Assembly: GCA_035708165.1 (NCBI GenBank)
Contig: DASSSZ010000005.1
Span: forward strand, 40,719-104,718
Direction: 5' to 3'
From: Minisyncoccota bacterium
GTDB taxonomy: Bacteria; Patescibacteriota; Minisyncoccia; Phycocordibacterales; UBA2100
Length of the DNA stretch: 64,000 nt
In this document: piece after piece, positions 1 through 64,000 of the stretch
How the letters are laid out: the number at the start of each line of letters is the position of its first letter
Numbering within the stretch: the stretch's first letter is position 1
Notes under the pieces: model-generated
What the model was told of the DNA's origin: nothing
Database searches by the model: none
What the model saw: only the letters and a program-made list of their open reading frames with translations
Program-made: the position numbers and the translations under genes

Positions 1-1004
1 ACCTCGCAGAGACGACCGGCGGCCGCTATTTCAATATCAGCCTCTCCTCGGAGCACCATATCAATCCGTTCGACCTTGCCGTCCCGCGCGAGGACGAGAA
101 TCCGGCGGACGTGCTGCGGAGCAATATCATCTCGCTCGTGGGGCTGTTCCGCATCATGCTGGGCGGGCTCACGCCGGAGGAAGATGCCATCATCGACAAG
201 GCGATCACTGAGACGTACGCGCTCAAGGACATCACGGCGGATTCCAACTTCGCCGCGATCGAGCCGCCCTTGCTCTCCGATTTCGAGCTCGTGCTCTCCG
301 GCATGGAGGGGAGCGAATCGCTGGTGGCGCGGCTTTCGAAGTACACGAAGGGCACATGGTCCGGCTTCATGAACCGGCCGACGAACGTGGATATGAACAA
401 GCGCCTCGTCGTCTTCTCCGTGCGCGATATGGAAGACGACCTGAAGGCGGTCGCCATGTACATCATCACGCACCATATCTGGAACACTGTCCGCAAGGAG
501 CTCCGCAAGCGGCTGCTCGTGATCGATGAGGCCTGGTGGATGATGAAGTCCGAGGACACCGCATCCTTCCTCTTCGGGATCGCGAAGCGCGGCCGCAAGT
601 ACTATCTCGGCCTCTCCACGATCACGCAGGACGTCTCCGACTTCCTCTCATCGCCGTATGGCGTCCCGATGCTCACGAACTCCTCGATCCAGCTCCTCTT
701 GCGCCAGTCGCCGACCTCCGTCGACCTCGTGCAAGAGACTTTCAAGCTCTCCGACGAGGAGAAATATCTTCTCCTCGAGAGCGACGTGGGTGAGGGCATC
801 TTCTTCGCCGGCCTCAAGCACGTGGCTATCAAGATCATCGCGAGCTACACCGAAGACCAGATCATCACCTCCGATCCTTCGCAGATCCTTGCGATCAGGA
901 AGGCGAAGGAGGAGCTCGCGAACCAGGAGCCGGACGGCGCCGCCGCGGTGGAGGCGCCGGCCATGAGCGCGGCGGCGCAGCTCGCGGCGGGCGGCGAGAA
1001 CTAG
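1..1004 (+). CDS. VirB4/TraC/CagE-like type IV secretion ATPase, C-terminal part (5' end outside window)
   Basis: The open frame runs from position 3 with no stop and no ATG before 111. It contains Walker-B-like LLVIDEAWWMM. It also has C-terminal motifs typical of the VirB4 family (RGRKYYLGLSTITQDVSDF, VVFSVRDMEDD). Confidence 0.6.
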   Translation, partial: LAETTGGRYFNISLSSEHHINPFDLAVPREDENPADVLRSNIISLVGLFRIMLGGLTPEEDAIIDKAITETYALKDITADSNFAAIEPPLLSDFELVLSGMEGSESLVARLSKYTKGTWSGFMNRPTNVDMNKRLVVFSVRDMEDDLKAVAMYIITHHIWNTVRKELRKRLLVIDEAWWMMKSEDTASFLFGIAKRGRKYYLGLSTITQDVSDFLSSPYGVPMLTNSSIQLLLRQSPTSVDLVQETFKLSDEEKYLLLESDVGEGIFFAGLKHVAIKIIASYTEDQIITSDPSQILAIRKAKEELANQEPDGAAAVEAPAMSAAAQLAAGGEN

Positions 1005-1059
1005 CGCGCCGTGCGCCGGTGCGGCGCTTGATGCGACGTGCGCATCGCGCGGAATTCTC

Positions 1060-1377
1060 GTGCCGCGTATACTGCTTGGCATGGAACCGATCACCCAGGG
1101 TACCGGCTTCGCCATGATCGCTGCGGCGCTCGTGGTGGACGGCCTCGAGCTCATCCCGGGCGTCGACATGATCGTGGACCCGATCGCGATGTTCCTGTTC
1201 GCGCACTGGTTCGCGCACCACGGCTACTCGCTGACCAGCAGGCGGCCATTCGGCTACTTCGGCACGGCGGTGATCGAATTCATCCCGTTCATCTCCATGA
1301 TTCCCGCGTGGCTCTTCCTCGTCTGGCTCTCTATCCGCGCACAGCGGCGCGAAGCAGCGCGCGAAGGGGCGGTATAA
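1060..1377 (+). CDS. small integral membrane protein (3 predicted TM helices), unknown function
   Basis: 105-aa ORF of hydrophobic stretches. It sits directly downstream of the VirB4-like gene. Confidence 0.45.
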   Translation: MPRILLGMEPITQGTGFAMIAAALVVDGLELIPGVDMIVDPIAMFLFAHWFAHHGYSLTSRRPFGYFGTAVIEFIPFISMIPAWLFLVWLSIRAQRREAAREGAV

Positions 1378-1384
1378 TGGGCGC

Positions 1385-2458
1385 GTGACCCGCACGCCCG
1401 CAACGCGCACCTGGCTCATCGCGTTCGCGACGATCGCGATCTTCATGCTGCCCGGCGGCTCGCAGGCGATCAGCCTCCCGCTCGGCCTCTCGGGGACGCA
1501 GTACCTGCTCTCGCTTGCCGAGTCGCCGGCTGCTCCGGCGCCTGGCGAGACAGTCTTGTTCACGCTCTCGAGTACGGCGATCGACCTGCCGAGCGCGACG
1601 ATCTCCTGGTACCTCGATGGCACAGCCGAAGCGAGCGGCGTGGGCGTGACGACGTTCGCGACGCAAAGCGGCGCCGCCGGCTCGACGCACACCGTCTCCG
1701 TGGTCGCGGAGGGATCGGACGGGACGGCTGCGGAAACGAAGGCGACGCTGCGGCCTGCCGCGGTCTCGCTCCAGTGGGAAGCGGATTCCTATGTCCCGCC
1801 GTTCTACCGCGGCCGCGCGCTCCCGGCAGCAGGCACGAGCGTCACGGTGCATGCCGACGCGCAGCTCGTCGGGAGCGGTGGCGCGGCGCTGCCGGCATCC
1901 TCGATCCGGTATCAGTGGAGCGTCAACGGCACTCCGCGTGCCGACCTCTCAGGGAACGGGCGGGATACCATCACGATCGCCGGACCCATGCCGCACGGCG
2001 CGCTCGTCGTGGCCGTGACCGCCTCCGCTGATGACGGTACCTACCAGGCAGCTGCGCAAACGCGGATCGCCGCCGTGACGCCCGTCCTCGATCTCTATGC
2101 GGCAGACCCGCTCCTGGGGATCCGGTACGGCGATGCGCTCTCGAACGGCTCCACGCTCTCCGCCGGAAAGGCGACGATCGCGCTCGCGCCGTACTACATG
2201 GCTGCCGCATCGCCTGATTCGTCCGCCCTGTCGTACCGCTGGGAGGTGAACGGCGATCCTGTCCTTGCTGATCCAGGCACGCCTTCGAGGCTCACGCTCG
2301 CCCTTTCAGGGGGCGCCGCCGGTGCCGCTGCGGTCTCGCTCGCGCTTTCCGATTCCTTGGCGGCATTCCAGTCGGCGAGCGGCGCCTGGCAGCTCATGGT
2401 CTCTGCCAATGCCGCATCCACGCCGTTCGGCTCTGCGGCTAAGGCGAACCCGTTCTAA
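1385..2458 (+). CDS. secreted protein with three Ig/PKD-like repeats (GTG start)
   Basis: N-terminal signal peptide (IAFATIAIFMLPGGSQA). Three repeats each carry a W..NG motif: ISWYLDGT, IRYQWSVNGTP, LSYRWEVNGDP. GC-skewed codon usage is consistent with the coding frame. Confidence 0.5.
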   Translation: MTRTPATRTWLIAFATIAIFMLPGGSQAISLPLGLSGTQYLLSLAESPAAPAPGETVLFTLSSTAIDLPSATISWYLDGTAEASGVGVTTFATQSGAAGSTHTVSVVAEGSDGTAAETKATLRPAAVSLQWEADSYVPPFYRGRALPAAGTSVTVHADAQLVGSGGAALPASSIRYQWSVNGTPRADLSGNGRDTITIAGPMPHGALVVAVTASADDGTYQAAAQTRIAAVTPVLDLYAADPLLGIRYGDALSNGSTLSAGKATIALAPYYMAAASPDSSALSYRWEVNGDPVLADPGTPSRLTLALSGGAAGAAAVSLALSDSLAAFQSASGAWQLMVSANAASTPFGSAAKANPF

Positions 2459-2462
2459 TACC

Positions 2463-3779
2463 ATGCCTCGTCTCCCTCGCATCGATCTCGCTCGCTTCTA
2501 CCGCTACGCCATGCCCGTGACGGTCGCCGCGATCATCCTCATCCTGATCGCGCTCGGGATCTGGTTCCTGTACCTGCATGAGAAGCAGTCCGTCACGGAT
2601 GCCGTCTCCGCCGGGCGCGGCTTAGGGACGGACGTCTCGTCGGCGTTCCCGGGCGGCAGCGCGTATCAGAACGTCGTTTCCGCGGTCTCCAGCGTCTTCG
2701 GCGGCGGCACGAGCGCGACGAGCACGCCGGCCGGAGCGACGAAAGCGGCTCCGCAGCTCTGGGAAGTGGCGACCGCGCCCGCTGCCAGCATCACCTTCGC
2801 AAAGGACGGGACCAGCACCGTTGCTCGCTTCCTCGATGCGGCGAGCGGCAACATCTTCGATGCCGATCCGGCCACGAGCGTCATCGCGCGGCGCACGAAG
2901 ACGCTGATGCCGCGGATCGCGCAGGGTGCATGGTACGGCGAGGAAGGGGCCGTCCTGCGCTATGAGGACAATGCAGGCATCGAGACATTCTCCGGATCCA
3001 TCAATGCGGCGACCACCACCGGCTCGCTCTCCGCGACGGAAGCGCAGGCGCTCGCAGCGAACGGGCCGGGCGATCTCGAGGGCGCGATGCTCCCGCGCGG
3101 CATCCTCGATCTCGTCGCCGCCAGCAGCTCGATCTTCTATATCGCCCCGTATAACGGGGAGTACGCAGGCACGATCGCGAAACCGGACGGAAGCGACGCG
3201 AAGCGGATCTGGACCTCGCCCCTCGCAGAATGGCGCGCGCAGTTGGCGGGGAATCGTATTCTGCTCGTGCAGGCTGCATCCGAAGGAGTGACCGGATCGG
3301 CATACGAGCTCGGCACGGACGGCTCATCGAGCCTCGTGCTCGCCAACCTGCCAGGGCTCGCCGCGCGCGAGAATGCGACGACGCACGCGATCCTCTACAG
3401 CACCGTGGGCGGATCGGGTGCGATCACGCTTTCGGTGCGTGCATCGGATGGGAAGGTGCAGACGCTCCCGTTCGCGACGTTCGCTGATAAGTGCGCATGG
3501 GACCCGGCCGCGCCGTCTGTCGTCTACTGCGCCGTGCCGCACGCGATCCCGCAGGGGAGCGTGCTCCCAGACGCGTGGTATCGTGGCGAAGTCCACTTCG
3601 ACGATGCGATTTGGCGCTTCGATACCGCGACGGGCTCCGTCTCGCAGGCATACGACCCGCATGCCGCGAACCGCTCGCTTGATATACTGGATCCGATGGT
3701 GAGCCCGGATGGCACCTACTTGGCATTCCGCGATGCGGCAAGCGGCACCGGCTGGGTGCTCCGGCTCACGGCGAAGTGA
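2463..3779 (+). CDS. membrane-anchored protein with a possible PD40/TolB-like beta-propeller segment
   Basis: ATG at 2463 follows the stop of the upstream ORF. A single N-terminal TM helix (VTVAAIILILIALGIWFLYL) is present. The C-terminal motif SPDGTYLAFRDAASGTGW resembles a PD40 repeat. The track ORF 2265..3779 is an upstream in-frame extension. Confidence 0.45.
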   Translation: MPRLPRIDLARFYRYAMPVTVAAIILILIALGIWFLYLHEKQSVTDAVSAGRGLGTDVSSAFPGGSAYQNVVSAVSSVFGGGTSATSTPAGATKAAPQLWEVATAPAASITFAKDGTSTVARFLDAASGNIFDADPATSVIARRTKTLMPRIAQGAWYGEEGAVLRYEDNAGIETFSGSINAATTTGSLSATEAQALAANGPGDLEGAMLPRGILDLVAASSSIFYIAPYNGEYAGTIAKPDGSDAKRIWTSPLAEWRAQLAGNRILLVQAASEGVTGSAYELGTDGSSSLVLANLPGLAARENATTHAILYSTVGGSGAITLSVRASDGKVQTLPFATFADKCAWDPAAPSVVYCAVPHAIPQGSVLPDAWYRGEVHFDDAIWRFDTATGSVSQAYDPHAANRSLDILDPMVSPDGTYLAFRDAASGTGWVLRLTAK

Positions 3780-3780
3780 T

Positions 3781-5280
3781 ATGCGCGCACGACTCTTCCC
3801 ACCCCTGCTCATGTTCGCGCTCGCGGCGTGCATCGTAGCCGTCGCGTTGCCGCTTTCCGCCCATGCTGCCGTGCAGGCAGATTGCATCGATACGGCCGCT
3901 GGGTGCGCGACGGCAGGGAGTGCCGCCGGCGCATTCACGCCGCTTACTGATCTCTCGAACACCCCGTTCGCATCCCTGCTGACGGCGAACGAGACCCTCC
4001 CGAAGTTCCTCCGCTGGGCATTCAATTTCGCAATCAGTCTCGGCGCGCTCCTGGCTGTGATCGAGATCGCCTTCGGCGGCTGGCAGTACATGACCGCGGA
4101 AGCGTTCAATAAGAAATCGGATGCGCGCAAGCGCATCCAGAACGCACTCATCGGGCTCCTCATGCTGCTCTCGACCATACTCGTCCTCAATCAGATCAAT
4201 CCGCAGATCACCAGCCTCTCCCTCTTCGAGGACGCGGCACCCGCAGTCGCGCAGACTGGTACGACGGGTGCGACCGATACCGGGACGCTCACCCACGATC
4301 CTACGGGAAGCGGAAAGATCTGCGCGTACCAGGGCACCGACGCCAGCGGCGTCGCGTCATACCGCTGCTTCACGACGCTCGCTGCATGCGAATCCGTCAT
4401 CGGCGCCGCAGGGAATGCGTGCGTGCCATACAACTCCGAGGGTTCGGAAACGACCGCTCCGCTGCCAGGCGAGTACTGCGCGCCGGATGGCAAGACGCAG
4501 GCAGGCGGGAATGTGCTCACGACGCAGTATCGCTGCTTCAGCCAGCAGGCGGCCTGCGAGACAGCCATGCCGGACGCGACCTGTGTCTCCGGAGACTCGC
4601 TCAGCGATAGCTATACGAATGAAGCCTGGGTCACGCAGACCGAATGCAGCACGCGCGGCCCGGGCTGGCAGCCCGTCGCGCCGGCGCTCTGCGGCGCGAG
4701 TACTGCCGGCAGCGGGGTATGCTGCGGCATGGCGAGCACGGTGACGGTCCAAGGCAACGGCAGCCTCACTGGTCACGCGGCGCTTGTCACTGATTTCCCG
4801 GTAGGGTACTGGTGCGCTGACAATCAGGCCGGCGGCTTCGACTGCTTCGCGCAGCAAAGCGCATGCAGCGCGAAGTACTCGCAGGGCTGCGGGCAGTACG
4901 ATGTCGCGTTCCCGGCCGTAGATGCCTCCTCGCAGATTACCGCGCCGCTGTGGTGCGATATCGAGAACGATACGTATACGTGCTCCGCGAGCCAGGACAT
5001 CTGCACGAACACCTTCGGCAGCGCATGCAGCCAGGTTGAGCCGCAGCAGCAACAGCAGCAACAGACCGTGACGCAACAGGCTTACACCGATCCGCATTTC
5101 TATACTGATCTCCAGGTCGCCGAAGCAGGCGCAACCCCGTTGAATGAATGCGAGAGTCTCACTGGCAAGGCTGGCTACGAAGTGGCGCCCGCGAGCGTCT
5201 GCAGCAGCATCAATCTCCTGGGTTCGTCGGGCATCTGCTGCGGATTGGTCTCGTCGAGCGGACAGTCGGACGGGCAATAG
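3781..5280 (+). CDS. VirB2/TrbC-like pilin-type two-helix module fused to a Cys-rich internally repeated extracellular domain
   Basis: Signal peptide (LMFALAACIVAVALPLSAHA) is followed by an amphipathic/hydrophobic pair (WAFNFAISLGALLAVIEIAFGGWQYMTAE ... IQNALIGLLMLLSTILVL) resembling conjugative pilins. Repeated Cys motifs are YRCF...AAC E, VCCGMAS and ICCGLVS. A polyQ run (QQQQQQQ) comes from a CAG/CAA tract at ~5044-5064. Confidence 0.45.
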   Translation: MRARLFPPLLMFALAACIVAVALPLSAHAAVQADCIDTAAGCATAGSAAGAFTPLTDLSNTPFASLLTANETLPKFLRWAFNFAISLGALLAVIEIAFGGWQYMTAEAFNKKSDARKRIQNALIGLLMLLSTILVLNQINPQITSLSLFEDAAPAVAQTGTTGATDTGTLTHDPTGSGKICAYQGTDASGVASYRCFTTLAACESVIGAAGNACVPYNSEGSETTAPLPGEYCAPDGKTQAGGNVLTTQYRCFSQQAACETAMPDATCVSGDSLSDSYTNEAWVTQTECSTRGPGWQPVAPALCGASTAGSGVCCGMASTVTVQGNGSLTGHAALVTDFPVGYWCADNQAGGFDCFAQQSACSAKYSQGCGQYDVAFPAVDASSQITAPLWCDIENDTYTCSASQDICTNTFGSACSQVEPQQQQQQQTVTQQAYTDPHFYTDLQVAEAGATPLNECESLTGKAGYEVAPASVCSSINLLGSSGICCGLVSSSGQSDGQ

Positions 5281-5294
5281 GGAAGAGTCCGGGA

Positions 5295-5334
5295 GGAAAA
5301 AGTAATATCCATTAAAATGGATATTACTTTTTCC
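5295..5334. terminator. AT-rich perfect 18-bp inverted repeat (ggaaaaagtaatatccat taaa atggatattactttttcc), probable bidirectional terminator
   Basis: Perfect palindrome read directly from the sequence. It lies between the stop of 3781..5280 and the promoter-like TTGACC(17 bp)CATACT upstream of 5396. Confidence 0.5.
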
Positions 5335-5395
5335 TGCCATCGAATTTTCCCCACCGTGCGGTTGACCCTCAAGATGAGGAGTTCATACTGCCCCT

Positions 5396-8300
5396 ATGAG
5401 TGACACCGCGTTCCGCATGCACGCCATGCGCGATGAATACGCGTGTTTTCTGGCGGCCGTATGTGCCGCCCTCGTCTTTTCCCTTACGCCGCTGCTTGTG
5501 CACGCAGCCGATATCCATGCGATTGATCACCTGTTCACGGGCGGCGGGGCGGTCATCCATGATGGCGATACGGTTACGAGAGATTCATTCTCATCCCTGA
5601 GCCCTGTCTGGCAGGCGTATAGCGATTGGCCCTATGCCGTGCCGGATGGGCAGGGAGCGACGGCAGTCTTCCTCGGGACATTCGGGGATGTGGCTGGCGG
5701 GGCACTCTCTCCTGATGTGAACTACTACTATTACGACAATGGCGGGTACGGATGGCCGGCGGGAGACTCGGTCCAGGCATTCCATGCACCGTTTCCCGAG
5801 CTCGGTGCGCTCAATGCGCCGTCTGCGACCTATACCGTCATGCAAGCCAAGCTGGCGACCAGCTCGGCGCATGACTGGAAGTCTGCGATCGAGTGGTTCG
5901 CATCCGGCGGCGCGACTAGTACGCCGCCGGTCGATTACTCGTTCCTGACGTTCCATTACGTCGCGACAAGCTCGCCGGAATTGATCGCTGATGGCATTTC
6001 GAGCGTGAGGTATGAAGGATTGACGATTCATCCGAGCGATACGGTATACCTGGATGATCTTACGCCGCGTCCGGCGAGCGCCTATGCGACCGGGAATCCA
6101 TGGGACGTAGTGACTGATTGGCCGGGTGCTGTAAGCGGCGGGAATGATGCTGATATCTATCTGTTCCATGGTACGTTCGGGAACCTGGCAGGTGCGCCTG
6201 CGCTCGAGGAAAACTATTATGATCAGGAGATAAATATCCTCCCATCCGGGCAGCCTGATCGTGAAGCAACGCCATCCGGCAATACGTTCTTCGGGTCGTT
6301 CGGTTCCACGACGCCGGACGGGAATTATACGGTGATGGTCGATGAACGAGACCCGAAGGATGGCCCGCTTTCGGGTGCTGGCATTCCCGAATGGTTCGCA
6401 TCCGGCGGTGCGACGGGCACGCCGCCCCTCAAGTACGCCCTGCTGACGTTCACGTATAAGAAGTATCACGAGTGCTGCTCGAATGTGGCATTCCTGCCGG
6501 GCATCGAGGGAAGCGTTCTCAAGGAGGGGGATCAGACCGTCTGGCCGCCGCAGCTCCGTCACTCAGTCGACGATTTGGCCGCGCTCTCATTCAATCCGGA
6601 TGGTACGCCGACACGAGCTGATATCCAGGTCGCAGGAATCGTGAATCAGGCTGATATCGGCTTTTGGAATATACCGGGTATCGATACGGCACCTGATATC
6701 TACCAGGGCTTCACTGATCATATGAATAATCTCGTGACGAGCGGGACGATCAGGGAATGGAAGCCGCTGCCGTATGATTGGCGATTCTCTCCCGAGTACA
6801 TCGTATCGCATGACGTGATGGCAACGAGCGGGCCGGTGAGCCTGACATCTGAGGTCGAGCAACTTGCTGCTGATTCGCCGACTGGCAAAGTGACGCTGGT
6901 CGCGCACTCATACGGTGGTCTTGTCGGCAAGGCGCTCATTAAGGCGCTGATGGATAAGGATGAAGGTGGTCTTATTGATAATTACGTGATGATTGCATCG
7001 CCACAGGAGGGGACACCCCAAACAGTTGGTGAGATGTTGCACGGAGAGAGGGCCAATCTACCCATTCAGATTCCTGGTACTAGTATTAATATCGGAAGCC
7101 TCACAACAAAAACACAAGGACGAGCTCTCGGCATGTACTTGCCTATGGCCTATATTCTCCTTCCCTCCGCTAACTATCTTCAGGACGTGGCATATCAACC
7201 TGTCGAATTCGATGCCTCCGCGCCACAGACCCAGAGCTGGCGTGAGACATGGGGCTCCGCACTAAGTACGCTGCAGGAATTGGATGATTTCCTGACCGGG
7301 AACGGTCCGGATCGGGCAAGGCCTTCTGCGGACGATACGCAGGACCCGGCAGTGCTTGATGCCAGTCAGCTGCAAACTGCGCAGGCATACCATGCTGCGT
7401 TCGATGATTTTTCGTTCGCAAGTACGACGCATGTCATCCAGATTGCCGGGTGGGGGAATCCGACAATCCAAGGAATCCTGTATACGCAAGATCAAGGGAG
7501 GCTCGATTACCGTCCAATGCTGAGTCTGGAAGGGGATGATACGGTCATGGCTCCGAGCGCAGTATCGACCGAGACGAGCTCTACGAGCAGCTACTATTTC
7601 AATCTAAACGAATATCATGCCTTGACTGACCATTCGAGTGGGCATGCATTACTCCCGGCATCCGCACCGGTCCTTGTCGAGCTCGATACGATCATCCAGA
7701 AGCTGCCGATCGTCCTGAATCAGTATTTCACGGCTACGAAACCGGATCTCTCCAGCCTGCCGAAGGAGCTCCTGGCGAGCGTGCACTCTCCGCTCTCGCT
7801 CAGCGCAACCGATGCTTCGGGCAACTATACAGGCCTGACTCCTGGGCAGGATCCGGATACGGATATGCGCCTCATCACGAACGGGATACCAGGAAGCCGA
7901 TACCTCACGTATGGCGACGGCAAGTACCTCATTGTCCCCGAAGGGAACACCTACACCTTCTCGCTCGCCGGCATGGCGACCGGCCCTGCAACTATCGAAT
8001 TGCAGGAGATGGCGAACGGCACGACGACCACACTCGCGACCTATTCGGATGTTCCGGTCTCGACTACGACGAAGGCGACATTCACGATCACGGCGACAAC
8101 GACGACGCCAGATATCTCGCTCGATCAGAATGGGGACGGGGTGCCAGATGCGACTGTCGCACCTGATGGAAGCTCTCAGGCGCCAGACCAGATTGTCTCG
8201 GAACTCGAAGCGGCAATACAATCGCTCGATATCGCCAAGCGGTACGAGAAGGATCTATACAGGCAGGCAAAGAAGCTGGGAAAGCTCGTGACGAGGCTTG

Positions 8301-8596
8301 AGAAGGATGATGCGAAAGCCGCAAAGCAGCAAAGCCAACAGAAGCGACGCGCTAGCACGATTTCGCTCGGCAGTTTCTTCAACATCGCACCCATTCAATT
8401 CGATGTGCCGGATGGAGATTTCCTGGGAACATTATTCGATACGACAATGCACCGCACGGAGGTCAGTGCGATTCGCATCTCCACCGACGTGCTGAAGCAG
8501 GTGATTGAGCAGTATGCGCGCCGAAGCATCCTGACATCGTCTGATGAAAAGAAGCTGGATATATTGCTTGGCGATCTTATGGACGCGATACGATAA
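5396..8596 (+). CDS. large secreted alpha/beta-hydrolase-fold protein (lipase/LCAT/PGAP1-like GHSxG) with N-terminal duplicated domains and a C-terminal coiled-coil
   Basis: Signal peptide is present. The nucleophile-elbow motif is VTLVAHSYGGLVGKAL. An internal duplication pairs FLGTFGDVAGG with FHGTFGNLAGA. A second pair is EWFASGGATSTPPVDYSFLTFHYV and EWFASGGATGTPPLKYALLTFTYK. The C-terminal segment is K/E-rich and helical. The central ~1.7 kb has visibly lower GC than the ends. Confidence 0.6.
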   Translation: MSDTAFRMHAMRDEYACFLAAVCAALVFSLTPLLVHAADIHAIDHLFTGGGAVIHDGDTVTRDSFSSLSPVWQAYSDWPYAVPDGQGATAVFLGTFGDVAGGALSPDVNYYYYDNGGYGWPAGDSVQAFHAPFPELGALNAPSATYTVMQAKLATSSAHDWKSAIEWFASGGATSTPPVDYSFLTFHYVATSSPELIADGISSVRYEGLTIHPSDTVYLDDLTPRPASAYATGNPWDVVTDWPGAVSGGNDADIYLFHGTFGNLAGAPALEENYYDQEINILPSGQPDREATPSGNTFFGSFGSTTPDGNYTVMVDERDPKDGPLSGAGIPEWFASGGATGTPPLKYALLTFTYKKYHECCSNVAFLPGIEGSVLKEGDQTVWPPQLRHSVDDLAALSFNPDGTPTRADIQVAGIVNQADIGFWNIPGIDTAPDIYQGFTDHMNNLVTSGTIREWKPLPYDWRFSPEYIVSHDVMATSGPVSLTSEVEQLAADSPTGKVTLVAHSYGGLVGKALIKALMDKDEGGLIDNYVMIASPQEGTPQTVGEMLHGERANLPIQIPGTSINIGSLTTKTQGRALGMYLPMAYILLPSANYLQDVAYQPVEFDASAPQTQSWRETWGSALSTLQELDDFLTGNGPDRARPSADDTQDPAVLDASQLQTAQAYHAAFDDFSFASTTHVIQIAGWGNPTIQGILYTQDQGRLDYRPMLSLEGDDTVMAPSAVSTETSSTSSYYFNLNEYHALTDHSSGHALLPASAPVLVELDTIIQKLPIVLNQYFTATKPDLSSLPKELLASVHSPLSLSATDASGNYTGLTPGQDPDTDMRLITNGIPGSRYLTYGDGKYLIVPEGNTYTFSLAGMATGPATIELQEMANGTTTTLATYSDVPVSTTTKATFTITATTTTPDISLDQNGDGVPDATVAPDGSSQAPDQIVSELEAAIQSLDIAKRYEKDLYRQAKKLGKLVTRLEKDDAKAAKQQSQQKRRASTISLGSFFNIAPIQFDVPDGDFLGTLFDTTMHRTEVSAIRISTDVLKQVIEQYARRSILTSSDEKKLDILLGDLMDAIR

Positions 8597-8601
8597 CTTA
8601 T

Positions 8602-9078
8602 ATGAGCAAATCAAATCCATTTCTTCTTTTATCGCTCGGAATCTCGATAGCGATGATTGCTCTGGGGTATATTTTTGCTCACGCAAGTGCGTTTGGTTTA
8701 TGTCATGATGACCTAGCAAGAAATATCTTTGATATTTACTGTGACAACTTCTATTGGTACATCGGGAATGCTCTTATTTATGGCATGTCAGCTCTCGCAA
8801 TAGTCTTCTTCGCTCTCCTGCTCGTTCCCAAGGCATTCTCCTGGTGGTGGAAATTCGCAATCTGGTTCGTACCGCTTGATGGATTCATCCTCATTGGGGT
8901 TAGGCCGTCCGATGCGATTTTCAGTCTCGAGCCTTCGCCGGATGAGATGTACCTTCTATTCAGCGGGCTCTACGTCGTCATTTCGCTCATCATCATTATC
9001 GCAGCCTGGCTGTGGCGAAAACCCAGCATGGAGCTGAATAAGAACACACCCGGTCGTGAGAGTCGGATATTGGCTTGA
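8602..9078 (+). CDS. small membrane protein, paralog A1 (AFSWWWKFAIWFVPL motif)
   Basis: Hydrophobic 158-aa ORF in the low-GC island. Its 3' end reads into repeat element R1. Confidence 0.55.
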   Translation: MSKSNPFLLLSLGISIAMIALGYIFAHASAFGLCHDDLARNIFDIYCDNFYWYIGNALIYGMSALAIVFFALLLVPKAFSWWWKFAIWFVPLDGFILIGVRPSDAIFSLEPSPDEMYLLFSGLYVVISLIIIIAAWLWRKPSMELNKNTPGRESRILA

Positions 9079-9108
9079 AGAGCGGGCACTAGTGTTTTTC
9101 CTGCCAGG
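9031..9108. repeat. repeat element R1 (degenerate copy) of a ~70-78 bp intergenic element
   Basis: Shares gagctgaataagaa(a)cacccgg(c)tcgtgagag(t/c)cgg...ttggcttgaagagcgggcactagtgtttttcctgcc with copies at 9727-9797 and 10272-10350. Confidence 0.7.
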
Positions 9109-9185
9109 AGCGGTTCGCGCCTAGATGCGCAGAAGAAGCTGCATAACTTGCTTGAAGATCTTACGAACGCAGTACAATAAGGACC

Positions 9186-9668
9186 ATGAATGCTCCATTT
9201 AATGACCTCCTGTTTTATTTCGTTCTTTTTTGCGCGCAATTTATTCCTTGGATTGTATTCCTGGGGGTTCCTGGGAAAAAAAGAGGAATCTCTCCGTCAC
9301 TTAGATGGATTTGGGCAACCCCGATTGCGGTTCTGACAATATTGGAAGTATTGGCGTATTTGGGATATGAATGGAGCCTCGGGATATTGTGGTTTATTTT
9401 TCCACTCCTTTTTTCCATTCTATCTACTGTAGTCTCATTATCTTATGTCTCACGACCCATTAAAGGACTGCGCCTGGCATTTCCGCTGATACTATTTTTC
9501 CAGGCTCTAGTGGCAATTTTCGCCTTTATCTTTGGTTATCTTGCAGCTGCGTTCTTTACGGGGATTGCATCTGTAATCAGTGGCGGAGCTTTCATGCAAG
9601 GGTTCGGATGGATTGTTCTACTTCCATTTTTATTAACTGGCAATTTTCAGATTAACTTTTGGATGTAA
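9186..9668 (+). CDS. multi-pass membrane protein (4-5 TM), unknown function
   Basis: 160-aa hydrophobic ORF. It is preceded by the repeated promoter-like block gctgcataacttgcttgaagatc...agtacaat. Confidence 0.5.
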   Translation: MNAPFNDLLFYFVLFCAQFIPWIVFLGVPGKKRGISPSLRWIWATPIAVLTILEVLAYLGYEWSLGILWFIFPLLFSILSTVVSLSYVSRPIKGLRLAFPLILFFQALVAIFAFIFGYLAAAFFTGIASVISGGAFMQGFGWIVLLPFLLTGNFQINFWM

Positions 9669-9726
9669 ATAACTCCGGCTCATGGGTGCGGTTTTTGTTT
9701 GAAGATATTTCAGGTCATACAAAACA

Positions 9727-9797
9727 AATAAGAAACACCCGGCTCGTGAGAGCCGGGTGTTGGCTTGAAGAGCGGGCACTAGTGTTTTTCCTGCCAG
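9727..9797. repeat. repeat element R2 with perfect 10-bp stem / GTGA (GNRA) tetraloop hairpin (cacccggctc gtga gagccgggtg) and downstream T5
   Basis: Direct reading. Best-conserved copy of the element. Confidence 0.75.
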
Positions 9798-9882
9798 TAA
9801 CGGTTTCGAACTCATTCGAATTCAGATGCGCTGAAGCTGCATAATTTGCTTGAAGAGCTAAAAAGCACAGTACAATGAGAAC

Positions 9883-10278
9883 ATGTTGAAGAGGGACCCT
9901 AAAGTAATCTTTATATTGCTTGCAGTCATTTCCGCAGCCATTGCGTGCGTCGGGTTACTCGGAATGGACCTCATCGGACCCGCTCTCGTGTACGGGATGG
10001 GTGCCTTGGCGGTCGCATTCATTGCGCTTGCGCTGGTTCCGGGAGCGTTTTCTTGGTGGTGGAAATTCGCAATTTGGTATGTGCCTCTTGCTTGCTATCT
10101 TTTTGTCAGGATTATAGTGAGTGACATAAAACTGAAATCAATACCGATGTGGAATTTTTTTAATCCACCAGCATATATTCAATTTCTCTGGATTGCCGGC
10201 ACGTATTTATTTGTCAGCTGTATCTTAGTGGCCCTTTTCCAGCTATTACACCGGACTGAAGCATCGCACCGGAGCTGA
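9883..10278 (+). CDS. small membrane protein, paralog A2 (AFSWWWKFAIWYVPL motif)
   Basis: 131-aa ORF with clear protein-level similarity to 8602..9078. It is preceded by the same promoter-like block (ttgaag N15 tacaat). Confidence 0.55.
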   Translation: MLKRDPKVIFILLAVISAAIACVGLLGMDLIGPALVYGMGALAVAFIALALVPGAFSWWWKFAIWYVPLACYLFVRIIVSDIKLKSIPMWNFFNPPAYIQFLWIAGTYLFVSCILVALFQLLHRTEASHRS

Positions 10279-10350
10279 ATAAGAAACACCCGGCTCGTGA
10301 GAGTCGGGTGCTAGCTTGAAGAACTGTTCGCTAGGGTTTTTCCTGCCGGG
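10272..10350. repeat. repeat element R3 (hairpin with one G-U wobble)
   Basis: gagctgaataagaaacacccggctcgtgagagtcgggtg...ttttcctgccgggg. It overlaps the 3' ends of the convergent genes 9883..10278(+) and 10331..10768(-). Confidence 0.7.
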
Positions 10351-10768
10351 GAGCGGTTTCGGATGCATTGCGCGAAGAAAGCTTCGCGAGCTGCTCCGGC
10401 AGGCAGCCGATGCAGCCGAAACCCAGCAGGATGGCGATCATTCCAAGTTCGCTGAACTCCCGGCCGGAGAATTGCAGCATGATACCCACTCCGAACAGGT
10501 AATAGCCGAGCCCGACCAGGATCCATATCGTGAAAGCTGCAGTTCTTGCGGGTTCGCTGGCTGGGCTGAGGCGCCCATTGCTCAGCCGGATCCTGCTCGT
10601 GAAGATCATGATCGTGCCCACCAGAACGAAGGCGGAGAGCACGTGCGGGCCGGCTATGGCGACCAGGAGCGGCGAGAGCATCACGAGGACGCAGTTGCCG
10701 AAGAGGGCCGGGAGCTTATGGCGTGCGTACCAGCTGCGAACCGGGACGAACGCGCGGGGTCGGTACAT
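10331..10768 (-). CDS. integral membrane protein (4 TM), unknown function
   Basis: 145-aa ORF with native (high) GC and hydrophobic segments. It is convergent with the island genes. Confidence 0.5.
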   Translation of the reverse strand: MYRPRAFVPVRSWYARHKLPALFGNCVLVMLSPLLVAIAGPHVLSAFVLVGTIMIFTSRIRLSNGRLSPASEPARTAAFTIWILVGLGYYLFGVGIMLQFSGREFSELGMIAILLGFGCIGCLPEQLAKLSSRNASETAPRQEKP

Positions 10769-10883
10769 CAGATACCTCCATGTATGCTGCGGCCGTTATA
10801 GCATCGCTCGCGCAGGTGCACAATCGGCGGCGCGTGCGGCGCGTATCGTATAATGAGGGCAACGCGGCGCAGCGGCTTCATCT

Positions 10884-12617
10884 ATGTACATCAGCGACAC
10901 GCACCTCAAGGAATTCCTCCTCGATGCAGGCCTCGTCTCGAAGCAGGCGTTCGAGGATGCGGGCAGGAAGGCGAAGGAGAACGGCAACTCGATCGGCGAG
11001 GAGCTAGTCTCGGCCGGCGTCATCGGCGAGGACGAGCTGCGCCGCACGCAGGCGTACATCCTCGGCATCCCGTTCGTGAACCTCGCGGGCACGAAGATCG
11101 ATTACGACACGCTCTCTCTCATCCCCGAGCCGGTCGCGCGGCGCAACAACATCATCTCGTACAAGCAGGACGGCGACGACCTGCAGGTGGCGATGCTCAA
11201 TACGGACGACCTCGAGGCCATCGATTTCATCAAGAAGAAGACGCACCTCAAGATACAGCCGCGCCTCACGGATGTGGCCTCCATCAAGTACGCGCTCAAG
11301 CTCTACCAGCAATCGCTCAAGGACAATCTCGGCGAGGTCATCCGCAAGGAGACGGAGGCGATGGCGCAGATGCCGGACGGCGAGGAGGATCCGCGCAAGC
11401 TCGCAGAAGGCCTGCCGGCCGTGCGCGTGGTGGATACGCTGCTGCGCCATGCGATCGCGCAGAATGCATCGGATATCCATATCGAGCCGCAGGAGGAGAC
11501 ACTGATCATCCGCTACCGCATCGACGGGCTCCTGCATGATGCGATGATCCTGCCGAAGACGGCGCACGCCGGCATCGTGGCGCGCATCAAGGTCCTCACG
11601 AACCTGCGTCTCGACGAGAAGCGTCTCCCGCAGGATGGCCGCTTCGCGATCGAGGAGGCGGGGGAGCGTGTCTCATTCCGCGTTTCGATCCTGCCCACTT
11701 ACTACGGCGAGAAGATCGTGATCCGCATCCTGCGCGAGCGGCAGAGCGGCTTCACGCTCGAGAAGCTTGGCTTCCATGGCGACGCGCTCGAGCAGATCCA
11801 CGACGCGATGCGCCGCACGACGGGCCTCATCCTCACCACCGGCCCGACAGGCGCCGGAAAGTCCACCACGCTCTACACGCTGCTCGACCTCCTGAATACG
11901 CCGGATGTGAACATCTCCACGGTGGAAGACCCGATCGAGTACCAGATGCAGCGCATCAATCAGACGCAGGTCCAGCCGGATATCGGCTTCACATTCGCTT
12001 CCGGCCTGCGCAGCCTGGTGCGCCAGGACCCGGACATCATCATGGTGGGCGAGATCCGCGACGGCGAGACGGCCGCGCTCGCCATCAATGCCGCGCTCAC
12101 CGGCCACCTCGTGCTCTCCACGCTCCATACCAATAGCGCCGCTGGCGCCATCCCGCGCCTGATCGACATGGGCATCGAGCCGTTCCTCCTCGCCTCGACC
12201 TTGCGGGTGATCATCGGCCAGCGTCTCGTGCGCAAGCTCTGCGATGACAAGGCGGAGCGCCCGCTCACGCGCGATGAGACGAGCCGCCTCGAAGAGGCGT
12301 TCGATCTCGGCGTCGTCCTCAATGCCCTCAAGGAAGAGAAGGTCGTGGGCAAGGAAACGACCTGGAAGAACGTGCCCTTCTTCGGCCCGGCCGAGAACGG
12401 CAAGTGCCCGGACGGCTATTCCGGCCGCGAAGGCATCTACGAGGTGCTGAACGTGACGGAAGACATCAAGACGCAGATCACCGGCGGCGCGACGTCCGAT
12501 GACATCGCGGCGACGGCCAAGCAGCATGGCATGCTCACCATGGGCGAGGACGGCATCTTCAAGGCAGCACAGGGGATCACGACGATCGAGGAAGTGCTTC
12601 GTGTCATCAGCGAGTAG
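10884..12617 (+). CDS. pilB: type IV pilus / type II secretion assembly ATPase PilB/GspE family
   Basis: Walker A GPTGAGKSTTLY, Asp box and His box are present. A C-terminal tetracysteine motif is CDDK...C..C. An N-terminal GspE_N-like domain is present. Length is 577 aa. Confidence 0.95.
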   Translation: MYISDTHLKEFLLDAGLVSKQAFEDAGRKAKENGNSIGEELVSAGVIGEDELRRTQAYILGIPFVNLAGTKIDYDTLSLIPEPVARRNNIISYKQDGDDLQVAMLNTDDLEAIDFIKKKTHLKIQPRLTDVASIKYALKLYQQSLKDNLGEVIRKETEAMAQMPDGEEDPRKLAEGLPAVRVVDTLLRHAIAQNASDIHIEPQEETLIIRYRIDGLLHDAMILPKTAHAGIVARIKVLTNLRLDEKRLPQDGRFAIEEAGERVSFRVSILPTYYGEKIVIRILRERQSGFTLEKLGFHGDALEQIHDAMRRTTGLILTTGPTGAGKSTTLYTLLDLLNTPDVNISTVEDPIEYQMQRINQTQVQPDIGFTFASGLRSLVRQDPDIIMVGEIRDGETAALAINAALTGHLVLSTLHTNSAAGAIPRLIDMGIEPFLLASTLRVIIGQRLVRKLCDDKAERPLTRDETSRLEEAFDLGVVLNALKEEKVVGKETTWKNVPFFGPAENGKCPDGYSGREGIYEVLNVTEDIKTQITGGATSDDIAATAKQHGMLTMGEDGIFKAAQGITTIEEVLRVISE

Positions 12618-12718
12618 CAGTAGGCGCTTGCTGATCCTCTCTCGCCAATCATCCCATCCCATCCGCATCCACACGCCGTGCGTCTCGCTCGCACAGCGTA
12701 CGCGTATACTGGTAAGGA

Positions 12719-13936
12719 ATGACGCAGTACCGCTACACGGCGCAGAAGATGGGCGGGGAGACCTACACCGGCGCAGCGGAAGCGCCGGATCGCTTCGCGC
12801 TCTATGAGATGATCCGCCGCGAGGGCGGGAAGGTCGTCTCGGTGGAAGAGGACAGCACGAGCAAGAAGCTCTCCTTCGCGTACTGGAACGCGAAGATCGC
12901 CACCGTTCCCGAGCGGGAGAAGATCCTCTTCGCGCGCAATCTCGCGGCGATGCTGAAGGCAGGCCTCGCGCTCTCCCGCGCGCTCTCAGTGATCGAGCGG
13001 CAGACCAGGCAGGCGAAGTTCGCGAGCGTGCTCGCGCAGATCGGCAGCGAAGTGCGCCGCGGCACCTCGTTCCATGACGCGCTCGCGCAGTACCCGCACG
13101 TCTTCTCGCGCATCTTCATCGCGATGGTGAAGGCGGGCGAGGAGAGCGGCAACCTGCCCGGCTCGCTCGTCACCATCAGCGATCAGATGAACGAGTCGTA
13201 TACGCTCAAGAAGAAGGTGCGGAGCGCGATGATCTATCCCACCATCATCATCGTGGCGATCATCGGCATCGGTGCTGTGCTCCTCACGACCGTGGTGCCG
13301 ACATTGGCCGAGACCTTCAAGGAGCTCGGCGCTCAGCTGCCTGCGACGACGCAGTTCGTCATCAATCTCTCTGATTTCCTCGTGGAGAACACGCTGCTCG
13401 CGCTCGCCATCGCGATCATCGTCATCGTCGGGTTCATGGCGGGCCTGCGCACGACGATCGGCAAGCGGCTCTCGGCCCAGGTCGCCGTGCACATGCCGCT
13501 CATCGGTCCGGTCGTGAAGGAGGTGAACGCGGCGCGCACCGCCCGCACGCTCGGGAGCCTCCTGCACTCGAGCGTGGACATGCTGGCGGCCCTCGAGATC
13601 ACGACGGAGGTCGTGCAGAACCCGCTCTTCCAGGATGTCTTGCGCGAGGCGCATGAGGCTGTCGCCAAGGGCGATCAGCTGCCCGCTGTCTTCATGCGCC
13701 ATGAGAACCTCTATCCGCCGCTCGTCGGCGAGATGCTCTCGGTCGGCGTCGAGACGGGTCAGCTCTCGGAGATGCTGACGCGGCTCGCGGAGATCTACGA
13801 GGAGAGTGTCTCGACGACGACGAAAGACATGTCGACCATCATCGAGCCGTTCCTCATGCTCATCATCGGCAGCGCCGTCGGCTTCTTCGCGGTGGCCATG
13901 ATCAGCCCGATCTACTCGCTCTCGAGCGCGATCTAG
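12719..13936 (+). CDS. pilC: type IV pilus platform protein PilC/GspF family
   Basis: Two T2SS-F repeats flank three TM helices. It lies immediately downstream of pilB, preceded by RBS aagga and a TATACT -10. Confidence 0.9.
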   Translation: MTQYRYTAQKMGGETYTGAAEAPDRFALYEMIRREGGKVVSVEEDSTSKKLSFAYWNAKIATVPEREKILFARNLAAMLKAGLALSRALSVIERQTRQAKFASVLAQIGSEVRRGTSFHDALAQYPHVFSRIFIAMVKAGEESGNLPGSLVTISDQMNESYTLKKKVRSAMIYPTIIIVAIIGIGAVLLTTVVPTLAETFKELGAQLPATTQFVINLSDFLVENTLLALAIAIIVIVGFMAGLRTTIGKRLSAQVAVHMPLIGPVVKEVNAARTARTLGSLLHSSVDMLAALEITTEVVQNPLFQDVLREAHEAVAKGDQLPAVFMRHENLYPPLVGEMLSVGVETGQLSEMLTRLAEIYEESVSTTTKDMSTIIEPFLMLIIGSAVGFFAVAMISPIYSLSSAI

Positions 13937-13956
13937 CCTGTGCGGCGCAAAGAAAG

Positions 13957-13989
13957 GGCCCCTCGCGAATGCGAGGGGTCGTTTGTTTC
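13957..13989. terminator. rho-independent terminator (ggcccctcgc gaat gcgaggggtc + gtttgtttc)
   Basis: Perfect 8-9 bp GC stem followed by a T-rich tract. It sits between convergent pilC(+) and 13988..14251(-). Confidence 0.7.
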
Positions 13990-14251
13990 AGGCGAGCCGG
14001 AGCTCGTGGTGCCCGGCTGTGGTCGGGCCGATAAGGAGCGGATGCGCGAGGATCTCGCATCCGTCGCGCGAGGCCCGCACGAGTACGCGCGAGGCATCGC
14101 CCGGCATCGGCTCGATCTGCACGAGATCGCCCGGGCGCACGTCCGCGCCCGCCTTCGGCGGCACGCGGAAGCCGCCGCCATCTGCGAAGCACGCGAACGC
14201 GATCCCGCTCGGGCGCGTGTGCACCTCTGCGACCGTGGTCCGATAGCGCAT
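13988..14251 (-). CDS. small protein, possibly cupin-like (tentative)
   Basis: 87-aa ORF convergent with pilC, separated from it by a bidirectional terminator. The motif RPGDLVQIEPMPGD is weakly cupin-like. Confidence 0.3.
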   Translation of the reverse strand: MRYRTTVAEVHTRPSGIAFACFADGGGFRVPPKAGADVRPGDLVQIEPMPGDASRVLVRASRDGCEILAHPLLIGPTTAGHHELRLA

Positions 14252-14344
14252 GAAGCTTCTCCTGTGGTAGTGCTAACCGGCGCGAGCGTACCATAGCGGC
14301 CGCACGCGCCGCAAGCCTTCGCCGGAGTCCGGTACAATAGGCGC

Positions 14345-16063
14345 ATGCAACGCTCTGCCCGTGCGCGCGGCGTCACGCTCATCGACACGCTGATCGGGAT
14401 CGCGCTCATGCTCGTGGTCTTTGCCGGCATCTCGGAAGTGTTCGTCATCTCCATTGATGTCGTGACGAACGCGAAGGCGCGCATCGGAGCCCTCGCTCTC
14501 GCGAACGATCGCATGGAGTACCTGCGCAGCCTCGCGTATCTTTCTGTCGGCACGGAAGGCGGTATCCCTGCAGGGAACGTGCCGCAGGACGAGACGATCG
14601 AGCTCAATGGCGTCACCTACCTGCGCCATGCCTTCATCCGCTACGTGGACCTGCCGCAGGACGGGACCGGCGCTGCCGATGAGAACGGCATCACTGAGGA
14701 TGCGAAGCAGGCCGAGGTGACCGTCTCATGGGATGATCACGGGCGCGCCCGCTCGATGACGCTCACCTCGCTCTTCGCGCCGCCGGGCATGGAATCCACA
14801 GTGCCCGGCGGCACGCTCGAGATCGTCATCACCGATGCCTCCTCGACCCCGCTTCCCGGCGCCTCGGTGCATATCGTGAACGCAAGCACGACTCCCGCGA
14901 TCGACCTCGTTGCGGCGAGCGATGCGGATGGGGAGGTCGAGCTGCCCGGCGCGCCGGCATCGAGCGGGTACGATATCACGGTCGCGAAGGATGGTTACAG
15001 CTCGGCGCAGACCTATGCGGCATCCGCCGCATTGCCGAACCCGAGTCCGGGGGCGCTGACGGTCGCGCAAGGGAAGACCACGAGCGCGACGTTCGTCATC
15101 GACCGTACCGGCACGCTGACGATCCATACATACAAGCAGATAGCCGCGGAGAGCTGGGAGGATTCGTTCGCCGATGATTCCGGCGTCGCCACCTCGAGCG
15201 GTATGGCGATCGGGGATGGCGTCGTCACGCTCGCGTCCGGCACGGCGGCGGGATCGCTCACTGCCAAGGCCGTCGCGCCTGCGCACCTTGCCGGCTGGAC
15301 GAGCGCATCGTGGGAGGATACGCAGCCCGCCGGCACTGCGATCCGCTACCACCTGTACGCCGGCTCGACGCTCGTGCCGGACTCCGTGCTGCCCGGGAAT
15401 GTCTCCGGCTTCGCAGCCTCGCCGATCGACCTCTCCGGCATCGCGACGAGCACGTACCCCTCGCTCGCGCTCGCCGCGGATTTCACCGGCAGCACGACGA
15501 CATCGCCCTCGCTCACGCATTGGCAGATCGCGTACGAGGAAGGGCCGGACCCGCTGCCGGATATCGGCTATACGCTCACCGGCGAAAAGACGATCGGCCT
15601 CGATGCGGATGGCGCGGCCGTGGCCAAGTACAGCCGTTCGGCCGCGACCGATGCCGCCGGGACCGACGAGCTCGATCAGATGGAGTTCGATACGTACGAC
15701 CTCGCGGTTACGGCGACTGGCACGTACGACGTCGCGGAATCCTGCCCGCCGACGCCGTTCGCGCTTACGCCGGGAGCCGCGCTCGATGCTGCGGTCTACC
15801 TTGCGGACCATACGGCGGACTCGCTCCTCGTGGATGTGCGCGGGAGCAGCGGCGTGCTCCTGCCGGGCGTCGCGCTCACGCTCACGCAGGGCGCTTCGCA
15901 ATGGACGGCGACGACGGATAGCTGCGGCCAGGCGTTCTTCCCGGGGATTCCTGCGGGAAGCGCGTACGGGATCGTTGCGGCCGCGAGCGGGTACCAGCAG
16001 TATACGGAGAGCGGCATCACGGTCGGCAGCGGCTCGCGCCTCTCGATCGTACTCAGCCAATGA
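14345..16063 (+). CDS. large type IV pilin-like protein (prepilin-type N-terminus) with two carboxypeptidase-regulatory-like (prealbumin-fold) domains
   Basis: N-terminus RG|VTLIDTLIGIALMLVVFAG is a GFTLIE-variant. Two segments resemble CarbopepD_reg domains: PGASVHIVNASTTP...DADGEVELPG...GYDITVAKDGY and GVALTLTQGASQWTATTDSCGQAFFPGIPAGSAYGIVAAASGY. A TACAAT -10 lies upstream. Confidence 0.65.
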   Translation: MQRSARARGVTLIDTLIGIALMLVVFAGISEVFVISIDVVTNAKARIGALALANDRMEYLRSLAYLSVGTEGGIPAGNVPQDETIELNGVTYLRHAFIRYVDLPQDGTGAADENGITEDAKQAEVTVSWDDHGRARSMTLTSLFAPPGMESTVPGGTLEIVITDASSTPLPGASVHIVNASTTPAIDLVAASDADGEVELPGAPASSGYDITVAKDGYSSAQTYAASAALPNPSPGALTVAQGKTTSATFVIDRTGTLTIHTYKQIAAESWEDSFADDSGVATSSGMAIGDGVVTLASGTAAGSLTAKAVAPAHLAGWTSASWEDTQPAGTAIRYHLYAGSTLVPDSVLPGNVSGFAASPIDLSGIATSTYPSLALAADFTGSTTTSPSLTHWQIAYEEGPDPLPDIGYTLTGEKTIGLDADGAAVAKYSRSAATDAAGTDELDQMEFDTYDLAVTATGTYDVAESCPPTPFALTPGAALDAAVYLADHTADSLLVDVRGSSGVLLPGVALTLTQGASQWTATTDSCGQAFFPGIPAGSAYGIVAAASGYQQYTESGITVGSGSRLSIVLSQ

Positions 16064-16680
16064 CCACGCATGCTATGACGAGAAACGCAGGATGGAGAAG
16101 ACGGGGCATGACGTTCATCGAAGCGATCGTCTGGGTCGCGATCTTCACGATGGCGATGGTCGCCATCACGGAGACGCTCATCAGCTTCTACCGCGCCAAC
16201 GCCTATACGCTCGAACAGGGCGCGGCAGTCGAGAGCGCCCGTGCCGGTATCACCGCCACCGTCAAGGAGATCCGCGAAGCGCAGTACGGTAGCGACGGCG
16301 CATACCCGATCGTTTCGATCGCGCCGGATTCCTTCTCCTTCTACAGCGACGTGAATGACGATCCGTACGTCGAGGAGGTGACCTATACGCTCGACGGCAC
16401 GAACTTCGTGCGCGGCGTCCTCTCTCCTTCGGGCGATCCGCTCGCGTACGCGGGCACAGCTGCGACCAGCACGGTCTCCGATAACGTGCGCAATGCCGCG
16501 CAGGGCGTGAACGTCTTCACCTACTACGATAAGAATGGCAACGTGATCACCGATTACAGCAAGACGACGGATGTGCGCTACGTAGTGATCGACCTCGTGG
16601 TGAACGTGAACCCGTCGCGTGCGCCGCACGACCTCACGCTCGAGAGCAGCGCAGCGCTGCGCAACCTGGTCGCGCGATGA
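16060..16680 (+). CDS. type IV pilin / pseudopilin (minor-pilin-like)
   Basis: N-terminus RRG|MTFIEAIVWVAIFTMAMVA is a canonical prepilin peptidase site with Glu at +5. It overlaps the upstream gene by 4 nt (ATGA). Confidence 0.75.
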   Translation: MTTHAMTRNAGWRRRGMTFIEAIVWVAIFTMAMVAITETLISFYRANAYTLEQGAAVESARAGITATVKEIREAQYGSDGAYPIVSIAPDSFSFYSDVNDDPYVEEVTYTLDGTNFVRGVLSPSGDPLAYAGTAATSTVSDNVRNAAQGVNVFTYYDKNGNVITDYSKTTDVRYVVIDLVVNVNPSRAPHDLTLESSAALRNLVAR

Positions 16681-18116
16681 TGCGGTACGCTATGGCTATG
16701 CACGGACGGCGCACGCAGCGATCGGGCATCACGGTGATCCTCGTCCTCGTCTTCATGGGGATCTTCATGCTCCTCCTTTCCGGCATCGCGGGATACGTCT
16801 TCGTGGAATCGAAGGTCACGCGCGCGACGTACGTGCGCGAAGAGGCGTTCCAGATCGCCGAGAGCGGGCTCGAGTACTACCGCTGGTTCCTCGCGCACGA
16901 CCCGGGCGACCTCACGGACGGGACCGGCGGGGCTGGGCCGTACGTGCACGACGCGAAGGACGCGGACGGCGGCACTATCGGGAACTATGCGCTCACGATC
17001 AGCGGGAATCTCTCCTGCGGCGTGCTGCAATCCGTCGATATCGTCTCGAAGGGAACGTCCGCGGACGATCCCACGTTCACCCGCACGGTCGAGGCGCGCT
17101 ACGCGAAGCCGTCCGTAGCCGAGTACGCCTACATCATCAATGACAGCGTCTGGGCAGGCGACGACCGCCGGATCACCGGGCCGTACCACGCCAACGGCGG
17201 CATCCGCATGGATGGCACGAACAATTCGACGGTCGAGAGCTCCGTCGCCAGCTGGACCTGCACGAGCGCTTTCGGGTGCGATAGCAGCACCGAAGAGCCC
17301 GGCGTGTTCGGCACTGGCAGCGGATCGAAGTACTGGCAGTACCCGGTGCCGCAGATCGACTTCACCGGCATCGCGACGGATTTCCCCACGCTGAAGTCGC
17401 TCGCCCAGGCACAGGGGCTCTACTTCCCCTCGGTCGGCGGCGGGGATCAGGAGGGCTACCATCTCGTTTTCAATAGCGACAACACGGTCGATGTCTATAA
17501 GGTGACGCGCACGGCCTACATCTCGGCGACGGATATCACCGGGAATTCCAAGCGCGACTACGATACGATCAGGAACCAGACCTGGCTCGGTACGTACAGC
17601 ATCCCCGCGGGCTGCCCGGTCATCTTCGTCGAGGATAAGGCGTGGATCGAAGGAACGATCGCGAGCAAGGTCACGCTCATCGCCGACGACCCCGGCAGCT
17701 ACGCGCCGGAGATCCTGCTCTCGGACGATATCGACTATACGAAAGATGACGGTACGGTCGGCCTCACGGCGATCGCGGAAGGCGACATCCGCGTGCCGTA
17801 CGGGTCGCCGTACGACATGACCGTCCGCGGCATCTTCGTCGCGCAGACCGGCTACTTCGGCCGCGATAGCTACGGCACGGGCGACCACCAGGGGACGCTC
17901 ACGATGACCGGCTCGATCGTCAGCAACCAGCGCGTAGGGACCAAGTGGAGCTATGAATCCTGTAACTGGTGGGGGCAGTGCACCGAGACCGGCTGGTCAG
18001 GATACGATACGCGCGTCAACGCCTACGATCGCGCGCTCGCGAACGATCCGCCGCCGTTCACGCCGGCCGCAAGCCAGGATTCCGCGTTCGTCGTCTGGAA
18101 GGAGGACGTGCGGTAG
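16677..18116 (+). CDS. PilX-like large minor pilin
   Basis: N-terminal RSGITVILVLVFMGIFMLLLSG hydrophobic segment is followed by EEAFQIAESGLEY, resembling the PilX N-terminal domain. It overlaps the upstream gene by 4 nt. Confidence 0.55.
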   Translation: MMRYAMAMHGRRTQRSGITVILVLVFMGIFMLLLSGIAGYVFVESKVTRATYVREEAFQIAESGLEYYRWFLAHDPGDLTDGTGGAGPYVHDAKDADGGTIGNYALTISGNLSCGVLQSVDIVSKGTSADDPTFTRTVEARYAKPSVAEYAYIINDSVWAGDDRRITGPYHANGGIRMDGTNNSTVESSVASWTCTSAFGCDSSTEEPGVFGTGSGSKYWQYPVPQIDFTGIATDFPTLKSLAQAQGLYFPSVGGGDQEGYHLVFNSDNTVDVYKVTRTAYISATDITGNSKRDYDTIRNQTWLGTYSIPAGCPVIFVEDKAWIEGTIASKVTLIADDPGSYAPEILLSDDIDYTKDDGTVGLTAIAEGDIRVPYGSPYDMTVRGIFVAQTGYFGRDSYGTGDHQGTLTMTGSIVSNQRVGTKWSYESCNWWGQCTETGWSGYDTRVNAYDRALANDPPPFTPAASQDSAFVVWKEDVR

Positions 18117-18171
18117 GCGGGAATCGCCGCCTCCCGCAGCGGCGTTCCTGATGTGCTACAATCGCACTATC

Positions 18172-18918
18172 ATGGCAGTCACGATCGTCGCGAACTGGAA
18201 GATGCACCCGCAGACGAAGGCCGGCGCGAGGGTGCTGGTCTCGGCGACGAAGAAGGCAGCAAGGACCATCCGCGGGCTCTCGGTCATCATCGCGGCGCCC
18301 TCGATCTTCCTCGCCGAGGCGGCGAAGGGCCCTAAGAGCGCCAAGGTCGCTTTCGCGGCGCAGGATATCCACTTCGAGAAAGTCGGGGCATTCACCGGCG
18401 AGACGTCTGCGTGGCAGGCGAAGGATGTCGGCGCCGCCTATACGCTCATCGGCCACTCGGAGCGCCGCGCGATGGGGGAGACGGACGAAGACACGCGCAA
18501 GAAGGTCGCTGCTGCGCTCGCGGCAGGCCTCAAGCCCATCCTCTGCGTCGGCGAGAAGCACCGCGATAGCGAGGGCGAGTACCTCGCGGGCTTCAGCGCG
18601 CAGCTGATGACCGGGCTTGCCGATGTTCCCGCGAGCAAGCTGAAGGCAGTCTCGATCGCATACGAGCCGGTATGGGCTATCGGCGGCGAGAAGCCCATGT
18701 CGCCGAACCTCATGCATGAGACCTCGCTCTATATCCGCAAGGTGCTCTCCGAGCGCTTCGGCAAGGCGGCCCTGAGCGTGCCCATCCTCTACGGCGGCTC
18801 CATCACCGAGCAGACCGCGCGCGAGATGATGACGGAAGGCGAGGTGCAGGGCCTCCTCGTGGGCCACGTCTCCGTGGACCCGGTGCGCTTCGCGACCCTC
18901 CTTAAGAGCCTTGCCTGA
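18172..18918 (+). CDS. tpiA: triosephosphate isomerase
   Basis: VANWKMH and AYEPVWAIGGEKP motifs are present. An extended -10 TGcTACAAT lies 10 nt upstream, so the transcript is likely leaderless. The track ORF 17953.. is an in-frame extension. Confidence 0.9.
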   Translation: MAVTIVANWKMHPQTKAGARVLVSATKKAARTIRGLSVIIAAPSIFLAEAAKGPKSAKVAFAAQDIHFEKVGAFTGETSAWQAKDVGAAYTLIGHSERRAMGETDEDTRKKVAAALAAGLKPILCVGEKHRDSEGEYLAGFSAQLMTGLADVPASKLKAVSIAYEPVWAIGGEKPMSPNLMHETSLYIRKVLSERFGKAALSVPILYGGSITEQTAREMMTEGEVQGLLVGHVSVDPVRFATLLKSLA

Positions 18919-20044
18919 ACGTATGCGCGTACTGACTGATATCCCTGATGATGAGCTCAAAGGCAGGCGCGTGCTCGTGCGCGCCGGCCTCGATGTGCCG
19001 GTCGCTGACGGCAAGGTCGCCGGCGATTTCCGCGTCCAGTCGGCGGTGCCGACGCTGCGCTACCTCTCGGAGCGCGGCGCGAAGGTGATCGTTATCTCGC
19101 ACATCGGCCGCGACCCCAACGAATCCCTCGCGCCGGTCGCCGCGGCGCTCAATGGGCTCATTCCGCTCACGTTCGTGCCGAGTCTCCTCGACGAGACGGT
19201 GCGCCAGCAGCTCGACATCATGAACGACGGCGATATCGTCGTCCTCGAGAACCTGCGGCAGCACCAGGGCGAGACCGGGAACGACCCTGCCTTCGCGCAG
19301 AAGCTCGCCGCGTACGGAGACCTCTACGTGAACGACGCTTTTTCCGTATGTCATCGCGAGCACGCCTCGATCGTGCAGCTCCCGAAGCTCCTGCCGGCAG
19401 CGGCCGGGATCGAGGTTGCGGCAGAAGTCGCGCACCTTGCCGAGGCGCTCGCGCCGCAGGCGCCTTCGCTGTGCATCCTCGCAGGCGCCAAGTTCGAGAC
19501 GAAAGAGCCGCTGATCAGGAAGCTTCTCGGCTCGTACGACCATGTGTTCGTGGGCGGTGCCTTGGCCAACGATATCTTCAAGGCACGCGGTCTCGAGGTG
19601 GGCCGCTCGAAGATCTCCGACGGCGTTCCCTCGGCGGACGTGCTCGGGAATCCGAAGCTCATCGCGCCGGCAGACGTCTCGCTCACGCATGCCGACGGAT
19701 CGGCTGCGATTGCGGCTGCCGACGCGATCGGCGCCGATGATATGGTGATGGACATGGGCCCGCAGACGCTCGAGGAGCTGAAACCCCTGATCGGCGGGGC
19801 GAAGATGATCCTTTGGAACGGCCCGACAGGCATCTACGAGAAAGGGTACGAGCACTTCTCGATCGAACTCGCGAAGCTTATAGCCGATTCGAGCGGCCAC
19901 TCGGTGGTTGGCGGCGGCGACACGGTGACGGCGATCGCGCACGCCGGCCTCATGGACAGGTTCACGTTCGTCTCGACGGGCGGCGGCGCGATGCTGGAAT
20001 ATCTCCTCAACGGGACGCTCCCCGGAATCGACGCGCTGCGATAA
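18911..20044 (+). CDS. pgk: phosphoglycerate kinase
   Basis: VRAGLDVP...ISHIGRDP N-terminal domain and PGK C-terminal motifs are present. It overlaps tpiA by 8 nt. Confidence 0.95.
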   Translation: MPERMRVLTDIPDDELKGRRVLVRAGLDVPVADGKVAGDFRVQSAVPTLRYLSERGAKVIVISHIGRDPNESLAPVAAALNGLIPLTFVPSLLDETVRQQLDIMNDGDIVVLENLRQHQGETGNDPAFAQKLAAYGDLYVNDAFSVCHREHASIVQLPKLLPAAAGIEVAAEVAHLAEALAPQAPSLCILAGAKFETKEPLIRKLLGSYDHVFVGGALANDIFKARGLEVGRSKISDGVPSADVLGNPKLIAPADVSLTHADGSAAIAAADAIGADDMVMDMGPQTLEELKPLIGGAKMILWNGPTGIYEKGYEHFSIELAKLIADSSGHSVVGGGDTVTAIAHAGLMDRFTFVSTGGGAMLEYLLNGTLPGIDALR

Positions 20045-20052
20045 GCACGAGG

Positions 20053-20472
20053 CTACGCCGTTTTCTGCACCTCGTGCAGGATGTTCGCTTGCACGGACGC
20101 CGCTTCGCCGTCCGCGTACTGATGCTGCGGCCAGAGATGGAGACCGTCGCCTTTCTGCCGGGGGATGATGTGCACGTGCGGATGATCGATCACCTGGCCG
20201 GCCGTCTCGCGGTTATTCATCATGAGGTTGACGCCGGACGCGCCGAGCGCGCGCTCGATCGGGCCTGCGATCGCGCGCACCGTCTCGCAGACAGCAGCCC
20301 AGTCATCGGCGCTGATATCGAAGATGTTCGTCGCGTGCGCTTTCGGGATCACGAGGGTATGGCCCGGGTTCACCGGGTTGATATCGAGGAAGGCGAGCGT
20401 CCGCTCGTCCTCGTAGATCGTGAACGAAGGAAGCTCGCCCTTCGCGATCTTGCAGAACAGGCACTCAGGCAT
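20053..20472 (-). CDS. HIT-family hydrolase (histidine triad)
   Basis: HPHVHIIPR (HxHxHxx) motif in a 139-aa protein. Confidence 0.85.
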   Translation of the reverse strand: MPECLFCKIAKGELPSFTIYEDERTLAFLDINPVNPGHTLVIPKAHATNIFDISADDWAAVCETVRAIAGPIERALGASGVNLMMNNRETAGQVIDHPHVHIIPRQKGDGLHLWPQHQYADGEAASVQANILHEVQKTA

Positions 20473-20516
20473 GCGTCCAGTATAGCCTGCCTGCCGCGAG
20501 TGCTACAATCCGCCGT

Positions 20517-22226
20517 ATGAGTACGGCAGCTCCTGCGCGCGACCCCCTGATCAGGGAACTCCTCAAGGCGCGAGGGCTCGAGTCGGAGGAAGCGATCGAG
20601 CGATTCCTCAATCCGTCCTACGATGACGAGCTGCACGACCCGTTCCTCATGCGCGGCATGGAGGCGGCAGTCGAGCGTGTGCTCGCCGCGATGGAGAAGG
20701 GCGAGCGCATCGCCGTCTACGCCGATTTCGATTGCGACGGCGTGCCGGGCGCGGCAGTGCTGCTGCAGCTGTTCCAGCGGCTCGAGTACGATGCAGTCGA
20801 ATCGTACATCCCGCACCGCCATCACGAAGGCTACGGCCTGCATATCCCGGCACTCGACACGCTGAAGGAGCGCGGCGTCTCACTGGTGATCACGGTCGAC
20901 CTCGGCACGACCGCGATCGAGCCCGTCGCGCACGCCCGCGCGCTCGGCATCGACGTCATCGTCACCGACCACCACGAGCCGCCTGCGGAGCTCCCTGCGG
21001 CGCTCGCGATCCTTAATCCGAAGTTCGCGCCCTACCCCGACCCGAACCTCTGCGGCGCCGCGACCGCTTGGAAGCTCGCGTGCGCCATCCTTGCGAAAGG
21101 GAAGGAGCGCGGCCTCTCTGCATTCGCATCCGTGAACGAGGGCTGGGAGAAATGGCTGCTGGACCTCGTCGGCATCGCGACGATCGCCGACATGGTGCCG
21201 CTCGTGGGCGAGAACCGCGTGCTCGCGCGCTACGGCCTCATGGTGCTTCGGAAGACCCCGCGGCCCGGCATCGGCGCCTTGATGCGAGAGCTCTCTGCCG
21301 ACCAGCGCGAGCTCACCGAAGACGACATCGGCTTCCTCATCGGGCCGCGCATCAATGCCGCCTCGCGCATGGATGAGCCCGAGCTTGCGCTGCGGCTCCT
21401 CGCGACGCGGCATCCGGGCGAGGCGGCCGGTCTCGCGAAGCAGCTCGAGGGGCTCAATAAGAAGCGCAAAGGCGTCGTCGCGGCGATGACGCGCGAGATC
21501 AATAAGCGCCTGCGCGAACGCGAGATGCACGGCGCGGTGACGGTCCTCGGCGACCCGGAGTGGAAGCCGGCGCTCCTCGGGCTTGCCGCCAACGGCGCCT
21601 TGGAGACCGCGGGCGGCGTCGTGTGTGTCTGGGGGCGTGACGGCGCAGGGAACATCAAGGGGTCGTGCCGGTCGGATGGCAGCATCTCGGTGGTCGAGCT
21701 CTTCCGCGCGGCGGACGACATCCTCACGGAGTACGGCGGCCACCACGCAGCCGGCGGCTTCTCGGTGCCGCACGATGCGATCCATACGCTCGAGGAGGAG
21801 TTCGCACGGCGCGTTGCCGCGTTGCCGCGCGAGGAGCTCTCCCGGGCGATGACGGCGTACGCGGTGCCGCTTGCGCGCGTAGGGCAGGCGTTCTATGACG
21901 CGCTCGCGCAATTCGCGCCGTTCGGCATCGGCAATGAGAAGCCGCTGCTCGCGTTCTCGAATGTCACGATCGCTGCCATACGGCAATTCGGGAAGGCGCA
22001 TGAGCACCTCGAGCTCACGCTCGAGCAGGACGGCGCGCGCAGGAAGGCGGTGAAGTTCTTCGCGAAGCCTGCGGAGTTCTCGCTCGCCCCATCCGCAGGG
22101 GGAGTCGCCACCATCCTCGGAGAACTCGAGCGATCCGTCTTTCGCGGCTCTGTTGAGCTCCGATTGCGGCTCGTGGATATCGTCTCGCCCGGGGCACCCT
22201 GCCGTGCTACCATCGTTTCCATATGA
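20517..22226 (+). CDS. recJ: single-stranded-DNA-specific exonuclease RecJ (DHH/DHHA1)
   Basis: DHH motifs VYADFDCDGV, ITVDLG and VIVTDHHEPP are present. Length is 569 aa. Confidence 0.9.
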   Translation: MSTAAPARDPLIRELLKARGLESEEAIERFLNPSYDDELHDPFLMRGMEAAVERVLAAMEKGERIAVYADFDCDGVPGAAVLLQLFQRLEYDAVESYIPHRHHEGYGLHIPALDTLKERGVSLVITVDLGTTAIEPVAHARALGIDVIVTDHHEPPAELPAALAILNPKFAPYPDPNLCGAATAWKLACAILAKGKERGLSAFASVNEGWEKWLLDLVGIATIADMVPLVGENRVLARYGLMVLRKTPRPGIGALMRELSADQRELTEDDIGFLIGPRINAASRMDEPELALRLLATRHPGEAAGLAKQLEGLNKKRKGVVAAMTREINKRLREREMHGAVTVLGDPEWKPALLGLAANGALETAGGVVCVWGRDGAGNIKGSCRSDGSISVVELFRAADDILTEYGGHHAAGGFSVPHDAIHTLEEEFARRVAALPREELSRAMTAYAVPLARVGQAFYDALAQFAPFGIGNEKPLLAFSNVTIAAIRQFGKAHEHLELTLEQDGARRKAVKFFAKPAEFSLAPSAGGVATILGELERSVFRGSVELRLRLVDIVSPGAPCRATIVSI

Positions 22227-22903
22227 GCAATACATTCTCGGTAAAGGAGTGCATCGCGTTCGGCTGGAACCGGTTCAAGGAACGGCCCGGGCTCTTCGTC
22301 GCGGTGACGTTCGTCCTGGTGTGGCTGCCTGCCATTATCAATAATCTCGTGCGTGCGCCGCAGGACGCCTCGTCAGTCGTGGCGGCGCTCGCGGGGATCA
22401 TCGGGATCGTCATGACGATCGTCGGCATCTATATCAGCATGGGGCTGATCACGTTCGCGCTCGCAGTGCACGAGAATGCGCACGAAGCCGGCTGGAAGGA
22501 TGCATGGGCGCCGCATCCGTTCTGGAAATTCCTCCTGACGGAGATCATGCTCGCGATCGTCGTCATCATCGGCTTCATCCTGCTCATCGTGCCGGGCATC
22601 ATCCTCTCGCTCGGGCTTTCCTTCGTGCAATACCTGGTCATGGATCGCGGGATCGGCTACCTCGATGCGATGAAGGAGAGCTGGCGGATCACGAAGGGGC
22701 ATAAGTGGCAGCTGCTCGGCCTTTTCATCCTGCTGTGCCTCATCAATATCCTCGGATTCGTCTGCCTCATCGTGGGCACGCTCGTGACGATCCCGCTCAC
22801 GTGGTTCGCGATGGCGCACGCCTACCGCGTGCTCGAGCACCAGGCGCACGAGATCGAGACGGTCCCGGCTGCAGCCGAGCCGCAGGCAGGAGCGGCGGCC
22901 TAG
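22223..22903 (+). CDS. integral membrane protein (DUF975-like topology), unknown function
   Basis: 226-aa protein with 4-5 TM helices. It overlaps recJ by 4 nt. Confidence 0.5.
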   Translation: MSNTFSVKECIAFGWNRFKERPGLFVAVTFVLVWLPAIINNLVRAPQDASSVVAALAGIIGIVMTIVGIYISMGLITFALAVHENAHEAGWKDAWAPHPFWKFLLTEIMLAIVVIIGFILLIVPGIILSLGLSFVQYLVMDRGIGYLDAMKESWRITKGHKWQLLGLFILLCLINILGFVCLIVGTLVTIPLTWFAMAHAYRVLEHQAHEIETVPAAAEPQAGAAA

Positions 22904-22905
22904 GC

Positions 22906-23325
22906 ATGGCTGCGATCACGATCAATACCGATGGCGGCGCCCGGGGGAACCCCGGGCCTGCGGCCGCCGGTGCCGTGATCCGCGATGGCGACATCACGAT
23001 CGCGCAGGTATCGTCCTATCTCGGCGAGCGCACGAACAACTGGGCGGAGTACGAGGCGCTCATCCGCGGGATCGAGGCCGCGAAAGAAGCGCTCGGGGAG
23101 CGCCTCGGCGAGGAGCCGGTGGAGATCCGGATGGATAGCGAGCTCATCGTGAAGCAGATGCGCGGCGAGTACAAGGTGAAGGATGCGGCGCTGCGCGATC
23201 AGCACATGCGCGTGCGTACGCTTCTCGAGTCCATCCCGAACGCGACGTTCGTGCACGTGCCGCGCGCGCAGAACGCGGAGGCGGATGCCTTGGTCAACGA
23301 GGCGCTCGACGCCGCGCTCCTGTAA
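22906..23325 (+). CDS. rnhA: ribonuclease HI
   Basis: TDGGARGNPGPAAAGAV ... NWAEYEALIRGIE ... ADALVNEA catalytic-residue pattern. The ATG lies 3 nt after the upstream stop. The track ORF 22705.. is an extension. Confidence 0.8.
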   Translation: MAAITINTDGGARGNPGPAAAGAVIRDGDITIAQVSSYLGERTNNWAEYEALIRGIEAAKEALGERLGEEPVEIRMDSELIVKQMRGEYKVKDAALRDQHMRVRTLLESIPNATFVHVPRAQNAEADALVNEALDAALL

Positions 23326-23416
23326 GTTCATGCAGGGCTCAGGCGTCCGCAGTAGCCTATCCCCGGCATGACCCGATTCTCCATTCCATCAATCAACGTA
23401 ACGCAGCTGAAATCGT

Positions 23417-23743
23417 ATGACTGAAACAACTGAACGCAAGGTCTACCCCGGCATCGGCGGGTTCGTCGAGTTCATCCGCGAGCAAGGCGTCGTCGGGCTC
23501 GCGATCGGCTTCATCCTCGGCGGCGCGGTCAATACTGTCGTGCAGTCGCTCGTGAACAGCATCATCAATCCGCTCATCACTCTCGGCTTCGGCAGCATCA
23601 AGACGCTTTCGGCGTGGTCGGTCGGGCCGGTGGGCGTGGGTGCGTTCCTCTCCGCCCTCATCAATCTCATCATCATGGCCGCGGTGGTGTACTTCATCTT
23701 CAAAGGCTTGGGGCTCGACCACCTCGATAAGCCGAAGAAGTGA
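23417..23743 (+). CDS. mscL: large-conductance mechanosensitive channel
   Basis: FIREQGVVGLAIGFILGGAVNTVVQSLVNSIINPLI matches the MscL TM1 signature. Length is 108 aa. Confidence 0.85.
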   Translation: MTETTERKVYPGIGGFVEFIREQGVVGLAIGFILGGAVNTVVQSLVNSIINPLITLGFGSIKTLSAWSVGPVGVGAFLSALINLIIMAAVVYFIFKGLGLDHLDKPKK

Positions 23744-25368
23744 TGGACGAGGGCTTCGCGCGCGCCCCGGAGCGCGCGGGCAGGGAAGCAGCAGCGGTGT
23801 ACGGCGTGAGCGCGGCCATCCTGGCGGGGGTCGCGCTCCGTTCATTCGTGCCGTTCGGCGGGCCGGTCATGGCATGCGTGCTGCTTGCGGCTGGCTGCCT
23901 CGTGCTCGCATCCCTTGCCGCGCGCCGTAGAGCGTGGATGACGCTTGCGGCGGTTTTCCTCATCGCGCTCTCGCTGGGCATGTGGCGGATGGATGCGGCG
24001 TCGCATCTCTCCGATCCCGCCCTCGACCGCGCCCTCGGGCAGCAGGTGGCGCTCGAAGGGGTGATCAGCGCCGATGCCGACCGGCGCGAATCCTCGACCC
24101 TGCTCTCCGTGAGGGCGGACGCGCTCGTCATGGGAGGCGCGACAACGAGCATCTCAGCGACCGTACTCGCTGTCGCCGATCCCTACGCGCAGGGGGCGTA
24201 CGGGGACCGGGTCCGGATCGAAGGGCAGCTCGCCTTGCCGGAAGCGTTCGATACGGACACCGGCCGCCAGTTCGACTACCCCGGCTACCTCGCGGCGCAG
24301 GGGATCGCGTACGAGGTGATGGGCCCGGCGATAACGGTCATCTCGCATGGGCATGGCAATGGCATCATGGCCTGGCTGCTCGCGCTCAAGCATGGGTATC
24401 TCAGCGGGCTCACGCGCGCGCTGCCGTTGCCAGAGTCGGCGCTTGCGGGCGGCATCACGGCAGGGGACAAGCGCGCGCTCGGGAAGGAGCTGTTAGCTGA
24501 TTTCCGCACTGCCGGCATCGTGCACATCGTCGTCCTCTCGGGGTACAACGTGACGATCATCGCCGAGAGCGTGATGGCGATTCTCGGCTTCCTGCCGCGC
24601 GCGTTCGGCATCACGGCGGGCGCGCTCGGGATCGCGGCATTCGCCGCGATGACAGGCGGCAGCGCCTCGATCGTGCGCGCGAGCATCATGGCCGTGCTCG
24701 CGCTTGTCGCGCAGGCCATCCGCCGGCCGTATGCGATCCTGCGTGCGCTCGTGCTCACCGTAGTCGGCATGGTGCTCTGGAATCCGTTCATCCTCATCCA
24801 TGACCCGGGATTCCAGCTTTCGGTCATCGCGACGCTCGGCCTCATCTTCGTGACGCCGCTCCTCGTCGAACGCATGGGATGGCTCACGGAGCGCTTCGGC
24901 ATCCGCGAGATCGTCGGCGCGACGCTCGGGACGCAGCTCTCGGTGCTGCCGCTCCTCCTCTGGCAGATGGGGACCTTGAGCCTCGTCGCGCTGCCGGTCA
25001 ACGTCCTGGTCCTCGCGGTCGTGCCGGCGGCGATGCTGCTCTCGGCGCTCGCCGCGCTCGCAGGGATCCTGCTGCCGTGGCTCGCGCCGATGCTCGGGCT
25101 GCCGGCGTATGTGCTCCTTGCGTACATGCTCGCGATCGTGCACGCGAGCGTATCCGTGCCGTTCGCCGCGCTCGCGGTACCGCCATTCCCGGCTCCCGTC
25201 ATGCTGCTCTCCTACGCAGGGCTGATCGCGCTTCTCGTAGCGGTGCATCGTAAAAGGATCGCGGCCGCTTCCGTGAAAGAAGCGGCCGCGGCGCTATCCG
25301 GCGATCTTCTGACCGGGCTGTCGCCCGTGACTACCGGTGCGGAGACGGGCGGCGAGGCACAAGCGTGA
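23740..25368 (+). CDS. comEC: ComEC/Rec2 DNA-internalisation channel, membrane (DUF4131 + competence) domains only
   Basis: A multi-TM protein with VHIVVLSGYNVTIIAES...GGSASIVRASIMAVLALVA, the competence-domain signature. No MBL domain is present in this ORF. Confidence 0.85.
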   Translation: MMDEGFARAPERAGREAAAVYGVSAAILAGVALRSFVPFGGPVMACVLLAAGCLVLASLAARRRAWMTLAAVFLIALSLGMWRMDAASHLSDPALDRALGQQVALEGVISADADRRESSTLLSVRADALVMGGATTSISATVLAVADPYAQGAYGDRVRIEGQLALPEAFDTDTGRQFDYPGYLAAQGIAYEVMGPAITVISHGHGNGIMAWLLALKHGYLSGLTRALPLPESALAGGITAGDKRALGKELLADFRTAGIVHIVVLSGYNVTIIAESVMAILGFLPRAFGITAGALGIAAFAAMTGGSASIVRASIMAVLALVAQAIRRPYAILRALVLTVVGMVLWNPFILIHDPGFQLSVIATLGLIFVTPLLVERMGWLTERFGIREIVGATLGTQLSVLPLLLWQMGTLSLVALPVNVLVLAVVPAAMLLSALAALAGILLPWLAPMLGLPAYVLLAYMLAIVHASVSVPFAALAVPPFPAPVMLLSYAGLIALLVAVHRKRIAAASVKEAAAALSGDLLTGLSPVTTGAETGGEAQA

Positions 25369-25618
25369 GTTCCGCGAAGCGCTTCGAGAGCGCCGAGAAC
25401 AAGCGGCCCCACGGCGAGGCGGCCTCGTCATCGAGCGCTGGTCCTTGCACGATGCAGAACGTCGCGTGAATCTCGCGCAGCAAGGCGACATCCGTGATCT
25501 CGGGGACGATAACGACGAAGCACTCGGCGAGGAAGCGCCCCACGGCTGCCTGGCTGTGCGCATCGAGCGCCCGCGCGCGCTTGCAGATCAAGGCGAGGTG
25601 CGCTGAATCAGGATTCAT
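25331..25618 (-). CDS. hypothetical protein (95 aa)
   Basis: Strong RBS AAGGAGGT lies 7 nt upstream of ATG (MNPDSAHL...). Its 3' end overlaps the comEC 3' end convergently. Confidence 0.4.
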   Translation of the reverse strand: MNPDSAHLALICKRARALDAHSQAAVGRFLAECFVVIVPEITDVALLREIHATFCIVQGPALDDEAASPWGRLFSALSKRFAELTLVPRRPSPHR

Positions 25619-25690
25619 TCCTACCTCCTTCGAAAGGACTTGCGACACTATATGCATTCGGGAGGGAAAAGGGAAGCGGGGCTCCGGACG

Positions 25691-26296
25691 CTAAGCCTCG
25701 GCAGTGGCTGCGGCGAACCGATCTTCGATGACGCGCCAATTGAGATTCCGGAGGAATGCCTCGATATGCGTTCCTTTCTCGGCCGGCAGGTAGTCGACCA
25801 TGTAGGAATGCTCCCACATGTCCATCGCGAGCAGGATCTCCACGTCGGCGAGCATGCCGAGCTCGTGATCGGTCGTCCACCACACGTGCGGCGTGCCGCC
25901 CTTCTGGTCCCATGCGAGCGTGCACCAGCCGCTGCCGCGGCTCATGCCGACCTTCGTGAAGTGCGCGATGAACCCATCCCACGAGCCGTACTTCTCCGAA
26001 AGCGCATTCCCGAGGGCGCTCTCGCGGGGCGCCTCGGTGGCGCCGCCTTCCCACTGCGGGAAGTAGAACTCATGCATGCGCATGCCGTTGAACTCGAAGC
26101 CGAGCCTGCGGCGGACCGATTCGATCGCGAACGCATACTTCTCCGGATCTTCTGCGGTAAGGTCGGCGATCTGCGAGCGCAGGAGGTTGATCTGCTTCAC
26201 GTAGCCTTGGTAGAGGCCGAGGTGCACCTCGATCTGCTTGTCGGAGATACCCTCGAGGGAGGGGATATCGAACGTACGCGCTTCGTATGTATGCAT
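25691..26296 (-). CDS. sodA: Fe/Mn superoxide dismutase
   Basis: DMWEHSYMVDY and metal-ligand His/Asp pattern are present. Length is 201 aa. Confidence 0.95.
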   Translation of the reverse strand: MHTYEARTFDIPSLEGISDKQIEVHLGLYQGYVKQINLLRSQIADLTAEDPEKYAFAIESVRRRLGFEFNGMRMHEFYFPQWEGGATEAPRESALGNALSEKYGSWDGFIAHFTKVGMSRGSGWCTLAWDQKGGTPHVWWTTDHELGMLADVEILLAMDMWEHSYMVDYLPAEKGTHIEAFLRNLNWRVIEDRFAAATAEA

Positions 26297-26377
26297 AAGT
26301 GTACGGGCTAGGGATGCTATGCGTGCAGTATACCTCGCAAAGAAATGACCCGGAGGTGAACTCCGGGCCGTCTCGTT

Positions 26378-26653
26378 TCAGAATCGGATCTGGTGCGGCG
26401 CGAGCTTGCGCTTGCGGAACCGTGCGTCCCACCAGCCGGTCTTCCTGTGCGGATCGTCTTCGGGATGCTGCTGCATCCTCGCGTCGTATCCGGCACGGTA
26501 GGCCGGGTCGTCCGATTGCGGCGGCATGCGCTCGCGGGCATCGTAGTAGCCGAGATCCCGCTTGGTCGTATCGTCTACCGGCTCGGCGAGATGCGCGAAC
26601 CGGCGATCGGGTTCTATGCGGGGCGTGAACGGGTCCTGTACGTTGTTGTACAT
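26378..26653 (-). CDS. small low-complexity D/R/P-rich protein
   Basis: ATG (MYNNVQDPF...) is preceded by GGGAGA RBS. It is divergent from the downstream ComEC-MBL gene. Confidence 0.4.
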   Translation of the reverse strand: MYNNVQDPFTPRIEPDRRFAHLAEPVDDTTKRDLGYYDARERMPPQSDDPAYRAGYDARMQQHPEDDPHRKTGWWDARFRKRKLAPHQIRF

Positions 26654-26697
26654 CAGACATCTCCCATGACTCTGTCCCGATACTAGCGGGCGCGGCA

Positions 26698-27612
26698 ATG
26701 AAGCGCAAGCCAAGGGCTATACTCAGGGCAATGGTCCAGAATGGCGCGCGGAGCATGCGGCTGCTCCTTCTTACGCTTTTCCTGCTCGCGCTCGCTGCCG
26801 GCCTCATCTGGTACCTGGCATGGCCGTCGTTTCAGCCGCGGCGCCTCACTGTCGCGTTCCTCGACGTGGGGCAGGGCGACGCGATCCTCATCGAATCGCC
26901 TACAGGCACGACGGTGCTCGTGGATGGCGGCCCCGGCAACGCGGTGCTCGGACGCCTGCCGGAGGTCATGCCATGGTGGGATCGCTCGATCGACATGATC
27001 GTGCCGACGCACCCGGATGCCGATCACATCGCGGGCCTCATCGGCGTGCTCGGGCGCTACCGGGTCGGCCGCGTGCTGCAATCGAGCGTCGAGGGGAGCA
27101 CTGCTACCTGGCGCGCGCTCGAGTCTGCGATCGCTGCCGATCACGTGCCGACGATGATCGCGACGCGCGGGCAGGTCTTCGATCTCGGCGGGGGCGCGTC
27201 CCTCGAGGTGCTCTTCCCGGATCGCCTGCTCCCGCATACCGAGACGAACACCGCGAGCATCGTTGCGCGGCTCGTCTACGGCAGCACGTCGTTCCTCCTG
27301 ACGGGCGATTCGCCGCAGCCGATCGAGGACTACCTTGTCTCGCTCGACGCGGACGATGGGATGCTCGCGAGCACGATCCTGAAGGCCGGCCACCACGGGT
27401 CCGCGCACTCATCCTCCCCGCTCTATGTGGGAACGGTTGATCCGCAGGCGGTCGTCTACTCGCGCGGCTGCAAGAATACGTACGGCTTCCCGGCCAGCGC
27501 GACGGTCGCGACATTCGAGCGCTTCGGCATCCCTGCGCATGACACGTGCGAGGAGGGGACGCTCGTCTTCTCCTCGGATGGAACGACGGTCTCGCTCCGC
27601 ACGCTGCGCTAG
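26698..27612 (+). CDS. ComEC-type metallo-beta-lactamase domain protein (stand-alone, N-terminal TM anchor)
   Basis: Motifs LDVGQGDAILIESP...VDGGP, PTHPDADHIAGL and GHHGS match the ComEC C-terminal MBL domain. It is encoded separately, 1.3 kb from comEC. Confidence 0.75.
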   Translation: MKRKPRAILRAMVQNGARSMRLLLLTLFLLALAAGLIWYLAWPSFQPRRLTVAFLDVGQGDAILIESPTGTTVLVDGGPGNAVLGRLPEVMPWWDRSIDMIVPTHPDADHIAGLIGVLGRYRVGRVLQSSVEGSTATWRALESAIAADHVPTMIATRGQVFDLGGGASLEVLFPDRLLPHTETNTASIVARLVYGSTSFLLTGDSPQPIEDYLVSLDADDGMLASTILKAGHHGSAHSSSPLYVGTVDPQAVVYSRGCKNTYGFPASATVATFERFGIPAHDTCEEGTLVFSSDGTTVSLRTLR

Positions 27613-27618
27613 CTTCAC

Positions 27619-27647
27619 TTGATTTTCAAAAATACATATTGTATAAT
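27619..27647 (+). promoter_or_regulatory. sigma70-like promoter TTGATT-17bp-TATAAT, followed by AGGAGG RBS at ~27673
   Basis: Direct reading. Perfect -10, good -35 and 17-bp spacer, upstream of 27686 ORF. Confidence 0.6.
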
Positions 27648-27685
27648 GCAGACCGGTTCAAGCACGCGCACTCAGGAGGGAATCC

Positions 27686-28123
27686 ATGCGCCGCATCCTC
27701 GCTCTTTTCGCATCTGCTGCAGTCGCAGCCGTCGCCTTCGCAGGTACGGCCGCACCCGCCTCTGCCAATGATCTCGCAGGACGCGTGATCACCGGCATCG
27801 CCGGCGCCTTCATCGGCGTCGTGGCGGATCAGGCATTCTTCCAGCCGGCGCGGCATGCGACCGGGCTGATCCTGCCACAGCAGGCGTGCCACTATACCGG
27901 CTATTACGACCGGTGGGGGCATCTCCACCAGACAGGGCGGATCTGCACGCAGGTCTATCAGCAGCCGCAGCCGTGGCGCGGCAATGGCGGCTGGCACCGG
28001 AACGGGCATCCTTGGCCGCATGACGGCCATATGATCCTCGTGCCGGTCGTGCCGGGCCCGCAGCCGATCCCGCTGCAGCAGCACCGCTGCTGGCGGATGA
28101 ACGGGCACATGGTCTGTTCCTGA
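27686..28123 (+). CDS. small secreted His/Cys/Trp-rich protein
   Basis: Signal peptide with AxA site. Mature part is rich in H, W, P, Q with 4 Cys. Confidence 0.55.
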   Translation: MRRILALFASAAVAAVAFAGTAAPASANDLAGRVITGIAGAFIGVVADQAFFQPARHATGLILPQQACHYTGYYDRWGHLHQTGRICTQVYQQPQPWRGNGGWHRNGHPWPHDGHMILVPVVPGPQPIPLQQHRCWRMNGHMVCS

Positions 28124-28138
28124 TCGAAGCGAGCGCGA

Positions 28139-28169
28139 GCCGGGGCGTAATGTCCCGGCTTTCTTTTTT
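28139..28169 (+). terminator. rho-independent terminator (gccggg...cccggc + ttcttttttc)
   Basis: Stem plus U-tract directly after stop of 27686..28123. Confidence 0.6.
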
Positions 28170-28219
28170 CCGCGTGGGCGCTATAACTGCCCTAGGCGAA
28201 CGGCTACAAGGAGGTTCTC

Positions 28220-28534
28220 ATGCGTCTCGTCGGCCTTCTCGCGGTGCTCGGCTGCCTCATGTTCGCGACGGCCGCACCGGCATCCCAGATGATCGCGACC
28301 CGCAACGGCGTGCCGGATCCGCACGCGCGCGGGCACAATTGCGTGGCGTGCCACTGGCATGCGCCGCCCGTCATCATCAAGGGGGACGAGCACTGCGCGA
28401 GCTGCCATCTGCCGGCGACGCAGGGAGATGTCGCCGCCTCGCGCATGTGCCGGCGGTTCCCGTGCCCCTGGCTCTTCTGGGATACGGACGGCAAGCCATA
28501 CCCGTTCGGCAATCTCAATGTCGTGCGGCGCTGA
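28220..28534 (+). CDS. small secreted protein with two CXXCH motifs (candidate dihaem c-type cytochrome or metal-binding protein)
   Basis: AGGAGG RBS and signal peptide are present. Motifs CVACH and CASCH occur in the 104-aa protein. Confidence 0.5.
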   Translation: MRLVGLLAVLGCLMFATAAPASQMIATRNGVPDPHARGHNCVACHWHAPPVIIKGDEHCASCHLPATQGDVAASRMCRRFPCPWLFWDTDGKPYPFGNLNVVRR

Positions 28535-28547
28535 GCGCAACGAAAAC

Positions 28548-28580
28548 GGCCCGAGAGCATGCTCTCGGGCCGTTCCTTCT
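28548..28580. terminator. bidirectional terminator, perfect palindrome ggcccgagagc at gctctcgggcc
   Basis: Between convergent 28220..28534(+) and rpmB(-). Confidence 0.65.
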
Positions 28581-28596
28581 GCCGGGCGGCTAGGTA

Positions 28597-28839
28597 TTAG
28601 ATGAGTCCTGCCTTCTTCAGCGTCCGGAAGGCGCCATTCTTCTTGATGGTCTTGAGGCCCTTCGTCGAGACGGTGACGGAGACGCTCTTGCCGAGCTCCG
28701 GCACGAAGACCGCCTTCTTCTGGAGGTTGACCTGGCGGCGGCGCTTGCCTGTGAGGTTGAACTTGGTCGCGCGGGTCTCGTTGCTGTACCCGCCGCCCAC
28801 GCGCGAGCGCTTGCCGGTGATTGCGCAGACTTTTGCCAT
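28597..28839 (-). CDS. rpmB: 50S ribosomal protein L28
   Basis: MAKVCAITGKRSRVGGGYSNETRATKFNLTGKRRRQVNLQKK... is conserved in bL28. The track ORF 28597..29067 is a spurious 5' extension. Confidence 0.9.
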   Translation of the reverse strand: MAKVCAITGKRSRVGGGYSNETRATKFNLTGKRRRQVNLQKKAVFVPELGKSVSVTVSTKGLKTIKKNGAFRTLKKAGLI

Positions 28840-28866
28840 AACGCTCGCGATGGTACCATCGGAATC

Positions 28867-29508
28867 ATGGCAGCGCAACTCGCTCTTCTCATCAGCCTTC
28901 TCATCCTGATCTTCTCGATCATCCTGCATGAGATCGCGCACGGCGCCATGGCGAACTGGCTCGGGGACCCGACGGCGCGATTGCAAGGCCGGCTCACGCT
29001 CAACCCCATCCCGCATATCGATCCGTTCGGCAGCGTGATCCTGCCGGCGCTCCTCGTGTTCTCGCATTCGGGGTTCCTCTTCGGGTGGGCGAAGCCGGTC
29101 CCGTACAATCCCTACAACCTGCGCCGCGGCGGGCGCTTCGCCGAAGGATTAGTGGCGCTCGCGGGGCCGGCGACGAACCTCCTGCTGGCGCTCATCGCGG
29201 CCGCGACGGTACGCGTCCTTGCCGCGTTCGGGGCTGCCCCCGACACGCTCTCGCTCGCGTTCTACGCTCTCGTCATCAATGTGATGCTCGCGATCTTCAA
29301 CTGCATCCCGATCCCGCCCCTCGATGGCTCGAAGATCCTCGACATCTTCCTGCCCGCGCCGCTGCGGCTCTCATATGACCGGTTCCGGGCCATGCTCGAG
29401 CGCAACCCGTTCGCCGGCCTTGCCCTCGTCATCCTCTTCGCCGTCATTTTCGGCGACGCGATCAGCTCGGTGATCTTCGCTGTTGCGAATCTGCTCGCCG
29501 GCTCGTAG
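28867..29508 (+). CDS. site-2 protease family (peptidase M50) intramembrane zinc metalloprotease
   Basis: HEIAHG (HExxH) within TM1, a multi-TM protein, and LDGS motif in a later helix. Confidence 0.75.
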   Translation: MAAQLALLISLLILIFSIILHEIAHGAMANWLGDPTARLQGRLTLNPIPHIDPFGSVILPALLVFSHSGFLFGWAKPVPYNPYNLRRGGRFAEGLVALAGPATNLLLALIAAATVRVLAAFGAAPDTLSLAFYALVINVMLAIFNCIPIPPLDGSKILDIFLPAPLRLSYDRFRAMLERNPFAGLALVILFAVIFGDAISSVIFAVANLLAGS

Positions 29509-29574
29509 CGTGTCGCCTTGCAGGCGCCGCGATGGTGTAGTACAGTACCCGCACCCCGAATACGGGCTATTTTC

Positions 29575-29988
29575 ATGGCAACCATCAATCAGCTCACTCG
29601 CAAGAATCGCCGCAACCCGGTACGCAAGGCGCGCACGGTGGCGCTTTCGCGCGGGTTCAATGCCGTGAAGAACCGCCCGAATTACTACAACTCGCCGTTC
29701 AAGCGCGGCGTCTGCACGAAGGTCACCACCAAGACCCCGCGCAAGCCGAACTCCGCGATCCGCAAGATCGCTCGCGTCCGTCTCACGAACGGGATGGAGA
29801 TCACGGCGTACATCCCGGGCGAGGGCCACAACCTCCAGGAGCACTCGGTGGTCCTGGTCCGCGGCGGCCGCGTGAAGGACATCGGCGTCCGCTATACCAT
29901 CGTGCGCGGCAAGCTCGATGCCACTGGCGTGGAGAAGCGCAAGAATGGCCGCTCGCGCTACGGCGGCAAGAAGCCGAAGGGCGAGTAA
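29575..29988 (+). CDS. rpsL: 30S ribosomal protein S12
   Basis: [10 protein letters not shown]... PNSAIRK... [31 protein letters not shown]. Confidence 0.95.
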
Positions 29989-30003
29989 TCATCACGTAAT
30001 CCC

Positions 30004-30465
30004 ATGCGTCGCCCTGTCCACAACCGCAATATCCCCGTAGCCGACCCGCAGTACGGCTCGGTCCGCGTCTCGAAGCTCATCAACAGCATCATGCTGGATG
30101 GGAAGAAGGATGCCGCGACCAAGATCGTCTATGACGCTTTCGCGATGCTGAAGGACGAGGGCGATCCGGTGGCCGTCTTCGAGACCGCGCTCGAGAACGT
30201 CGGTCCGCAGGTGGAGGTGCGCAGCCGCCGCGTCGGCGGTGCCAACTACCAGGTGCCGGTGGAGGTCCGCCCGGAGCGCCGTCTTGCGCTCGCGCTGCGC
30301 TGGATCATCAACGCGGCTCGCGCGAAGGAGGGCACGCCCATGTCGGCGCGCCTCGCGAACGAGATCCGTTCCGCGGCCCACAACGAGGGCGAGGCCGTCC
30401 TCAAGCGCGAGAACGTCCATAAGATGGCGGAGGCGAATAAGGCGTTTGCGCACTTCGCCTGGTAG
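30004..30465 (+). CDS. rpsG: 30S ribosomal protein S7
   Basis: Conserved uS7 sequence across 153 aa. Confidence 0.95.
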
Positions 30466-30801
30466 CCGGAATCTCATTCTCGGCACGTTGCTTTGCCGAA
30501 AGCCCCTGATCCTTGCCCGCCGTACCATCAGTACGGGCCGCAATGCTCAGGGGCTTTCTTCGCGCACCGCACTCGAGAATGGCTCCCTTGCGCAGCTCGC
30601 TCCCTCAGTCCAGCGCCTCGCAATGCATCCGAACCCCGGACGCTCCTGATATCCGCCGCATACGGCGAAGCCGTGCATCGGCGCTCCCTTTGCTATACTT
30701 GCTCGCGTAAGCCCATCGATGCATGCCCTCAGCGCTGCCTCGCGCACGAATAACAGGGCGATGGCGGCTCTGCAGGCGTTATCCGGTAACGAACCGTTCA
30801 T

Positions 30802-31002
30802 ATGGCAGACATGACGAACATGCGTCATAAGGATTGGAGCGGGATGTCCGAGGATCAGAAGGACGTGGTGCGAGAGAGCATGCGCAACTGGCGCAGCTGG
30901 GGCTCCTGGTTCTCGTGGGGCTCGCCCGTGGGATTGGGTCTCTGGTTCATCGCGCTCGGGATCACTGCGGTCCTGGCGCGCATCGCGTTCATCGGGTTCT
31001 GA
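30802..31002 (+). CDS. small membrane protein (66 aa, W-rich)
   Basis: Hydrophobic C-terminal helix. It is followed directly by a strong terminator. Confidence 0.45.
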   Translation: MADMTNMRHKDWSGMSEDQKDVVRESMRNWRSWGSWFSWGSPVGLGLWFIALGITAVLARIAFIGF

Positions 31003-31012
31003 GGACTCTCGC

Positions 31013-31045
31013 AGAAGCCGCCCCCCTTGGGGGCGGCTTCTGTAT
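31013..31045 (+). terminator. rho-independent terminator (agaagccgcccccc tt gggggcggcttct)
   Basis: 13-bp perfect stem read directly. Confidence 0.65.
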
Positions 31046-31146
31046 ATGCGCCGGAATTCAGGCGCCATTCATGCCGGAAGGTTCATACATGGTTCAGCGT
31101 GGCGGGCGCACTGTGCGGAAAGACTTCTGTTCTGTACTATCAGGCT

Positions 31147-32199
31147 ATGGAGACTGACATGCACCCTCAGCATCCAATCCCGCGACCCAAGGTCGTGACG
31201 CTTAGCGGCGGCACCGGAGGGTTTACCGTCTTGCGCGGCTTGCGGGACCAGCTGCTCGACATCACGGCGATCTGCACCGTCTTCGATAGCGGCGGATCGA
31301 CGGGCGTATTGCGCGACCAGTACGGCGCGCTCCCGATGGGCGACGAGCGTCGCTGCCTCTTGGCGCTCATTCCCGAGGAAGACGCCGGCTGGCGCGACCT
31401 CATGATGGCTCGTTACGAGGCGAACGGCTCGCCGCTCTCGAATCACTCGCTCGGCAACCTGCTCCTGCTCTCCGCAGAGAAGCAGTGGGGCCGCTTGGGC
31501 GGCATCGCCCGCCTCGGCGAGCTGCTGCACATCCGCGGACGCGTGCTGCCGGTCTCGACCGACGACGCGCATCTCACGGCGGAGCTTTCCGATGGCTCTA
31601 TCTTGCGCACCGAGGCGGCGATCGACACGCGCGATCCGCTCACGGATGAGCGGGGCATCTCGCGGGTATGGCTCGAACCGTCGGCGCATGCCTGCCGCGA
31701 TGCCATCCAGGCGATCGAGGAGGCGGACGTCATCGTGATCGGTCCGGGCGATCTCTTCACCTCGGCCATCCCGAACCTTCTGCCGCGCGGCGCCACTGAA
31801 GCGATCAATGCCTCGACGGCGCAGCTGGTCTATATCGCGAACATCATGACCAAGGGCGCGGAGACGCGCGGCTACTGCGCCGCCGACTTCGTCGATCAGC
31901 TCTGCAGGCACGGCATCGCCCGCGCCTTCGATCACGTGCTCATCAATACGACGCCGATCCCGGATGACCTCCGGGCGCTCTACTGGGAAGAGGATCGCGC
32001 CGAGCCAGTCACCTTCGACGCTGCGTGCCGCGCCCGGCTGCTCGTTCGTGCGCGGAATATCGTGGAGGCGCCGCTCCTCTCAGGCACGGGCCTCCGGGAG
32101 CGTTTGCTGCGGCACAGCTCGAAGGCGATCGCGAAAGAGATCATGACGATCGCCGAGCACGTCCTTGAGCCGGCTATGCCGGTGCAGGCTGTCGCTTGA
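31147..32199 (+). CDS. YvcK/CofD-family (UPF0052, gluconeogenesis factor / 2-phospho-L-lactate transferase-like) protein
   Basis: VVTLSGGTGGFTVLRGL ... ICTVFDSGGSTGVLRDQYG signature of the CofD/YvcK family. Confidence 0.7.
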   Translation: METDMHPQHPIPRPKVVTLSGGTGGFTVLRGLRDQLLDITAICTVFDSGGSTGVLRDQYGALPMGDERRCLLALIPEEDAGWRDLMMARYEANGSPLSNHSLGNLLLLSAEKQWGRLGGIARLGELLHIRGRVLPVSTDDAHLTAELSDGSILRTEAAIDTRDPLTDERGISRVWLEPSAHACRDAIQAIEEADVIVIGPGDLFTSAIPNLLPRGATEAINASTAQLVYIANIMTKGAETRGYCAADFVDQLCRHGIARAFDHVLINTTPIPDDLRALYWEEDRAEPVTFDAACRARLLVRARNIVEAPLLSGTGLRERLLRHSSKAIAKEIMTIAEHVLEPAMPVQAVA

Positions 32200-32364
32200 T
32201 CCTGATCCTGTTCGAACCTGCGGCGCGCCTCATCGGCGCGCCGTTTCTTTGCGGGAGAAGAAGGGAGAGTTGACACAATATTGATTCCGTATTATTCTCC
32301 TTTCCGGAAAAGCTGCCGAAAGGCAGCGTTTTTGTGTCTTTGACCTGCAACATTGAGGAATCAG

Positions 32365-32733
32365 ATGAGAATGGAAGGGTATGCGGGAGCGCTGCTCCTG
32401 ACGCTTGCGGCCTGTGCGGCTGCGCCTGCGTATGCGGACAGCGCCTCTGCCGACTGGAACTCGACCGCGGGATTCTCCTCGCCGAGCCAGGACGCGAACG
32501 CGTTCAATGCCGCGCAGGTGATCCAGCTGCTGAATCATGGCAGCGCGGGTCCGTCCGTGGTCACGAATACGATGAACTGCGCGGTCCCAGGCTCATGCCC
32601 GACGGCCGGCACGCAGGAGAACCTCTCCGGCGTCACCATGACGACGGTGAACGGCGGCTCCGGCATCTCGATCGACACGTCGACGTCTTCGCGCGCGACG
32701 CAGAGCAACGGCATCACCATCGATACCAAATAG
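32365..32733 (+). CDS. small secreted protein / putative lipoprotein (LTLAAC lipobox), S/T/N-rich
   Basis: GAGGAA RBS lies 4-5 nt upstream. Signal peptide and S/T/N-rich low complexity are present. The track start 32353 is a TTG. Confidence 0.45.
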   Translation: MRMEGYAGALLLTLAACAAAPAYADSASADWNSTAGFSSPSQDANAFNAAQVIQLLNHGSAGPSVVTNTMNCAVPGSCPTAGTQENLSGVTMTTVNGGSGISIDTSTSSRATQSNGITIDTK

Positions 32734-32743
32734 GGAGGGCGCG

Positions 32744-33628
32744 ATGCGCTTCATCAAGATACTCGCCGGTATCGGAGCCCTCACGCTGCTCGCCCTGCCG
32801 CTGGCCGGGTGTGCGACCGTGAGCGGCTCGACAGGGCTGCGCGATGAGGTCCCGATCAAGGATCCGCCCATCGTGAAGGAAGTCTCGACGCCGTATGCCG
32901 ATGCGATGGCATGCGTCGCCAGGATCCCGGTCGTCAGGCATCTGAAGATCGGGGTGGGCGACATCCGCGACCTCACCGGCAAGGTGAACACCTCGTCGGA
33001 TGACGCCACGGGCGACTTCGTCACCCAGGGCGCATCGCAGATGATGTATTCCGCGCTGGGGCGGCTCGGCGTCGAGCTCATCGATATCGGCGCTGATTAC
33101 AAGAACACCGTTGACTGGTTCGGCAGCAAGGGCTCGAAAGGGCGCGTCGCGATGCCGCAGTTCATGGTGGGCGGTGCCGTCGATGCGCTCGACTTCGGGC
33201 AGACGAGCTCCGTCTTCCAGGCGCAGCTCTTCGGCTTCGGGCCGAATGTCCGCGCCTACGCGGCGACCGGCCGGATGGATCTCCATCTGACCACGCTGCC
33301 GGAAGGAAGCACGGTCGGCGGCGAGGTCGCAGCGACGAGCTCGTTCGCGAAGGTGTTCCTTGCGCGGCAGTCCGGAGCAGGCGGCGGCACGTTCGTCGGC
33401 GCCGCTCCGGGCCTCACGTTCGCCTCCTTCCAGATCGGCAGCGAAGCCCGCGAGCCGATGCAGGAGACGATCGGCTTCATGACCGATTTCGGCGCGACCG
33501 ATCTCGTCCTGAAGCTCCTCAGTTCCTTGCATGCCGCGCCTCCTCGGGAGGTCGCGATGTGCCGGAAGCTGCTCGTCGACCCGCACGGGCCGGCGGCAAG
33601 GCCGATCACGCTCGCTTCGGCGAAGTGA
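32744..33628 (+). CDS. CsgG-family lipoprotein (curli-type outer/secretion channel family)
   Basis: Lipobox LAGC is present. IGVGDIRDLTGK...ATGDFVTQGASQMMYSALGRLGVELID and FMVGGAVDALDF...FGFG resemble the CsgG fold motifs. Length is ~294 aa, as in CsgG. Confidence 0.6.
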   Translation: MRFIKILAGIGALTLLALPLAGCATVSGSTGLRDEVPIKDPPIVKEVSTPYADAMACVARIPVVRHLKIGVGDIRDLTGKVNTSSDDATGDFVTQGASQMMYSALGRLGVELIDIGADYKNTVDWFGSKGSKGRVAMPQFMVGGAVDALDFGQTSSVFQAQLFGFGPNVRAYAATGRMDLHLTTLPEGSTVGGEVAATSSFAKVFLARQSGAGGGTFVGAAPGLTFASFQIGSEAREPMQETIGFMTDFGATDLVLKLLSSLHAAPPREVAMCRKLLVDPHGPAARPITLASAK

Positions 33629-33732
33629 GCCGGCGCCCATGGCACTTGCCTGCATGAAAGGCACATGCTATGGTTCTGGCTCGCTGGCATCCGCCGGCGA
33701 GTGCAACACCCAACGAAAGGGATACATTGCAA

Positions 33733-34227
33733 ATGCGTTTTCGTTCTTTGGCATCCGCCGCTATCCTGATTGCTTCCGCTGCCTTCGCCATGCCGGCCCT
33801 GGCCGCGTCCCCGTCGACCAATATCGTGATCGACACGGGCGCGAGCAAGGTGCTGCAGGCGAACCTGAGCGGCGACGTCGGCGATACGGTGAAGATCGAC
33901 CAGACCAATGCGCTCAATGTCGTCGACCTCACGGGCGACAACATGTCGAACGCCACGGTCAGCGCGTCGGCCGCCAAGGTCATCCAGGCGAACGTGGGCG
34001 TGGGGATCGACCTCAGCTCCGGCATCGTCAAGGATACTCAGACCAATGCGGCCAACGTGGTGGACGCGGTGCTGACGAACGTCGGCAACTCGAGCGTGGA
34101 CAAGGTCAGCGCGACCATGCACAAGGTCGCTCAGGTCAATGTCGGCGTGAATCTCCCGCTCATGGGCGGCACCGCCGTCTCCGACCAGGTCAATGCCGGC
34201 AACATCGTTTCCGTCAAGATCAAATAA
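33733..34227 (+). CDS. secreted Q/N/V-rich protein with three imperfect curlin-like ~40-aa repeats
   Basis: Signal peptide (AAFAMPALAAS) is present. The repeats are KVLQANLSGDVGDTVKIDQTNALNVVD, KVIQANVGVGIDLSSGIVKDTQTNAANVVD and KVAQVNVGVNLPLMGGTAVSDQVNAGNIV. The track ORF 33670.. is an extension. Confidence 0.5.
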   Translation: MRFRSLASAAILIASAAFAMPALAASPSTNIVIDTGASKVLQANLSGDVGDTVKIDQTNALNVVDLTGDNMSNATVSASAAKVIQANVGVGIDLSSGIVKDTQTNAANVVDAVLTNVGNSSVDKVSATMHKVAQVNVGVNLPLMGGTAVSDQVNAGNIVSVKIK

Positions 34228-34239
34228 GGTCGCATCTCC

Positions 34240-34273
34240 GAGCCTCGGCATCTGCCGAGGCTCTCCTTTTTAT
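34240..34273 (+). terminator. rho-independent terminator (gagcctcggca tc tgccgaggctc + tcctttttat)
   Basis: 11-bp perfect stem plus T5. Confidence 0.7.
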
Positions 34274-34449
34274 GCGCCGCAGGATCGCGCAGGAGGCATC
34301 CGCGCGCTGCATCTTGCGGCGAGGAGCCGCACAGGAGCGCCGTTTTGCAATCGCCTCCGTTTCCTGGTACTCTTCGGGCACGCTTCGCGCGGCTTTTTAT
34401 TTGCATTCGCGCGGCCGCGCACTACTTATTTACTTCATCGATACGAGCT

Positions 34450-36624
34450 ATGGCACGAGATTATCCGCTTGAGAAAGTCCGCAATTTCGGCATCGTCGCG
34501 CACGTGGATGCCGGCAAGACCACCACGTCCGAGCGCATCCTCTTCTATACGGGCATGAGCCACAAGATCGGCGAGGTGCACGAGGGCGGCACCATCACCG
34601 ACTGGATGGAGCAGGAGCGCGAGCGCGGGATCACCATCACCGCCGCTGCCATCACCTGCTTCTGGACGCCTACGTATGCGCGCCTCGGCGCGGACAACGT
34701 CGCGCAGGCGACCGACGGGCAGAACCCGAAGCGCCACCGCTTCAATATCATCGACACCCCGGGGCACATCGACTTCACCTCCGAGGTGCAGCGCTCGATG
34801 CGCGTCCTCGACGGCGCGATCGTGGTGTTCGACGGCGTGGCCGGCGTGGAGCCGCAGTCCGAGACTAACTGGCGCTACGCCGAAGAGGCGAGCGTGCCGC
34901 GGCTGTGCTTCATCAACAAGCTCGACCGAACCGGTGCATCCTTCGAGCGCTCCTTCAAGAGCATCCGCGAGCGCCTCTCGAAGAATGCGTACCGCATGCA
35001 GCTGCCGGTCGGCGAGGAAGCCAACTTCGACGGCGAGGTGGACCTGCTCACGCGCAAGATGTTCGTCAACTCAGGCGCGATGGGCGAGATCGTCACGATG
35101 GCCGACGCGCCGGAGTCCATGAAGGACGATATCGAGACGTACCGCGCCGAGCTGATCGAGAAGATCGTGGAGCAGGACGAGGCCGCGATGAACGCGTACC
35201 TCGAGGGCAATGAGCCTGATCTCGACACGCTGAAGGCGCTCCTGCGCAAGGCCGTGATCGCCAATGAGATCTTTCCGGTCTACTGCGGCGCGTCGCTGAA
35301 GAACCGCGGCGTGCAGCCGATCCTCGATGCGGTCATCGACTACCTGCCGTCCCCTCTGGACGTGCCGGCAGCGAAGGGCGTCAATCCGGACACCGGCGAG
35401 GAGGAGTTCCGCGAGGCATCTGACGAAGCGCCGTTCTCCGCGCTCGCGTTCAAGCTCCAGACGGACCCGTTCGTGGGGCAGCTCACGTTCATCCGCGTGT
35501 ACTCGGGCAAGCTCGAGAGCGGCGGCTATGTCTACGATGCCAATAACGGCAAGAAGGAGCGCGTCGGCCGCATCGTGCGCCTGCAGGCGGACAAGCGCGA
35601 GGAGATCAAGGAGATCTACGCAGGCGAGATCGCCGGCCTCGTGGGCATGAAGGAGGTGAAGATCGGCCATACGCTCTGCGACGAGACGCACCCGATCCAC
35701 CTCGAAGAGATCAATTTCAAGCAGCCGGTCATCTCGATGCGCATCGAGCCGAAGACCAAGGCGGACCAGGAGAAGATGGGCATCGCGCTCAACAAGCTCA
35801 CCGACGAGGACCCGACGCTGCGCGTGACGACTGACCCGGAGACGATGGAGACTATCCTCTCGGGCATGGGCGAGCTGCACCTCGAGATCATCGTGGATCG
35901 CATGAAGCGCGAGTTCGGCGTCGAAGCGACGACCGGCAAGCCGCAGGTGGCGTACCGCGAGACCATCCAGGGTACTGCCGATAAGGAGGTGAAGTACATC
36001 AAGCAGACGGGCGGTCGCGGCCAGTACGGCCACGTGAAGCTCCGCGTGAAGCCGCTCGAGCCGCTTGCCGAGGGCGCGAAGATCCCGAACAACGTCCATC
36101 GCGAGGACCACTTCGAGTTCATCAACAGCATCAAGGGCGGCGTCATCCCGGCTGAGTACATCCCGGCAGTAGAGAAGGGGGTGCGCGAGTCCCTGACCCG
36201 CGGCGTTCTCGCCGGCTTCCCGATCGTGGACGTCTCGGTCGAGCTCTACGACGGCTCGTATCACGAGGTGGACTCTTCGGAGATCGCCTTCAAGATCGCA
36301 GGCTCGCAGGCATTCCAGGAAGCGGCAGCGGCAGCGCGGCCGGTCCTCCTCGAGCCGATCATGAAGCTCGAGGTCGTGACGCCGGAGAAGTTCCTCGGCG
36401 ACGTGAACGGATCGATCAGCAGCAAGCGCGGCGTCGTGGAGCGCATGGACGCGCGCGGCAATGATACGGTGATCGACGCGAAGGTCCCGCTCTCCGAGCT
36501 CTTCGGCTACACCACGCAGCTGCGCTCGATGACGGAAGGCCGCGCGACGCCGGTCATGGAATTCGACCACTATGCGGTCGTCCCGAAGAACGTCGCGGAC
36601 GAAGTGATCGCTACGAAGCGATAA
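34450..36624 (+). CDS. fusA: elongation factor G
   Basis: NFGIVAHVDAGKTTTSERIL, DTPGHIDF and the full five-domain EF-G length. It is preceded by TTGCAA-17-TACTCT and a T5-containing leader. Confidence 0.95.
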   Translation: MARDYPLEKVRNFGIVAHVDAGKTTTSERILFYTGMSHKIGEVHEGGTITDWMEQERERGITITAAAITCFWTPTYARLGADNVAQATDGQNPKRHRFNIIDTPGHIDFTSEVQRSMRVLDGAIVVFDGVAGVEPQSETNWRYAEEASVPRLCFINKLDRTGASFERSFKSIRERLSKNAYRMQLPVGEEANFDGEVDLLTRKMFVNSGAMGEIVTMADAPESMKDDIETYRAELIEKIVEQDEAAMNAYLEGNEPDLDTLKALLRKAVIANEIFPVYCGASLKNRGVQPILDAVIDYLPSPLDVPAAKGVNPDTGEEEFREASDEAPFSALAFKLQTDPFVGQLTFIRVYSGKLESGGYVYDANNGKKERVGRIVRLQADKREEIKEIYAGEIAGLVGMKEVKIGHTLCDETHPIHLEEINFKQPVISMRIEPKTKADQEKMGIALNKLTDEDPTLRVTTDPETMETILSGMGELHLEIIVDRMKREFGVEATTGKPQVAYRETIQGTADKEVKYIKQTGGRGQYGHVKLRVKPLEPLAEGAKIPNNVHREDHFEFINSIKGGVIPAEYIPAVEKGVRESLTRGVLAGFPIVDVSVELYDGSYHEVDSSEIAFKIAGSQAFQEAAAAARPVLLEPIMKLEVVTPEKFLGDVNGSISSKRGVVERMDARGNDTVIDAKVPLSELFGYTTQLRSMTEGRATPVMEFDHYAVVPKNVADEVIATKR

Positions 36625-36644
36625 CCGATCGCACATGCATACCG

Positions 36645-36677
36645 AACGGCCGCGCAGATGCGCGGCCGTTCGTTATG
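36645..36677 (+). terminator. rho-independent terminator (aacggccgcgc agat gcgcggccgtt)
   Basis: 11-bp perfect stem after fusA stop. Confidence 0.65.
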
Positions 36678-36733
36678 CACAGCAAGCGGACGATGAGGAA
36701 AACGATAGGGTGTGCGTTTGCTATGATAGTGGC

Positions 36734-37174
36734 ATGCCGCCCGTCACTGAGATGCATGAGGAGAAGCCGCTCATGCGGCATGTGATCCAGCTCCTGATCG
36801 TACTTGTCGCGCTCATCTGCGCTGGCGTGCTCGCGTACCTCACGCAGCGCTATCTGTACAGCCGTACCGTCTCGGGCACTCCAGGCGCGACAGCCGACTA
36901 CTCGACGACCACTCCGGAGGAGCTGACGCTCCAGCAGAAGATGGAGGTGCTGCAATCGCTCGAGTCAGGCAAGGCATCGGGTACGGGCACGCAGGTCACG
37001 GGAGTAGCTTCCGGGACAGTGTCATCCGAGGGGAATGAGGCTCCCGCAAATGATGCGCGCACGCAGACGCTCGATCAGCTCGATGCGCAGCAGCAACAGC
37101 AGCAGGGCGACGATGGCGATGACTCCGGCATGAGCGCGCAAGAGAAGCTTAACCTCCTGAACTCGCTCCACTAA
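36734..37174 (+). CDS. membrane-anchored low-complexity protein with polyQ
   Basis: TM helix LLIVLVALICAGVLAYL. An S/T/G-rich region and QQQQQQ from a CAG/CAA tract at ~37088-37105 follow. Confidence 0.45.
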   Translation: MPPVTEMHEEKPLMRHVIQLLIVLVALICAGVLAYLTQRYLYSRTVSGTPGATADYSTTTPEELTLQQKMEVLQSLESGKASGTGTQVTGVASGTVSSEGNEAPANDARTQTLDQLDAQQQQQQGDDGDDSGMSAQEKLNLLNSLH

Positions 37175-37179
37175 TACGT

Positions 37180-38124
37180 ATGACGGCCCGTCGCACCAAG
37201 AAGAAATCGAACGAGCAATACGCGGTGCTGCTCAAGCAGCTGGGCGGTCTCATCGCGGTGACGATCCTGATCGCCGCTGCAACCGCGTTCATCTCCGCGA
37301 CGCCGCGCCACGCCTCCGCGACCGGCGACCCAGCCCTTTCCGGCTATCTATGGAGCGATACGATCGGCTGGATCAGCCTCAGCTGTACCAATACCGGCAC
37401 CTGCGGCACGCACAATTACGGCATGTCGATGGCCAGTTCCGGCGCACTTTCCGGCTATGGCTGGAGCGATAGCATCGGCTGGGTATCCGCCAATCCTTCC
37501 GATACCTCTGTCTGCGGCAGCCAGGCGACAGTGAGCACGAGCGGATCGGTCACCGGCTGGTTACGCGCGATTTCCGGCGGCACCTCGCAATCCGGCGGCT
37601 GGAACGGCTGCATCTCCCTCTCCGGGAGCGGCTATGGCGTGACATTCAATACGGCGAACGGCGCATTCGGCGGCTATGGCTGGGGTGACACGAATGTCGG
37701 CTGGGTGGATTTCTCCAAGGCGAGCGCTGTAGCATCGTGTACGCCGCAGAATATCTGCATCGGCAATAGCACGTACAATCAGAACGCCTATTGCCAGCAG
37801 ACGCTCATAAAGACGTGTGCTGGCACGTGCAGCAATGGCATCTGCTCGGAAGACCTGCCGCCGCCCACAGGAACGCTCATCGTCGCGCCGACCTTGGTGC
37901 GCGAAGGCATGAGCACGCAGGTCTCCTGGGATTCTGATGAGGCGTACGCCTGCCAGGTGACCGGCAGCAACGGCGATTCCTGGAGCGGTACGAGCGGGAC
38001 GAAGACGAGCAGTCCGATTACCGATACGGTCACGTATACGCTCTCATGCAAGAACGATGGCGGCAGCATGTCGGTCATCAAGAAGGTGAGTGTCTACCTC
38101 GTCCCGGTTTACCACGAGATCTGA
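37180..38124 (+). CDS. membrane-anchored surface protein with three LSGY-W-D-IGW repeats and a Cys-rich C-terminal domain
   Basis: The three repeats are LSGYLWSDTIGWISLS, LSGYGWSDSIGWVSAN and FGGYGWGDTNVGWVDFS. An N-terminal TM anchor and 14 Cys are present. Confidence 0.5.
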   Translation: MTARRTKKKSNEQYAVLLKQLGGLIAVTILIAAATAFISATPRHASATGDPALSGYLWSDTIGWISLSCTNTGTCGTHNYGMSMASSGALSGYGWSDSIGWVSANPSDTSVCGSQATVSTSGSVTGWLRAISGGTSQSGGWNGCISLSGSGYGVTFNTANGAFGGYGWGDTNVGWVDFSKASAVASCTPQNICIGNSTYNQNAYCQQTLIKTCAGTCSNGICSEDLPPPTGTLIVAPTLVREGMSTQVSWDSDEAYACQVTGSNGDSWSGTSGTKTSSPITDTVTYTLSCKNDGGSMSVIKKVSVYLVPVYHEI

Positions 38125-38292
38125 TCGCGGGATCTCCCGAAACGGCTGCACTATCGCTGAGCGATGGTACGCGTTACTGTGCTGGCGCGCATGCTGGTGG
38201 CATGCATACGGCCCGGAAGCGTATAGTGCAGTTATCCCCAACGCGAGATGCATGCGCCGGCAAAGGAAACTCATGCGCGGTACACTAAACGC

Positions 38293-40089
38293 ATGTTGAA
38301 ATCTCACATGCCGACACGTCGTGAGTTCTTCCTCCTCGCATTCCTCTTCGCCTACACCATCGCCTTCAGCGGCGTCGTCCTCGCCTGGACTGGCCCGACT
38401 GCGAGCGCGCCATCGAACAACGTCTCTGCCCCGATCAATGTCGGCTCAACCGCTCAGATCAAGACGGGCGGGTTCTGGGCCTCTTCCATCGGTTCGGATT
38501 CCGGCTACTGCATCGGCAGCTCGTGCATCACGAGCTGGCCGTCCGCGAGCACTGATCTCTGGACTAAGAGCGGATCGAGCATCTATTACAACACTGGCAA
38601 CGTCGGCATCGGCGTCACGAGCCCGTACTTCGCGCTGCAAGTCGATCAACCGTCCGCGACAGGCGGCGGCATCGCAGTCTCCACGAGCGGCCAGGATGGT
38701 AGTGCGCTCAATGGTATCAGTAACAGATATTCATATACACAGACCTCAAGCGCCACCCGGTACCCGATCGGGAATGCCAATTCCATTTACGCTAAGATCG
38801 CTTCCGGCGTGACGAACTCCGGCTACGTGATGGGTATTGACGACACGATCCTGCGCAACTACGCCGCGAATAGTGCCGATGACGGCACCCTCGCGAGTCT
38901 CATCGGCGAGCGCATCCAGTATGGCCACTACAATGTCGATCCGGGTTCGACACCGGTGACGACCGCTGCGATCGGCATCGAGATCAATCCGCTCGCATAC
39001 ACCGGCTCGATCGGCACCATGTATGACCTTCTCCTCTCCGGATCGAGCGGGAGCGATTTCGGGACGCACTACGGCATCTACCAGTCAGGCTCAGCGTTGA
39101 ACTATTTCGGAGGGAAGGTCGGCATCGGTACCTCGAATCCCAGCGCCACCCTCGACGTCAACGGCACTGCAGTCATTGGCCGCCCTTCGGATTATTGGGC
39201 TACCAGCGGCTTTTATGGTGTCAGTGGCTTAGGTCAGCTCAGCACGGACGGCTCTTATGAGACCTCCCTCACTTCAAACGGCTATCGTAACTCGAGCGGC
39301 ACCTGGACCTCTTACGGTGCGAATGGCTACACTGGTGCCTCTCAGATCGCCCTCAGTCCGCAGGGCTACATCGACTTTCGTGCCGACACATCGAAAGCTT
39401 CAGGTAGTGCGACTCACCCTGACACGGTCATGCGGATTACGCCTGCGGGGAGTGTGGGAATTGGCACCGCTTCGCCTGGCACCAAGCTCACCGTCGCTGG
39501 TGAGATCACGTCCACGAACGCCAACGCATTCCGCATGGCCTACGGCAACTACGGCGCATTCTGGCGCAACGACGGCAGCAATACCTACTTCCTCCTCACG
39601 AACTCGGGCGATCAGTACGGCACGTGGAACTCCCTGCGGCCGCTTACCATCAACGATTCGAGCGGGGCAGTGACGGTCGGGACAGGCCTTACGGTGAGCG
39701 GGAATGTCTCCGCAAGCGCCTTCCTCTATACCTCCGACCAGTCCCTCAAGCACAATGTGCAGACGATTCCCGACGCGCTCTCGCTGGTCGAGAAGCTGCG
39801 TGGCGTGATGTTCAACTGGAACAGCGATGATCGTCCCGATATGGGTGTGATTGCGCAGGAGGTGCAGAAGGTCCTCCCGCAGCTCGTGCACACCGATGCG
39901 GCGACCGGACTCGAATCAGTCGAATACGGCAACTTCATCGGCATTTTCATCGAGGCGATCAAGCAGGTGCAAGGAGAGGTGACGAATCTTCAGCAAGAGA
40001 ATGCGCAATTGACGCAGCAGAATGCGCAGCTCACGCAGGAAGTGCAATCGCTCGATGCACGTGTTTCAGCGCTTGAAGCGGCACGGTAG
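38293..40089 (+). CDS. tail-fibre-like surface protein with C-terminal peptidase-S74-type intramolecular chaperone domain and terminal coiled-coil
   Basis: C-terminal SDQSLKHNVQTIPDALSLVEKLRGVMFNWNSDDRPDMGVIAQEVQKVLPQLVHTDAATGLESVEYGNFIGIFIEAIKQVQ matches the endosialidase/tail-spike chaperone domain pattern (SD..K.NI..l...L..l...Y.w......GviAQEv..v.PelV). An N-terminal TM anchor is present. Confidence 0.65.
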   Translation: MLKSHMPTRREFFLLAFLFAYTIAFSGVVLAWTGPTASAPSNNVSAPINVGSTAQIKTGGFWASSIGSDSGYCIGSSCITSWPSASTDLWTKSGSSIYYNTGNVGIGVTSPYFALQVDQPSATGGGIAVSTSGQDGSALNGISNRYSYTQTSSATRYPIGNANSIYAKIASGVTNSGYVMGIDDTILRNYAANSADDGTLASLIGERIQYGHYNVDPGSTPVTTAAIGIEINPLAYTGSIGTMYDLLLSGSSGSDFGTHYGIYQSGSALNYFGGKVGIGTSNPSATLDVNGTAVIGRPSDYWATSGFYGVSGLGQLSTDGSYETSLTSNGYRNSSGTWTSYGANGYTGASQIALSPQGYIDFRADTSKASGSATHPDTVMRITPAGSVGIGTASPGTKLTVAGEITSTNANAFRMAYGNYGAFWRNDGSNTYFLLTNSGDQYGTWNSLRPLTINDSSGAVTVGTGLTVSGNVSASAFLYTSDQSLKHNVQTIPDALSLVEKLRGVMFNWNSDDRPDMGVIAQEVQKVLPQLVHTDAATGLESVEYGNFIGIFIEAIKQVQGEVTNLQQENAQLTQQNAQLTQEVQSLDARVSALEAAR

Positions 40090-40099
40090 TTTAGGGGGC

Positions 40100-41317
40100 A
40101 TGATCGGTTTCGATTCTCAGCAACATGCCATATCACGACGATTCCTACGTCTGAGAGCGTGCAGGCTCTTTATCGGCAAGATTCTCTCCCTAGCCCTCAG
40201 TATCATCGTGGCGGTCGGCATACTGCCGATTCCTGCATCAGCGGCGAGCGGCTCGCAGTCCTACACGACTCCGGGGACGTATACGTTCACCATACCGGCG
40301 AACTACACGTCGCTCACCGTGCAGGTGTGGGGAGGTGGAGGCGGCGGAGGTGCATTGGGCGGCGGAGGCGGCGGCGCATACAATACGAAGACATTCGCTG
40401 CAGGCGCGTTGTCGGGATCGGTGACAGTGACGGTGGGTGCCGGCGGCGCCGGCATGCCGTTCGACTCGTACACGTCTGGCGGTGTGACTGGCGGCACGAG
40501 TAGCTTCGGATCGTATGTTGCTGCCTATGGCGGCGGAGGAGGAGGAGCCGGTTCGAATTCGGCGTATGCCGGTGCCGGCGGCGGCGGACAAAGCGCTGCG
40601 GGCCAGATCGGAGGGTACACGTCCGGCGGCGCGGGCGGCAGTCCGTCCGGCGGCGCGGGCGGCGCATCATCGATAGGTGGTAGCAAGCAGGCTCAGACGA
40701 CCGCTCAGCCTGGAGGTAATTCCGTATATGGCGGCGGAGGCGGTGGCGGCATAGCTATCAATTCTATCTCGAATGGCGCAGCGGGTGGCTCCTCGACGTA
40801 CGGCGGCGGAGGCGGCGGAGGCTTCGGGGGCGCCAATAGTTCGGGCGCAGGCGGCTCCTCGACCTACGGCGGAGGCGGTGGCGGGGCAGGGGAGGATAAC
40901 AACGGCGCGCACGCGGGTGCGGGTGGCTACTCGACGAGCGGCGGCGCTGGAGGTGCGGGCTGCAACCTGACCAGTTCTCTCGCTGTCATTTCTCCTGCGC
41001 AGTCCGGTTACTTCCCGGCGGGCGGAGGCGGAGGCGGATACAGGCAGAGCTGTGTCGGCGGCAATGGCGCAGGCGGCGAAGTCGTCATCACCTGGACCGC
41101 TTCGAACTGCCCGACGGCCATCACATCCGCAGCGGGCGGTAAGGGATTCCAGCTCCTCGCGAACATCGCGAATCGGCTGATCAGCGCCGTCGGCATCAAT
41201 ACATGCGTCACGAACACCACCGGCAACAGCTACTTCATCCCTTCGAATACCGCAGCTGAACTGCAGAGCTTCCTGAACGCGGCCTCCCGCCTCGGCGTGA
41301 CGGTGTTCACACCGTAG
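40100..41317 (+). CDS. secreted glycine-rich-domain protein (TFTIPANYTSLTVQVWGGGGGGG motif)
   Basis: RBS AGGGGG is present. A signal/anchor is followed by long G-rich repeats (GGGGGG.. SSTYGGGGGG). The C-terminal module NTTGNSYFIPSNTAAELQSFLN is shared with the N-terminus of 42280..43029. Confidence 0.55.
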   Translation: MIGFDSQQHAISRRFLRLRACRLFIGKILSLALSIIVAVGILPIPASAASGSQSYTTPGTYTFTIPANYTSLTVQVWGGGGGGGALGGGGGGAYNTKTFAAGALSGSVTVTVGAGGAGMPFDSYTSGGVTGGTSSFGSYVAAYGGGGGGAGSNSAYAGAGGGGQSAAGQIGGYTSGGAGGSPSGGAGGASSIGGSKQAQTTAQPGGNSVYGGGGGGGIAINSISNGAAGGSSTYGGGGGGGFGGANSSGAGGSSTYGGGGGGAGEDNNGAHAGAGGYSTSGGAGGAGCNLTSSLAVISPAQSGYFPAGGGGGGYRQSCVGGNGAGGEVVITWTASNCPTAITSAAGGKGFQLLANIANRLISAVGINTCVTNTTGNSYFIPSNTAAELQSFLNAASRLGVTVFTP

Positions 41318-41459
41318 CGAGTTACCCACAGGCACTCCCTGTCATCCCCTCAATGCGGTGTCGCGGTCGGCTCTCGATGAGCATCTAGTGCTGCACGTCT
41401 GCTCATTCCTGTGCACATTCCGCATCAATCGACCGGAAATAGGCGGGTATACTAGAGAC

Positions 41460-42299
41460 ATGATGCTCGTGGTTCCTGAGGTGGGCGATGTATCGCGATG
41501 TGCCGGCGCACGCGCATCGCGCGGCGAAATTCGCACGGAGCTGCTGGCGTTTGTCGGGCTGTGCATCGCGCTCTGCCTCGTCGGTCTAGCATACTATGCC
41601 TCCCAGTATCGGCAGGGGGCATCGGCGGCCGCATCTTCTGCGGCTTCCCATGATACGACCGCGCTGGCGCTCTCGTCGACTGAAGTGAGCACCTCCTCAT
41701 TGCCGGCGACCTTCGCGCCTGCGAGCGACACGGTGACCCTCTACGAATTCGATTCATTCGATCCATCCTGCACCTCGTGCGCAGGCGTGCATGCAGCGGT
41801 CATGGCGGCGGTCGCGTCCCTGCCGAGCAGCGCGGTGTATCATTTCCGCGCGTACCCGATCGCACGTCCGCTCTCGGACGATGCGTCCTCGACGCCAGTG
41901 TTCGATCCGCGCGACATCCTGGGGCTGTGCATCGCCTCGGCCACACAGGCGCAAGGTGATGGTGCGATCCTCGCGTATGCCGCAGCTGCATACGCGAGCG
42001 CGAGCGCGACGCCTGATGCGCTTCTGAGCGCGATCCCTGCTGCGGATCGCGATGCGGCGGAGAACTGCGTCGCCGCGATGCCCGAGAACGACATGCCGAT
42101 CACCGATGTGCTCTCACGGTACCAGTACGACCAGGTGCCGAGCGCGCCCGCCGTATTCATCCAGATTCCGGGCGTACCTGATCCGATTTCGATCGGCGCT
42201 GACCCGAAGAACATCGCGGCCGTGCTGCAGTCGCTGGTCGCCGACCCGGCCGGTTTCGCCGCATCGCTGAGGGAGCAATATGAGAAACGTGCGCAGTAG
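41460..42299 (+). CDS. membrane-anchored thioredoxin-fold protein, DsbA-like (CxxC = CTSC), tentative
   Basis: VTLYEFDSFDPSCTSCAGVHAAV resembles the DsbA active-site context (..vEFfsy.CphC). A TM anchor is present. A TATACT -10 lies upstream. Confidence 0.4.
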   Translation: MMLVVPEVGDVSRCAGARASRGEIRTELLAFVGLCIALCLVGLAYYASQYRQGASAAASSAASHDTTALALSSTEVSTSSLPATFAPASDTVTLYEFDSFDPSCTSCAGVHAAVMAAVASLPSSAVYHFRAYPIARPLSDDASSTPVFDPRDILGLCIASATQAQGDGAILAYAAAAYASASATPDALLSAIPAADRDAAENCVAAMPENDMPITDVLSRYQYDQVPSAPAVFIQIPGVPDPISIGADPKNIAAVLQSLVADPAGFAASLREQYEKRAQ

Positions 42300-43029
42300 G
42301 AAATGGCAGCTGTTCTGCCTGTGCGCGGCAGGCGCCGTGCTCGTGCTTGGCGCGCGCGAGGCGTTCGCCATCAATGCGATCTCGGAAGGATTCAAGGTGA
42401 ACGGCACAAGCCAGCAGATCAGCGCCTATAGCAGCTGCTACGAAGCGAATTCGACGAACGGCGCCGCGTATTTCTTTCCGTCGAAGACCTCGACCGAGTT
42501 CAGTTCGTTCGTGAACCACAAGCCCGCAGCCGTGAACCTGAACGCATGTCAGATGCTGACCGGCGGGAAACATACGGCTGTCGACTGCTCCGGAGCCGGG
42601 GGATCGACATTCGACGGCCTCTGCAAATTCGCCGGATCGGTCTGTCCGTCAAGCTGGACAGCTTCCGGCTACGTCGACTGGCCGAGCTTCTCGTGTTCTG
42701 CGGTCTCTTCGTATGTGTGCGATGCGGGCACGCAGTACACCGGACCGACGAGCTGCAGCGGCGGGAGCAGCTTCTCTTCTTCTGGCATCACGCCTTCCTG
42801 CTCGTATGGTTATACCTCGAGCTCGTACGGAGCGTACACCACGTACGGATGGACCAACCCTCCATGCGGGTATCAAGACGTCTGCGGCGGGTTCCCGTAT
42901 AGCTGCACGCTTCAATATGTGTGCCCGGCCCCTGTATACGGGCCCATCACGGCGTATGGAGAGATTTGCTCGCCAGTGTCGGAGACCTGCAGAGAGCCAT
43001 ATGCTCCAAGCGCGATTTATTGCGAATAG
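42280..43029 (+). CDS. secreted Cys-rich protein (about 25 Cys)
   Basis: Signal peptide is present. The N-terminal module AAYFFPSKTSTEFSSFVN is similar to the C-terminus of 40100..41317. The C-terminal half is Cys/Tyr/Ser/Gly-rich. Confidence 0.5.
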   Translation: MRNVRSRKWQLFCLCAAGAVLVLGAREAFAINAISEGFKVNGTSQQISAYSSCYEANSTNGAAYFFPSKTSTEFSSFVNHKPAAVNLNACQMLTGGKHTAVDCSGAGGSTFDGLCKFAGSVCPSSWTASGYVDWPSFSCSAVSSYVCDAGTQYTGPTSCSGGSSFSSSGITPSCSYGYTSSSYGAYTTYGWTNPPCGYQDVCGGFPYSCTLQYVCPAPVYGPITAYGEICSPVSETCREPYAPSAIYCE

Positions 43030-43096
43030 ATCTCACCGAGATACGTTATCAACAAGCGGGCGCCGGCGAATGGCCGCCGTGGTGTAATCTAATGGC

Positions 43097-44902
43097 ATGA
43101 ATAGTAACGGTAATGATGGCATGCACTCATTGCGCCGCTCCCTCGCCGGGCTTTCAGGCCGCAGCAACCTCTTCCTCCTCGCATTCCTCTTCGCCTACAC
43201 CATCGCCTTCAGCGGCGTCGTCCTCGCCTGGACCGGCCCCACGGCAAGCGCGCCATCGAACAACGTCTCTGCGCCGGTCAATGTCGGTGCGACGAGCCAA
43301 ATCAAAACCGGCGGCTTCTGGGCTTCTTCTATCGGCTCCGACAATGGCTACTGCATCGGTAGCTCGTGCATCACCTCGTGGCCCTCTGGCCTTGGCGGCT
43401 CGGGATCGACGAACTATGTCCCGAAGTTCACTGCCGGCACGACCTTGGGCAATTCGCTTATCTCCGACAATGGTTCGACGGTCGTCGTGCACGGTACTGG
43501 CAACACCACGACCTGGGCATTCGAAGGCTTGGGTGGCTATGAAGGCGTCTACGGCTCTGGGACCAACATCGGCCTCTATGGCGCCACGTCGGGCAGTACC
43601 GGCGGCTGGGCGATCGAAGGCGTCGGCAGCAACACCTCGAGCAATGGCATCTACGGGCAGGGAACCAATGTCGCGACGGAAGCATACAACCCGACGAGCG
43701 GCAGCCGTGTCTATCTTGGCTACGGGAACTATGGCATCTACTCCAGTGCGCCGACTAACTACTTCAGCGGCAACGTCGGGATCGGCGATTCCTCGCCCTC
43801 GACCGATCTCGACGTGGCGGGCGATATCTGGACGTCAGCGGCAGGCAGCGGCCGCAGCTCGTTCTATGACCTGGCTGGTGGCAAGATCGCCGCAGGCTCG
43901 AGCCTCTATTCGTACGGCGACATCTGCACCGGCAACAACAGCGGCGCGTGCACTGGTACGGGCGGCGTCGTGATCGGCAATACGAATGCATCCGCTGCGG
44001 TGAACGTCACGAATGCCGGTACTATCCGCACGAACGGAGAAGTGCAATCCGCTTCAGCGAACGCCTTCCGCATGGTCTACGGCAACTACGGCGCCTTCTG
44101 GCGCAATGACGGTTCGAATACTTACTTCCTTCTCACCAATTCCGGTGATCAATATGGCACCTACAATTCGTTGCGTCCGCTCTGGATTAATGATGCGAAT
44201 GGGAGTGTCGGGATCGGTACGTCGTTGAGTGTGCCGAGCATCAAATTCTCTGATGGTACGACGCAGACGACGGCAGCGACCGGAGGGAATTCGCATGCGC
44301 AGATATTCACCTCAAGCGGTACCTGGACGAAGCCTTCCGGAGTCAATGTGGTTATCGCGCAATGCTGGGGCGGTGGAGGTGGTGGACTGTCCGATCCGAG
44401 TTATCACCAGGTTGATGCTGGCGGTGGTGGCGGAGGATATCTTGAAATGACGTTTGCTGCGTCTCAAATCGCCTCATCAGTAGCGGTTACGGTGGGCGGC
44501 GGCGGTGCGGGGACAACCTCGAGTGGACAGACTGCCTATGCCGGCAATGGTGGTACGTCAAGTTTCGGACCCTATCTCTCCGTGCAGGGCGGGAGCGGTG
44601 CTTACCACATCACTAATAATAGCGCATGGACTCCTGGGGCTGGTGGTGGCGGCGGGCTCTATGGTCCGGGGAATGGCGGATCCGGTGCATCTGGCCAGTC
44701 GGGCTCGACGATGGCAGTTGGGGCAGGGGCTTCGGCATTCGGTGGTGGTGGCGGTGGTGGTGGGACCACGGTTTCTAGCGGAGGAACATCTCAGAATGGA
44801 GGAGCCGGCGGAGCGGACGGTTATGCTGGTGCTGCACCAGGCGGCGGCGGAGGTGGCGGTGCATCGGGTGCCCGCGGGGAGTGCATCATTTACTCCTACT
44901 AG
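43097..44902 (+). CDS. tail-fibre-like surface protein, mosaic paralog of 38293..40089 with C-terminal glycine-rich domain (TWTKPSGVNVVIAQCWGGGGGG motif)
   Basis: The N-terminal ~85 aa are near-identical to 38293 gene, and a shared central block is ANAFRM.YGNYGAFWRNDGSNTYFLLTNSGDQYGT. The C-terminus is G-rich like 40100 gene. Confidence 0.6.
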   Translation: MNSNGNDGMHSLRRSLAGLSGRSNLFLLAFLFAYTIAFSGVVLAWTGPTASAPSNNVSAPVNVGATSQIKTGGFWASSIGSDNGYCIGSSCITSWPSGLGGSGSTNYVPKFTAGTTLGNSLISDNGSTVVVHGTGNTTTWAFEGLGGYEGVYGSGTNIGLYGATSGSTGGWAIEGVGSNTSSNGIYGQGTNVATEAYNPTSGSRVYLGYGNYGIYSSAPTNYFSGNVGIGDSSPSTDLDVAGDIWTSAAGSGRSSFYDLAGGKIAAGSSLYSYGDICTGNNSGACTGTGGVVIGNTNASAAVNVTNAGTIRTNGEVQSASANAFRMVYGNYGAFWRNDGSNTYFLLTNSGDQYGTYNSLRPLWINDANGSVGIGTSLSVPSIKFSDGTTQTTAATGGNSHAQIFTSSGTWTKPSGVNVVIAQCWGGGGGGLSDPSYHQVDAGGGGGGYLEMTFAASQIASSVAVTVGGGGAGTTSSGQTAYAGNGGTSSFGPYLSVQGGSGAYHITNNSAWTPGAGGGGGLYGPGNGGSGASGQSGSTMAVGAGASAFGGGGGGGGTTVSSGGTSQNGGAGGADGYAGAAPGGGGGGGASGARGECIIYSY

Positions 44903-45185
44903 CGCCTCGCAAGCCTCTGAAAGACGCGCGGAGCCTGCGGCCCGCGCGTCTTTCGCGCGTATGCACCGGTTGCGCATATGGCTTGACGTAGCGCATATGC
45001 TTGGATAGTATTGCGGCACGCAGAGGCGTTTTTTGTTTGCTCATTGCCAGGCCGGAATCAGCCACACTGGGCGGCAGGATCGCATACTGCACCTTATTAT
45101 CCAGCGGAGTTGCTAGAGAAGAGGGAAGGTTCTCGTGCCCCCATCTCTGGTAGCTCGGTTCGTATGGCTAACTACTGATAATCGT

Positions 45186-46382
45186 ATGGCAGCAGATTTC
45201 GACCGTTCGAAGCCGCACGTCAACGTCGGCACCATCGGCCACGTCGACCACGGCAAGACCACGCTGACCGCCGCGATCCTCCACGTCATCAGCATGATGG
45301 GCGAGGGCTACGGCGCGAACGTGAAGGGTGTCGACCAGATCGACAACGCCCCGGAGGAGCGCGAGCGCGGCATCACCATCGCGCTTTCGCACAACGAGTA
45401 CTGGACGCCGACCCGCCACTACGCGCACATCGATGCGCCGGGTCACGCGGACTATATCAAGAACATGATCACGGGTGCCGCCCAGATGGACGGCGCGATC
45501 CTCGTGGTCGCCGCGACTGACGGCGCCATGCCGCAGACGCGCGAGCACATCCTCTTGGCTCGCCAGGTCGGCGTGCCGAAGATCATCGTCTTCCTCAACA
45601 AGGTGGACATGGTCGACGACGCCGACATGATCGACCTCGTGGAAGAGGAGATCCGCGATCTCCTCGGGAAGCAGGAGTTCGACAAGGACTGCCCTGTCAT
45701 CCGCGGCTCGGGCCTCAAGGCGCTCGAGGCATCGAGCATCGATGACGAGTGGGCGCAGAAGGTCGCCGAGCTCGTGAAGACGATGGATGAGTACATCCCG
45801 ACTCCGGAGCGCGACACGGCCAAGCCGTTCCTCATGCCGATCGAGGACATCTTCTCGATCGAGGGCCGCGGCACCGTCGTGACCGGCCGCATCGAGCGCG
45901 GCGTCGTGAAGACGGGCGAGGAAGTCGAGATCGTGGGCATCAAGCCGACGACCAAGACGACCGTGACCGGCATCGAGATGTTCAACAAGCAGCTCTCGGA
46001 GGGGCAGGCTGGCGACAACGCCGGCATCCTCCTGCGCGGCACCAAGAAGGAGGACGTGCATCGCGGCCAGGTCCTGGCAGCGACCGGCTCCGTCAAGCCG
46101 CACACCGAGTTCGAGGCCGAGGTCTACGTCCTCTCGAAGGATGAGGGCGGCCGCCACACCCCGTTCTTCAGCGGGTACAAGCCGCAGTTCTACCTGCGCA
46201 CCACGGACGTGACCGGCGAGGTGACCCTGGCCGATGGCGTCGAGATGGTCATGCCGGGCGACACCGCGACCTTCAAGGTCAAGCTCGTGGGCCCGGTGGC
46301 GCTTGAGGAGCAGCAGCGCTTCGCGATCCGCGAAGGCGGCCGCACCGTCGGCGCCGGCGTCATCACCAAGATCGTCGCCTAA
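45186..46382 (+). CDS. tuf: elongation factor Tu
   Basis: [20 protein letters not shown]... Full-length EF-Tu. Promoter TTGACG-17-TAGTAT lies at 44983-45011. The track ORF 45135.. is an extension. Confidence 0.95.
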
Positions 46383-46414
46383 CCCTTCTCTCTAGCAGCT
46401 CACTCGCATCACCC

Positions 46415-46765
46415 ATGGCAACCGCACCCAAGACCGCACGCAAAGCAGCCGCTTCGAGCGGGCCGCGCCTGCGCATCACTGTCCGCGCGTACGAGCACCG
46501 GGTGCTGGATGCATCCGTGAAGCAGATCATCGACACGGCGGCGCGCTATTCCGCGACCGTCGTCGGGCCGGTGCCGCTGCCGACGGACATCAGGAAGTAC
46601 ACCGTGAACCGCTCGACTTTCGTCCACAAGGACGCACGAGAACAGTTCGAGATGCGCGTGCACAAGCGCCTGATCGACATCCTCAACCCCGAGGCAAAGG
46701 TGATCGAAGCGCTCTCTAACATCGATCTCCCGTCCGGTGTCTCCATCGACGTGAAGATGATGTAA
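46415..46765 (+). CDS. rpsJ: 30S ribosomal protein S10
   Basis: LRITVRAYEHRVLD...VVGPVPLPT...HKDAREQFEMRVHKRLIDI conserved uS10. Confidence 0.95.
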   Translation: MATAPKTARKAAASSGPRLRITVRAYEHRVLDASVKQIIDTAARYSATVVGPVPLPTDIRKYTVNRSTFVHKDAREQFEMRVHKRLIDILNPEAKVIEALSNIDLPSGVSIDVKMM

Positions 46766-46921
46766 TCGGAGCTTCGCTCCATGAAACGCCACCGCTCAAT
46801 GCGGTGGCGTTTCGTTCACGGCAGCTGCATGGTGCATCGGGCAGGATGGGGCAAGAGCAGCATTTCACGAAGCGAGCGCATGGCGAGCACGGATCGCATC
46901 GCGCACGAGAGGGAGGCATGC

Positions 46922-47386
46922 ATGGTTCATTACCCGGTCATCGACTGTTCGGCGGTACCGTCCGTACCGGACGGCTTGCGTATCCTGCCCCGCGACTGGC
47001 AGCTTCCCGGACGGATACGGGACACCATACGGTGGCACCCACTGCGCGCGGACCTGTTCCAGACCGCACTGCAGCGGGAGGGGATACCGGTTTCCGGGCA
47101 GTACTTGCTCGGCGAGCTGCAGGATGAGCCGGTGCTCCCGGCATCCGTCCTGGATGCGTTCCTCGCGACAGGGTTCGAGGGCGTGCCTGCGACCTGGAAA
47201 CCGATGCGGGAGCCGCGCCCGATCATCTGCTTCTACGGGACCATCTATGCGAGCAGGGAAACGCAGGAGGGCATGGACGCGGGCGTGCGCTGCATCACCT
47301 GGCGGCGTGCCCGATGGGAGGAGGAGTATCGTCCGCTCAGCGAGCCGTTCGGGCAGGATATGTTCGCAGCGACGTGGTTCGGCTGA
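46922..47386 (+). CDS. hypothetical protein inserted between rpsJ and rplC (low confidence)
   Basis: 154-aa ORF (MVHYPVIDC...) with coding-like composition. It fills part of a 780-bp gap that is normally absent between S10 and L3. A terminator-like hairpin follows at ~47391-47422. Confidence 0.3.
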   Translation: MVHYPVIDCSAVPSVPDGLRILPRDWQLPGRIRDTIRWHPLRADLFQTALQREGIPVSGQYLLGELQDEPVLPASVLDAFLATGFEGVPATWKPMREPRPIICFYGTIYASRETQEGMDAGVRCITWRRARWEEEYRPLSEPFGQDMFAATWFG

Positions 47387-47419
47387 TACGGCGGCCCTGG
47401 GAAACCGGGGCCGCTTCGT

Positions 47420-47533
47420 TTGCATCCCTGAGGAAAGCGTGTATACTGCCCCCACGCCAAGTCCTCGGACGGAGGACCAATGGAGTTCCGGCACCCTGAA
47501 TCAGGGGCTGGCGCGCCAGAAGGGCGCTTTTTT
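47420..47533 (+). promoter_or_regulatory. rplC leader: promoter-like TTGCAT-16-TATACT, then hairpin gcgcc agaag ggcgc + T6 (47513-47533) 12 nt before the rplC ATG
   Basis: Direct reading of the sequence. Confidence 0.45.
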
Positions 47534-47544
47534 CATTCCATACC

Positions 47545-48153
47545 ATGAAATTCATGCTCGGCACCAAGGGGCGGATGACGCAGGTCTTCGACGAGACCGG
47601 GCGCGTGTCCGCTGCGACCATCATCTCGGCGGGTCCGCTCACGGTCACGCAGGTGAAGAATGCGGAGACTGACGGCTACGAGGCCGTGCAGGTCGGCTTC
47701 GGAGAGAAGGCGGCGAAGAACATCGCGAAGGCGCAGCAGGGCCATTTCAAGGACCTGGGGCTCTTCCGCTTCGTGCGCGAGTTCCGGGTCGCAGGCATGC
47801 ATCAGCGCGGCGACACGATCGACATCACATCGTTCGCCCCGGGCGATATCGTCACCGTCTCGGCCACGACCAAGGGCAAGGGCTTCCAGGGCGTGGTGAA
47901 GCGCCATGACTTCCGCGGCATGCCGCGCACGCACGGCACGAAGCACACCGAGCGCTCCTCGGGCTCGATCGGCGCGGGCGGCTTCCAGCGCGTGTTCAAG
48001 GGCAAGCGCATGGCCGGCCGCATGGGCGGTGAGCGCGTGACCGTGAAGAACCTCAAGGTCCTCCAGGTGATCCCGGAGACGAACACGCTCCTCATCAGCG
48101 GCGCGATCCCGGGGCATCCGGGCGCACTGGTGGAAATCGTCTCGAACGCATAA
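47545..48153 (+). CDS. rplC: 50S ribosomal protein L3
   Basis: Conserved uL3 (…GKGFQGVVKRH…GGERVTVKNLKV…). Confidence 0.95.
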   Translation: MKFMLGTKGRMTQVFDETGRVSAATIISAGPLTVTQVKNAETDGYEAVQVGFGEKAAKNIAKAQQGHFKDLGLFRFVREFRVAGMHQRGDTIDITSFAPGDIVTVSATTKGKGFQGVVKRHDFRGMPRTHGTKHTERSSGSIGAGGFQRVFKGKRMAGRMGGERVTVKNLKVLQVIPETNTLLISGAIPGHPGALVEIVSNA

Positions 48154-48158
48154 GGCAT

Positions 48159-48845
48159 ATGACTACTGATATCTACAACGCGAAGGGTACGAAAGCGGGC
48201 AGCATCGATCTGCCGGCAGCGCTCTTCGGAGAGCCGTGGAACGAGACCTTGATGCACCAGGTGATCGTGGGCATGCAGGCCAATGCCCGCACGCCGGTCG
48301 CGCACACCAAGGATCGCGGCGATGTCTCAGGCGGCGGCAAGAAGCCGTGGCGCCAGAAGGGGACCGGCCGCGCGCGCCATGGCTCCACCCGCTCGCCGAT
48401 CTGGCGGCACGGCGGCGTCGCGCATGGCCCGCGCAACGATAAGGACTACTCGAAGAAGATCAACCGGAAGGTGCGCGCCAAGGCGCTTGCGATGGCGCTC
48501 ACGAAGAAGCTCGCGGATGGCGAAGTGCTCTTCGTGGACAGCCTCGGCCTCTCGGCCCCGAAGACGTCCGATGCGAAGCAGCTCCTCGGCACGCTCGCCG
48601 CGGTGAAGGGCTTCGAGGCGCTCGGCACCCGCCGCAAGAATGCCGCGTTCGTGGCGCTCTCCGGCAAGGACCTGAACGCTGAGAAGAGCTTCAGCAACTT
48701 CGGCAATATCGAGGTGGACGAGGTCCGCAACCTCAACCCGCTCGACGTGCTCTCGCACAAGTTCCTCATCATCACGAACCCGGCTGAGGCGCTGAAGTCG
48801 CTCGAGGGCCGCATGACCAGCACTAAGACGGCCGCGGCCGAGTAA
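48159..48845 (+). CDS. rplD: 50S ribosomal protein L4
   Basis: Conserved uL4 (KPWRQKGTGRARHGS…). Confidence 0.95.
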   Translation: MTTDIYNAKGTKAGSIDLPAALFGEPWNETLMHQVIVGMQANARTPVAHTKDRGDVSGGGKKPWRQKGTGRARHGSTRSPIWRHGGVAHGPRNDKDYSKKINRKVRAKALAMALTKKLADGEVLFVDSLGLSAPKTSDAKQLLGTLAAVKGFEALGTRRKNAAFVALSGKDLNAEKSFSNFGNIEVDEVRNLNPLDVLSHKFLIITNPAEALKSLEGRMTSTKTAAAE

Positions 48846-48856
48846 CGAATACCGAT

Positions 48857-49207
48857 ATGGCACTCTTCAGCAAGGACGAGGAAACGAAGGGCGAGGCGAT
48901 CGCCGAGCAGGCGCCGCAGGTCGCGCCGAAGGCTGCGCACGCGCTCACGCGCGCCCGCATCACTGAGAAGGCGACCGAGCTCGCCATGAAGAACACGTTC
49001 GTATTCGACGTGTCGCTCAGCGCGAACAAGCGCCAGGTGATCGAGGCGATGCAGGCGCTCTACAAGGTCACGCCGGTCGCGGTCCGCATGGTGCGCGTCC
49101 CGCGCAAGACGGTGCGGCACGCGCGCCGCGGCACGTACGGGACGACCAACCTCGGCAAGAAGGCGTACGTCACCCTTAAGGATGGTGACACTATTTCCCT
49201 GATGTAA
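48857..49207 (+). CDS. rplW: 50S ribosomal protein L23 (with N-terminal extension)
   Basis: ITEKATELAMKNTFVFDVSLSANKRQVIEAMQALYKV… uL23. Confidence 0.9.
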   Translation: MALFSKDEETKGEAIAEQAPQVAPKAAHALTRARITEKATELAMKNTFVFDVSLSANKRQVIEAMQALYKVTPVAVRMVRVPRKTVRHARRGTYGTTNLGKKAYVTLKDGDTISLM

Positions 49208-49211
49208 GCGT

Positions 49212-50054
49212 ATGAAGATCTACAAACCGACAACTCCCGGCCAGCGCGTGAAGGTGCGCGTCGAGTACAAGAAGGTGCTCTCCGGCCACGCACCCGCGAA
49301 GCGGCTCACGAAGGGCGGCAAGCGCGCTGTCGGCCGCAACAACGCCGGCCGCATCACGAGCCGCCACAAGGGCGCGGGCGTGAAGCGCGTGTTCCGCGAC
49401 GTTGATTTCCGCTACGACAAGCGCGATATCCCCGCCACCATCACGTCCGTCGAGTACGACCCGAACCGCACCGCGTTCATCGGGCTCGCGGTCTATGCCG
49501 ATGGCGAGAAGCGTTACGTCGTGCTCCCGCAGAAAGTCGTGCCGGGCACCTCGTTCGTCGTCTCCGAGAAGGCGCCGGTCGAGATCGCCAACCGCCTGCC
49601 GCTCTCGAAGATCCCGATCGGCACGTTCGTCTACAACGTCGAGCTGAAGCCGGGCGCAGGCGCCAAGATCGCGCGCTCCGCCGGCAACTACGCCGAGGTG
49701 ATCGCGCACGATGCGGGCTATGTCCATCTCAAGATGCCGTCGTCCGAGGTGCGCAAGGTGCAGGGAAGCGCCTGGGCGACCGTGGGCGAGGTCAGCAATG
49801 CCGAGAGCCGGCTCGTGAAGGGCGGCAAGGCCGGCCGCAATCGCTGGCTCGGCAAGCGTCCGACCGTGCGCGGCAGCGCCATGAACCCGGTCGACCACCC
49901 GTACGGTGGCGGCGAGGGCCGTCAGGGCCGCGGGCTCCGCTACGCGAAGACGCGCTGGGGCCAGCACGTGGGCAAGGGCCAGAAGACCCGTCGCCCGAAG
50001 AAGTACTCGAACACGCTCATCGTGCGCCGCCGCCAGGTGGGCAAGCGCAAGTAA
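49212..50054 (+). CDS. rplB: 50S ribosomal protein L2
   Basis: Conserved uL2 (…GGGEGRQGRG…). Confidence 0.95.
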   Translation: MKIYKPTTPGQRVKVRVEYKKVLSGHAPAKRLTKGGKRAVGRNNAGRITSRHKGAGVKRVFRDVDFRYDKRDIPATITSVEYDPNRTAFIGLAVYADGEKRYVVLPQKVVPGTSFVVSEKAPVEIANRLPLSKIPIGTFVYNVELKPGAGAKIARSAGNYAEVIAHDAGYVHLKMPSSEVRKVQGSAWATVGEVSNAESRLVKGGKAGRNRWLGKRPTVRGSAMNPVDHPYGGGEGRQGRGLRYAKTRWGQHVGKGQKTRRPKKYSNTLIVRRRQVGKRK

Positions 50055-50057
50055 TCA

Positions 50058-50127
50058 GGTGCTACTGAGCATGCTCAGTAGCACCGAGAGGAATGCAGGA
50101 CCCCGGCCATGGCCGGGGTCCTGCATT
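50058..50127. repeat. two consecutive long perfect palindromes immediately after rplB
   Basis: The first is 50058-50085, ggtgctactgagca|tgctcagtagcacc (14-bp arms). The second is 50092-50127, aatgcaggaccccggcc at ggccggggtcctgcatt (17-bp arms). Read directly. Confidence 0.7.
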
Positions 50128-50435
50128 GAGGCTGCGTGCACCCGCTACTCCTGGGGCGCAGGACGGTGCGGCCGCTCATGGCGAGGGGCGCGCATCCCCT
50201 CCATGGCTCCCGGCCGGGCGGCGCGATGCGCCCGAGAGCGGCAACGGCGGCGGTCTGCGCCGCATGCCCGCTCGGGAAGGCCTGATCACGAGGTTCTCCT
50301 GGCCGATGGGGCGCGCGCGATCCCGGTGCAGCCGGTCCGGGCCGGTGAGCGCGGCACGGCCGTGCGCCTGCGATGGGGTGAGCCCCTGTGCAGGGGAGGC
50401 GCGTATGCTCGTTTCCGGAACTGCCGAGCGTCCGT

Positions 50436-50492
50436 TTGACTCACGGCATCATATCCTGTACTATGCCCGCACTCCCGCCAGATGCGGGTTTT
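50436..50492 (+). promoter_or_regulatory. rpsS leader: promoter-like TTGACT-17-TACTAT followed by hairpin cccgc cagat gcggg + TTTT, 12 nt before the rpsS ATG
   Basis: Direct reading. Same architecture as the rplC leader. Confidence 0.45.
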
Positions 50493-50503
50493 CAATTGAA
50501 TCC

Positions 50504-50851
50504 ATGACGCGTTCGATCAAGAAGGGTCCCTATGTGGACGAGAAGCTGATGAAGAAGGTCGGCGCCCGCAAGCCGGGCGACGGCGTCATCAAGACGTGGG
50601 CTCGCCGCAGCCAGATCGCGCCTGAGTTCGTGGGCTACACGTTCGGCGTGCACAACGGCAAGCAGCATGTCGAGGTCCTCGTGACCGACGAGATGGTCGG
50701 CCATTTCCTGGGCGAGTTCTCGCCGACGACCCGCTTCGGCCGTCACGGCGGCAAGATGCAGAAGGAGCTCGATCAGAAGAAGAAGGACGCGGAGATCGCG
50801 GCCGCAAAGGCTGCCAAGTCTGCGGGCGATGCCGCAACCGCCAAGAAATAA
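50504..50851 (+). CDS. rpsS: 30S ribosomal protein S19 with K/A-rich C-terminal tail
   Basis: [19 protein letters not shown]...[23 protein letters not shown] is conserved uS19. The track ORF 50093.. is a long spurious in-frame extension. Confidence 0.9.
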
Positions 50852-50855
50852 TCGT

Positions 50856-51269
50856 ATGAAGGCCTCTCTCTCCCAGTATCGCCAGTCGCCGCGCAAGGTG
50901 CGCCTCGTCGCGGATCAGATCCGCGGGCAGCGCGTCGAGCGCGCACGCGAGCTTCTCGCCTTCGGCGAGAAGAAGTCCGCGCCGGCCCTCCTCAAGCTCC
51001 TCGACTCGGCGCTCGCCAATGCGCGCGACCAGGGGCAGGCGACCGACGGCCTCATCGTGAAGACGATCACGGTCGACTCCGGCGTCGTGATGCGCCGCAT
51101 GCGCGCTCGCGCGCGCGGCCGCGGCGCCATCATCCGCCATCGCACCAGCCGCGTCACGCTTGAGCTCGCGCCGGCTGCAGCGCCGAAGAAGACCGCTGCC
51201 AAGAAGCCTGCTGCGAAGAAGGCGGCCGCGAAGAAGGCAGAGGCTCCGGCCGACGCCGCTACCGAATAA
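50856..51269 (+). CDS. rplV: 50S ribosomal protein L22 with K/A/P-rich C-terminal tail
   Basis: Conserved uL22 core. The tail is AAPKKTAAKKPAAKKAAAKKAEAP. Confidence 0.9.
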   Translation: MKASLSQYRQSPRKVRLVADQIRGQRVERARELLAFGEKKSAPALLKLLDSALANARDQGQATDGLIVKTITVDSGVVMRRMRARARGRGAIIRHRTSRVTLELAPAAAPKKTAAKKPAAKKAAAKKAEAPADAATE

Positions 51270-51273
51270 TCCT

Positions 51274-51948
51274 ATGACTCATACCGTACATCCGTTCGCA
51301 CATCGCCTCGGCGTCATCCGTGACTGGCAGTCCCGCTGGTTCGCCAAGACGCCGGCCGACTACCGCCAGAACGTCCGCATCGACACGGCGATCCGCCAGT
51401 TCCTGGCGAAGCGCCTGCGCGGCTACTATGTGACCGGCGTCGAGCTCGAGCGCGGCGAGAAGGCGATCCGCGTGCGCATCAAGACCTCGCGCCCGGGCAT
51501 GGTCATCGGCCGCGGCGGCGAGGGTTCGACCAAGCTCACCAAGGAGCTCGCCCGCGTCGTCCGAACGGCCGGCGTCAAGGACGTCCCGTCCATCCGCATC
51601 GATATCGAGGAGGTCCGCTCGCCTGAGTCGCAGGCCGCGATCGTCGCCTACATGGTCGCTGAGGGTCTCGAGAAGCGCATGCAGTTCCGCCGCGTGCTGA
51701 AGCAGACGGTGGAGAAGGTGATGGCGAACCGCGACGTCGAAGGCGTGCGCATCGCGATCGCCGGCCGCCTCGGCGGCGCGGAGATGTCCCGCTACGAGGA
51801 GATCAAGCGCGGCCGCGTGCCGCTGCAGACGATCCGCGCGGATATCGACTTCGCCCGCGAGCATGCGTACCTCCCGTACGGCGTGATCGGCATCAAGGTC
51901 TGGATCTACCGCGGCGATATCTTCGATGACGGAGAGAATCGCGCATAA
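51274..51948 (+). CDS. rpsC: 30S ribosomal protein S3
   Basis: KH domain and uS3 C-terminal domain are present. The track ORF 51160.. is an extension. Confidence 0.9.
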   Translation: MTHTVHPFAHRLGVIRDWQSRWFAKTPADYRQNVRIDTAIRQFLAKRLRGYYVTGVELERGEKAIRVRIKTSRPGMVIGRGGEGSTKLTKELARVVRTAGVKDVPSIRIDIEEVRSPESQAAIVAYMVAEGLEKRMQFRRVLKQTVEKVMANRDVEGVRIAIAGRLGGAEMSRYEEIKRGRVPLQTIRADIDFAREHAYLPYGVIGIKVWIYRGDIFDDGENRA

Positions 51949-51953
51949 CGCTT

Positions 51954-52376
51954 ATGTTGTTCCCCAAGAAGACAAAATTCCGCAAGTGGCAGACCCGCCG
52001 CCAGCACGCTGAGAAGATCGCGCAGCCGGCGCAGCGCGGCACGACCGTGGCGTTCGGCAGCTTCGGCCTCAAGGCGACGAGCTCCGCGCGCGTCACGAGC
52101 AACCAGATCGAGGCAGCCCGCCGCGCGGCGAGCCGCGAGGCCGGGAAGGCCGCCAAGATGTGGATCCGCATCTTCCCTGACCGCCCGTTCACGGCCAAGG
52201 CTGCTGAGGTGGGCATGGGTAAAGGCAAGGGCGAGCCGCAGGGCTACGTTGCCGAGGTGCGCCCGGGCCGCGTGCTCTTCGAGCTCGACGGTATCCCGGA
52301 GGCGCAGGCTCGCGCCGCCCTGCGCAAGGCAGGCATGAAGCTCCCGGTCACGGTAAAGATCGTCGCGCGCGACTAG
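51954..52376 (+). CDS. rplP: 50S ribosomal protein L16
   Basis: Conserved uL16. Confidence 0.95.
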   Translation: MLFPKKTKFRKWQTRRQHAEKIAQPAQRGTTVAFGSFGLKATSSARVTSNQIEAARRAASREAGKAAKMWIRIFPDRPFTAKAAEVGMGKGKGEPQGYVAEVRPGRVLFELDGIPEAQARAALRKAGMKLPVTVKIVARD

Positions 52377-52390
52377 CGCATCTCACGCAT

Positions 52391-52585
52391 ATGAAGGCAA
52401 AGGACATCAAGACCAAGAACGACAGCGACCTCGTGAAGCTCATCACCGATGAGCGCGAGTCGCTGCGCACGTTCCGCTTCAGCGAGGCGGGAAGCCGCAC
52501 GAAGAACGTGAAGGCCGCTCGCGAGATGAAGAAGACCGTCGCGCGCGCGATGACTGAACTTGCATCGCGCCGCAAGAACGCGTAG
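52391..52585 (+). CDS. rpmC: 50S ribosomal protein L29
   Basis: Conserved uL29 (64 aa). Confidence 0.9.
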   Translation: MKAKDIKTKNDSDLVKLITDERESLRTFRFSEAGSRTKNVKAAREMKKTVARAMTELASRRKNA

Positions 52586-52617
52586 GATACGCGAGCTGAA
52601 ACGCACTATCTACTACT

Positions 52618-52872
52618 ATGGCAACTGAGACGCAGGAGAAGAAGGGAGGCAAGACGCTTCGCGGCGTGGTCGTGAAGGCTGCCATGAAGGACACCGTGAC
52701 GGTGGCCGTCACCCGCTACGTCAAGGCGCCGAAGTACGGCAAGTACGTGAAGCTGGTCAAGAAGTATCTCGCGCACGATCCGGGCAACACCGCCTCGGTC
52801 GGCCAGCAGGTCACCATCCGCGAGACGCGCCCGATCTCGAAGAACAAGACGTTCGCGCTCGTCTCCGCCTAA
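52618..52872 (+). CDS. rpsQ: 30S ribosomal protein S17
   Basis: Conserved uS17. Confidence 0.9.
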   Translation: MATETQEKKGGKTLRGVVVKAAMKDTVTVAVTRYVKAPKYGKYVKLVKKYLAHDPGNTASVGQQVTIRETRPISKNKTFALVSA

Positions 52873-52877
52873 CGCCT

Positions 52878-53249
52878 ATGTTGCAGCCCCAGTCACTCGT
52901 CAAGATCACGGACAACTCCGGCGGCAAGATCGGCCGCATCTTCAAGGTGCCCGGCGGCAGCAAGCGCCGGTACGCGCAGATCGGGGATGTCGTCATCCTC
53001 TCGGTGCAGAGCGCCGAGCCACGCAAGCAGGTCAAGAAGAAGGATATCCTCCATGCGGTCGTCGTCCGCCAAGCGAAGCCGTTCCGCCGCAAGGACGGCA
53101 GCTACATCCGCTTCGACGACAATGCCGTCGTCATCATCGAGAAGGGCAAGCAGGAGCCGCGCGCGAACCGCGTCTTCGGTCCGATCCCGCGCGAGATCAC
53201 GGAGCGAGGGTATACGAAGATCGGCTCGCTCGCGCCCGAGGTCGTCTAG
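52878..53249 (+). CDS. rplN: 50S ribosomal protein L14
   Basis: Conserved uL14. Confidence 0.95.
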   Translation: MLQPQSLVKITDNSGGKIGRIFKVPGGSKRRYAQIGDVVILSVQSAEPRKQVKKKDILHAVVVRQAKPFRRKDGSYIRFDDNAVVIIEKGKQEPRANRVFGPIPREITERGYTKIGSLAPEVV

Positions 53250-53257
53250 CACGCATT

Positions 53258-53521
53258 TTGCATATGAAGATCAAGAAAGGAGATAAGGTGCTCGTGATCG
53301 CGGGCAAGGAGCGCGGCAAGACCGGGACGGTCAGCCAGGCGCTGCCGTCGCGCGAGATGGTCGTCATTGACGGCCTCAACATCGCGAAGAAGCACCGCCG
53401 CGCGACGCGCCAGGGCGGCAAGGGCCAGATCATCGATATCGCCATGCCGATCCACGTCTCGAACGTGCAGCGCGTGGACGCGTCCGGCAAGCGCATCCGC
53501 TCGGCGAAGAAGGCCGCATAA
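53258..53521 (+). CDS. rplX: 50S ribosomal protein L24
   Basis: KIKKGDKVLVIAGKERGKTGTV… uL24 KOW domain. Confidence 0.9.
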   Translation: MHMKIKKGDKVLVIAGKERGKTGTVSQALPSREMVVIDGLNIAKKHRRATRQGGKGQIIDIAMPIHVSNVQRVDASGKRIRSAKKAA

Positions 53522-53526
53522 CGCAT

Positions 53527-54063
53527 ATGATCACGCACGACAAGCAGCAGGGAATGATGGCAGCTCTGAAGGAGCGCTTCGGGTATACGAACCCGATGCA
53601 GACGCCGAAGGTGACGAAGATCGTCCTCTCGACGGGCGTGGGCTCCATTGCCGATAAGAATAAGCGCGAGCTCATCTTCAAGCGCCTGACCGCGATCGCG
53701 GGCCAGAAGCCGAAGGAGACGCAGACGCGCAAGTCCATCGCCACCTTCAAGACCCGCGAGGGCGACCTCTCGGGCTACCAGGTGACGCTGCGCGGCGCAC
53801 GCATGTACTCCTTCCTCGACAAGCTCATCCATGTCGTCCTTCCGCGCACGCGCGACTTCCGCGGGCTTTCCGCGACTGGCATCGACGAGATGGGGAACTA
53901 CACGTTCGGCATCCGCGAGCACACGGTCTTCCCGGAGACCGCCGATGAGGATATCCGCGACATCTTCGGCCTCGCGATCACGATCGTGACGACCGCGAAG
54001 AGCAAGGACGAGGCGGAAGCGCTCCTGCGCGAACTGGGCTTGCCGCTGCAACAGCAGGCGTAG
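53527..54063 (+). CDS. rplE: 50S ribosomal protein L5
   Basis: Conserved uL5. Confidence 0.95.
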   Translation: MITHDKQQGMMAALKERFGYTNPMQTPKVTKIVLSTGVGSIADKNKRELIFKRLTAIAGQKPKETQTRKSIATFKTREGDLSGYQVTLRGARMYSFLDKLIHVVLPRTRDFRGLSATGIDEMGNYTFGIREHTVFPETADEDIRDIFGLAITIVTTAKSKDEAEALLRELGLPLQQQA

Positions 54064-54132
54064 CCTGCTGGGAGGAGTACGCTCCTTCTCATCATCCGGC
54101 ATGGAAACGGCCGCCTCTCGGGCGGCCGTCTG

Positions 54133-54411
54133 TCATTTCCGGCGAGAGGCTCTCGCTGCTTCTTCCTGCAGCCGCATGCGCTCATGCCGCCGCCCGATCT
54201 CGAAGGCGACCTGCAGGACCTCATTCAGCTCGGCGGCCGTTCCCTCATAGCGCAGCAGCGCCGCGGCGATCGTGGGTACGCCCTCGGCCACGGGATAGTA
54301 GCCGCCATTCAGGTAGACCTCTTTGCTCTTGCGCAGCCGCGGCCGGTAGGCGGCGGTGATCATGGGGTCTGCGCCGGGAGGGGTCGCGACCCGGAATTCG
54401 ATGGCTGCCAT
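54133..54411 (-). CDS. hypothetical protein (92 aa) encoded antisense inside the L5-S14 gap
   Basis: GGAG lies 9 nt upstream of ATG. The gap has no counterpart in canonical spc operons. Confidence 0.35.
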   Translation of the reverse strand: MAAIEFRVATPPGADPMITAAYRPRLRKSKEVYLNGGYYPVAEGVPTIAAALLRYEGTAAELNEVLQVAFEIGRRHERMRLQEEAARASRRK

Positions 54412-54477
54412 GGAAGACTCCTTACGAAAGATGGCTCCCTACACCTAAGCACGCCGCTCATTCTGGCGCAACGCGGT

Positions 54478-54686
54478 TTGACTTCGGGAGTACGGTCATA
54501 TATAGTGCCTTGGCCTCGCAGGGGGCCTCGTTTCTTGGCCGTCGGGCACCATTTGGCAGCAAATGGCGCACGATACCCCACAGAACGCGGTCACGCAGGG
54601 AGTGCTCTAACCAGGGCTGAAAAGCCAGGTGCACGCGCTCCCAGTCTCCTCTGTTTCCGGGCGCTAACCCATTTTCGTAACGCTAT
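54478..54686 (+). promoter_or_regulatory. promoter-like TTGACT-17-TATAGT followed by ~175-nt 5' leader with hairpins upstream of rpsN
   Basis: Direct reading. The leader contains the stem ccatttg gcag caaatgg and GC-rich inverted repeats. Confidence 0.4.
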
Positions 54687-54872
54687 ATGGCAAAGAAGTC
54701 GATGATCGTGAAGGCGAAGCGTGCTCCGAAATTCCAGAGCCGCACTATCCGCCGCTGCTTCAAGTGCGGCCGCCCGCGCGGCTACATGCGCGATTTCGAC
54801 CTGTGCCGCATCTGCTTCCGCGAGCAGGCGCTCGAGGGCAATATCCCGGGTATCAAGAAGTCGTCCTGGTAA
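54687..54872 (+). CDS. rpsN: 30S ribosomal protein S14 type Z (zinc-binding, 61 aa)
   Basis: [21 protein letters not shown]4 motif. Confidence 0.9.
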
Positions 54873-54885
54873 TCCGCAATCGCTT

Positions 54886-55278
54886 ATGGTCACCGATCCT
54901 ATCGCAGATCTCATCATCCAGCTGAAGAACGCGGGCGCCGTGGGCAAGCCCACCGTCTCGCTCCCGTTCTCCAAGTTCAAGTTCGCCGTCGCGGAGAAGC
55001 TCAAGGAGGCAGGGTATGTCGCCGCAGCCGAGCGCAAGGGCCGCAAGGTGAAGAAGACGCTCGAGATCACGCTCCGGTACGCCGAGGGGGCGCACGCCAT
55101 CACTGACGTGAAGCGCATCTCCAAGCCGGGCCGCCGCGTCTACAAGCCGGTGTCCGAGATCCACGCGGTCCGCTACGGCAAAGGCTCCCTCATCCTCTCG
55201 ACGCCCCGGGGCGTCATGACGGATGCCGAGGCGCGCAAGGAGAAGGTCGGCGGCGAGGCTTTGTTCGAGATCTGGTAA
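54886..55278 (+). CDS. rpsH: 30S ribosomal protein S8
   Basis: MVTDPIADLIIQLKNA… conserved uS8. Confidence 0.95.
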   Translation: MVTDPIADLIIQLKNAGAVGKPTVSLPFSKFKFAVAEKLKEAGYVAAAERKGRKVKKTLEITLRYAEGAHAITDVKRISKPGRRVYKPVSEIHAVRYGKGSLILSTPRGVMTDAEARKEKVGGEALFEIW

Positions 55279-55285
55279 TACGCAT

Positions 55286-55822
55286 ATGAGTCGCATCGGA
55301 AAGAATCCCATCGCTATCCCGGAGAAGACCACTGTCACGGTGTCTGACGGCGTGATCGCTATCGCAGGCCCCAAGGGCGAGCTTCGCCGCAGGAGCGCCC
55401 CTTCGATCGAGATCACCGTCGAGGGCGGCGAGGTCACGGTCGCGCCGAAGAACGAGACGCCGGAGGCGCTCGCGCTCTGGGGCACCTTCGCCGCGCACAT
55501 CCGCAACATGATCGCGGGCGTGAACGAGCCGTTCGTGAAGAAGCTCGAGGTGGAGGGCGTGGGCTACCGCGCGGAAGTGAAGGGCTCGGACCTCGTCCTT
55601 AATGTCGGCTACTCGCATCCGGTGGCGCTCTCCATCCCCGACGGGCTCGCGGTCACGGCCGAGAAGAACGTCGTCACCGTGAGCGGCATCGACAAGGAGG
55701 CCGTGGGGCAGTTCTCCGCGAATGTCCGCGCCGTCCGCAAGCCGGAGCCGTACAAGGGCAAGGGCATCCATTACGAGGGCGAGCAGATCCGCCGCAAGCA
55801 GGGCAAGAAGGCAGGTGCCTAA
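55286..55822 (+). CDS. rplF: 50S ribosomal protein L6
   Basis: MSRIGKNPIAIPEKTTV… conserved uL6. Confidence 0.95.
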   Translation: MSRIGKNPIAIPEKTTVTVSDGVIAIAGPKGELRRRSAPSIEITVEGGEVTVAPKNETPEALALWGTFAAHIRNMIAGVNEPFVKKLEVEGVGYRAEVKGSDLVLNVGYSHPVALSIPDGLAVTAEKNVVTVSGIDKEAVGQFSANVRAVRKPEPYKGKGIHYEGEQIRRKQGKKAGA

Positions 55823-55831
55823 TATACACAT

Positions 55832-56185
55832 ATGACAGTCGTAGCACACACCAAGCGAGACCGCCGCATCCAGCGCCACAAGCGCGTGCGGGCGACCGTA
55901 TCGGGCACGGGAGCGCGCCCGCGCCTCTCGGTCTACAAGTCGAACACGGCGCTCTCCGCCCAGCTCATCGACGACACGGCAGGGAAGACGCTCGCGGCCG
56001 TCTCGACCGCGAAGATGACCGGCGCGACGTCCGCGGAGCGCATCGAGGCGGCAGCGGCGTCGATCGCCGAGGCGGCGAAGAAGCAGGGCATCGAGCGGGC
56101 GGTCTTCGACCGCGGAGGCTTCCAGTTCACTGGCGTTATCAAGGCGTTCGCTGATGCGGTGCGCGCAGCAGGGTTGAATATCTAA
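55832..56185 (+). CDS. rplR: 50S ribosomal protein L18
   Basis: Conserved uL18. Confidence 0.9.
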   Translation: MTVVAHTKRDRRIQRHKRVRATVSGTGARPRLSVYKSNTALSAQLIDDTAGKTLAAVSTAKMTGATSAERIEAAAASIAEAAKKQGIERAVFDRGGFQFTGVIKAFADAVRAAGLNI

Positions 56186-56186
56186 T

Positions 56187-56768
56187 ATGTCTACAGCAGC
56201 AACAAACTCTCAGGTCGAGCGCGGCGCGGATGCGCGCCGCTCGGCAGGCGCACGCGATTCCCGCGGTCCTCGCTCGGGCGGTCCGCGCGGCGATCGCCGC
56301 GGCGGCCCGCGCCGCAATGACGAGCGCCGCAGCGAGTTCGACCAGAAGATCATCGGTATCCGCCGCGTGACCCGCGTCATGGCTGGCGGCCGACGCTTCA
56401 CGTTCAGCGTGGCGATGGTCATCGGCGACAAGAAGGGTCGCGTCGGCGTCGGTCTCGGCAAGGCCGCGGACACGGCGCTCGCGATCGAGAAGGCGACCCG
56501 TGCCGCGCGCAAGGAGATGATCGCGCTCGACCTCACCGACACGAAGAGCATCCCGATGTCGGTCGAAGCGAAGTACTGCGCGTCGGCGGTCTCCATCCGC
56601 CCGTCGAAGGGTCGCGGCCTCGTGGCCGGCTCCTCGGTGCGCACGGTGCTCGAACTCGCCGGCGTCACGGATGTGACGGCGAAGCTCCTCTCGCGCTCGA
56701 AGAGCCCGATCAACAACGCGCGCGCAGCCCTCAAGGCGCTCTCAGGCGTCGCGAAGAAGACCCAGTAA
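56187..56768 (+). CDS. rpsE: 30S ribosomal protein S5 with R/G-rich N-terminal extension
   Basis: uS5 core (IGIRRVTRVMAGGRRFTFSVAMVIGDKKGRVGVGLGKA). The N-terminal ~60 aa are RG-rich. Confidence 0.9.
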   Translation: MSTAATNSQVERGADARRSAGARDSRGPRSGGPRGDRRGGPRRNDERRSEFDQKIIGIRRVTRVMAGGRRFTFSVAMVIGDKKGRVGVGLGKAADTALAIEKATRAARKEMIALDLTDTKSIPMSVEAKYCASAVSIRPSKGRGLVAGSSVRTVLELAGVTDVTAKLLSRSKSPINNARAALKALSGVAKKTQ

Positions 56769-56781
56769 TCCCATTTCCCGT

Positions 56782-57234
56782 ATGGCAAGCCTCAACGAAC
56801 TCACTCGCACCGATGCATGCAAAGCGACCCGTGTCGGCCGCGGCGGCCGCCGCGGCAAGACCAGCGGTCGCGGCACCAAGGGCCAGAAGGCCCGCGCCGG
56901 CCACTCGATCCGCCCCGCGCTGCGCGATGTCATCAAGAAGCTCCCGAAGCTGCGCGGCCACGGCATGAACCGCGCCCGCACGGTCAACAGCGGCCGCCCG
57001 GTCCACCAGCCGGTCACGCTCGAGACGCTCAATGCCGCATTCGCGGCAGGGGAGACGGTCTCGCCGGCGACCCTTGTCGAGAAGGGCGTGCTTCGCGCGC
57101 GCGGCGGGAAGCTCCCGGCCGTCGTCATCGTCGCTGGCGGCGAGCTTTCCGCGAAGCTCGCGGTCGAGCGCTGCCGCGTCACCAAGACCGCGAAGGCTGC
57201 CATCGAAGCCGCGGGCGGCTCGATCGCCAAGTAG
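56782..57234 (+). CDS. rplO: 50S ribosomal protein L15 (directly after S5, with no L30 gene between)
   Basis: Conserved uL15. Confidence 0.9.
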   Translation: MASLNELTRTDACKATRVGRGGRRGKTSGRGTKGQKARAGHSIRPALRDVIKKLPKLRGHGMNRARTVNSGRPVHQPVTLETLNAAFAAGETVSPATLVEKGVLRARGGKLPAVVIVAGGELSAKLAVERCRVTKTAKAAIEAAGGSIAK

Positions 57235-57237
57235 CCT

Positions 57238-58512
57238 ATGTGGGACGCGTTCGTTCGGAAGTGGAAGCTGGTCTGGGGGGATCGCGAGCTCATGCGCCGC
57301 ATTCTCTTCGTGCTGGGCGCCCTGGCGCTCTTCCGCCTTCTGGCGGCGATCCCGATCCCGGGCGTGAACGTCGCGGCTCTCGAATCGTTTTTCAATAACA
57401 ACCAGTTCCTGGGCCTCCTCAACGTCTTCTCCGGCGGCGGCCTCTCGAACCTCTCGGTCGTGATGCTGGGCGTCGGCCCGTACATCACCGCGAGCATCAT
57501 CATGCAGCTCATGACGGTGCTCTCGCCGCGCCTCAAGGAGATGTACCAGGAGGAGGGCGAGGCAGGGCGCGCGCGCTTCACGCAGTACTCGCGCTACCTC
57601 ACCATCCCGCTGGCCTTGATCCAGGGCTTCGCGTTCCTGCTCATCCTCAATCAGAACGGGATCCTCACGGACGTGACGCCGATCACGCTCCTCACGAACA
57701 CCCTCGTGGTGGCGGGCGGGTCGGTGCTCCTCATGTGGCTCGGCGAGATCATGACCGAATTCGGCGTCGGCAATGGCGTCTCGCTCATCATCTTCGCCGG
57801 CATCGTCGCCCGCATCCCGCAGAATTTCTCGCAGCTCGCGTACAGCTACGACGCCTCGCAGATCCCCACGTATCTCGCATTCCTCGCGGTGGCGCTCATC
57901 GTCGTCGCAGGCACGGTCTATATCTCGGAGGCTGAGCGGCCCATCCCCGTCACGTACGCGCGCCGCGTCCGCGGCAACAAGGTCTTCGGCGGCGTCTCCA
58001 CGTATCTGCCGCTTCGTGTCGCACAGGCAGGCGTGATCCCGATCATCTTCGCCCTCTCGCTCCTCCTGTTCCCGCAGGTCCTGGCGAAGTTCGCGGCTCA
58101 GGTGGGCAGCGGCTGGGTCGCGAGCGTGGGGAACGCGGTCGCGAACGGGCTCGCGGACCAGTGGCTTTACGGCGCGCTCTATTTCATCCTTGTCGTGCTC
58201 TTCACGTACGTCTATACGGCCATCACCTTCGAGCCGCATCAGATCGCGAAGAACCTCCAGAAGACGGGCGCGTTCATCTCAGGCATCCGCCCGGGGCCCG
58301 CGACGACCGAGTACCTGGAGAACATCGTCACGCGCATCACGCTCGTCGGCGCGATCTTCCTCGGCATCCTCGCGGTCTTGCCGATCGTCGTGCAGGGCGT
58401 GACCGGCATCGCGAACCTCACGATCGGCGGCACCGCGCTTTTGATCGTGGTCTCCGTCGTCCTCGACGTGGTCAAGAAGATCGACGCGCAGACTTCGATC
58501 CGCGAGTACTAG
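57238..58512 (+). CDS. secY: preprotein translocase subunit SecY
   Basis: 10-TM SecY with conserved plug/hinge regions. Length is 424 aa. Confidence 0.95.
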   Translation: MWDAFVRKWKLVWGDRELMRRILFVLGALALFRLLAAIPIPGVNVAALESFFNNNQFLGLLNVFSGGGLSNLSVVMLGVGPYITASIIMQLMTVLSPRLKEMYQEEGEAGRARFTQYSRYLTIPLALIQGFAFLLILNQNGILTDVTPITLLTNTLVVAGGSVLLMWLGEIMTEFGVGNGVSLIIFAGIVARIPQNFSQLAYSYDASQIPTYLAFLAVALIVVAGTVYISEAERPIPVTYARRVRGNKVFGGVSTYLPLRVAQAGVIPIIFALSLLLFPQVLAKFAAQVGSGWVASVGNAVANGLADQWLYGALYFILVVLFTYVYTAITFEPHQIAKNLQKTGAFISGIRPGPATTEYLENIVTRITLVGAIFLGILAVLPIVVQGVTGIANLTIGGTALLIVVSVVLDVVKKIDAQTSIREY

Positions 58513-58555
58513 CGTCTCTGCGCGCAGGAGGAGCCGGCCACCGGGCCGGCTTTTC

Positions 58556-59116
58556 TCATGCAGCGAGCCATGCCTCGTACCCTGCGAGGATCGCAGCAGT
58601 CACCTCCTCGATGCCGCTGCTGCCGGTATCCACCGAACGGTCGTAGCAGGACGCATCGGTGTAATCCACGCCATAGAGCGACGCGTAGCGCGCCTTCTCG
58701 CTCTCGATGCGCGAAAGCAGATTCCGGTACGTCTCGTCGAACGTGCCGGCTTCCTGCCCGGTACGCAGGCCGCCCTGCGCGTCCGCGAACGTGCGCTGGG
58801 CGGCGGTGCGCGGGTCGAGCGCGAGGAATACGTTGTATCCCTCCGGGATCCAGTGGAACGCCATGCGCGAGTCGATGATGATCCTATCGAGGGCGCCCTT
58901 CTGCCGGACCCACTCATCGATCGCGGCGTCGATCCCCGTGTCGCGCTCGGCCTCGCGGTTCATCTCCTCAAGGCTGATGCCGCGCGCGGCCGCCATCTCC
59001 CGGAAGAAATCGCCGGAGGAGTAGCGCGCATACCCGAGCTGCGAAGCGAGCGATCTGCCGGTCGTGGACTTGCCGCTGCCGGGCATCCCGCCGAGGGTGA
59101 TGATGCGTTTCTTCAT
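58556..59116 (-). CDS. cytidylate kinase-like P-loop nucleotide kinase
   Basis: ITLGGMPGSGKSTTGRSLA Walker A. Length is 186 aa, like the archaeal-type (d)CMP kinase family. Confidence 0.55.
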   Translation of the reverse strand: MKKRIITLGGMPGSGKSTTGRSLASQLGYARYSSGDFFREMAAARGISLEEMNREAERDTGIDAAIDEWVRQKGALDRIIIDSRMAFHWIPEGYNVFLALDPRTAAQRTFADAQGGLRTGQEAGTFDETYRNLLSRIESEKARYASLYGVDYTDASCYDRSVDTGSSGIEEVTAAILAGYEAWLAA

Positions 59117-59190
59117 TACGGCAGTATAGCTCGCCGCGCTGCTTGTCCACCTACCCCGATCCTGGCGGCCAGGGTATACTCCAGACGAGT

Positions 59191-59781
59191 ATGAATCCGG
59201 TCACCGTCCTCTTCTTCGGCTCGCAGGGAGCCGGGAAGGGCACCCAGGTCGCCAAGCTGGTCGAGTACCTCGCCGCGCACTCCGATCGCGGGATCATCCA
59301 CATCGATATGGGGCAGGAGCTCCGGAACCTGCGGGACACGGGCACGGAAACCGGCCGCCTGGTGGGCGAGGTCATCGACCAAGGCAAGCGCATCTACGAT
59401 TTCGTCCCGATCTATCTCCAGACCAAGCGGCTCGCCGAGGAGTTCACGGGCGCCGAGCACATCATCGCCGATGGCGTCGCCCGCGGTCCGGACCAGACGC
59501 GCGGCTTCGATGACATGATGACCTTCTACGGCCGCAGCGATTTCCACGTCATCGACCTGGTCATCTCGGACGAGACGGCGGTCCGCCGCCTGCTCGCTCG
59601 CGGGCGCAGGGACGACACCGAGGAGGGCATCCGCCGCCGGCTCGCCTGGACGAAAACCGACGTGCTGCCGCAGCTTGAATTCCTGCGCGAACGCGGGCAT
59701 ACTCTGCATGCCATTGACGGCGAGCCGGATGTGGAGACGATCCACCAAGCCATTCTCGCCGCGCTCGGCCTTACTGCATGA
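59191..59781 (+). CDS. adk: adenylate kinase
   Basis: FFGSQGAGKGTQ P-loop and LID/NMP regions are present. A TATACT -10 lies at 59175. It is divergent from the cmk-like gene. Confidence 0.85.
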   Translation: MNPVTVLFFGSQGAGKGTQVAKLVEYLAAHSDRGIIHIDMGQELRNLRDTGTETGRLVGEVIDQGKRIYDFVPIYLQTKRLAEEFTGAEHIIADGVARGPDQTRGFDDMMTFYGRSDFHVIDLVISDETAVRRLLARGRRDDTEEGIRRRLAWTKTDVLPQLEFLRERGHTLHAIDGEPDVETIHQAILAALGLTA

Positions 59782-60548
59782 TCCTCCGCACTGAAGAAGA
59801 GAAGCAGCGCGCACGCGCGAGCGGGCGGGCGCTCGGACGCGTCATCGAAGGCGTGTGCAGGGCCGTGCGCCCCGGCGTGAGCAGCCAGGCGCTCGAGGAC
59901 CTCGCGCGCGAGCTGATCCAGGAGGCTGGCGCCGTGCCCGCCTTCCTGGGCTACCAGCCGGCGGGCGAGCAGCGCCCGTACCCCGCAGCGCTCTGCCTTT
60001 CCGTGAACGACATGGTCGTGCACGGCATTCCCAACGAGCGCCCCTTCGAGATCGAGAATGGCGACGTGGTCTCGGTCGACTGCGGGCTCGTGCTCGACGG
60101 CATCGTGACGGATGCGACGAAGACCGTCATCGCCGGTACGCCCCGTCCTGAGGACCAGATGCTCGTGCAGGCCGCCGAAGAGGCGCTTACCGCAGCCGTG
60201 GCAGCTGCGAGGGCGGGCAATCATGTGGGAGATATCGGCGCGGCGATCGAAGCGGTCGCGAAGCGGTACGGCCTCGGGGTCCCGCGCGAAGTGGGCGGGC
60301 ACGGCGTGGGCATCCGCGTGCATGAGGATCCGTTCATCGCGAACTGGGGGACGCCGGGCGCCGGCGCCCTGCTCGAGGACGGCATGATGGTCGCGATCGA
60401 GCCGATCTTCACGGCTGGCAGCGCGCGTCTCGATTGGGACGACGTGAATGGCTACGAATGCCATACGCACGACGGCAGCCGCGCCACCGAGGTGGAGCAT
60501 ACGGTCATCATCGGCAGCGAAGGCGGCGAGATCGTGACGCTCCCGTAG
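59778..60548 (+). CDS. map: methionine aminopeptidase type I
   Basis: Pita-bread fold metal ligands are present (D…D…H…E…E). It overlaps adk by 4 nt. Confidence 0.9.
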   Translation: MILRTEEEKQRARASGRALGRVIEGVCRAVRPGVSSQALEDLARELIQEAGAVPAFLGYQPAGEQRPYPAALCLSVNDMVVHGIPNERPFEIENGDVVSVDCGLVLDGIVTDATKTVIAGTPRPEDQMLVQAAEEALTAAVAAARAGNHVGDIGAAIEAVAKRYGLGVPREVGGHGVGIRVHEDPFIANWGTPGAGALLEDGMMVAIEPIFTAGSARLDWDDVNGYECHTHDGSRATEVEHTVIIGSEGGEIVTLP

Positions 60549-60625
60549 CGCGTTGAGGTCCGGCCTGCCCGGTGCTACCATGCGGGCACGCACCTATTAT
60601 TTAGCGGGTGGTTTCCTTTTCTCGT

Positions 60626-61219
60626 ATGAAGAATGAACGGACGTTCGTGATGCTGAAGCCGGATGCGGTGCAGCGCTCCCTTATCGGTGAAGTCATCCGC
60701 CGTTTCGAGCGTGCGGGCCTCAAGCTCGTGGGCATCAAGATCGTGAAGGCTGACGAGGATACGCTCTGGATGCACTACAACAAGGACGATGAGTGGTACG
60801 AATCGAAAGGCGCGCGCATCGTGGAGAACCGGAAGGCTGCTGGCATGCCGGTCGAGAAGGAGGCCAAGGAGTATGGCCGCGATATCATCGGCGCCCTGGT
60901 GAAGTACATGAAAGCCGGCCCGGTGGTGCAGATGGTCTGGGAGGGGAATCAGGCAGTGGCCGTGGTGATGAAGCTGACCGGCAGCACTGAGCCGGCAACC
61001 TCGGATGTGGGCACGATCCGCGGCGATTTCACCCTCGATTCCTATGCGCTCTCGAACCTCGACGAACGCGCCGTGCGCAACCTGGTGCACTGCTCGGATG
61101 AGCCGGCGACCGCAGAGCGCGAGATCGGACTCTGGTTCAAGGAAAGCGAACTGCTCTCGTACCGCCTCATCCAGGAGCAGATCCTTTACGATGTGAACCT
61201 GGACGGCATCCTCGAATAA
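60626..61219 (+). CDS. ndk: nucleoside diphosphate kinase with ~50-aa internal insertion and C-terminal extension
   Basis: ERTFVMLKPDAVQRSLIGEVIRRFE ... catalytic-His region NLVHCSD. Length is 197 aa vs a typical ~140. Confidence 0.7.
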   Translation: MKNERTFVMLKPDAVQRSLIGEVIRRFERAGLKLVGIKIVKADEDTLWMHYNKDDEWYESKGARIVENRKAAGMPVEKEAKEYGRDIIGALVKYMKAGPVVQMVWEGNQAVAVVMKLTGSTEPATSDVGTIRGDFTLDSYALSNLDERAVRNLVHCSDEPATAEREIGLWFKESELLSYRLIQEQILYDVNLDGILE

Positions 61220-61251
61220 CCGTCTTCATAAACGCTCCCTGTGAGCGGATG

Positions 61252-61275
61252 AAAACGCGCCAGCGGCGCGTTTTC
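61252..61275 (+). terminator. rho-independent terminator (aaaacgcgcc agc ggcgcgtttt)
   Basis: 10-bp perfect stem that includes the U-tract. Confidence 0.65.
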
Positions 61276-61565
61276 GCATATTGACGACGCATGAATTCTT
61301 TCCTGCATCCGCACCGCGCACTTCACGCGCGGGCCAACGCGCATATACTGATGGACAGGGTCGCGTATGAACCTGCTTGGCGTGATCTCGGGATTCCTAC
61401 ATCGCTGCGCCTCAATGCGTCCATCCGACACAGCGAGGCGCATGCTGCGGAAACCCACCTGGGCTTTGTCCAGGCTCCGCCGCGACCTCTGAGAAATGCC
61501 GCTTCATGCGGCATTTCTTCTGCATGGGGATAGCCGGCCGGGAGGGGGTGCTACACTGCCACCAT

Positions 61566-61943
61566 ATGCGTACACGGCTCTTCTGGGCGCAGTTCGCGGC
61601 ACTCGTCGCCTGCGCCGGGGGCGATTTCTACGCCCTCTCGCAGGATCTCTACTGGCGGTATCCGCTGGTGGATATGCCGGTGCACTTCCTCGGCGGCATG
61701 TGGGCCGCGCTTGCGTTCGCGTACGTCCTCACGGCGATCCTCAAGCGCCCGTGCCCGAGCCTGCTCCCCATCGTCCTGGCTTCGGTCATCATCGGTATCT
61801 GCTGGGAGCTCTACGAGTATGCGTTCCATGTCGCTATGGTGACTTCTGATTTCTATGTCTACGACACCGCCAAGGATCTCCTGATGGATACTCTGGGCGG
61901 GTTCGCTGCCTACGGGCTCATCCGCTGGCTGCGGCTCGCATAG
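61566..61943 (+). CDS. integral membrane protein (possibly VanZ-like), unknown function
   Basis: Hydrophobic 125-aa ORF. The ATG follows hairpin aatgccgc ttc atgcggcatt at ~61497-61520. The alternative track start is 61506. Confidence 0.4.
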   Translation: MRTRLFWAQFAALVACAGGDFYALSQDLYWRYPLVDMPVHFLGGMWAALAFAYVLTAILKRPCPSLLPIVLASVIIGICWELYEYAFHVAMVTSDFYVYDTAKDLLMDTLGGFAAYGLIRWLRLA

Positions 61944-61948
61944 CACCT

Positions 61949-63331
61949 ATGGCAGACGGGAACGCAGGAGGGAATACGGCGACGCTCACATGCTACGGCG
62001 GCACGGGCTCGGTCACCGGCGCGAATTTCATGCTCGATGCCGGATCGATCAGGATCCTCATCGACTGCGGGATGGAGCAGGGCGTCCACCATGGCGATGA
62101 TCCGAATGCGGCGCCGTTCCGCTACGATCCGGCGTCGGCAGACGTGCTCTTCATCACGCATGGCCATATCGATCATATCGGCCGCGTGCCGAAGCTCGTG
62201 CACGACGGCTACAGGGGGCCGATCTACTCCACGCCCGCGACGAAGGAGATCGCGGCGCTCATGTTCGATGATGCGCTCCATGTGATGCGGGAGGAAGAGC
62301 AGAAGTATCACCGGCCCATGCTCTACCAGCGCGCGGATGCGGATGCCGCGCTCGCGCAGTGGCAGACGCTCGAGTATCACGAGCCGCTCGCGCTGGAGCA
62401 CGGCATCACGGCTACGCTCTATGACGCCGGGCACGTGCTCGGGTCGGCTATGGTGTGCCTCGAGCGCGATGGCCGCCGGGCAGTCTTCACTGGCGACCTC
62501 GGGAACACGGATGCGCCGCTCCTGCGTGCGACCGATCCGTTACCGGCGCCGCACTACCTCCTCATGGAGAGCGTCTACGGCGACCGCCTGCACGAAGGCA
62601 AGGACGACCGCCGGCAGGTCCTTAAGGCGGCGATCGAGGAGGCGCGGCAGAAGCATGGCGTCCTCATGATTCCGGCATTCTCGCTGCAGCGGACGCAGGT
62701 CATCCTCTATGAGATCCATCGGATGATCGAGGCGGGGGAGCTTGCCCCGATCGACACGTACCTCGATTCGCCGCTCGCGATCAGGCTCATGGAGGTCTAT
62801 AGCCGATATGGCCGGTATTTCAATGATGCCGCGCAGGCGGATGCCAAGAAGGGGGATATCTTCTCGTTCCCCGGGCTGTCGGTCGTCGAGCGGCGGGAAG
62901 AATCGGCGAAGATCGAGCACCAGCCGGACCCGAAGATCATCATCGCGGCATCCGGCATGAGCCACGGCGGCCGCATCCTCGGGCATGAGCGCGAGCTCTT
63001 GGGGCGCGCCGACGCCATCCTGCTGCTTGTCGGCTACCAGGCTGCGGGCACGCTCGGGCGCGCGCTCGAGGAGGGCGTGAAGCACGTGCATATCGAAGGG
63101 CACAAGGTGCACGTGCGCGCGTCCATCGAATCGCTGACCGGCTATTCGGGGCACGGCGATCGCGATGAGCTCATGCATGTCGTCGAGACAGGCGCCTCGA
63201 CGCTCGAGCGCGTGTTCGTCGCGATGGGGGAGCCGAAGAGCGCGATGTTCCTCGCGCAGCGCATCCACGACTTCCTCGGGCTCGATGCCGTCGCACCATC
63301 TGAAGGCGATTCGTTCACGCTCGCGTGGTAG
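61949..63331 (+). CDS. metallo-beta-lactamase-fold beta-CASP ribonuclease (RNase J / CPSF-like)
   Basis: MBL motifs LIDCG…, HGHIDHIG, DAGHVLGS and beta-CASP C-terminal motifs are present. Length is 460 aa. Confidence 0.65.
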   Translation: MADGNAGGNTATLTCYGGTGSVTGANFMLDAGSIRILIDCGMEQGVHHGDDPNAAPFRYDPASADVLFITHGHIDHIGRVPKLVHDGYRGPIYSTPATKEIAALMFDDALHVMREEEQKYHRPMLYQRADADAALAQWQTLEYHEPLALEHGITATLYDAGHVLGSAMVCLERDGRRAVFTGDLGNTDAPLLRATDPLPAPHYLLMESVYGDRLHEGKDDRRQVLKAAIEEARQKHGVLMIPAFSLQRTQVILYEIHRMIEAGELAPIDTYLDSPLAIRLMEVYSRYGRYFNDAAQADAKKGDIFSFPGLSVVERREESAKIEHQPDPKIIIAASGMSHGGRILGHERELLGRADAILLLVGYQAAGTLGRALEEGVKHVHIEGHKVHVRASIESLTGYSGHGDRDELMHVVETGASTLERVFVAMGEPKSAMFLAQRIHDFLGLDAVAPSEGDSFTLAW

Positions 63332-63384
63332 CGAGGGCCTTGCGCATCCGCACGCATGCTATACTGCACGCATCTGTTCATTGT

Positions 63385-64000
63385 ATGAATCCTAGCGATC
63401 GCGAACATCGGAAGATCTACTCATCCCCGCCGGATACGCTCGGGAAGCTCTCCGGCGCGACGCGCCATGGGCATGAGTACATCAAGATCTGCGCCTCCGG
63501 CGCAGCCGAGACAGGGCACTGCGGGCTCGATGTCGTCGAGCTCGGCAAGGAGGTCGGCCGTGCGGTCGCAGATAACGATGCGGTCCTGACGAGCGGCGCT
63601 ACGACCGGCTTCCCGCTCTATGCGGCGATGGGCGTGAAGGAGAATTGCGGCTTCTCGATCGGCTTCTCGCCGGCCTCGACCGAGCGCGAGCACGTAGAAA
63701 CTTATCAGCTCCCGCTCGATTACATGGATGTGATCGTTTACACCGGGTTCGGCTATCCGGGCCGCGATCTCATGCTCACGCGCTCCTCCGATGCCGTCGT
63801 TATCGGCTGCGGCCGCATCGGCACGTTCCACGAATTCACGATCGCGTTCGAGGATCGGAAGCCGATCGGCGTCCTCGAAGGGTCGTGGGAGACCGACGAG
63901 CTCATCAGGCAGATCCTCGCGGCGAGCCACAGGCCAAATGATAAGATCATCTTCGATTCGGATCCGAAAGCGCTCGTGGAGCGGCTGATCGAGATGGTGA
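63385..64000 (+). CDS. LOG/TIGR00725-family Rossmann-fold protein (3' end outside window)
   Basis: The open frame runs from the ATG at 63385 to the window end with no stop, so it is absent from the ORF track. ICASGAAETGHCG … DAVVIGCGRIGTFHEF pattern. A TATACT -10 lies upstream. Confidence 0.5.
   Translation, partial: MNPSDREHRKIYSSPPDTLGKLSGATRHGHEYIKICASGAAETGHCGLDVVELGKEVGRAVADNDAVLTSGATTGFPLYAAMGVKENCGFSIGFSPASTEREHVETYQLPLDYMDVIVYTGFGYPGRDLMLTRSSDAVVIGCGRIGTFHEFTIAFEDRKPIGVLEGSWETDELIRQILAASHRPNDKIIFDSDPKALVERLIEMV

Follow-up and report, generated by a model that had tools for sequence, protein, structure and literature searches.

The 64,000-nucleotide stretch of DNA analysed here (the window) comes from a Minisyncoccota bacterium. 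It opens inside the gene for a VirB4-type ATPase of a type IV secretion system (T4SS), continues through genes g2 to g5 and then passes, across a hairpin, into a gene for a large secreted lipase-like enzyme (g6) and genes for small membrane proteins (tm1 to tm3) framed by repeats (Table 1). The region pairs the tail of a T4SS cluster with an unrelated, apparently imported island encoding a secreted enzyme predicted to cut membrane lipids. The gene inventory drawn up in an earlier note on this DNA is largely borne out, gene by gene, by profile searches, homologues and fold.

Table 1. Features of the T4SS module and the lipase island (window positions)
Feature	Position	Strand	Description	Basis or remark
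g1	3..1004	+	C-terminal part of VirB4-type T4SS ATPase	NCBIfam, Pfam, homologues; gene start upstream of window
g2	1060..1377	+	small hydrophobic protein, 105 aa	hydrophobic segments
g3	1385..2458	+	secreted protein, 357 aa, weak PKD/Ig-like repeats	signal-peptide-like N-terminus; sub-threshold PKD
g4	2511..3779	+	N-terminally membrane-anchored protein, 422 aa	N-terminal TM segment; gene call from Logan contig
g5	3781..5280	+	VirB2-like pilin module with Cys-rich ectodomain, 499 aa	signal peptide, TM helices, PF18895, synteny
Hairpin	5294..5335	+	19-bp perfect hairpin then T-run, between g5 and g6	terminator-like; left edge of low-GC island
g6	5396..8596	+	LCAT/LPLA2-family alpha/beta hydrolase with Sec signal, 1066 aa	Pfam LCAT, invariant triad, Foldseek
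g6 catalytic residues	6908-6910, 7535-7537, 7643-7645		Ser505, Asp714, His750	
g6 domains (residues)			signal peptide ~1-38; two tandem ~160-aa repeats ~39-360; catalytic domain ~361-785; beta-sandwich ~786-925; helical tail ~926-1066	
D2 copy 1	8551..8600	+	leader repeat	3' end of g6
D2 copies 2, 3	9135-9184, 9833-9882		leader repeat	directly before tm2, tm3
tm1	8602..9078	+	four-helix membrane protein, 158 aa	start 5 nt after g6 stop
D1 copy 1	9037..9115	+	trailer repeat	repeat search
D1 copies 2, 3	9727-9805, 10278-10356		trailer repeat	copy 3 is right edge of island
tm2	9186..9668	+	polytopic membrane protein, 160 aa	same cassette frame (leader and trailer repeats in common)
tm3	9883..10278	+	diverged tm1 paralogue, 131 aa	44% identity to tm1

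The VirB4/TraC-type ATPase proposed for the window start is confirmed. The sequence present, the C-terminal ~40% of the protein, matches NCBIfam NF045971 (VirB4-like, CD1110 family) at E 1.1e-52 over model positions 459-733 of 752; further NCBIfam matches are TraC-F-type (2.5e-32) and VirB4_CagE (1.9e-20), Pfam P-loop_TraG matches at 1.2e-15, and a Walker B-like motif reads LLVIDEAWW. Identity to the final 316 aa of the 618-aa VirB4 in the relative L092 is 95%, and to VirB4 of Kaiserbacteria L008 it is 75%. The small membrane protein reported to follow it, g2, is present; it has no family match in Pfam and NCBIfam searches, and in the relatives L091 and L092 no counterpart separates VirB4 from the g3 homologue. 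Homologues of g3 directly follow VirB4 in L092 (47% identity) and L091 (42%), and those of g4 are 48% and 45% identical, respectively; both proteins are conserved post-VirB4 components in this lineage. What the earlier note said of them holds in part. For g3, described as a secreted Ig-repeat protein, the signal-peptide-like N-terminus stands and the repeats correspond to sub-threshold Pfam matches alone (PKD and K319L-like_PKD, E 2e-4 to 2e-3). The membrane anchor of g4 likewise stands; its beta-propeller is a tentative call, with only a faint PD40 match (E 0.066) behind it and no match in a PDB profile search.

The final gene of the cluster, g5, does look like the predicted VirB2/TrbC-like pilin joined to a Cys-rich domain. 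A signal peptide and two TM helices (residues ~71-140) precede a ~330-aa Cys-rich ectodomain (27 Cys), which also bears a poly-Q stretch. Its own match to the T4SS_pilin family PF18895 stays below the cut-off of 26.6 bits (17.5 bits, E 0.0043), and the NCBIfam Mbov_0395 pilin-like model matches weakly too (0.021). The NCBI name of g5 is 'pilin', PF18895 is present in 4 of the 5 non-identical homologues found, and the gene holds the same last position in L091 and L092.

Is this module a remnant, as the earlier note had it? We rejected this reading as an artefact of the window edge. The relatives, in which the order VirB4-g3-g4-pilin is kept (VirB4 92% identical in L091 and 95% in L092), carry a complete cluster upstream of VirB4, including TrsD/TraC-like, PrgI/VirB3-like and VirB6-like genes. 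Module 1 (1..5280) is the distal half of a chromosomal, conjugation-derived T4SS typical of Patescibacteria, made up of VirB4, the fast-evolving exported or surface proteins g3 and g4, and a VirB2-like pilin that carries a large ectodomain rich in Cys. This part belongs to a system already described and is not new: the patescibacterial MPF-FATA-like T4SS (Quinonero-Coronel et al. 2025, Microb Genom, PMC12102498), in which PF18895 pilins lie near virB4 and the location is near dnaA, rnpA and ksgA. The likeness extends to the monoderm conjugation-type VirB4 (CD1110 family), the VirB2-like PF18895 pilin near virB4 and, in relatives, a cluster adjoining rnpA, dnaA or ksgA. The published pilin is short, whereas the one here has 499 aa and a Cys-rich ectodomain, and g3 and g4 are post-VirB4 proteins without an assigned T4SS role, unlike that system. 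The surroundings also differ. In L091 and L092 the pilin gene is the last of the cluster and convergent jag-yidC comes next, then rnpA in L092 and dnaA in L091; here the cluster's neighbours are instead the lipase island and genes for a type IV pilus.

The secreted alpha/beta hydrolase of the earlier note is likewise real, although its nucleophile elbow reads AHSYG and not GHSYG. The Pfam LCAT match of g6 is above threshold (37.4 against 21 bits, E 2.3e-9), and a PDB profile search matches it to LPLA2, Tle4 and LCAT in alignments that pair up AHSxG and GDGTV. An AF2 model (pLDDT above 90 over residues 360-925) retrieved LPLA2 with Foldseek (E 1.5e-11, TM 0.68), as well as LCAT and Tle4 (4r1d). 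The earlier note had made a catalytic-triad context the check on its motif; Ser505/Asp714/His750 are invariant across 43 homologues, within an LPLA2/LCAT fold. Eukaryotic LCAT (4xwg) and LPLA2 (PDB 4x90), the best sequence-profile and fold matches, share with g6 the AHSxG elbow, the GD(G/D)TV Asp motif and the downstream invariant His. Identity is only ~15-16%, and g6 is about three times larger, with a Sec signal, variable N-terminal repeats (the internal repeat scores E 3e-17), a beta-sandwich and a variable C-terminal tail. LCAT and LPLA2 are phospholipase A/transacylases, and by its modelled fold g6 would deacylate or transacylate phospholipids.

The island carrying g6 differs in composition from its surroundings. 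GC3 is 0.78-0.92 in g1-g5 and pilB/pilC, 0.63 in g6 and 0.39-0.54 in tm1-3, with the minimum in tm2 (0.385). The tm genes might owe some of their low GC to a hydrophobic amino-acid composition, although GC3 argues otherwise. The low-GC3 segment spans about 5.3-10.35 kb and is bounded by the 11-mer TTTTTCCTGCC, of which the window holds 4 copies against 0.02 expected, at cassette borders only: 5328-5338, inside the g5-g6 hairpin element, 9095, 9785 and 10337. The left border is a strong structure (-50.5 kcal/mol, z -7.2 for the fold of 5281-5395), at which transcription of module 1 would most likely stop. Within the island, the three D2 leader copies are 72-82% identical over 50 nt and in register with the following start codon; copies 2 and 3 look like remnants of the 3' end of an LCAT-type gene (KLHNLLEDLTNAVQ and KLHNLLEELKSTVQ, each up to the stop). 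Each D1 trailer contains a GC-rich hairpin (CACCCGGCTC-GTGA-GAGCCGGGTG; fold z -4.2 for copy 2, -2.7 for copy 3) and ends in TTTTTCCTGCC. Judged by composition and repeats, the lipase island looks foreign and horizontally moved here, and module 2 (about 5290..10350) would be an acquired unit.

The conserved partner of the lipase is an unannotated 4-TM protein family, not the T4SS. Of 56 evaluable species-level loci, 32 have a tm1-family gene immediately downstream of the LCAT-like gene and in the same orientation, and about 9 more have a different small protein with 2-4 TM segments in this slot; gaps or overlaps between the genes are 0-12 nt. Conversely, a lipase lies upstream of all three tm1-family members tested (3/3). 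The family has 509 representatives in a 1.84-billion-protein library and no relative in Pfam, NCBIfam or PDB. An AF2 model of tm1 has four helices (pLDDT 79). Its paralogue tm3 (BLASTP E 1e-19) keeps all family-invariant residues, whereas tm2 shows no similarity to the tm1/tm3 family and has no homologue among the fetched loci. Arrays of partner paralogues occur in this window, L002, L021, L036, L040 and L098. Moreover, intact partner genes stand behind mere lipase-gene fragments in L098, L021, L036 and this window. In L098, an orphan 99-aa fragment 50% identical to the L036 lipase tail (BLASTP E 2e-32) lies before a second TM gene. The nearest relatives of this gene come after lipases whose C-terminal tail is of the beta-rich L036 kind (L036, L047, L020, L051); the first TM gene groups with those following helical-tail lipases. 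In L021, a fragment 97% identical to that locus's own lipase tail is followed by a TM gene that shares only ~30% identity with the first one there. Partner subtype tracks enzyme tail type, a correlation that may partly reflect co-descent of the whole module.

Does the lipase work with the adjacent T4SS? The earlier note proposed one functional unit, with the lipase as effector, either translocated by the T4SS or acting alongside it where the cell touches its host. Here the two adjoin and share a strand, each module faces the surface or the host, and a T4SS is reported to be essential for epibiotic growth of a cultured saccharibacterium. We nevertheless disfavour this reading and regard it as very unlikely. 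Sec signal peptides, present on g6 and in 33 of the 43 lipase homologues, mean that the family can be exported from a monoderm cell without a T4SS. The lipase is absent after the pilin gene in L091 and L092, relatives with the same T4SS gene order, and here a hairpin and a compositional break part the foreign island, with its own 4-TM neighbour, from the T4SS. Lipase genes lie near a T4SS in three independent lineages: this window, Falkowbacteria L065 (two genes downstream of VirB4) and Kaiserbacteria L008 (about 8 kb away, divergent). Yet in a survey of 68 species-level lipase-family loci and 3 others (0.86 Mb of flanks), VirB4 within 10 kb was found 2 times in 0.857 Mb, against 0.7-1.7 expected by chance; with about 70 loci, a weak functional association may exist. 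LCAT/PF02450 is not mentioned in the main text and the part of the supplementary tables consulted of the published T4SS neighbourhood survey. The adjacency would be incidental, and module 2 would not need the T4SS.

What, then, do the membrane partners do? We consider it fairly probable that two independent modules adjoin here, a T4SS distal half and an imported lipase island, with tm1-3 as dedicated partners of the enzyme, probably immunity-like. An immunity-like role is suggested because the coupling is tight, the partners are duplicated and diversified, and intact copies are kept behind lipase-gene fragments. Tle4-Tli4 of the Pseudomonas aeruginosa T6SS (PDB 4r1d) follows the same logic: Tle4 ranks high among the sequence and fold matches of g6, and in both cases a gene for a membrane-lipid-attacking alpha/beta hydrolase adjoins that of a dedicated partner, the immunity here being putative. 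The predicted delivery is Sec rather than T6SS, and the partner, an integral membrane protein with 4 TM helices, bears no similarity to the periplasmic Tli4. Indeed, the lipase immunity proteins known to us, such as Tli4, are soluble or lipoproteins and not 4-TM, which counts against immunity. Small polytopic immunity proteins and orphan immunity arrays do exist among pore-forming colicin immunity proteins, Staphylococcus TsaI arrays and CDI/Rhs orphan CT-immunity modules. With the enzyme as a putative toxin, the island resembles them in three ways: the gene of an exported protein that acts on membranes is directly followed by one for a protein of about 110-180 aa with 3-4 TM segments, copies of the latter stand in tandem and have diversified, and pieces of the toxin gene's 3' end persist ahead of extra immunity genes. 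The tm1 family has no sequence or fold relationship to them in Pfam, NCBIfam and PDB searches, and, unlike in those systems, it is the catalytic domain that is conserved and the N-terminal region and non-catalytic tail that vary.

Conservation of the tm1 family is on a par with that of the enzyme and peaks inside the membrane, at TM2-loop-TM3, so a transport or docking role would fit too. The enzyme might be a phospholipase A, as its closest folds allow, that yields lysolipids and fatty acids from host membranes, and the partner a dock for its C-terminal tail or a device for product uptake or flipping. Patescibacteria are without lipid synthesis and are enriched in lysolipids (PMC7242380). The matching of tail and partner types, the C-terminal TM anchor that the distant homologues L075 and L078 themselves carry and the spread of the module across Paceibacteria-type lineages also agree with such a pair. 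We consider it possible but unlikely: intact partners behind enzyme-gene fragments are hard to reconcile with an enzyme-dependent dock or transporter, non-homologous small TM proteins fill the same slot (tm2; L012, L017, L022 and others), and the module here looks accessory and horizontally moved. A housekeeping enzyme remodelling the cell's own surface lipids or lipoproteins, with the small membrane protein as substrate-presenting or regulatory subunit, seems highly unlikely. LCAT-family enzymes both transfer acyl groups and hydrolyse, the two-gene operon is tight across many lineages, and ribosomal genes adjoin the module in several loci; but the N-terminal domains of homologues are highly variable (beta-helix, repeats, others), orphan cassettes and paralogue arrays occur, composition here is island-like, and relatives are without the module at the equivalent position.

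The earlier note was right to see candidate host-interaction systems in the VirB4-centred loci of Patescibacteria, a view already published (PMC12102498). The neighbouring island points to a second, T4SS-independent system, a Sec-secreted phospholipase/acyltransferase with immunity-like membrane partners. The enzyme would leave the cell by the Sec pathway and, through its Ser505-Asp714-His750 triad, would attack the membrane phospholipids of nearby cells, whether host or rival epibionts, by deacylation or transacylation, yielding lysolipids and fatty acids. Its dedicated partners, tm1 and the extra cassettes tm2 and tm3, would most probably shield the producer's single membrane from its own and related enzymes.

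The first 10.4 kb of the window hold nine genes, all on the + strand, and the inventory that an earlier note had drawn up for the first six was largely right. The truncated g1 product matched the NCBIfam VirB4-like model of the CD1110 family (NF045971, E 1.1e-52, model positions 459-733 of 752), the TraC-F-type and VirB4_CagE models (2.5e-32 and 1.9e-20) and Pfam P-loop_TraG (E 1.2e-15). Its NCBIfam scores fall under the full-length cut-offs solely because the window edge cuts the gene. The translation contains a Walker B-like LLVIDEAWW, the Walker A position being upstream of the window, and is 95% identical to a full-length 618-aa VirB4 from L092, a related locus in another genome. The NF045971 match and this identity bear out the reading of g1 as a VirB4/TraC-type ATPase, and its company is that of a type IV secretion system (T4SS): a VirB2-like pilin in the window, with PrgI-like, TraC-like/TrsD and VirB6-like genes upstream in L092. 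The cluster is no remnant, as had been supposed; it is simply cut by the window edge.

Features of the stretch and their coordinates
Feature	Position	Strand	Description
g1	3..1004	+	C-terminal ~40% of a VirB4-type ATPase
g2	1060..1377	+	105-aa hydrophobic membrane protein without a family match
g3	1385..2458	+	Signal-peptide-like start; PKD/Ig matches all sub-threshold
g4	2511..3779	+	Start as in the Logan gene call; one N-terminal membrane segment
g5	3781..5280	+	Signal peptide, two hydrophobic helices, ~330-residue Cys-rich ectodomain with 27 Cys
Putative imported island	~5290..10350		g6 and tm1-tm3
11-mer copies	5328, 9095, 9785, 10337	+	Island edges and internal cassette borders
g6	5396..8596	+	1066-aa hydrolase
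tm1	8602..9078	+	4-TM family
tm2		+	Membrane protein unrelated to tm1/tm3
tm3	9883..10278	+	4-TM family, paralogue of tm1 (44%)
Type IV pilus gene set	10884..18116	+	Directly 3' of the island
PilB/GspE	from 10884	+	T2SSE 1.5e-120
PilC/GspF	from 12719	+	Type IV pilus set
fusA	34345..36624
First Gp34-domain gene	38248..40089	+	Between fusA and tuf
Second Gp34-domain gene	43097..44902	+	Between fusA and tuf
tuf	45135..46382

The remaining T4SS-cluster genes fared unevenly. For g3, described as a secreted Ig-repeat protein, the signal-like start stands, and the repeats appear below threshold. For g4, read in the note as beta-propeller-like, a PDB profile search found nothing and Pfam offered one faint match, to PD40 (E 0.066), so that the propeller is a tentative label. 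The proposed fusion of a pilin to a Cys-rich domain in g5 holds in its architecture: hydrophobic segments begin at residues 1, 76 and 118, an AHA-A cleavage-type motif can be read from the sequence, and the signal peptide followed by two hydrophobic helices is VirB2-like. NCBI names the protein 'pilin', and the Pfam T4SS_pilin model PF18895 is present in four of the five non-identical homologues found (P0046-P0049). Against g5 itself, PF18895 scored below its cut-off (17.5 versus 26.6 bits, E 0.0043), and at 499 aa the protein departs from the pilin norm of about 100-150 aa. No counterpart of g2 was found in L092 or in a second relative, L091, and nothing among the fetched loci matched it. Exact copies of the g2 and g3 proteins turned up on one 7.3-kb Logan contig, which spans window 290..7548, and the locus is present in Logan run SRR25158513. 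An Rfam scan of the 64-kb window returned no family at gathering score, tRNA genes included.

L092 and L091 were found through homologues of g5, and we infer the content upstream of the window from L092 on the strength of its 95% identical VirB4. The gene order in L092 is a polytopic VirB6-like protein, a 163-aa protein, PrgI/VirB3-like, TraC-like/TrsD and VirB4, followed by homologues of g3 (47%), g4 (48%) and g5 (37%). L091, which is cut inside virB4 (92% identical to g1 over 152 aligned residues), displays the same cluster from VirB4 onward; the g3 homologue sits 80 nt after VirB4 there and 3 nt after it in L092. In both relatives the pilin gene ends the cluster and is followed by convergent jag-yidC, with rnpA beyond in L092 and dnaA-dnaN in L091. 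A Kaiserbacteria locus has the same upstream T4SS components and adjoins ksgA. Quinonero-Coronel et al. 2025 (PMC12102498) describe this same arrangement, in which a patescibacterial VirB4 related to monoderm MPF-FATA systems is encoded near TrsD, PrgI/VirB3, VirB6 and VirB2-like PF18895 pilins, a relaxase is absent, and the T4SS is located near dnaA, rnpA and ksgA. Thus, the T4SS half of the locus is a system already catalogued across Patescibacteria, and its sole novelty is the unusually large Cys-rich pilin. Between window 1..5280 and L092 4057..8283, VirB4 retains 95% protein and 82% DNA identity and the three genes after it, for exported or surface proteins, retain 37-48% at the protein level; GC is ~65% in the window versus ~48-51% in the relatives. 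This uneven divergence along the cluster suggests that the surface-exposed genes associated with the T4SS evolve fast or are exchanged.

The next gene, g6, encodes the lipase-like hydrolase. Its product scored 37.4 bits against Pfam LCAT (PF02450; cut-off 21, E 2.3e-9), and a database search yielded 43 proteins including g6, all 43 with PF02450 and with source names that are patescibacterial or unspecific. Across their alignment H504, S505, G507, G508, G713, D714 and H750 are invariant, giving a Ser-Asp-His triad with an xHSxG elbow and a GDGTV-type Asp loop; the elbow, reported in the earlier note as GHSYG, reads AHSYG. A PDB profile search placed LPLA2 first (4.8e-7), then Tle4 (4r1d_A, 2e-6) and LCAT, with the AHSxG and GDGTV motifs of g6 aligned to their LPLA2 counterparts. 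In the AlphaFold model pLDDT exceeds 90 in the catalytic domain (~360-785) and in the beta-sandwich that follows (~790-925); residues 930-1066 are helical, and the N-terminal ~340 residues are poorly modelled. The N-terminal region consists of two tandem ~160-aa repeats (E 3e-17). The predicted three-dimensional fold is that of LCAT/LPLA2: Foldseek matched the model to LPLA2 (E 1.5e-11, probability 1.00, TM 0.68 on target), LCAT (E 1e-9) and Tle4 (4r1d_A, E 4.4e-9). A signal-peptide-like start is present in 33 of the 43 homologues, and g6 has a Sec-type signal. By sequence and predicted structure, then, g6 is a genuine LCAT/LPLA2-fold enzyme, probably exported by Sec. Its hydrolase motif lies in a predicted triad context, as judged from the alignment and the fold, so the outcome named in the earlier note as fatal to its case, a motif outside any such context, did not materialize. 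No relatives of the lipase were found in IMG/VR, which we searched for carriage by phages.

How closely is the lipase tied to the T4SS beside it? The earlier note read it as an effector of that system. Using the family alignment, we fetched 80 loci from contigs that represent one genome per species and searched each for VirB4; the locus scan used the pattern AHS[NM]GG, and the window genome is not among the scanned loci because g6 has AHSYGG. VirB4 lies within 10 kb of the lipase in one of the 68 patescibacterial loci (L065, from Falkowbacteria) and in one of three loci looked up individually (Kaiserbacteria). Altogether, two VirB4 neighbours turn up in the 0.857 Mb of flanking sequence surveyed at 71 loci, with 0.7-1.7 expected by chance if one virB4 is randomly placed per 0.5-1.2-Mb genome. 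The lipase is absent at the equivalent position of L091 and L092, which share the T4SS gene order. Across these loci the family has no conserved T4SS linkage, and g6, with its Sec signal, is not a Sec-less cytoplasmic substrate. The effector reading is not supported, and adjacency to a T4SS in small, dense genomes is poor ground for inferring such a role.

The borders of the lipase region point instead to separate acquisition. GC3 is 0.78-0.89 in g1-g5 and 0.89-0.92 in pilB/pilC, versus 0.63 in g6 and 0.39-0.54 in tm1-tm3, the small membrane-protein genes that follow it. The g5-g6 spacer contains a 19-bp perfect hairpin with a T-run (z -7.2). The 11-mer TTTTTCCTGCC has four copies in 64 kb, where 0.02 are expected; they mark the two island edges and two internal cassette borders, and every copy ends a hairpin or T-run element bounding the island or its cassettes. 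A shared terminator and a recombination junction are both conceivable roles for TTTTTCCTGCC. We rejected it as a general site of the lipase family, since it is confined to this island plus one unrelated position and is missing at the lipase loci of other genomes. From the hairpin, the abrupt change in composition and the 11-mer borders, we conclude that this is probably an imported island between the T4SS cluster and type IV pilus genes.

Inside the island, a ~50-nt leader precedes each small membrane-protein gene and a 79-nt trailer with a GC-rich hairpin follows it; the first leader copy is the 3' end of g6, and tm2 occupies the middle cassette. The ~16-aa stretches before tm2 and tm3 match the lipase end weakly as protein (E ~1.7), and we identify them as relics from the 50-nt DNA repeat, which keeps register with the start codons, and from clear orphan fragments in other loci. 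A promoter and terminator consensus scan gave counts equal to chance and was set aside except for the independently folded hairpins.

Because the pilus set directly follows the island, the T4SS, the lipase island and the type IV pilus genes form one stretch of surface machinery. The pilus set also encodes a 572-aa protein with CarboxypepD_reg domains and a PilX_N-like protein, and TIM, PGK, RecJ and ComEC come next. Elsewhere in the window, two large proteins interrupt the otherwise conserved fusA-tuf region. Both have the trimerisation domain of the phage long-tail-fibre protein Gp34 (E ~5e-28); one also has a Peptidase_S74 intramolecular chaperone domain and the other a glycine-rich domain. 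Fibre-like adhesins that attach to a host are one possible identity for them, and a prophage remnant is another.

The usual companion of the lipase is a small membrane protein. tm1 begins 5 nt after g6, and its family also stands behind the lipase in unrelated lineages. With an iterated profile, we found the family directly downstream of the lipase and in the same orientation in 32 of the 56 species-level loci that could be evaluated, and another small 2-4-TM protein fills that slot in about nine more. In the reverse direction, searches from three family members found the lipase directly upstream in all three. The family comprises at least 509 members among 1.84 billion cluster representatives (profile search), nearly all 130-170 aa long. 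Neither Pfam nor NCBIfam has a model for it; Pfam and NCBIfam scans of seven members yielded noise, and the hits to AmaP (E 0.0045) and DUF4418 (0.05) were put down to hydrophobic segments. The structure prediction shows four membrane helices (6-26, 45-74, 76-99 and 113-138) and a Cys-pair loop, and Foldseek found no significant relative of the tm1 fold in the PDB.

P0075, a 377-aa protein in the representative library, joins the lipase N-terminal domain and the first ~50 catalytic-domain residues directly to the second half of a 4-TM protein. It resembles the product of an internal deletion that spans the junction of lipase and partner, or else a chimera made in assembly. rplJ (ribosomal protein L10) follows the lipase or its single small TM gene in L005, L027, L031, L043 and L066; recurring in several lineages, this neighbour indicates a repeated position of the module beside rplJ-rplL in part of the family. 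In L093 (2689..11279) the lipase and two small membrane proteins are followed within 5 kb by a DNA methyltransferase, a GDSL lipase and an M23 peptidase, and the exported hydrolases might act together on a host envelope. The distant, ~24%-identical LCAT-like homologues in L075 and L078 have a C-terminal hydrophobic anchor of their own; no small TM gene lies downstream in L078, and the small TM protein encoded there in L075 (146 aa) is of a different kind. These anchors raise the possibility that membrane tethering may matter for the enzyme.

Why would an exported lipase keep a membrane protein behind it? Intact, diverged immunity genes behind toxin-gene fragments are typical of orphan modules in CDI, Rhs and T7SS loci. 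By analogy, the intact, diverged partners behind enzyme-gene fragments here would be modules of the same kind. Behind the lipase and its partner, L098 has a 99-aa ORF and then a second partner gene. That ORF shares 50% identity with the C-terminal 98 residues of the L036 lipase (BLASTP E 2e-32; tblastn E 6e-22). Of the two L098 partners, the first most resembles partners behind lipases with a helical, leucine-rich tail, and the second partners behind lipases with an L036-like beta-rich tail. L021 has a fragment with 97% identity to the tail of its own lipase, and the partner after this fragment shares only ~30% identity with the first one; the corresponding values in L036 are 81% for the fragment and 60% for the partner behind it. 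With L002 and the window, orphan or duplicated partner genes with lipase fragments occur in five loci. The enzyme is related to a lipase toxin, Tle4 of the Tle4-Tli4 complex, by both profile and structure, and the lipase and 4-TM pair has the dedicated, adjacent and conserved partner of Tle/Tli-like logic.

We favour a model in which g6-type enzymes would deacylate or transacylate phospholipids of neighbouring membranes and the small membrane proteins would protect the producer's own. Within this model, we put protection of the producer's membrane at about an even chance. That the small proteins serve instead as a dock for the enzyme or in product uptake is possible, if somewhat doubtful. A more ambitious reading, which we think unlikely, makes the LCAT-like enzyme and its 4-TM partner the missing lipid-acquisition device of Paceibacteria-type Patescibacteria: the secreted enzyme would strip acyl chains or lysolipids off the host membrane, and the small membrane proteins, diversifying with the enzyme tail, would dock it and import or flip its products. 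Lysolipids are enriched in these bacteria, with phospholipase A as a possible origin (PMC7242380), and a mechanism of lipid uptake or breakdown has not been identified in them (PMC11665869). If true, lipid acquisition by the module would account for the lysolipid-rich membranes of organisms unable to make lipids.

The literature we searched held no description of toxin-immunity-type loci of Patescibacteria's own and nothing specific on LCAT-family enzymes or lipases in Patescibacteria or on Southlakia lipases. The main text of PMC12102498 makes no mention of LCAT or lipases, and PF02450 is absent from a part of its supplementary tables. The lipase and 4-TM module is a new variation on the theme of an exported lipase with a partner, set beside a T4SS that was already known. 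It is acknowledged to be an open question (PMC11665869, PMC7242380) how lipid-auxotrophic epibionts breach or harvest foreign membranes while sparing the single membrane of their own, and a widespread, tightly coupled pair of an LCAT/LPLA2-fold exo-enzyme and a 4-TM protein offers a concrete, cloneable candidate for it. Moreover, the architecture of the orphan cassettes suggests that Patescibacteria also run arms races of the toxin-immunity style.

Follow-up and report, generated by a model that had tools for sequence, protein, structure and literature searches.

The protein described here is encoded near the beginning of the window, by which we mean the whole 64-kb stretch of DNA that was analysed. 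Its gene closes a conserved operon, VirB4-X-Y-pilin, and lies 2.8 kb downstream of the gene for the VirB4 ATPase, on the same strand. The genes at this end of the window are as follows:

111..1004, + strand: C-terminal part of a VirB4-like T4SS ATPase, the gene being cut by the start of the window (PF19044, 3.7e-15; NCBIfam conju_CD1110, 9.5e-45)
1060..1377, + strand: membrane protein of 105 aa, absent at this position from the related loci L003 and L163, with weak homologues in 3 of 80 loci
1385..2458, + strand: gene X, secreted and Ig/PKD-like (weak PKD/Ig Pfam matches), with homologues in 53 of 80 CPR loci
2511..3779, + strand: gene Y, 422 aa, N-terminally anchored (gene call), with homologues in 59 of 80 loci
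3781..5280, + strand: VirB2-like pilin with a Cys-rich tail, 499 aa (NCBI HET8581364.1)

Two independent gene calls place the start of the pilin at the ATG at 3781, one base after the TGA of gene Y (3777-3779); a longer open reading frame starting at 3709 was rejected, as it overlaps gene Y and has no signal peptide. The gene has a GC3 of 0.77 in a genome of 65% GC. Its product is identical to HET8581364.1, which NCBI names "pilin" and assigns to a Candidatus Paceibacterota bacterium, and which clusters with no other among about 15 billion proteins. One other assembly of the locus was found, L001 (Logan SRR25158513); over 7259 nt it does not differ from the window, and the two may share source data. 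As for the two preceding genes, searches with gene Y gave neither a family match nor a PDB match, and the PDB search with gene X likewise returned only noise.

The order VirB4-X-Y-pilin is common to the window and to three other genomes, L002, L003 and L163. In L003 and L163 the cluster runs PrgI/VirB3, a TraC-like gene, then VirB4, X and Y, then a pilin whose tail is of the same type (the A/B tail described below); the contig of L002 starts inside VirB4 and shows only this gene, X, Y and the tailed pilin. In all three, jag-yidC comes next, accompanied by rnpA in L003 and by dnaA-dnaN in L002 and L163. On a broader scale, VirB4 is found within 10 kb in 66 of 80 CPR loci with the pilin module. 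The T4SSs of Patescibacteria have been described as MPF-FATA-like systems with VirB2-like pilins, placed near dnaA and usually devoid of a relaxase (PMC12102498), and the cluster of the window agrees with this description.

The N-terminal part of the pilin is organized as follows:

3781..3867, + strand: Sec-type signal peptide, aa 1-29 (MRAR, a hydrophobic core, then SAHA/AV, with the cut at AHA/A), from a rule-based reading of the sequence
3868..3996, + strand: mature N-terminal segment with the pair Cys35/Cys42 and the motif F-x-P-L-T (sequence; family consensus FVPL)
3997..4107, + strand: hairpin helix 1, aa 73-109, with its hydrophobic core at 76-99 (hydropathy, AF2, family HMM)
4111..4134, + strand: basic loop KKSDARKR, aa 111-118 (sequence), predicted to be cytoplasmic by the positive-inside rule
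4135..4212, + strand: hairpin helix 2, core at aa 121-139, ending in the invariant N140-P141 (QINPQI; sequence, AF2, family alignment)
4213..4308, + strand: flexible linker rich in A/T/G/P, aa 145-176 (sequence; AF2 pLDDT below 50 at aa 147-164)

A reading of the sequence made before any search (hereafter the sequence-only reading) had proposed a pilin-like N-terminus made of a signal peptide and two hydrophobic helices separated by a KKSDARKR loop, and all of these elements were found where it had put them. Hydropathy, sequence and AF2, which predicts helices at aa 73-109 and 112-139 with a pLDDT of 74-84, concur on a layout of the PF18895 type: signal peptide, two hydrophobic helices and a short basic loop. 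Across the pilin family G100, G125 and N140-P141 are strictly conserved, and K112 is nearly invariant in the family alignment.

By sequence comparison, the hairpin belongs to a large VirB2-like family of Patescibacteria (PF18895). The protein's own alignment to PF18895 (aa 71-131 against model positions 3-63 of 71) scores 17.5 bits, with an E value of 0.0043, under the gathering threshold of 26.6. Its relatives, however, are numerous: phmmer retrieved 10,814 representatives at E<=1e-3, nearly all of them aligned to aa ~45-170; the E values lie between 1e-15 and 1e-42 for proteins of which all those tested (60/60) match PF18895, the best at 4.6e-12, and for P0003 to P0006 the PF18895 annotation was precomputed. 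When the relatives were turned into an HMM, it matched the ORF of the window at 1.7e-39 and found no second match in the 64 kb. Among the same 60 relatives, nine match TrbC/VirB2 (PF04956, best 1.8e-5), 37 match weakly the pilin-like Mbov_0395 family of Mollicutes ICEs (NF045849, best 3.4e-8) and seven match pLS20_p028 (NF045890). The pilin itself has no direct match to PF04956 at E<=0.1, and reaches 14.5 bits against NF045849, for which the cutoff is 40. A tblastn search with the hairpin against 72,556 plasmids gave no match, and Foldseek returned generic helical hairpins only. Because of this weak Pfam score of its own, the generic fold matches and the lack of a plasmid match, the link of the hairpin to classical VirB2 is transitive and not direct.

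These three observations are also what could be put forward in favor of a merely accidental likeness, in which an unrelated secreted Cys-rich protein would happen to have two ordinary transmembrane helices. We hold this to be very improbable, and effectively refuted by the family HMM match, by the PF18895 match of every relative tested, and by the synteny with VirB4, which four genomes and 66 of 80 loci preserve. The two helices are thus not ordinary transmembrane segments of an unrelated family, and the conjugative-type, VirB2-like hairpin that had been proposed is borne out by its PF18895 and TrbC/VirB2 relatives and by the place of the gene in a VirB4 operon.

The comparison with known systems helps to situate the protein. 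The PF18895 pilins of Patescibacteria, such as those of the array of Ca. Southlakia epibionticum ML1 (PMC10633639, PMC12102498), have the same signal peptide, hairpin and basic loop and the same G100, G125 and N140-P141; their genes lie close to dnaA with VirB4, PrgI/VirB3 and a TraC-like gene as neighbours and, like those of the relatives of this pilin, come from CPR-labelled genomes only. What this pilin adds is a 352-aa tail with six 4-Cys modules that are absent from Pfam; it also differs from the Southlakia array in being a single gene and in its score under the Pfam threshold. The Mbov_0395/MMCAP2_0565 (NF045849, Mollicutes ICEs) and pLS20_p028 (NF045890) proteins are two-helix modules of monoderm MPF-FATA-type conjugation, as here, but they measure about 80 aa and have no tail. 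With the classical TrbC/VirB2 proteins (PF04956; Agrobacterium VirB2, RP4 TrbC) it shares the leader peptide, the hydrophobic hairpin, the short basic loop and the dependence on a VirB4 operon. It differs from them in belonging to a monoderm organism, in its mature size of 470 aa, and in showing no sign of cyclisation or of a pilus. Mature classical TrbC/VirB2 pilins are roughly 70-120 aa long. A 36-kDa domain on every subunit might be incompatible with VirB2-type helical packing, a counter-point to the reading preferred below.

Since the family is homologous to small two-TM proteins of monoderm conjugation systems with no known pilus, the main rival explanation is still alive. It holds that the hairpin is a two-helix membrane anchor that never polymerises, and that the protein would be tethered at the surface or in the envelope beside the T4SS (in a docking ring around the mouth of the channel, for instance), with no pilus involved. 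The weak matches of 37 relatives to Mbov_0395 and of seven to pLS20_p028 are in line with this, as are those relatives in which three to five tandem hairpins or SLT domains recall polytopic anchors and not polymer subunits. Also, no one has observed a T4SS pilus in a Patescibacterium, and the classical T4SSs of monoderms lack one (PMC12857230). However, nine relatives match TrbC/VirB2, in Southlakia the T4SS cluster includes pilin genes that are essential (PMC10633639), and the strict conservation of G100, G125 and N140-P141 suggests constraints of helix-helix packing that go beyond anchoring. On balance we consider a plain anchor unlikely, but well worth bearing in mind.

The sequence-only reading had also spoken of an adhesin-like tip domain, and here the genomic data point elsewhere. 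Neither the 64 kb of the window nor the complete clusters of L003 and L163 contain any pilin-module ORF besides that of the tailed protein; a second pilin gene was sought nearby and none was found. It is the sole pilin-module gene of the operon in all four genomes, that of L002 being seen from inside VirB4 onward, which makes a main subunit more likely than a minor tip subunit. Since the 64 kb examined are part of a contig of 178.7 kb, the genome may hold the gene for a short major pilin at another place.

The tail (aa 148-499) comprises 352 aa, or about 36 kDa, and is acidic (pI about 4), with 24 Cys, 33 D/E and 7 K/R. It is built from two kinds of 4-Cys module, four copies of A and two of B, in the order A1-A2-B1-A3-A4-Q7-B2. 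Module A follows the pattern [WY]-C, a variable stretch, [YF]-x-C, six residues, C, a variable stretch and C, and module B the pattern C...G-x-G-W...C...C-C-G:

4309..4434, + strand: module A1, aa 177-218, Cys 181, 196, 203 and 214 (sequence and repeat alignment; AF2 pLDDT 80-90)
4465..4596, + strand: module A2, aa 229-272, Cys 233, 252, 259 and 268, an insertion relative to homologues
4612..4746, + strand: module B1, aa 278-322, Cys 289, 304, 314 and 315, with GPGW and VCCG (repeat alignment, AF2)
4801..4902, + strand: module A3, aa 341-374, Cys 345, 355, 362 and 370 (repeat alignment)
4942..5040, + strand: module A4, aa 388-420, Cys 392, 401, 408 and 416, an insertion relative to homologues
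5044..5064, + strand: run of seven glutamines (Q7), aa 422-428, encoded by CAGCAGCAACAGCAGCAACAG, that is (CAGCAGCAA)2CAG, in the linker before B2
5080..5262, + strand: module B2, aa 434-494, Cys 457, 474, 486 and 487, with ICCG (repeat alignment)

Of the 27 Cys of the protein, one falls in the signal peptide; the mature protein has the other 26, of which two belong to the N-terminal segment, 16 to the A modules and eight to the B modules.

Smith-Waterman scores were compared with those of 1000 composition-preserving shuffles. The repeats clearly exceed the shuffles for A1-A2 (z 8.6), A2-A3 (z 6.0), A3-A4 (z 6.5) and B1-B2 (z 5.7), and also for one half of the tail against the other (z 4.2, a score reached by 1 of the 1000 shuffles), whereas control comparisons of A with B gave a z of -0.2. 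The duplicated motifs pointed out beforehand (YRCFTTLAACE/YRCFSQQAACE and VCCGMAS/ICCGLVS) are present and the Cys domain does have a repeat structure, but the idea of a domain simply repeated twice gives a wrong count, as there are four A modules and two B modules and no simple duplication. Indeed, A1 is nearest to A2 and A3 to A4, and the homologues lack A2 and A4, which rules out a single duplication of an AAB unit. With A2 and A4 being insertions, the alignments suggest that the tail likely derives from an A-B-A-B ancestor, as in P0007 and P0011, in which each A was duplicated in tandem. No repeat between the two halves is left in the DNA sequence; the duplication is therefore an old one.

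In AF2 each A module is a beta-hairpin followed by a short helix and a strand; pLDDT is highest for A1 (80-90), about 70-83 for B1, A3 and B2, and low for A2 and A4, which are lineage-specific. The tail alignment has nine invariant columns, seven of them Cys. The modules resemble nothing in the databases that were searched: neither the tail nor single modules gave anything genuine against Pfam at E<=10 (a match to RE_Bsp6I is spurious), the family profile found no match among PDB sequences, and Foldseek with the tail found no known fold, the best E being 1.2 against the PDB and 1.2 against the viral structures of BFVD. The CAG/CAA-encoded glutamine run that had been noticed from the letters is there, in a Q/T/S-rich linker just ahead of the conserved N-terminal strand of B2. 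Homologues bear other Q-rich linkers, for instance QQQDQ in P0009, and the run gives no sign of a functional role.

These properties have to be weighed against the idea that the tail is not adhesive, but is an enzyme or a released effector, toxin or binding factor, such as a cleaved array of disulfide-knot peptides. The tail is joined by a flexible linker, the same anchor bears enzymes such as SLT in other members of the family, and 4-Cys beta/alpha modules resemble secreted disulfide-rich peptides in their general style, a resemblance and nothing beyond it. However, the tail has neither catalytic motifs nor family matches, and no recognisable cleavage site; its acidic, A/T/G/S/Q-rich composition with few K/R and a pI of about 4 is atypical of membrane-active toxins, and the number and order of its modules vary among homologues, as they do in repeat adhesins. 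We judge this explanation improbable.

The four genomes, whose GC content spans 43-65%, allow rates of change to be compared along the operon. Between the window and L002, L003 and L163, amino acid identity is 88-97% for the C-terminus of VirB4, 37-47% for gene X and 41-50% for gene Y; across the four genomes it is 45-57% for the pilin hairpin and about 28-33% for the tail. The tail thus diverges faster than the rest of the operon. Fast evolution with the Cys framework kept is as expected for a determinant of host specificity.

How exceptional such a tail is depends on the proteins it is compared with. We gathered 86 pilin-module ORFs from 80 species-representative CPR loci and 78 metagenome ORFs complete at their 3' end; both samples were picked by the helix-2 motif and ranked by similarity to this pilin, and the following counts are therefore biased:

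Tail of at least 60 aa: 61 of 86 genome-derived ORFs, 63 of 78 metagenome ORFs
Tail of at least 150 aa: 42 of 86 genome-derived ORFs, 46 of 78 metagenome ORFs
Tail of at least 300 aa: 10 of 86 genome-derived ORFs, 12 of 78 metagenome ORFs
Tail with at least 4 Cys: 53 of 86 genome-derived ORFs, 56 of 78 metagenome ORFs
Tail with at least 16 Cys: 9 of 86 genome-derived ORFs (maximum 40), 8 of 78 metagenome ORFs

A tailed pilin had been called unusual, and it is so when set against classical VirB2/TrbC. Within the Patescibacteria family, in contrast, a tailed VirB2-like protein is ordinary, a tail of at least 150 aa being found in about half of the members sampled. Published descriptions of Patescibacteria T4SSs (PMC12102498) treat these pilins as small and do not mention tails. 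The hairpin module is a display platform: some relatives have a different tail, SLT lytic transglycosylase domains, or three to five hairpins in tandem.

The A/B type of tail itself is rare. It was found in about nine representative clusters, of which the five looked up are all singletons, and in none of 72 genome-derived and two of 78 metagenome tails, with no match on reversed-sequence decoys. A word-index search with the tail alignment found P0001 and P0003 only, the scan of genome contigs gave no A/B-type relative, and that of metagenomes gave L084 (the same as P0010) only. This pilin carries more A/B modules than any other A/B-type protein found. The architecture is new and has not been described before, although the kind of protein to which it belongs has been described recently. 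In 13 other CPR loci with the order VirB4-X-Y-pilin, the tails are mostly Cys-free, with a median of 19 aa and a maximum of 143 aa. With short and mostly Cys-free pilins in loci of the same order, the tail is a lineage-specific elaboration of the operon's pilin, and the T4SS machine does not need it.

Our preferred reading, which we hold with moderate confidence, is that the protein is a VirB2-like subunit, embedded in the membrane or in a pilus, of a chromosomal, monoderm-type (MPF-FATA-like) T4SS of Paceibacterota, and that it displays a fast-evolving, disulfide-bonded adhesin. The Sec signal peptide would be cleaved, and the two helices would insert as a hairpin with KKSDARKR in the cytoplasm and both ends outward, as predicted by the positive-inside rule and by analogy with VirB2 topology. 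With the ends of the hairpin facing outward, the flexible linker of ~30 aa and the acidic tail of ~36 kDa, with its six 4-Cys modules, would lie outside the cell. Peptides fused to the C-terminus of F-pilin are tolerated and displayed on the pilus surface, and this makes an outward display of a C-terminal tail plausible. The 24 Cys of the tail and the N-terminal pair would form disulfides, an even number of 26 being available in the mature protein. From this even count, from the predominance of Cys among the invariant columns and from the AF2 units with a pLDDT of 70-90, we infer that the tail is extracellular and structured. Disulfide formation is plausible given the enrichment of CPR genomes in MdbA-like oxidoreductases and VKOR (bioRxiv 10.1101/335083). 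The VirB4 ATPase of the operon would then recruit the hairpin into an extracellular pilus or a short stalk, which the tails would coat, acting as a surface for contact with the host.

The adhesin role proposed for the tail comes from context, because the tail is not similar to any adhesin, Pfam family, PDB structure or viral fold. T4SSs and their pilins are essential for the epibiotic growth of Patescibacteria, as established by Tn-seq (PMC10633639), and a survey of the T4SSs of these bacteria stated that 'No adhesins such as PrgB were detected' (PMC12102498). PrgB of pCF10 and the tip adhesins of the VirB5/CagL type are functional analogues only, the role that we propose they share with the tail being contact between the T4SS and a target cell. 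There is no similarity in sequence or fold and, whereas those adhesins are separate proteins, here the putative adhesive domain is fused to a VirB2-like subunit.

The locus offers a concrete candidate for the contact between Patescibacteria T4SSs and their hosts: the operon's one VirB2-like gene, whose product has a 36-kDa, putatively extracellular tail framed by Cys. A broader proposal, which we put forward tentatively and consider rather unlikely to hold in full, is that the VirB2-like hairpin of Patescibacteria is a general display scaffold that, in a monoderm, polymerises into a T4SS pilus or stalk, each subunit bearing its own disulfide-bonded, host-binding domain. If it were true, the 'missing adhesin' of the T4SS on which epibionts depend would be the pilin itself, with host range determined by its quickly diversifying tail, which here reads A-A-B-A-A-B. 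It would also be a naturally decorated conjugative-type pilus, of which we know no example in any classical T4SS. Going by the counts, a long tail with Cys would be the norm among these pilins, not an exception, a point on which the published surveys consulted are silent; tails so common would change how 'pilin arrays' and host specificity are read in the CPR.

Among the genes that accompany the pilin gene, the C-terminal ATPase part of VirB4 (window 111-1004, plus strand) retains 88-97% amino acid identity across the window and three loci with the same operon order (L002, L003 and L163), in genomes of 43-65% GC between which its third codon positions are close to saturation. It is likewise 84-91% identical among loci labelled Kaiserbacteria, Paceibacterota and Saccharibacteria in our sample of CPR loci with the pilin module (L004-L083). 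Relative to the other operon genes, this part of VirB4 is under extreme purifying selection.

In related genomes the pilin gene is followed by jag-yidC, whereas in the window an island of reduced GC (5396-10360; GC 48-56%, GC3 0.39-0.63 versus 0.8-0.9 elsewhere) lies immediately downstream of it, with a type IV pilus gene set shortly beyond (10884-18116). Further along, between 37180 and 44902, two paralogues with the trimerisation domain of the phage long-tail-fibre protein Gp34, one of which also has an S74 intramolecular-chaperone domain, alternate with secreted ORFs that are rich in Cys and belong to no family matched in the searches.

Features of these three regions (window positions)
Within 5396-10360: secreted LCAT-like alpha/beta-hydrolase, 1066 aa (PF02450, 2.3e-9), internally duplicated (5890/6388)
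8602-9078, 9186-9668 and 9883-10278: three small polytopic membrane genes, following the hydrolase gene
Within 10884-18116: PilB (T2SSE, 1.5e-120)
Within 10884-18116: PilC (T2SSF, 1.9e-53)
Within 10884-18116: large proteins resembling pseudopilins, each with a hydrophobic helix at the N-terminus (PilX_N; CarboxypepD_reg domains)
37180-38124: Cys-rich secreted ORF, 12 Cys
38248-40089 and 43097-44902: paralogous Gp34-trimerisation-domain proteins
42280-43029: Cys-rich secreted ORF, 18 Cys

A 50-nt repeat stands before each of the three small membrane genes, and a 79-nt repeat containing the hairpin CACCCGGCTCGTGAGAGCCGGGTG stands after it. This arrangement is a cassette array and recalls a lipase effector accompanied by immunity genes.

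Outside the window, relatives of the pilin hairpin occur in other architectures. Some CPR proteins (P0015, P0021, P0012, P0016, P0017 and P0031) carry two to five hairpins per polypeptide, and two of them end in an SLT lytic-transglycosylase domain, a VirB2-VirB1-like fusion. In P0004 and P0005 the hairpin is joined to a different C-terminal domain, terminating in HWHVCY, that has no Pfam match; its H-x-x-H...D pattern is suggestive of a metallopeptidase. Other CPR pilins (L029, L072, L047, L069, L082 and L083) bear tails of unrelated Cys-rich repeat types, such as the knottin/EGF-like D-C-x-S-G-x-C repeats of L029 (40 Cys) or the repeated NKTYCP units of L082, and this diversity suggests that one hairpin type bears many independently invented tails.

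Follow-up and report, generated by a model that had tools for sequence, protein, structure and literature searches.

In CdiA-CT/CdiI and Rhs-CT/RhsI loci, the gene for a large exported protein is followed by a small cognate gene, and orphan units that combine a piece of the large gene's 3' end with a small gene lie downstream. In type VI secretion systems (T6SS), the Tli immunity gene adjoins the lipase gene, often in several tandem copies. A lipase of the PF02450 family is located in a T6SS vgrG island (PMC3942780). [quoted passage not shown] Patescibacteria lack lipid synthesis, and, according to one perspective, no mechanism of lipid uptake or breakdown has been identified in them (PMC11665869); their phospholipases have been proposed as attackers of the host envelope (PMC11665869).

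The window (the whole stretch of 64,000 nucleotides that was analyzed) contains a low-GC island of small membrane-protein genes. The island makes up the downstream portion of a module that was acquired horizontally, is specific to the ultrasmall Patescibacteria, and consists of a lipase gene and a four-helix membrane-protein gene. Its membrane-protein portion has expanded to three cassettes; the downstream ones are preceded by a lipase remnant, and each of the three is followed by an element termed R. We assign a probability of roughly 85% to the anatomy of the module and array, and to their evolution, as read here. The sequence-only reading, which proposed a tandemly duplicated, horizontally acquired cassette array, was correct as to foreign origin and conserved cassette flanks but not as to simple duplication, since one of the three genes (ORF B) is not homologous to the others.

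As in polymorphic toxin loci, a small gene lies directly 3' of a large exported-protein gene in an order conserved across taxa, orphan units of a lipase 3' fragment and a small gene lie downstream, and a related locus (L004) provides evidence that an incoming foreign unit of 3' end and small gene displaced the resident one. Unlike those loci, the displaced lipase fragment is a helical tail (16 to 104 codons) rather than a toxin domain, the lipase catalytic domain is central and conserved with no CDI, Rhs, LXG, or other delivery domains, and the small proteins are integral membrane proteins for which neutralization is only putative. TsaI (the partner of TspA) is a small polytopic membrane protein, as are the products of ORFs A and C, and is likewise found in a monoderm setting; however, there is no T7SS, WXG, or LXG context here, the lipase has a Sec signal, and there is no sequence relationship. 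Whereas the conserved blocks of T7SS strings lie within immunity genes, those found here lie between genes and originate in the 3' end of the toxin-like gene. The T6SS pairs Tle1-4/Tli also involve serine alpha/beta-hydrolase lipases directed against bacterial membranes, but Tli proteins are periplasmic proteins or lipoproteins, whereas A and C are four-helix membrane proteins, and T6SS delivery occurs in diderms, whereas Patescibacteria are monoderm-like and the lipase is predicted to be Sec secreted. The locus represents an evolutionary logic known from polymorphic toxin loci, in another phylum, with other proteins, and with no specialized secretion system. It offers a testable candidate for how an epibiont might attack host membranes without destroying its own, namely, a secreted phospholipase-like enzyme that is widely conserved and is coupled to its own dedicated family of unannotated membrane proteins, and its orphan-module arrays mark the partner gene and the 3' end of the enzyme gene as a hotspot of horizontal exchange.

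The base composition of the region was examined. The GC content of positions 8597 to 10383 was 45.7%, compared to a background of 64.5 ± 3.0%. Background windows of 500 nt (outside positions 5300 to 10400; n = 579) had a mean GC of 0.645 (standard deviation, 0.030; minimum, 0.554), and island windows of 500 nt (8600 to 10350) had a mean of 0.457 (range, 0.418 to 0.494; z = -6.3), confirming that the island lies outside background variance. GC3 was 0.54 for ORF A, 0.385 for ORF B, and 0.515 for ORF C, versus 0.89 for PilB and 0.92 for PilC. The lipase gene is compositionally foreign too, with a GC3 of 0.63 versus 0.77 to 0.92 in neighboring genes, and the values of 0.39 to 0.63 for the lipase gene and the three ORFs together bear out the earlier description of a compositionally foreign region. 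A start of the island at position 8600, as first proposed, did not hold: because of its GC3 and its linkage to the membrane-protein family in every comparable locus, the lipase gene (5396 to 8596) was counted as part of both the system and the foreign island. Eight long ORFs between positions 111 and 13936 gave TraG-like, PKD-like, LCAT, T2SSE, or T2SSF matches or no match, and none matched an integrase or recombinase family.

The lipase gene (5396 to 8596, plus strand) encodes a 1066-aa secreted LCAT/LPLA2-like alpha/beta-hydrolase with a signal peptide and a conserved helical C-terminal tail, and the protein is a putative phospholipase A or acyltransferase. Residues 435 to 600 matched Pfam PF02450 (LCAT) with 37.4 bits (cutoff, 21; E value, 2.3e-9), a precomputed PF02450 match is on record for 107 of 107 lipase homolog clusters, and a profile of 17 homologs retrieved group XV phospholipase A2 as the best PDB match (PDB 4x90; E value, 7e-5). 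The window lipase contains an AHSYGG nucleophile elbow, and S505, D714, and H750 are invariant across the 17 homologs; judging from their order, D714 and H750 would be the triad members alongside S505. The LCAT domain, the AHS(M/Y)GG motif, and the invariant Ser, Asp, and His are shared with eukaryotic LCAT and lysosomal phospholipase A2 (group XV, 4x90), although only ∼130 to 165 residues align and the reaction and substrate of the window lipase are putative. The single hydrophobic segment (residues 14 to 40) corresponds to the N-terminal signal peptide. A cleavage-like site between VHA and AD was read by eye.

Lipase homologs range from 800 to 1300 aa, with N-terminal modules that vary (beta-helix and others). 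The catalytic domain is central and conserved, and the variable C-terminal part consists of either a helical tail or a domain rich in beta structure. This C-terminal part matched no toxin family, and no variable C-terminal toxin domain follows a conserved delivery region. The lipase matched no PADLOC family at an E value of ≤0.1, no LXG or WXG domain was detected in the Pfam scan, and the Pfam match to Tle3 had an E value of only 0.12. A search of the literature on LCAT in Patescibacteria returned nothing relevant.

Three small membrane-protein genes are present downstream of the lipase gene as originally described, all on the plus strand and encoding 158 (A), 160 (B), and 131 (C) aa. ORF A (8602 to 9078) encodes a four-helix membrane protein of a lipase-linked family (family HMM E value, 9e-49), and its AlphaFold2 model has four transmembrane helices and a pLDDT of 87. 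ORF C (9883 to 10278; family HMM E value, 1e-29) lacks the two-cysteine segment of the first loop. That A and C are clear paralogs was verified by 44% identity over 86 aa (E value, 8e-21), including the shared AFSWWWKFAIW[FY]VPL motif. The family itself has not been described before; its members (∼135 aa, four transmembrane helices) carry the motif AFSxWKKFAIWFVPL, which makes the family suitable for annotation. This motif, the most conserved of the family, is predicted to form a cytoplasmic turn and the third helix rather than an exposed surface, the predicted extracellular loops are short, and the conservation of the family is similar to that of the lipase.

The comparison to Pfam/DUF families suggested with the first description gave no Pfam match for A, B, or C, and ORF A matched nothing in Pfam, NCBIfam, or PADLOC. 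In PADLOC, none of the three ORFs matched a family at an E value of ≤0.1, and the Pfam scan placed none of them in the T7SS immunity families TsaI/DUF443 and EsaG/DUF600. The 42 members of the family gave only subthreshold matches to generic membrane DUFs in Pfam, the fold search with the ORF A model found no PDB match with an E value below 1, and phage and plasmid collections yielded no match. Two possibilities raised from the sequence, that these are phage-exclusion proteins or transporter subunits, therefore found no support in the PADLOC, Pfam, NCBIfam, phage, and plasmid searches.

ORF B (9186 to 9668, plus strand) encodes a 160-aa polytopic membrane ORFan and is a heterologous cassette. 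It is unrelated to A and C at the level of protein, profile, and DNA, in every frame, and hhalign against the family gave a probability of 1%. Word-indexed and exhaustive phmmer searches of 5.8 billion clustered proteins and 1.84 billion representatives returned only ORF B itself and one low-complexity match. ORF B is credible as a gene, since T occupies codon position 2 at a frequency of 0.49 and an open frame of this length was reached by only 5 of 5,000 shuffles, and its product is predicted to be all helical (pLDDT, 63). A frame-shifted family gene was considered and rejected because the family HMM found nothing in the six frames of the region. A 116-aa membrane ORF in related locus L021 is likewise a nonfamily protein in the same type of slot.

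The sequence-only reading noted a near-identical promoter-like block before two genes. The blocks at 9135 to 9184 and 9833 to 9882 are indeed 82% identical, but a third copy (72%) at 8551 to 8600 is the 3' end of the upstream lipase gene, and the two downstream blocks are displaced remnants of the last 16 to 20 codons of that gene, as judged from their translations, which match the family-wide lipase C-terminal consensus DAQxxLxLLExxxxAL followed by a stop codon. All lie on the plus strand. The founding copy comprises the last 16 lipase codons (8549 to 8596; ending in KKLDILLGDLMDAIR and the stop codon), with TACGAT 7 nt 5' of the ORF A start. The first orphan 3' end with its linker (9116 to 9185; ending in LDAQKKLHNLLEDLTNAVQ and the stop codon) places TACAAT 7 nt 5' of ORF B, and the second (9806 to 9882; ending in SDALKLHNLLEELKSTVQ and the stop codon) places TACAAT 6 nt 5' of ORF C. 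In the two remnants, the upstream part and the hexamer are kept, and the spacer between them differs.

These displaced blocks may still carry a promoter. TACAAT or TACGAT is found 6 to 7 nt from the ATG in six of six cassettes of the window and L003, the nearest relative, and TATAAT spans the lipase stop codon in most single-copy loci. Because each remnant keeps this hexamer so close to the start codon, the cassettes would be transcribed singly as leaderless mRNA, with transcription of each ending at R. The -35 region is poor (spacing of 15, 16, or 19 nt, depending on the hexamer picked), which explains why a scan for consensus promoters and terminators, whose counts were no higher than those for shuffles, missed the blocks.

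Related loci were compared next. All 14 genome loci that include upstream DNA have a family gene that either lies 0 to 13 nt 3' of an LCAT homolog or overlaps it, and the same adjacency was observed in 16 of 16 metagenome loci with upstream DNA (∼30 linked loci in all, every one from Patescibacteria). The sole variation is L021, in which the 116-aa ORF lies between the lipase and family genes. In L041, the linkage was also verified starting from the lipase, and no family gene apart from a lipase gene was found in the genome and metagenome loci examined. More distant LCAT homologs (26 to 31% identity) are without such a partner. In the lipases of L008 and L014, the C-terminal domain is beta rich and replaces the helical tail, and a family gene is still located 4 to 6 nt downstream.

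Orphan lipase 3'-end units were found in the window (two), L003 (two), L021 (one), L001 (one; tblastn E value, 0.011), and L004 (one). Arrays of remnant and membrane gene thus occur in four loci besides the window, and they recur there independently. The L004 remnant is a 104-codon open frame that is 40% identical to the lipase tails of other genomes (E value, ∼1e-24) but only 22% identical to its own lipase tail (E value, 0.47), and the divergent membrane gene is the lipase-proximal one. By analogy, this pattern is that of a displacement as in polymorphic toxin loci. L003 already has a three-cassette array, which places the origin of the array before its arrival in the source genome.

With respect to function, we tentatively favor, at somewhat less than even odds, an effector-immunity-like module in which the membrane proteins shield the membrane of the cell from its own secreted phospholipase. 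The possibility of immunity-like proteins, raised when the genes were first described, thus stays the leading functional interpretation, although a putative one. The protected cytoplasmic membrane would be one built from scavenged host lipids, the proteins might also guard against variant phospholipases, and the additional cassettes would represent orphan alleles for immunity like those of polymorphic toxin loci. This interpretation is consistent with the linkage to the lipase in all 14 genome and 16 metagenome loci, with the orphan lipase 3' ends and the L004 displacement pattern, and with the heterologous cassettes (ORF B and the L021 116-aa ORF) between the same flanks. Several observations argue against it. 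The most conserved motif is cytoplasmic or in the third helix and the family is roughly as conserved as the lipase, which is unusual for an arms-race immunity protein. With extracellular loops this short, it is not easy to see how the protein could directly block an enzyme of 1000 aa. True toxin systems commonly include orphan immunity genes that stand alone, whereas no free-standing family genes were found. Distant LCAT homologs manage without a partner, the variable C-terminal part of the lipase is a helical tail with no recognizable toxin domain, and the proposed cassette promoters have poor -35 regions.

Some of the same observations would fit a docking, anchoring, or regulatory partner, which we consider rather doubtful. 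Here the four-helix protein would hold or position the lipase on the epibiont surface, e.g., via the C-terminal tail; each tail would coevolve with its cognate partner as a unit, and the additional cassettes would hold former partners that have been displaced and now have little function. The tight, mostly one-to-one and at times overlapping gene arrangement, a level of conservation near that of the lipase, the absence of the family without a lipase in the loci examined, and the joint change of tail type and membrane-protein type in L004 all agree with such a role. However, the L008 and L014 lipases have no helical tail yet retain the partner gene, nonhomologous membrane proteins (ORF B and the L021 ORF) fill the same slots, and the additional cassettes have retained long open frames, hairpins, and a -10-like hexamer, none of which would be expected of dead remnants.

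A broader and more speculative proposal, which we judge to be unlikely, is that lipase and partner together are the missing host-lipid harvesting apparatus. The lipase would act as a secreted phospholipase A/transacylase that removes acyl chains or lysolipids from the membrane of the host, the partner would make the membrane of the epibiont refractory or take up the products, and units of the enzyme C-terminal region and partner would be swapped between lineages in adaptation to new hosts or rivals. If true, a polymorphic effector system would have been invented independently in the Candidate Phyla Radiation. In a separate and still less probable reading, the membrane protein would be a lipid-handling accessory that takes up or flips the lysolipids and fatty acids which the lipase frees from host membranes; the module would then serve to harvest host lipids, and its paralogs would differ in substrate. 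That Patescibacteria lack lipid synthesis and that lysolipids are enriched in CPR cells (PMC11665869) favor a lipid-handling role, as do the closeness of the lipase to phospholipase A2/transacylase and the intramembrane or cytoplasmic, nonexposed position of the top motif of the family. Against this role, neither the sequence nor the fold of the family resembles that of any transporter, scramblase, or flippase; a bundle of four helices in 130 aa would make a small transporter unless it oligomerizes; and transport accessories do not typically come in arrays that include orphan 3' ends of an enzyme gene and ORFan replacements.

The array itself could have grown by duplication or displacement of units of lipase 3' end and membrane gene, or by swapping of cassette contents between conserved flanks, and such a swap would explain ORF B. 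Simple local tandem duplication with subsequent decay, with no cassette logic and with flanks alike merely through recency, is improbable. A shared AAGAAGCT microhomology marks where the lipase 3' end and the spacers start to align, and L001 provides an example of recent duplication (85% protein identity and 97% DNA identity over 295 nt). In the window, however, A and C are only 44% identical while their flanks are ∼85 to 90% identical, and B is unrelated to either. A pairs with L003 copy 1 (55%) and C pairs with L003 copy 3 (56%), near the 51% identity of the two lipases, and this separate pairing indicates an old, maintained array.

R is a hairpin-containing spacer. As the sequence-only reading stated, a copy follows each gene: R1 (9037 to 9115), R2 (9727 to 9805), and R3 (10278 to 10356), all on the plus strand. 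Gapped local alignments of spacer pairs scored 154, 101, and 100, far above the shuffle maxima of 22 to 31. The three copies stood, but the proposed size of ∼70 to 78 bp did not, since the conserved unit is ∼150 nt and runs from R through the linker and block to the next ATG, and R1 lies partly inside ORF A, its first 42 nt being the last 14 codons of that gene. R1 and R2 are ∼90% identical, with two 1-nt indels and a shared 33-nt exact core. The spacers following A and B (IG1 and IG2) aligned over ∼150 nt (the score of 154), whereas the DNA of A and C showed only 67% identity over 119 nt. R2 forms a perfect 12-bp hairpin with a GUGA loop, followed by a conserved 3' half (fold z = -4.45); R3 also has a strong hairpin, kept via a G-U pair, and the R1 hairpin is degraded (fold z = -0.08). 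An additional degenerate copy suspected by eye at 9669 to 9726 was dropped because its alignment score merely equaled the shuffle maximum. Against Rfam 15 (positions 8000 to 11000; E value, ≤10), all matches were far below threshold (best, 24.8 bits versus a gathering score of 49), and the search for R elsewhere that had been proposed, using a 28-nt degenerate core, found no match in JGI metagenome contigs or IMG/VR.

An integron-like or other site-specific cassette system with R as a recombination site comparable to attC is very improbable: short, often promoter-proximal ORFs with variable cargo and low GC are each followed by a conserved ∼80-nt element (integron repeats are ∼60 to 140 nt), and an 11- to 12-nt motif, TTTTTCCTGCC(A), occurs in every R copy and at the left edge of the island, but the RYYYAAC (R'') and GTTRRRY (R') core sites are absent from both strands of IG1, IG2, and IG3, R is a local 10- to 12-bp hairpin (with a weak second stem in R2 and R3) whose ends are unpaired and not an element-wide imperfect palindrome, the cassettes have apparent promoters of their own, the repeats are locus specific (the R core was absent from the metagenome and IMG/VR sets, and the 11-mer TTTTTCCTGCC was absent from 45 related loci), no integrase or recombinase was found among the eight long ORFs, and in L003 conservation between cassettes covers the lipase 3' remnants but not the sequences after the genes.

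The right border of the island lies at 10357 to 10383 (plus strand), a truncated start of a further orphan tail (reading up to TGCGCGAAGAAAGCT), where the spacer alignment and GC profile show that homology to the other spacers ends and host-like GC returns. On the left, an AT-rich, perfect 19-bp hairpin (5294 to 5339, plus strand; fold z = -8.65) lies just 5' of the lipase gene and could serve as the left border, or as a direct repeat, of the island. Likeness between the lipase upstream region and the spacers past the shared 12-mer was not significant. The 3' arm of this hairpin and three further bases form the same 11- to 12-mer that is found in R1 to R3, and the only four exact copies of the 11-mer in the window are located at 5328, 9095, 9785, and 10337.

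The sequence-only reading had described 8600-10350 as a low-GC island, and composition bore this out: 500-nt windows inside it had a mean GC of 0.457 (z = -6.3), lower than every background window outside 5300-10400 (mean, 0.645; standard deviation, 0.030; minimum, 0.554; n = 579). The mean GC of the window is 63.4%. The three small membrane-protein genes proposed there also stood, as plus-strand ORFs A (8602-9078; 158 aa), B (9186-9668; 160 aa), and C (9883-10278; 131 aa), annotated as hypothetical proteins VFL98_02780, VFL98_02785, and VFL98_02790 on the 178,732-bp contig of a "Candidatus Paceibacterota bacterium" MAG. A and C are indeed paralogs (44% identity over 86 aa; E = 8e-21), with the previously quoted motif common to both. 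BLASTP, profile comparison, and DNA-level and six-frame searches found no relationship of B to A or C. B looks like a real membrane-protein gene; its codon position 2 T content is 0.49, only 5 of 5,000 shuffles reached its open-frame length, and its product was predicted, with low confidence, to be all-helical.

The gene upstream of A (5396-8596, plus strand) encodes a 1,066-aa protein with an above-threshold Pfam LCAT match, here called the lipase. With a profile of 17 homologs, the nearest solved structures were group XV phospholipase A2 and LCAT (E = 7e-5). The nucleophile motif AHSYGG is present, and one Ser, one Asp, and one His are invariant among the 17 homologs. A single N-terminal hydrophobic segment is followed by a cleavage-like site, VHA|AD, the latter read by eye. 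Residues ~40 to 360 (5396-6470) contain an apparent internal duplication of ~170 aa, each half ending in WFASGGAT.TPP..Y..LTF.Y; homologs carry different modules at this position, for example, beta-helix/NosD or DNRLRE. Since its GC3 is 0.63, compared to 0.77 to 0.92 in flanking genes, the lipase gene belongs to the foreign island, which spans ~5.3 kb to 10383.

The promoter-like blocks reported ahead of B (9135-9184) and C (9833-9882) both exist, but a third copy had been missed. It lies at 8551-8600, is 72% identical, and is the 3' end of the lipase gene. In translation, the lipase gene ends in SSDEKKLDILLGDLMDAIR and the downstream blocks in LDAQKKLHNLLEDLTNAVQ and SDALKLHNLLEELKSTVQ, each at a stop codon. 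Homologs in other genomes share a conserved terminal helix, KGKISxxDAQEILxLLEQIENAL, and the fit of both downstream blocks to this C-terminal consensus is no worse than that of the resident gene end. Judged by this fit, both are displaced 3' ends (remnants) of the lipase gene family rather than free-standing promoter motifs.

The family defined by A and C is previously unannotated and comprises 44 clusters among 5.8 billion proteins; all named members are from Patescibacteria, and none has a Pfam domain. Family-profile retrieval yielded 14 genome loci and 20 metagenome loci, and an LCAT-like homolog preceded the family gene in every one with upstream DNA. The two genes usually overlap or lie 0 to 13 nt apart; in one locus (L021), a small non-family ORF (116 aa, membrane) separates the lipase gene from a remnant-plus-family-gene unit. 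A 38%-identical lipase homolog (L041) is accompanied by a family gene, and one with a divergent tail (L042) by a 259-aa membrane protein in which the family motif is weak. An AlphaFold2 model from a 42-sequence family alignment (pLDDT, 87) comprises four TM helices, the first loop holding a small beta-hairpin and, in most members, two cysteines. By the positive-inside rule, both termini and the conserved AFSxWKKF turn would be cytoplasmic. Foldseek found no match to the model in the PDB. In L041, a Y1 (IS200-like) transposase gene (3322-3996) lies directly 5' of the lipase gene, and in L021 the array is followed (3883-5357) by a 315-aa ORF, which looks like a DNA methyltransferase (DPPY motif), and a 176-aa ORF; these neighbors hint that the module occupies variable regions.

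Most loci hold a single copy, and arrays occur in the window, L003, L001/L033, L004, L021, and L026. L003, the nearest relative (lipase 51% identical), has three family genes, each preceded by a lipase 3'-end copy; these read LLEELKKALQS, LLEELKIAVQS, and LLENLKKTLQS up to the stop. The first has a frameshift further upstream and is therefore decaying DNA, not a conserved peptide. L001 has two copies, 85% identical, and the 62-codon ORF separating them encodes a piece of the lipase C terminus. The L004 remnant is a 104-codon open frame that matches lipase tails of other genomes (40% identity; E, about 1e-24) but hardly its own (22% identity; E = 0.47), and of its membrane genes it is the lipase-proximal one that is divergent. 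Most simply, a lipase 3' region and a membrane gene would have come in together from a foreign source and pushed the resident unit downstream. The L003 counterpart of window gene A is copy 1 (55%) and that of C is copy 3 (56%), and the last spacer ceases to be homologous at 10383, within a further remnant; the array is therefore older than its arrival in the source genome, and its right edge was cut. The GC3 of B, the lowest value (0.385), is consistent with the middle cassette having been replaced later. The L026 array contains a 238-aa protein (5734-6450) with an N-terminal family motif (FRAWWGFARWFVPV) ahead of a Thr-rich region that looks soluble; the 97 nt surrounding the motif recur at 80% identity in a 105-aa ORF (7890-8207) 2.2 kb downstream.

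The window and L003 together hold six cassettes; each has a TACAAT/TACGAT hexamer ending 6 to 7 nt before the ATG, and none has a convincing Shine-Dalgarno sequence. Most single-copy loci have TATAAT running across the lipase stop codon, 6 to 10 nt before the partner ATG. When the two window remnants are compared, almost no change is seen in the upstream 21 nt or in the hexamer; the variation falls in the 16 nt separating them. The arrangement fits candidate promoters, poor in the -35 region, that lie within the lipase 3' end and give leaderless mRNAs; TAnnnT at a comparable distance is enriched in host genes too. An embedded promoter would explain why every retained duplicate carries a piece of the lipase 3' end. 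Across the whole window, TAnnnT ends 5 to 9 nt 5' of the longest-ORF start in 11 of 63 high-GC3 ORFs (about 2 expected from base composition), and a GGAG/GAGG core lies close to a candidate start in only 26 of the 63, so leaderless transcripts may be common in the source genome.

The three copies of the R element, one per cassette, are real (gapped alignment scores of 100 to 154 versus shuffle maxima of 22 to 31), but the conserved unit is longer than had been claimed: it is the whole ~150-nt spacer of R, linker, and block up to the next ATG. A GC-rich hairpin of 10 to 12 bp, capped by a GUGA loop, is present in R2 (z = -4.45) and R3 (z = -2.60); that of R1 is degraded. In L003, a hairpin follows each cassette, but these hairpins are unrelated to one another. 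R had no Rfam match and no attC core site, and a search for R elsewhere did not find its core in the JGI metagenomes and IMG/VR searched. We read R as a cassette terminator plus linker, homogenized within the array, and rejected a mobile or recombination element in favor of this reading. ORF A extends 42 nt into R1, its last 14 codons (ELNKNTPGRESRILA and the stop; 9037-9078) being R1 sequence, and R2 and R3 contain the same peptide-like reading (NKKHPARESRVLA and a stop) out of frame, so R may itself owe its 5' half to a gene end.

Among the functions offered by the sequence-only reading, an immunity-like role remained the leading one. Like effector-immunity loci that carry orphan modules, this locus has a large gene and a small gene whose pairing is conserved, orphaned 3' fragments of the large gene, heterologous small membrane genes occupying the same slots, and candidate signals for autonomous expression. 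The membrane of these bacteria is built from host lipids (PMC11665869); hence, if a phospholipase is secreted against the host, it would threaten the producer's own membrane as well. Together, this anatomy and this threat lead us to favor, tentatively and at a probability of about 0.4, an immunity-like role for the membrane partner. Against it stand the good conservation of the family, the position of its key motif away from any exposed surface, the fact that no member was seen without the lipase in the loci examined, and three distant lipase homologs (26 to 31% identity) that have no partner gene. A docking or regulatory partner of the lipase is a less probable alternative: in L008 (5761-7965) and L014 (4011-7946), a ~200-aa beta-rich domain replaces the helical C-terminal tail of the lipase, yet the family gene is kept 4 to 6 nt 3' of it. 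A lipid-handling role is improbable. In its evolutionary logic, the lipase-partner module follows CDI/Rhs orphan modules and T7SS immunity strings (PMC9484751), although the displaced part here is a tail and not a toxin domain, and Pfam, PADLOC, and family scans detected no defining domain, delivery system, or immunity family of either. No description of the module was found in the literature searched; it is a candidate, amenable to testing, for the way in which Patescibacteria attack membranes and protect themselves.

Just 5' of the lipase gene, at 5294-5339, lies a 19-bp perfect AT-rich hairpin (fold z = -8.65) whose 3' arm plus three bases, TTTTTCCTGCC(A), is an 11- to 12-mer also found in R1, R2, and R3. 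These four exact copies are the only ones in the 64 kb, and there are none in 45 related loci; those at 5328 and 10337 may be a direct repeat bracketing the island or convergent terminator sequence. A 145-aa membrane ORF on the minus strand (10331-10768), with a host-like GC3 of 0.79, converges on the array, and R3 together with the truncated remnant supplies its last ~17 codons, so its original 3' end may have been replaced when the island arrived. Genes 5' of the island encode a TraG/VirB4-like P-loop ATPase fragment (111-1004), a PKD-like protein (1385-2458), and a Cys-rich secreted 523-aa protein (3709-5280) weakly matching a pilin-like conjugal transfer family, and the type IV pilus genes PilB and PilC lie 3' of it; the lipase module is therefore flanked by two cell-surface machineries.
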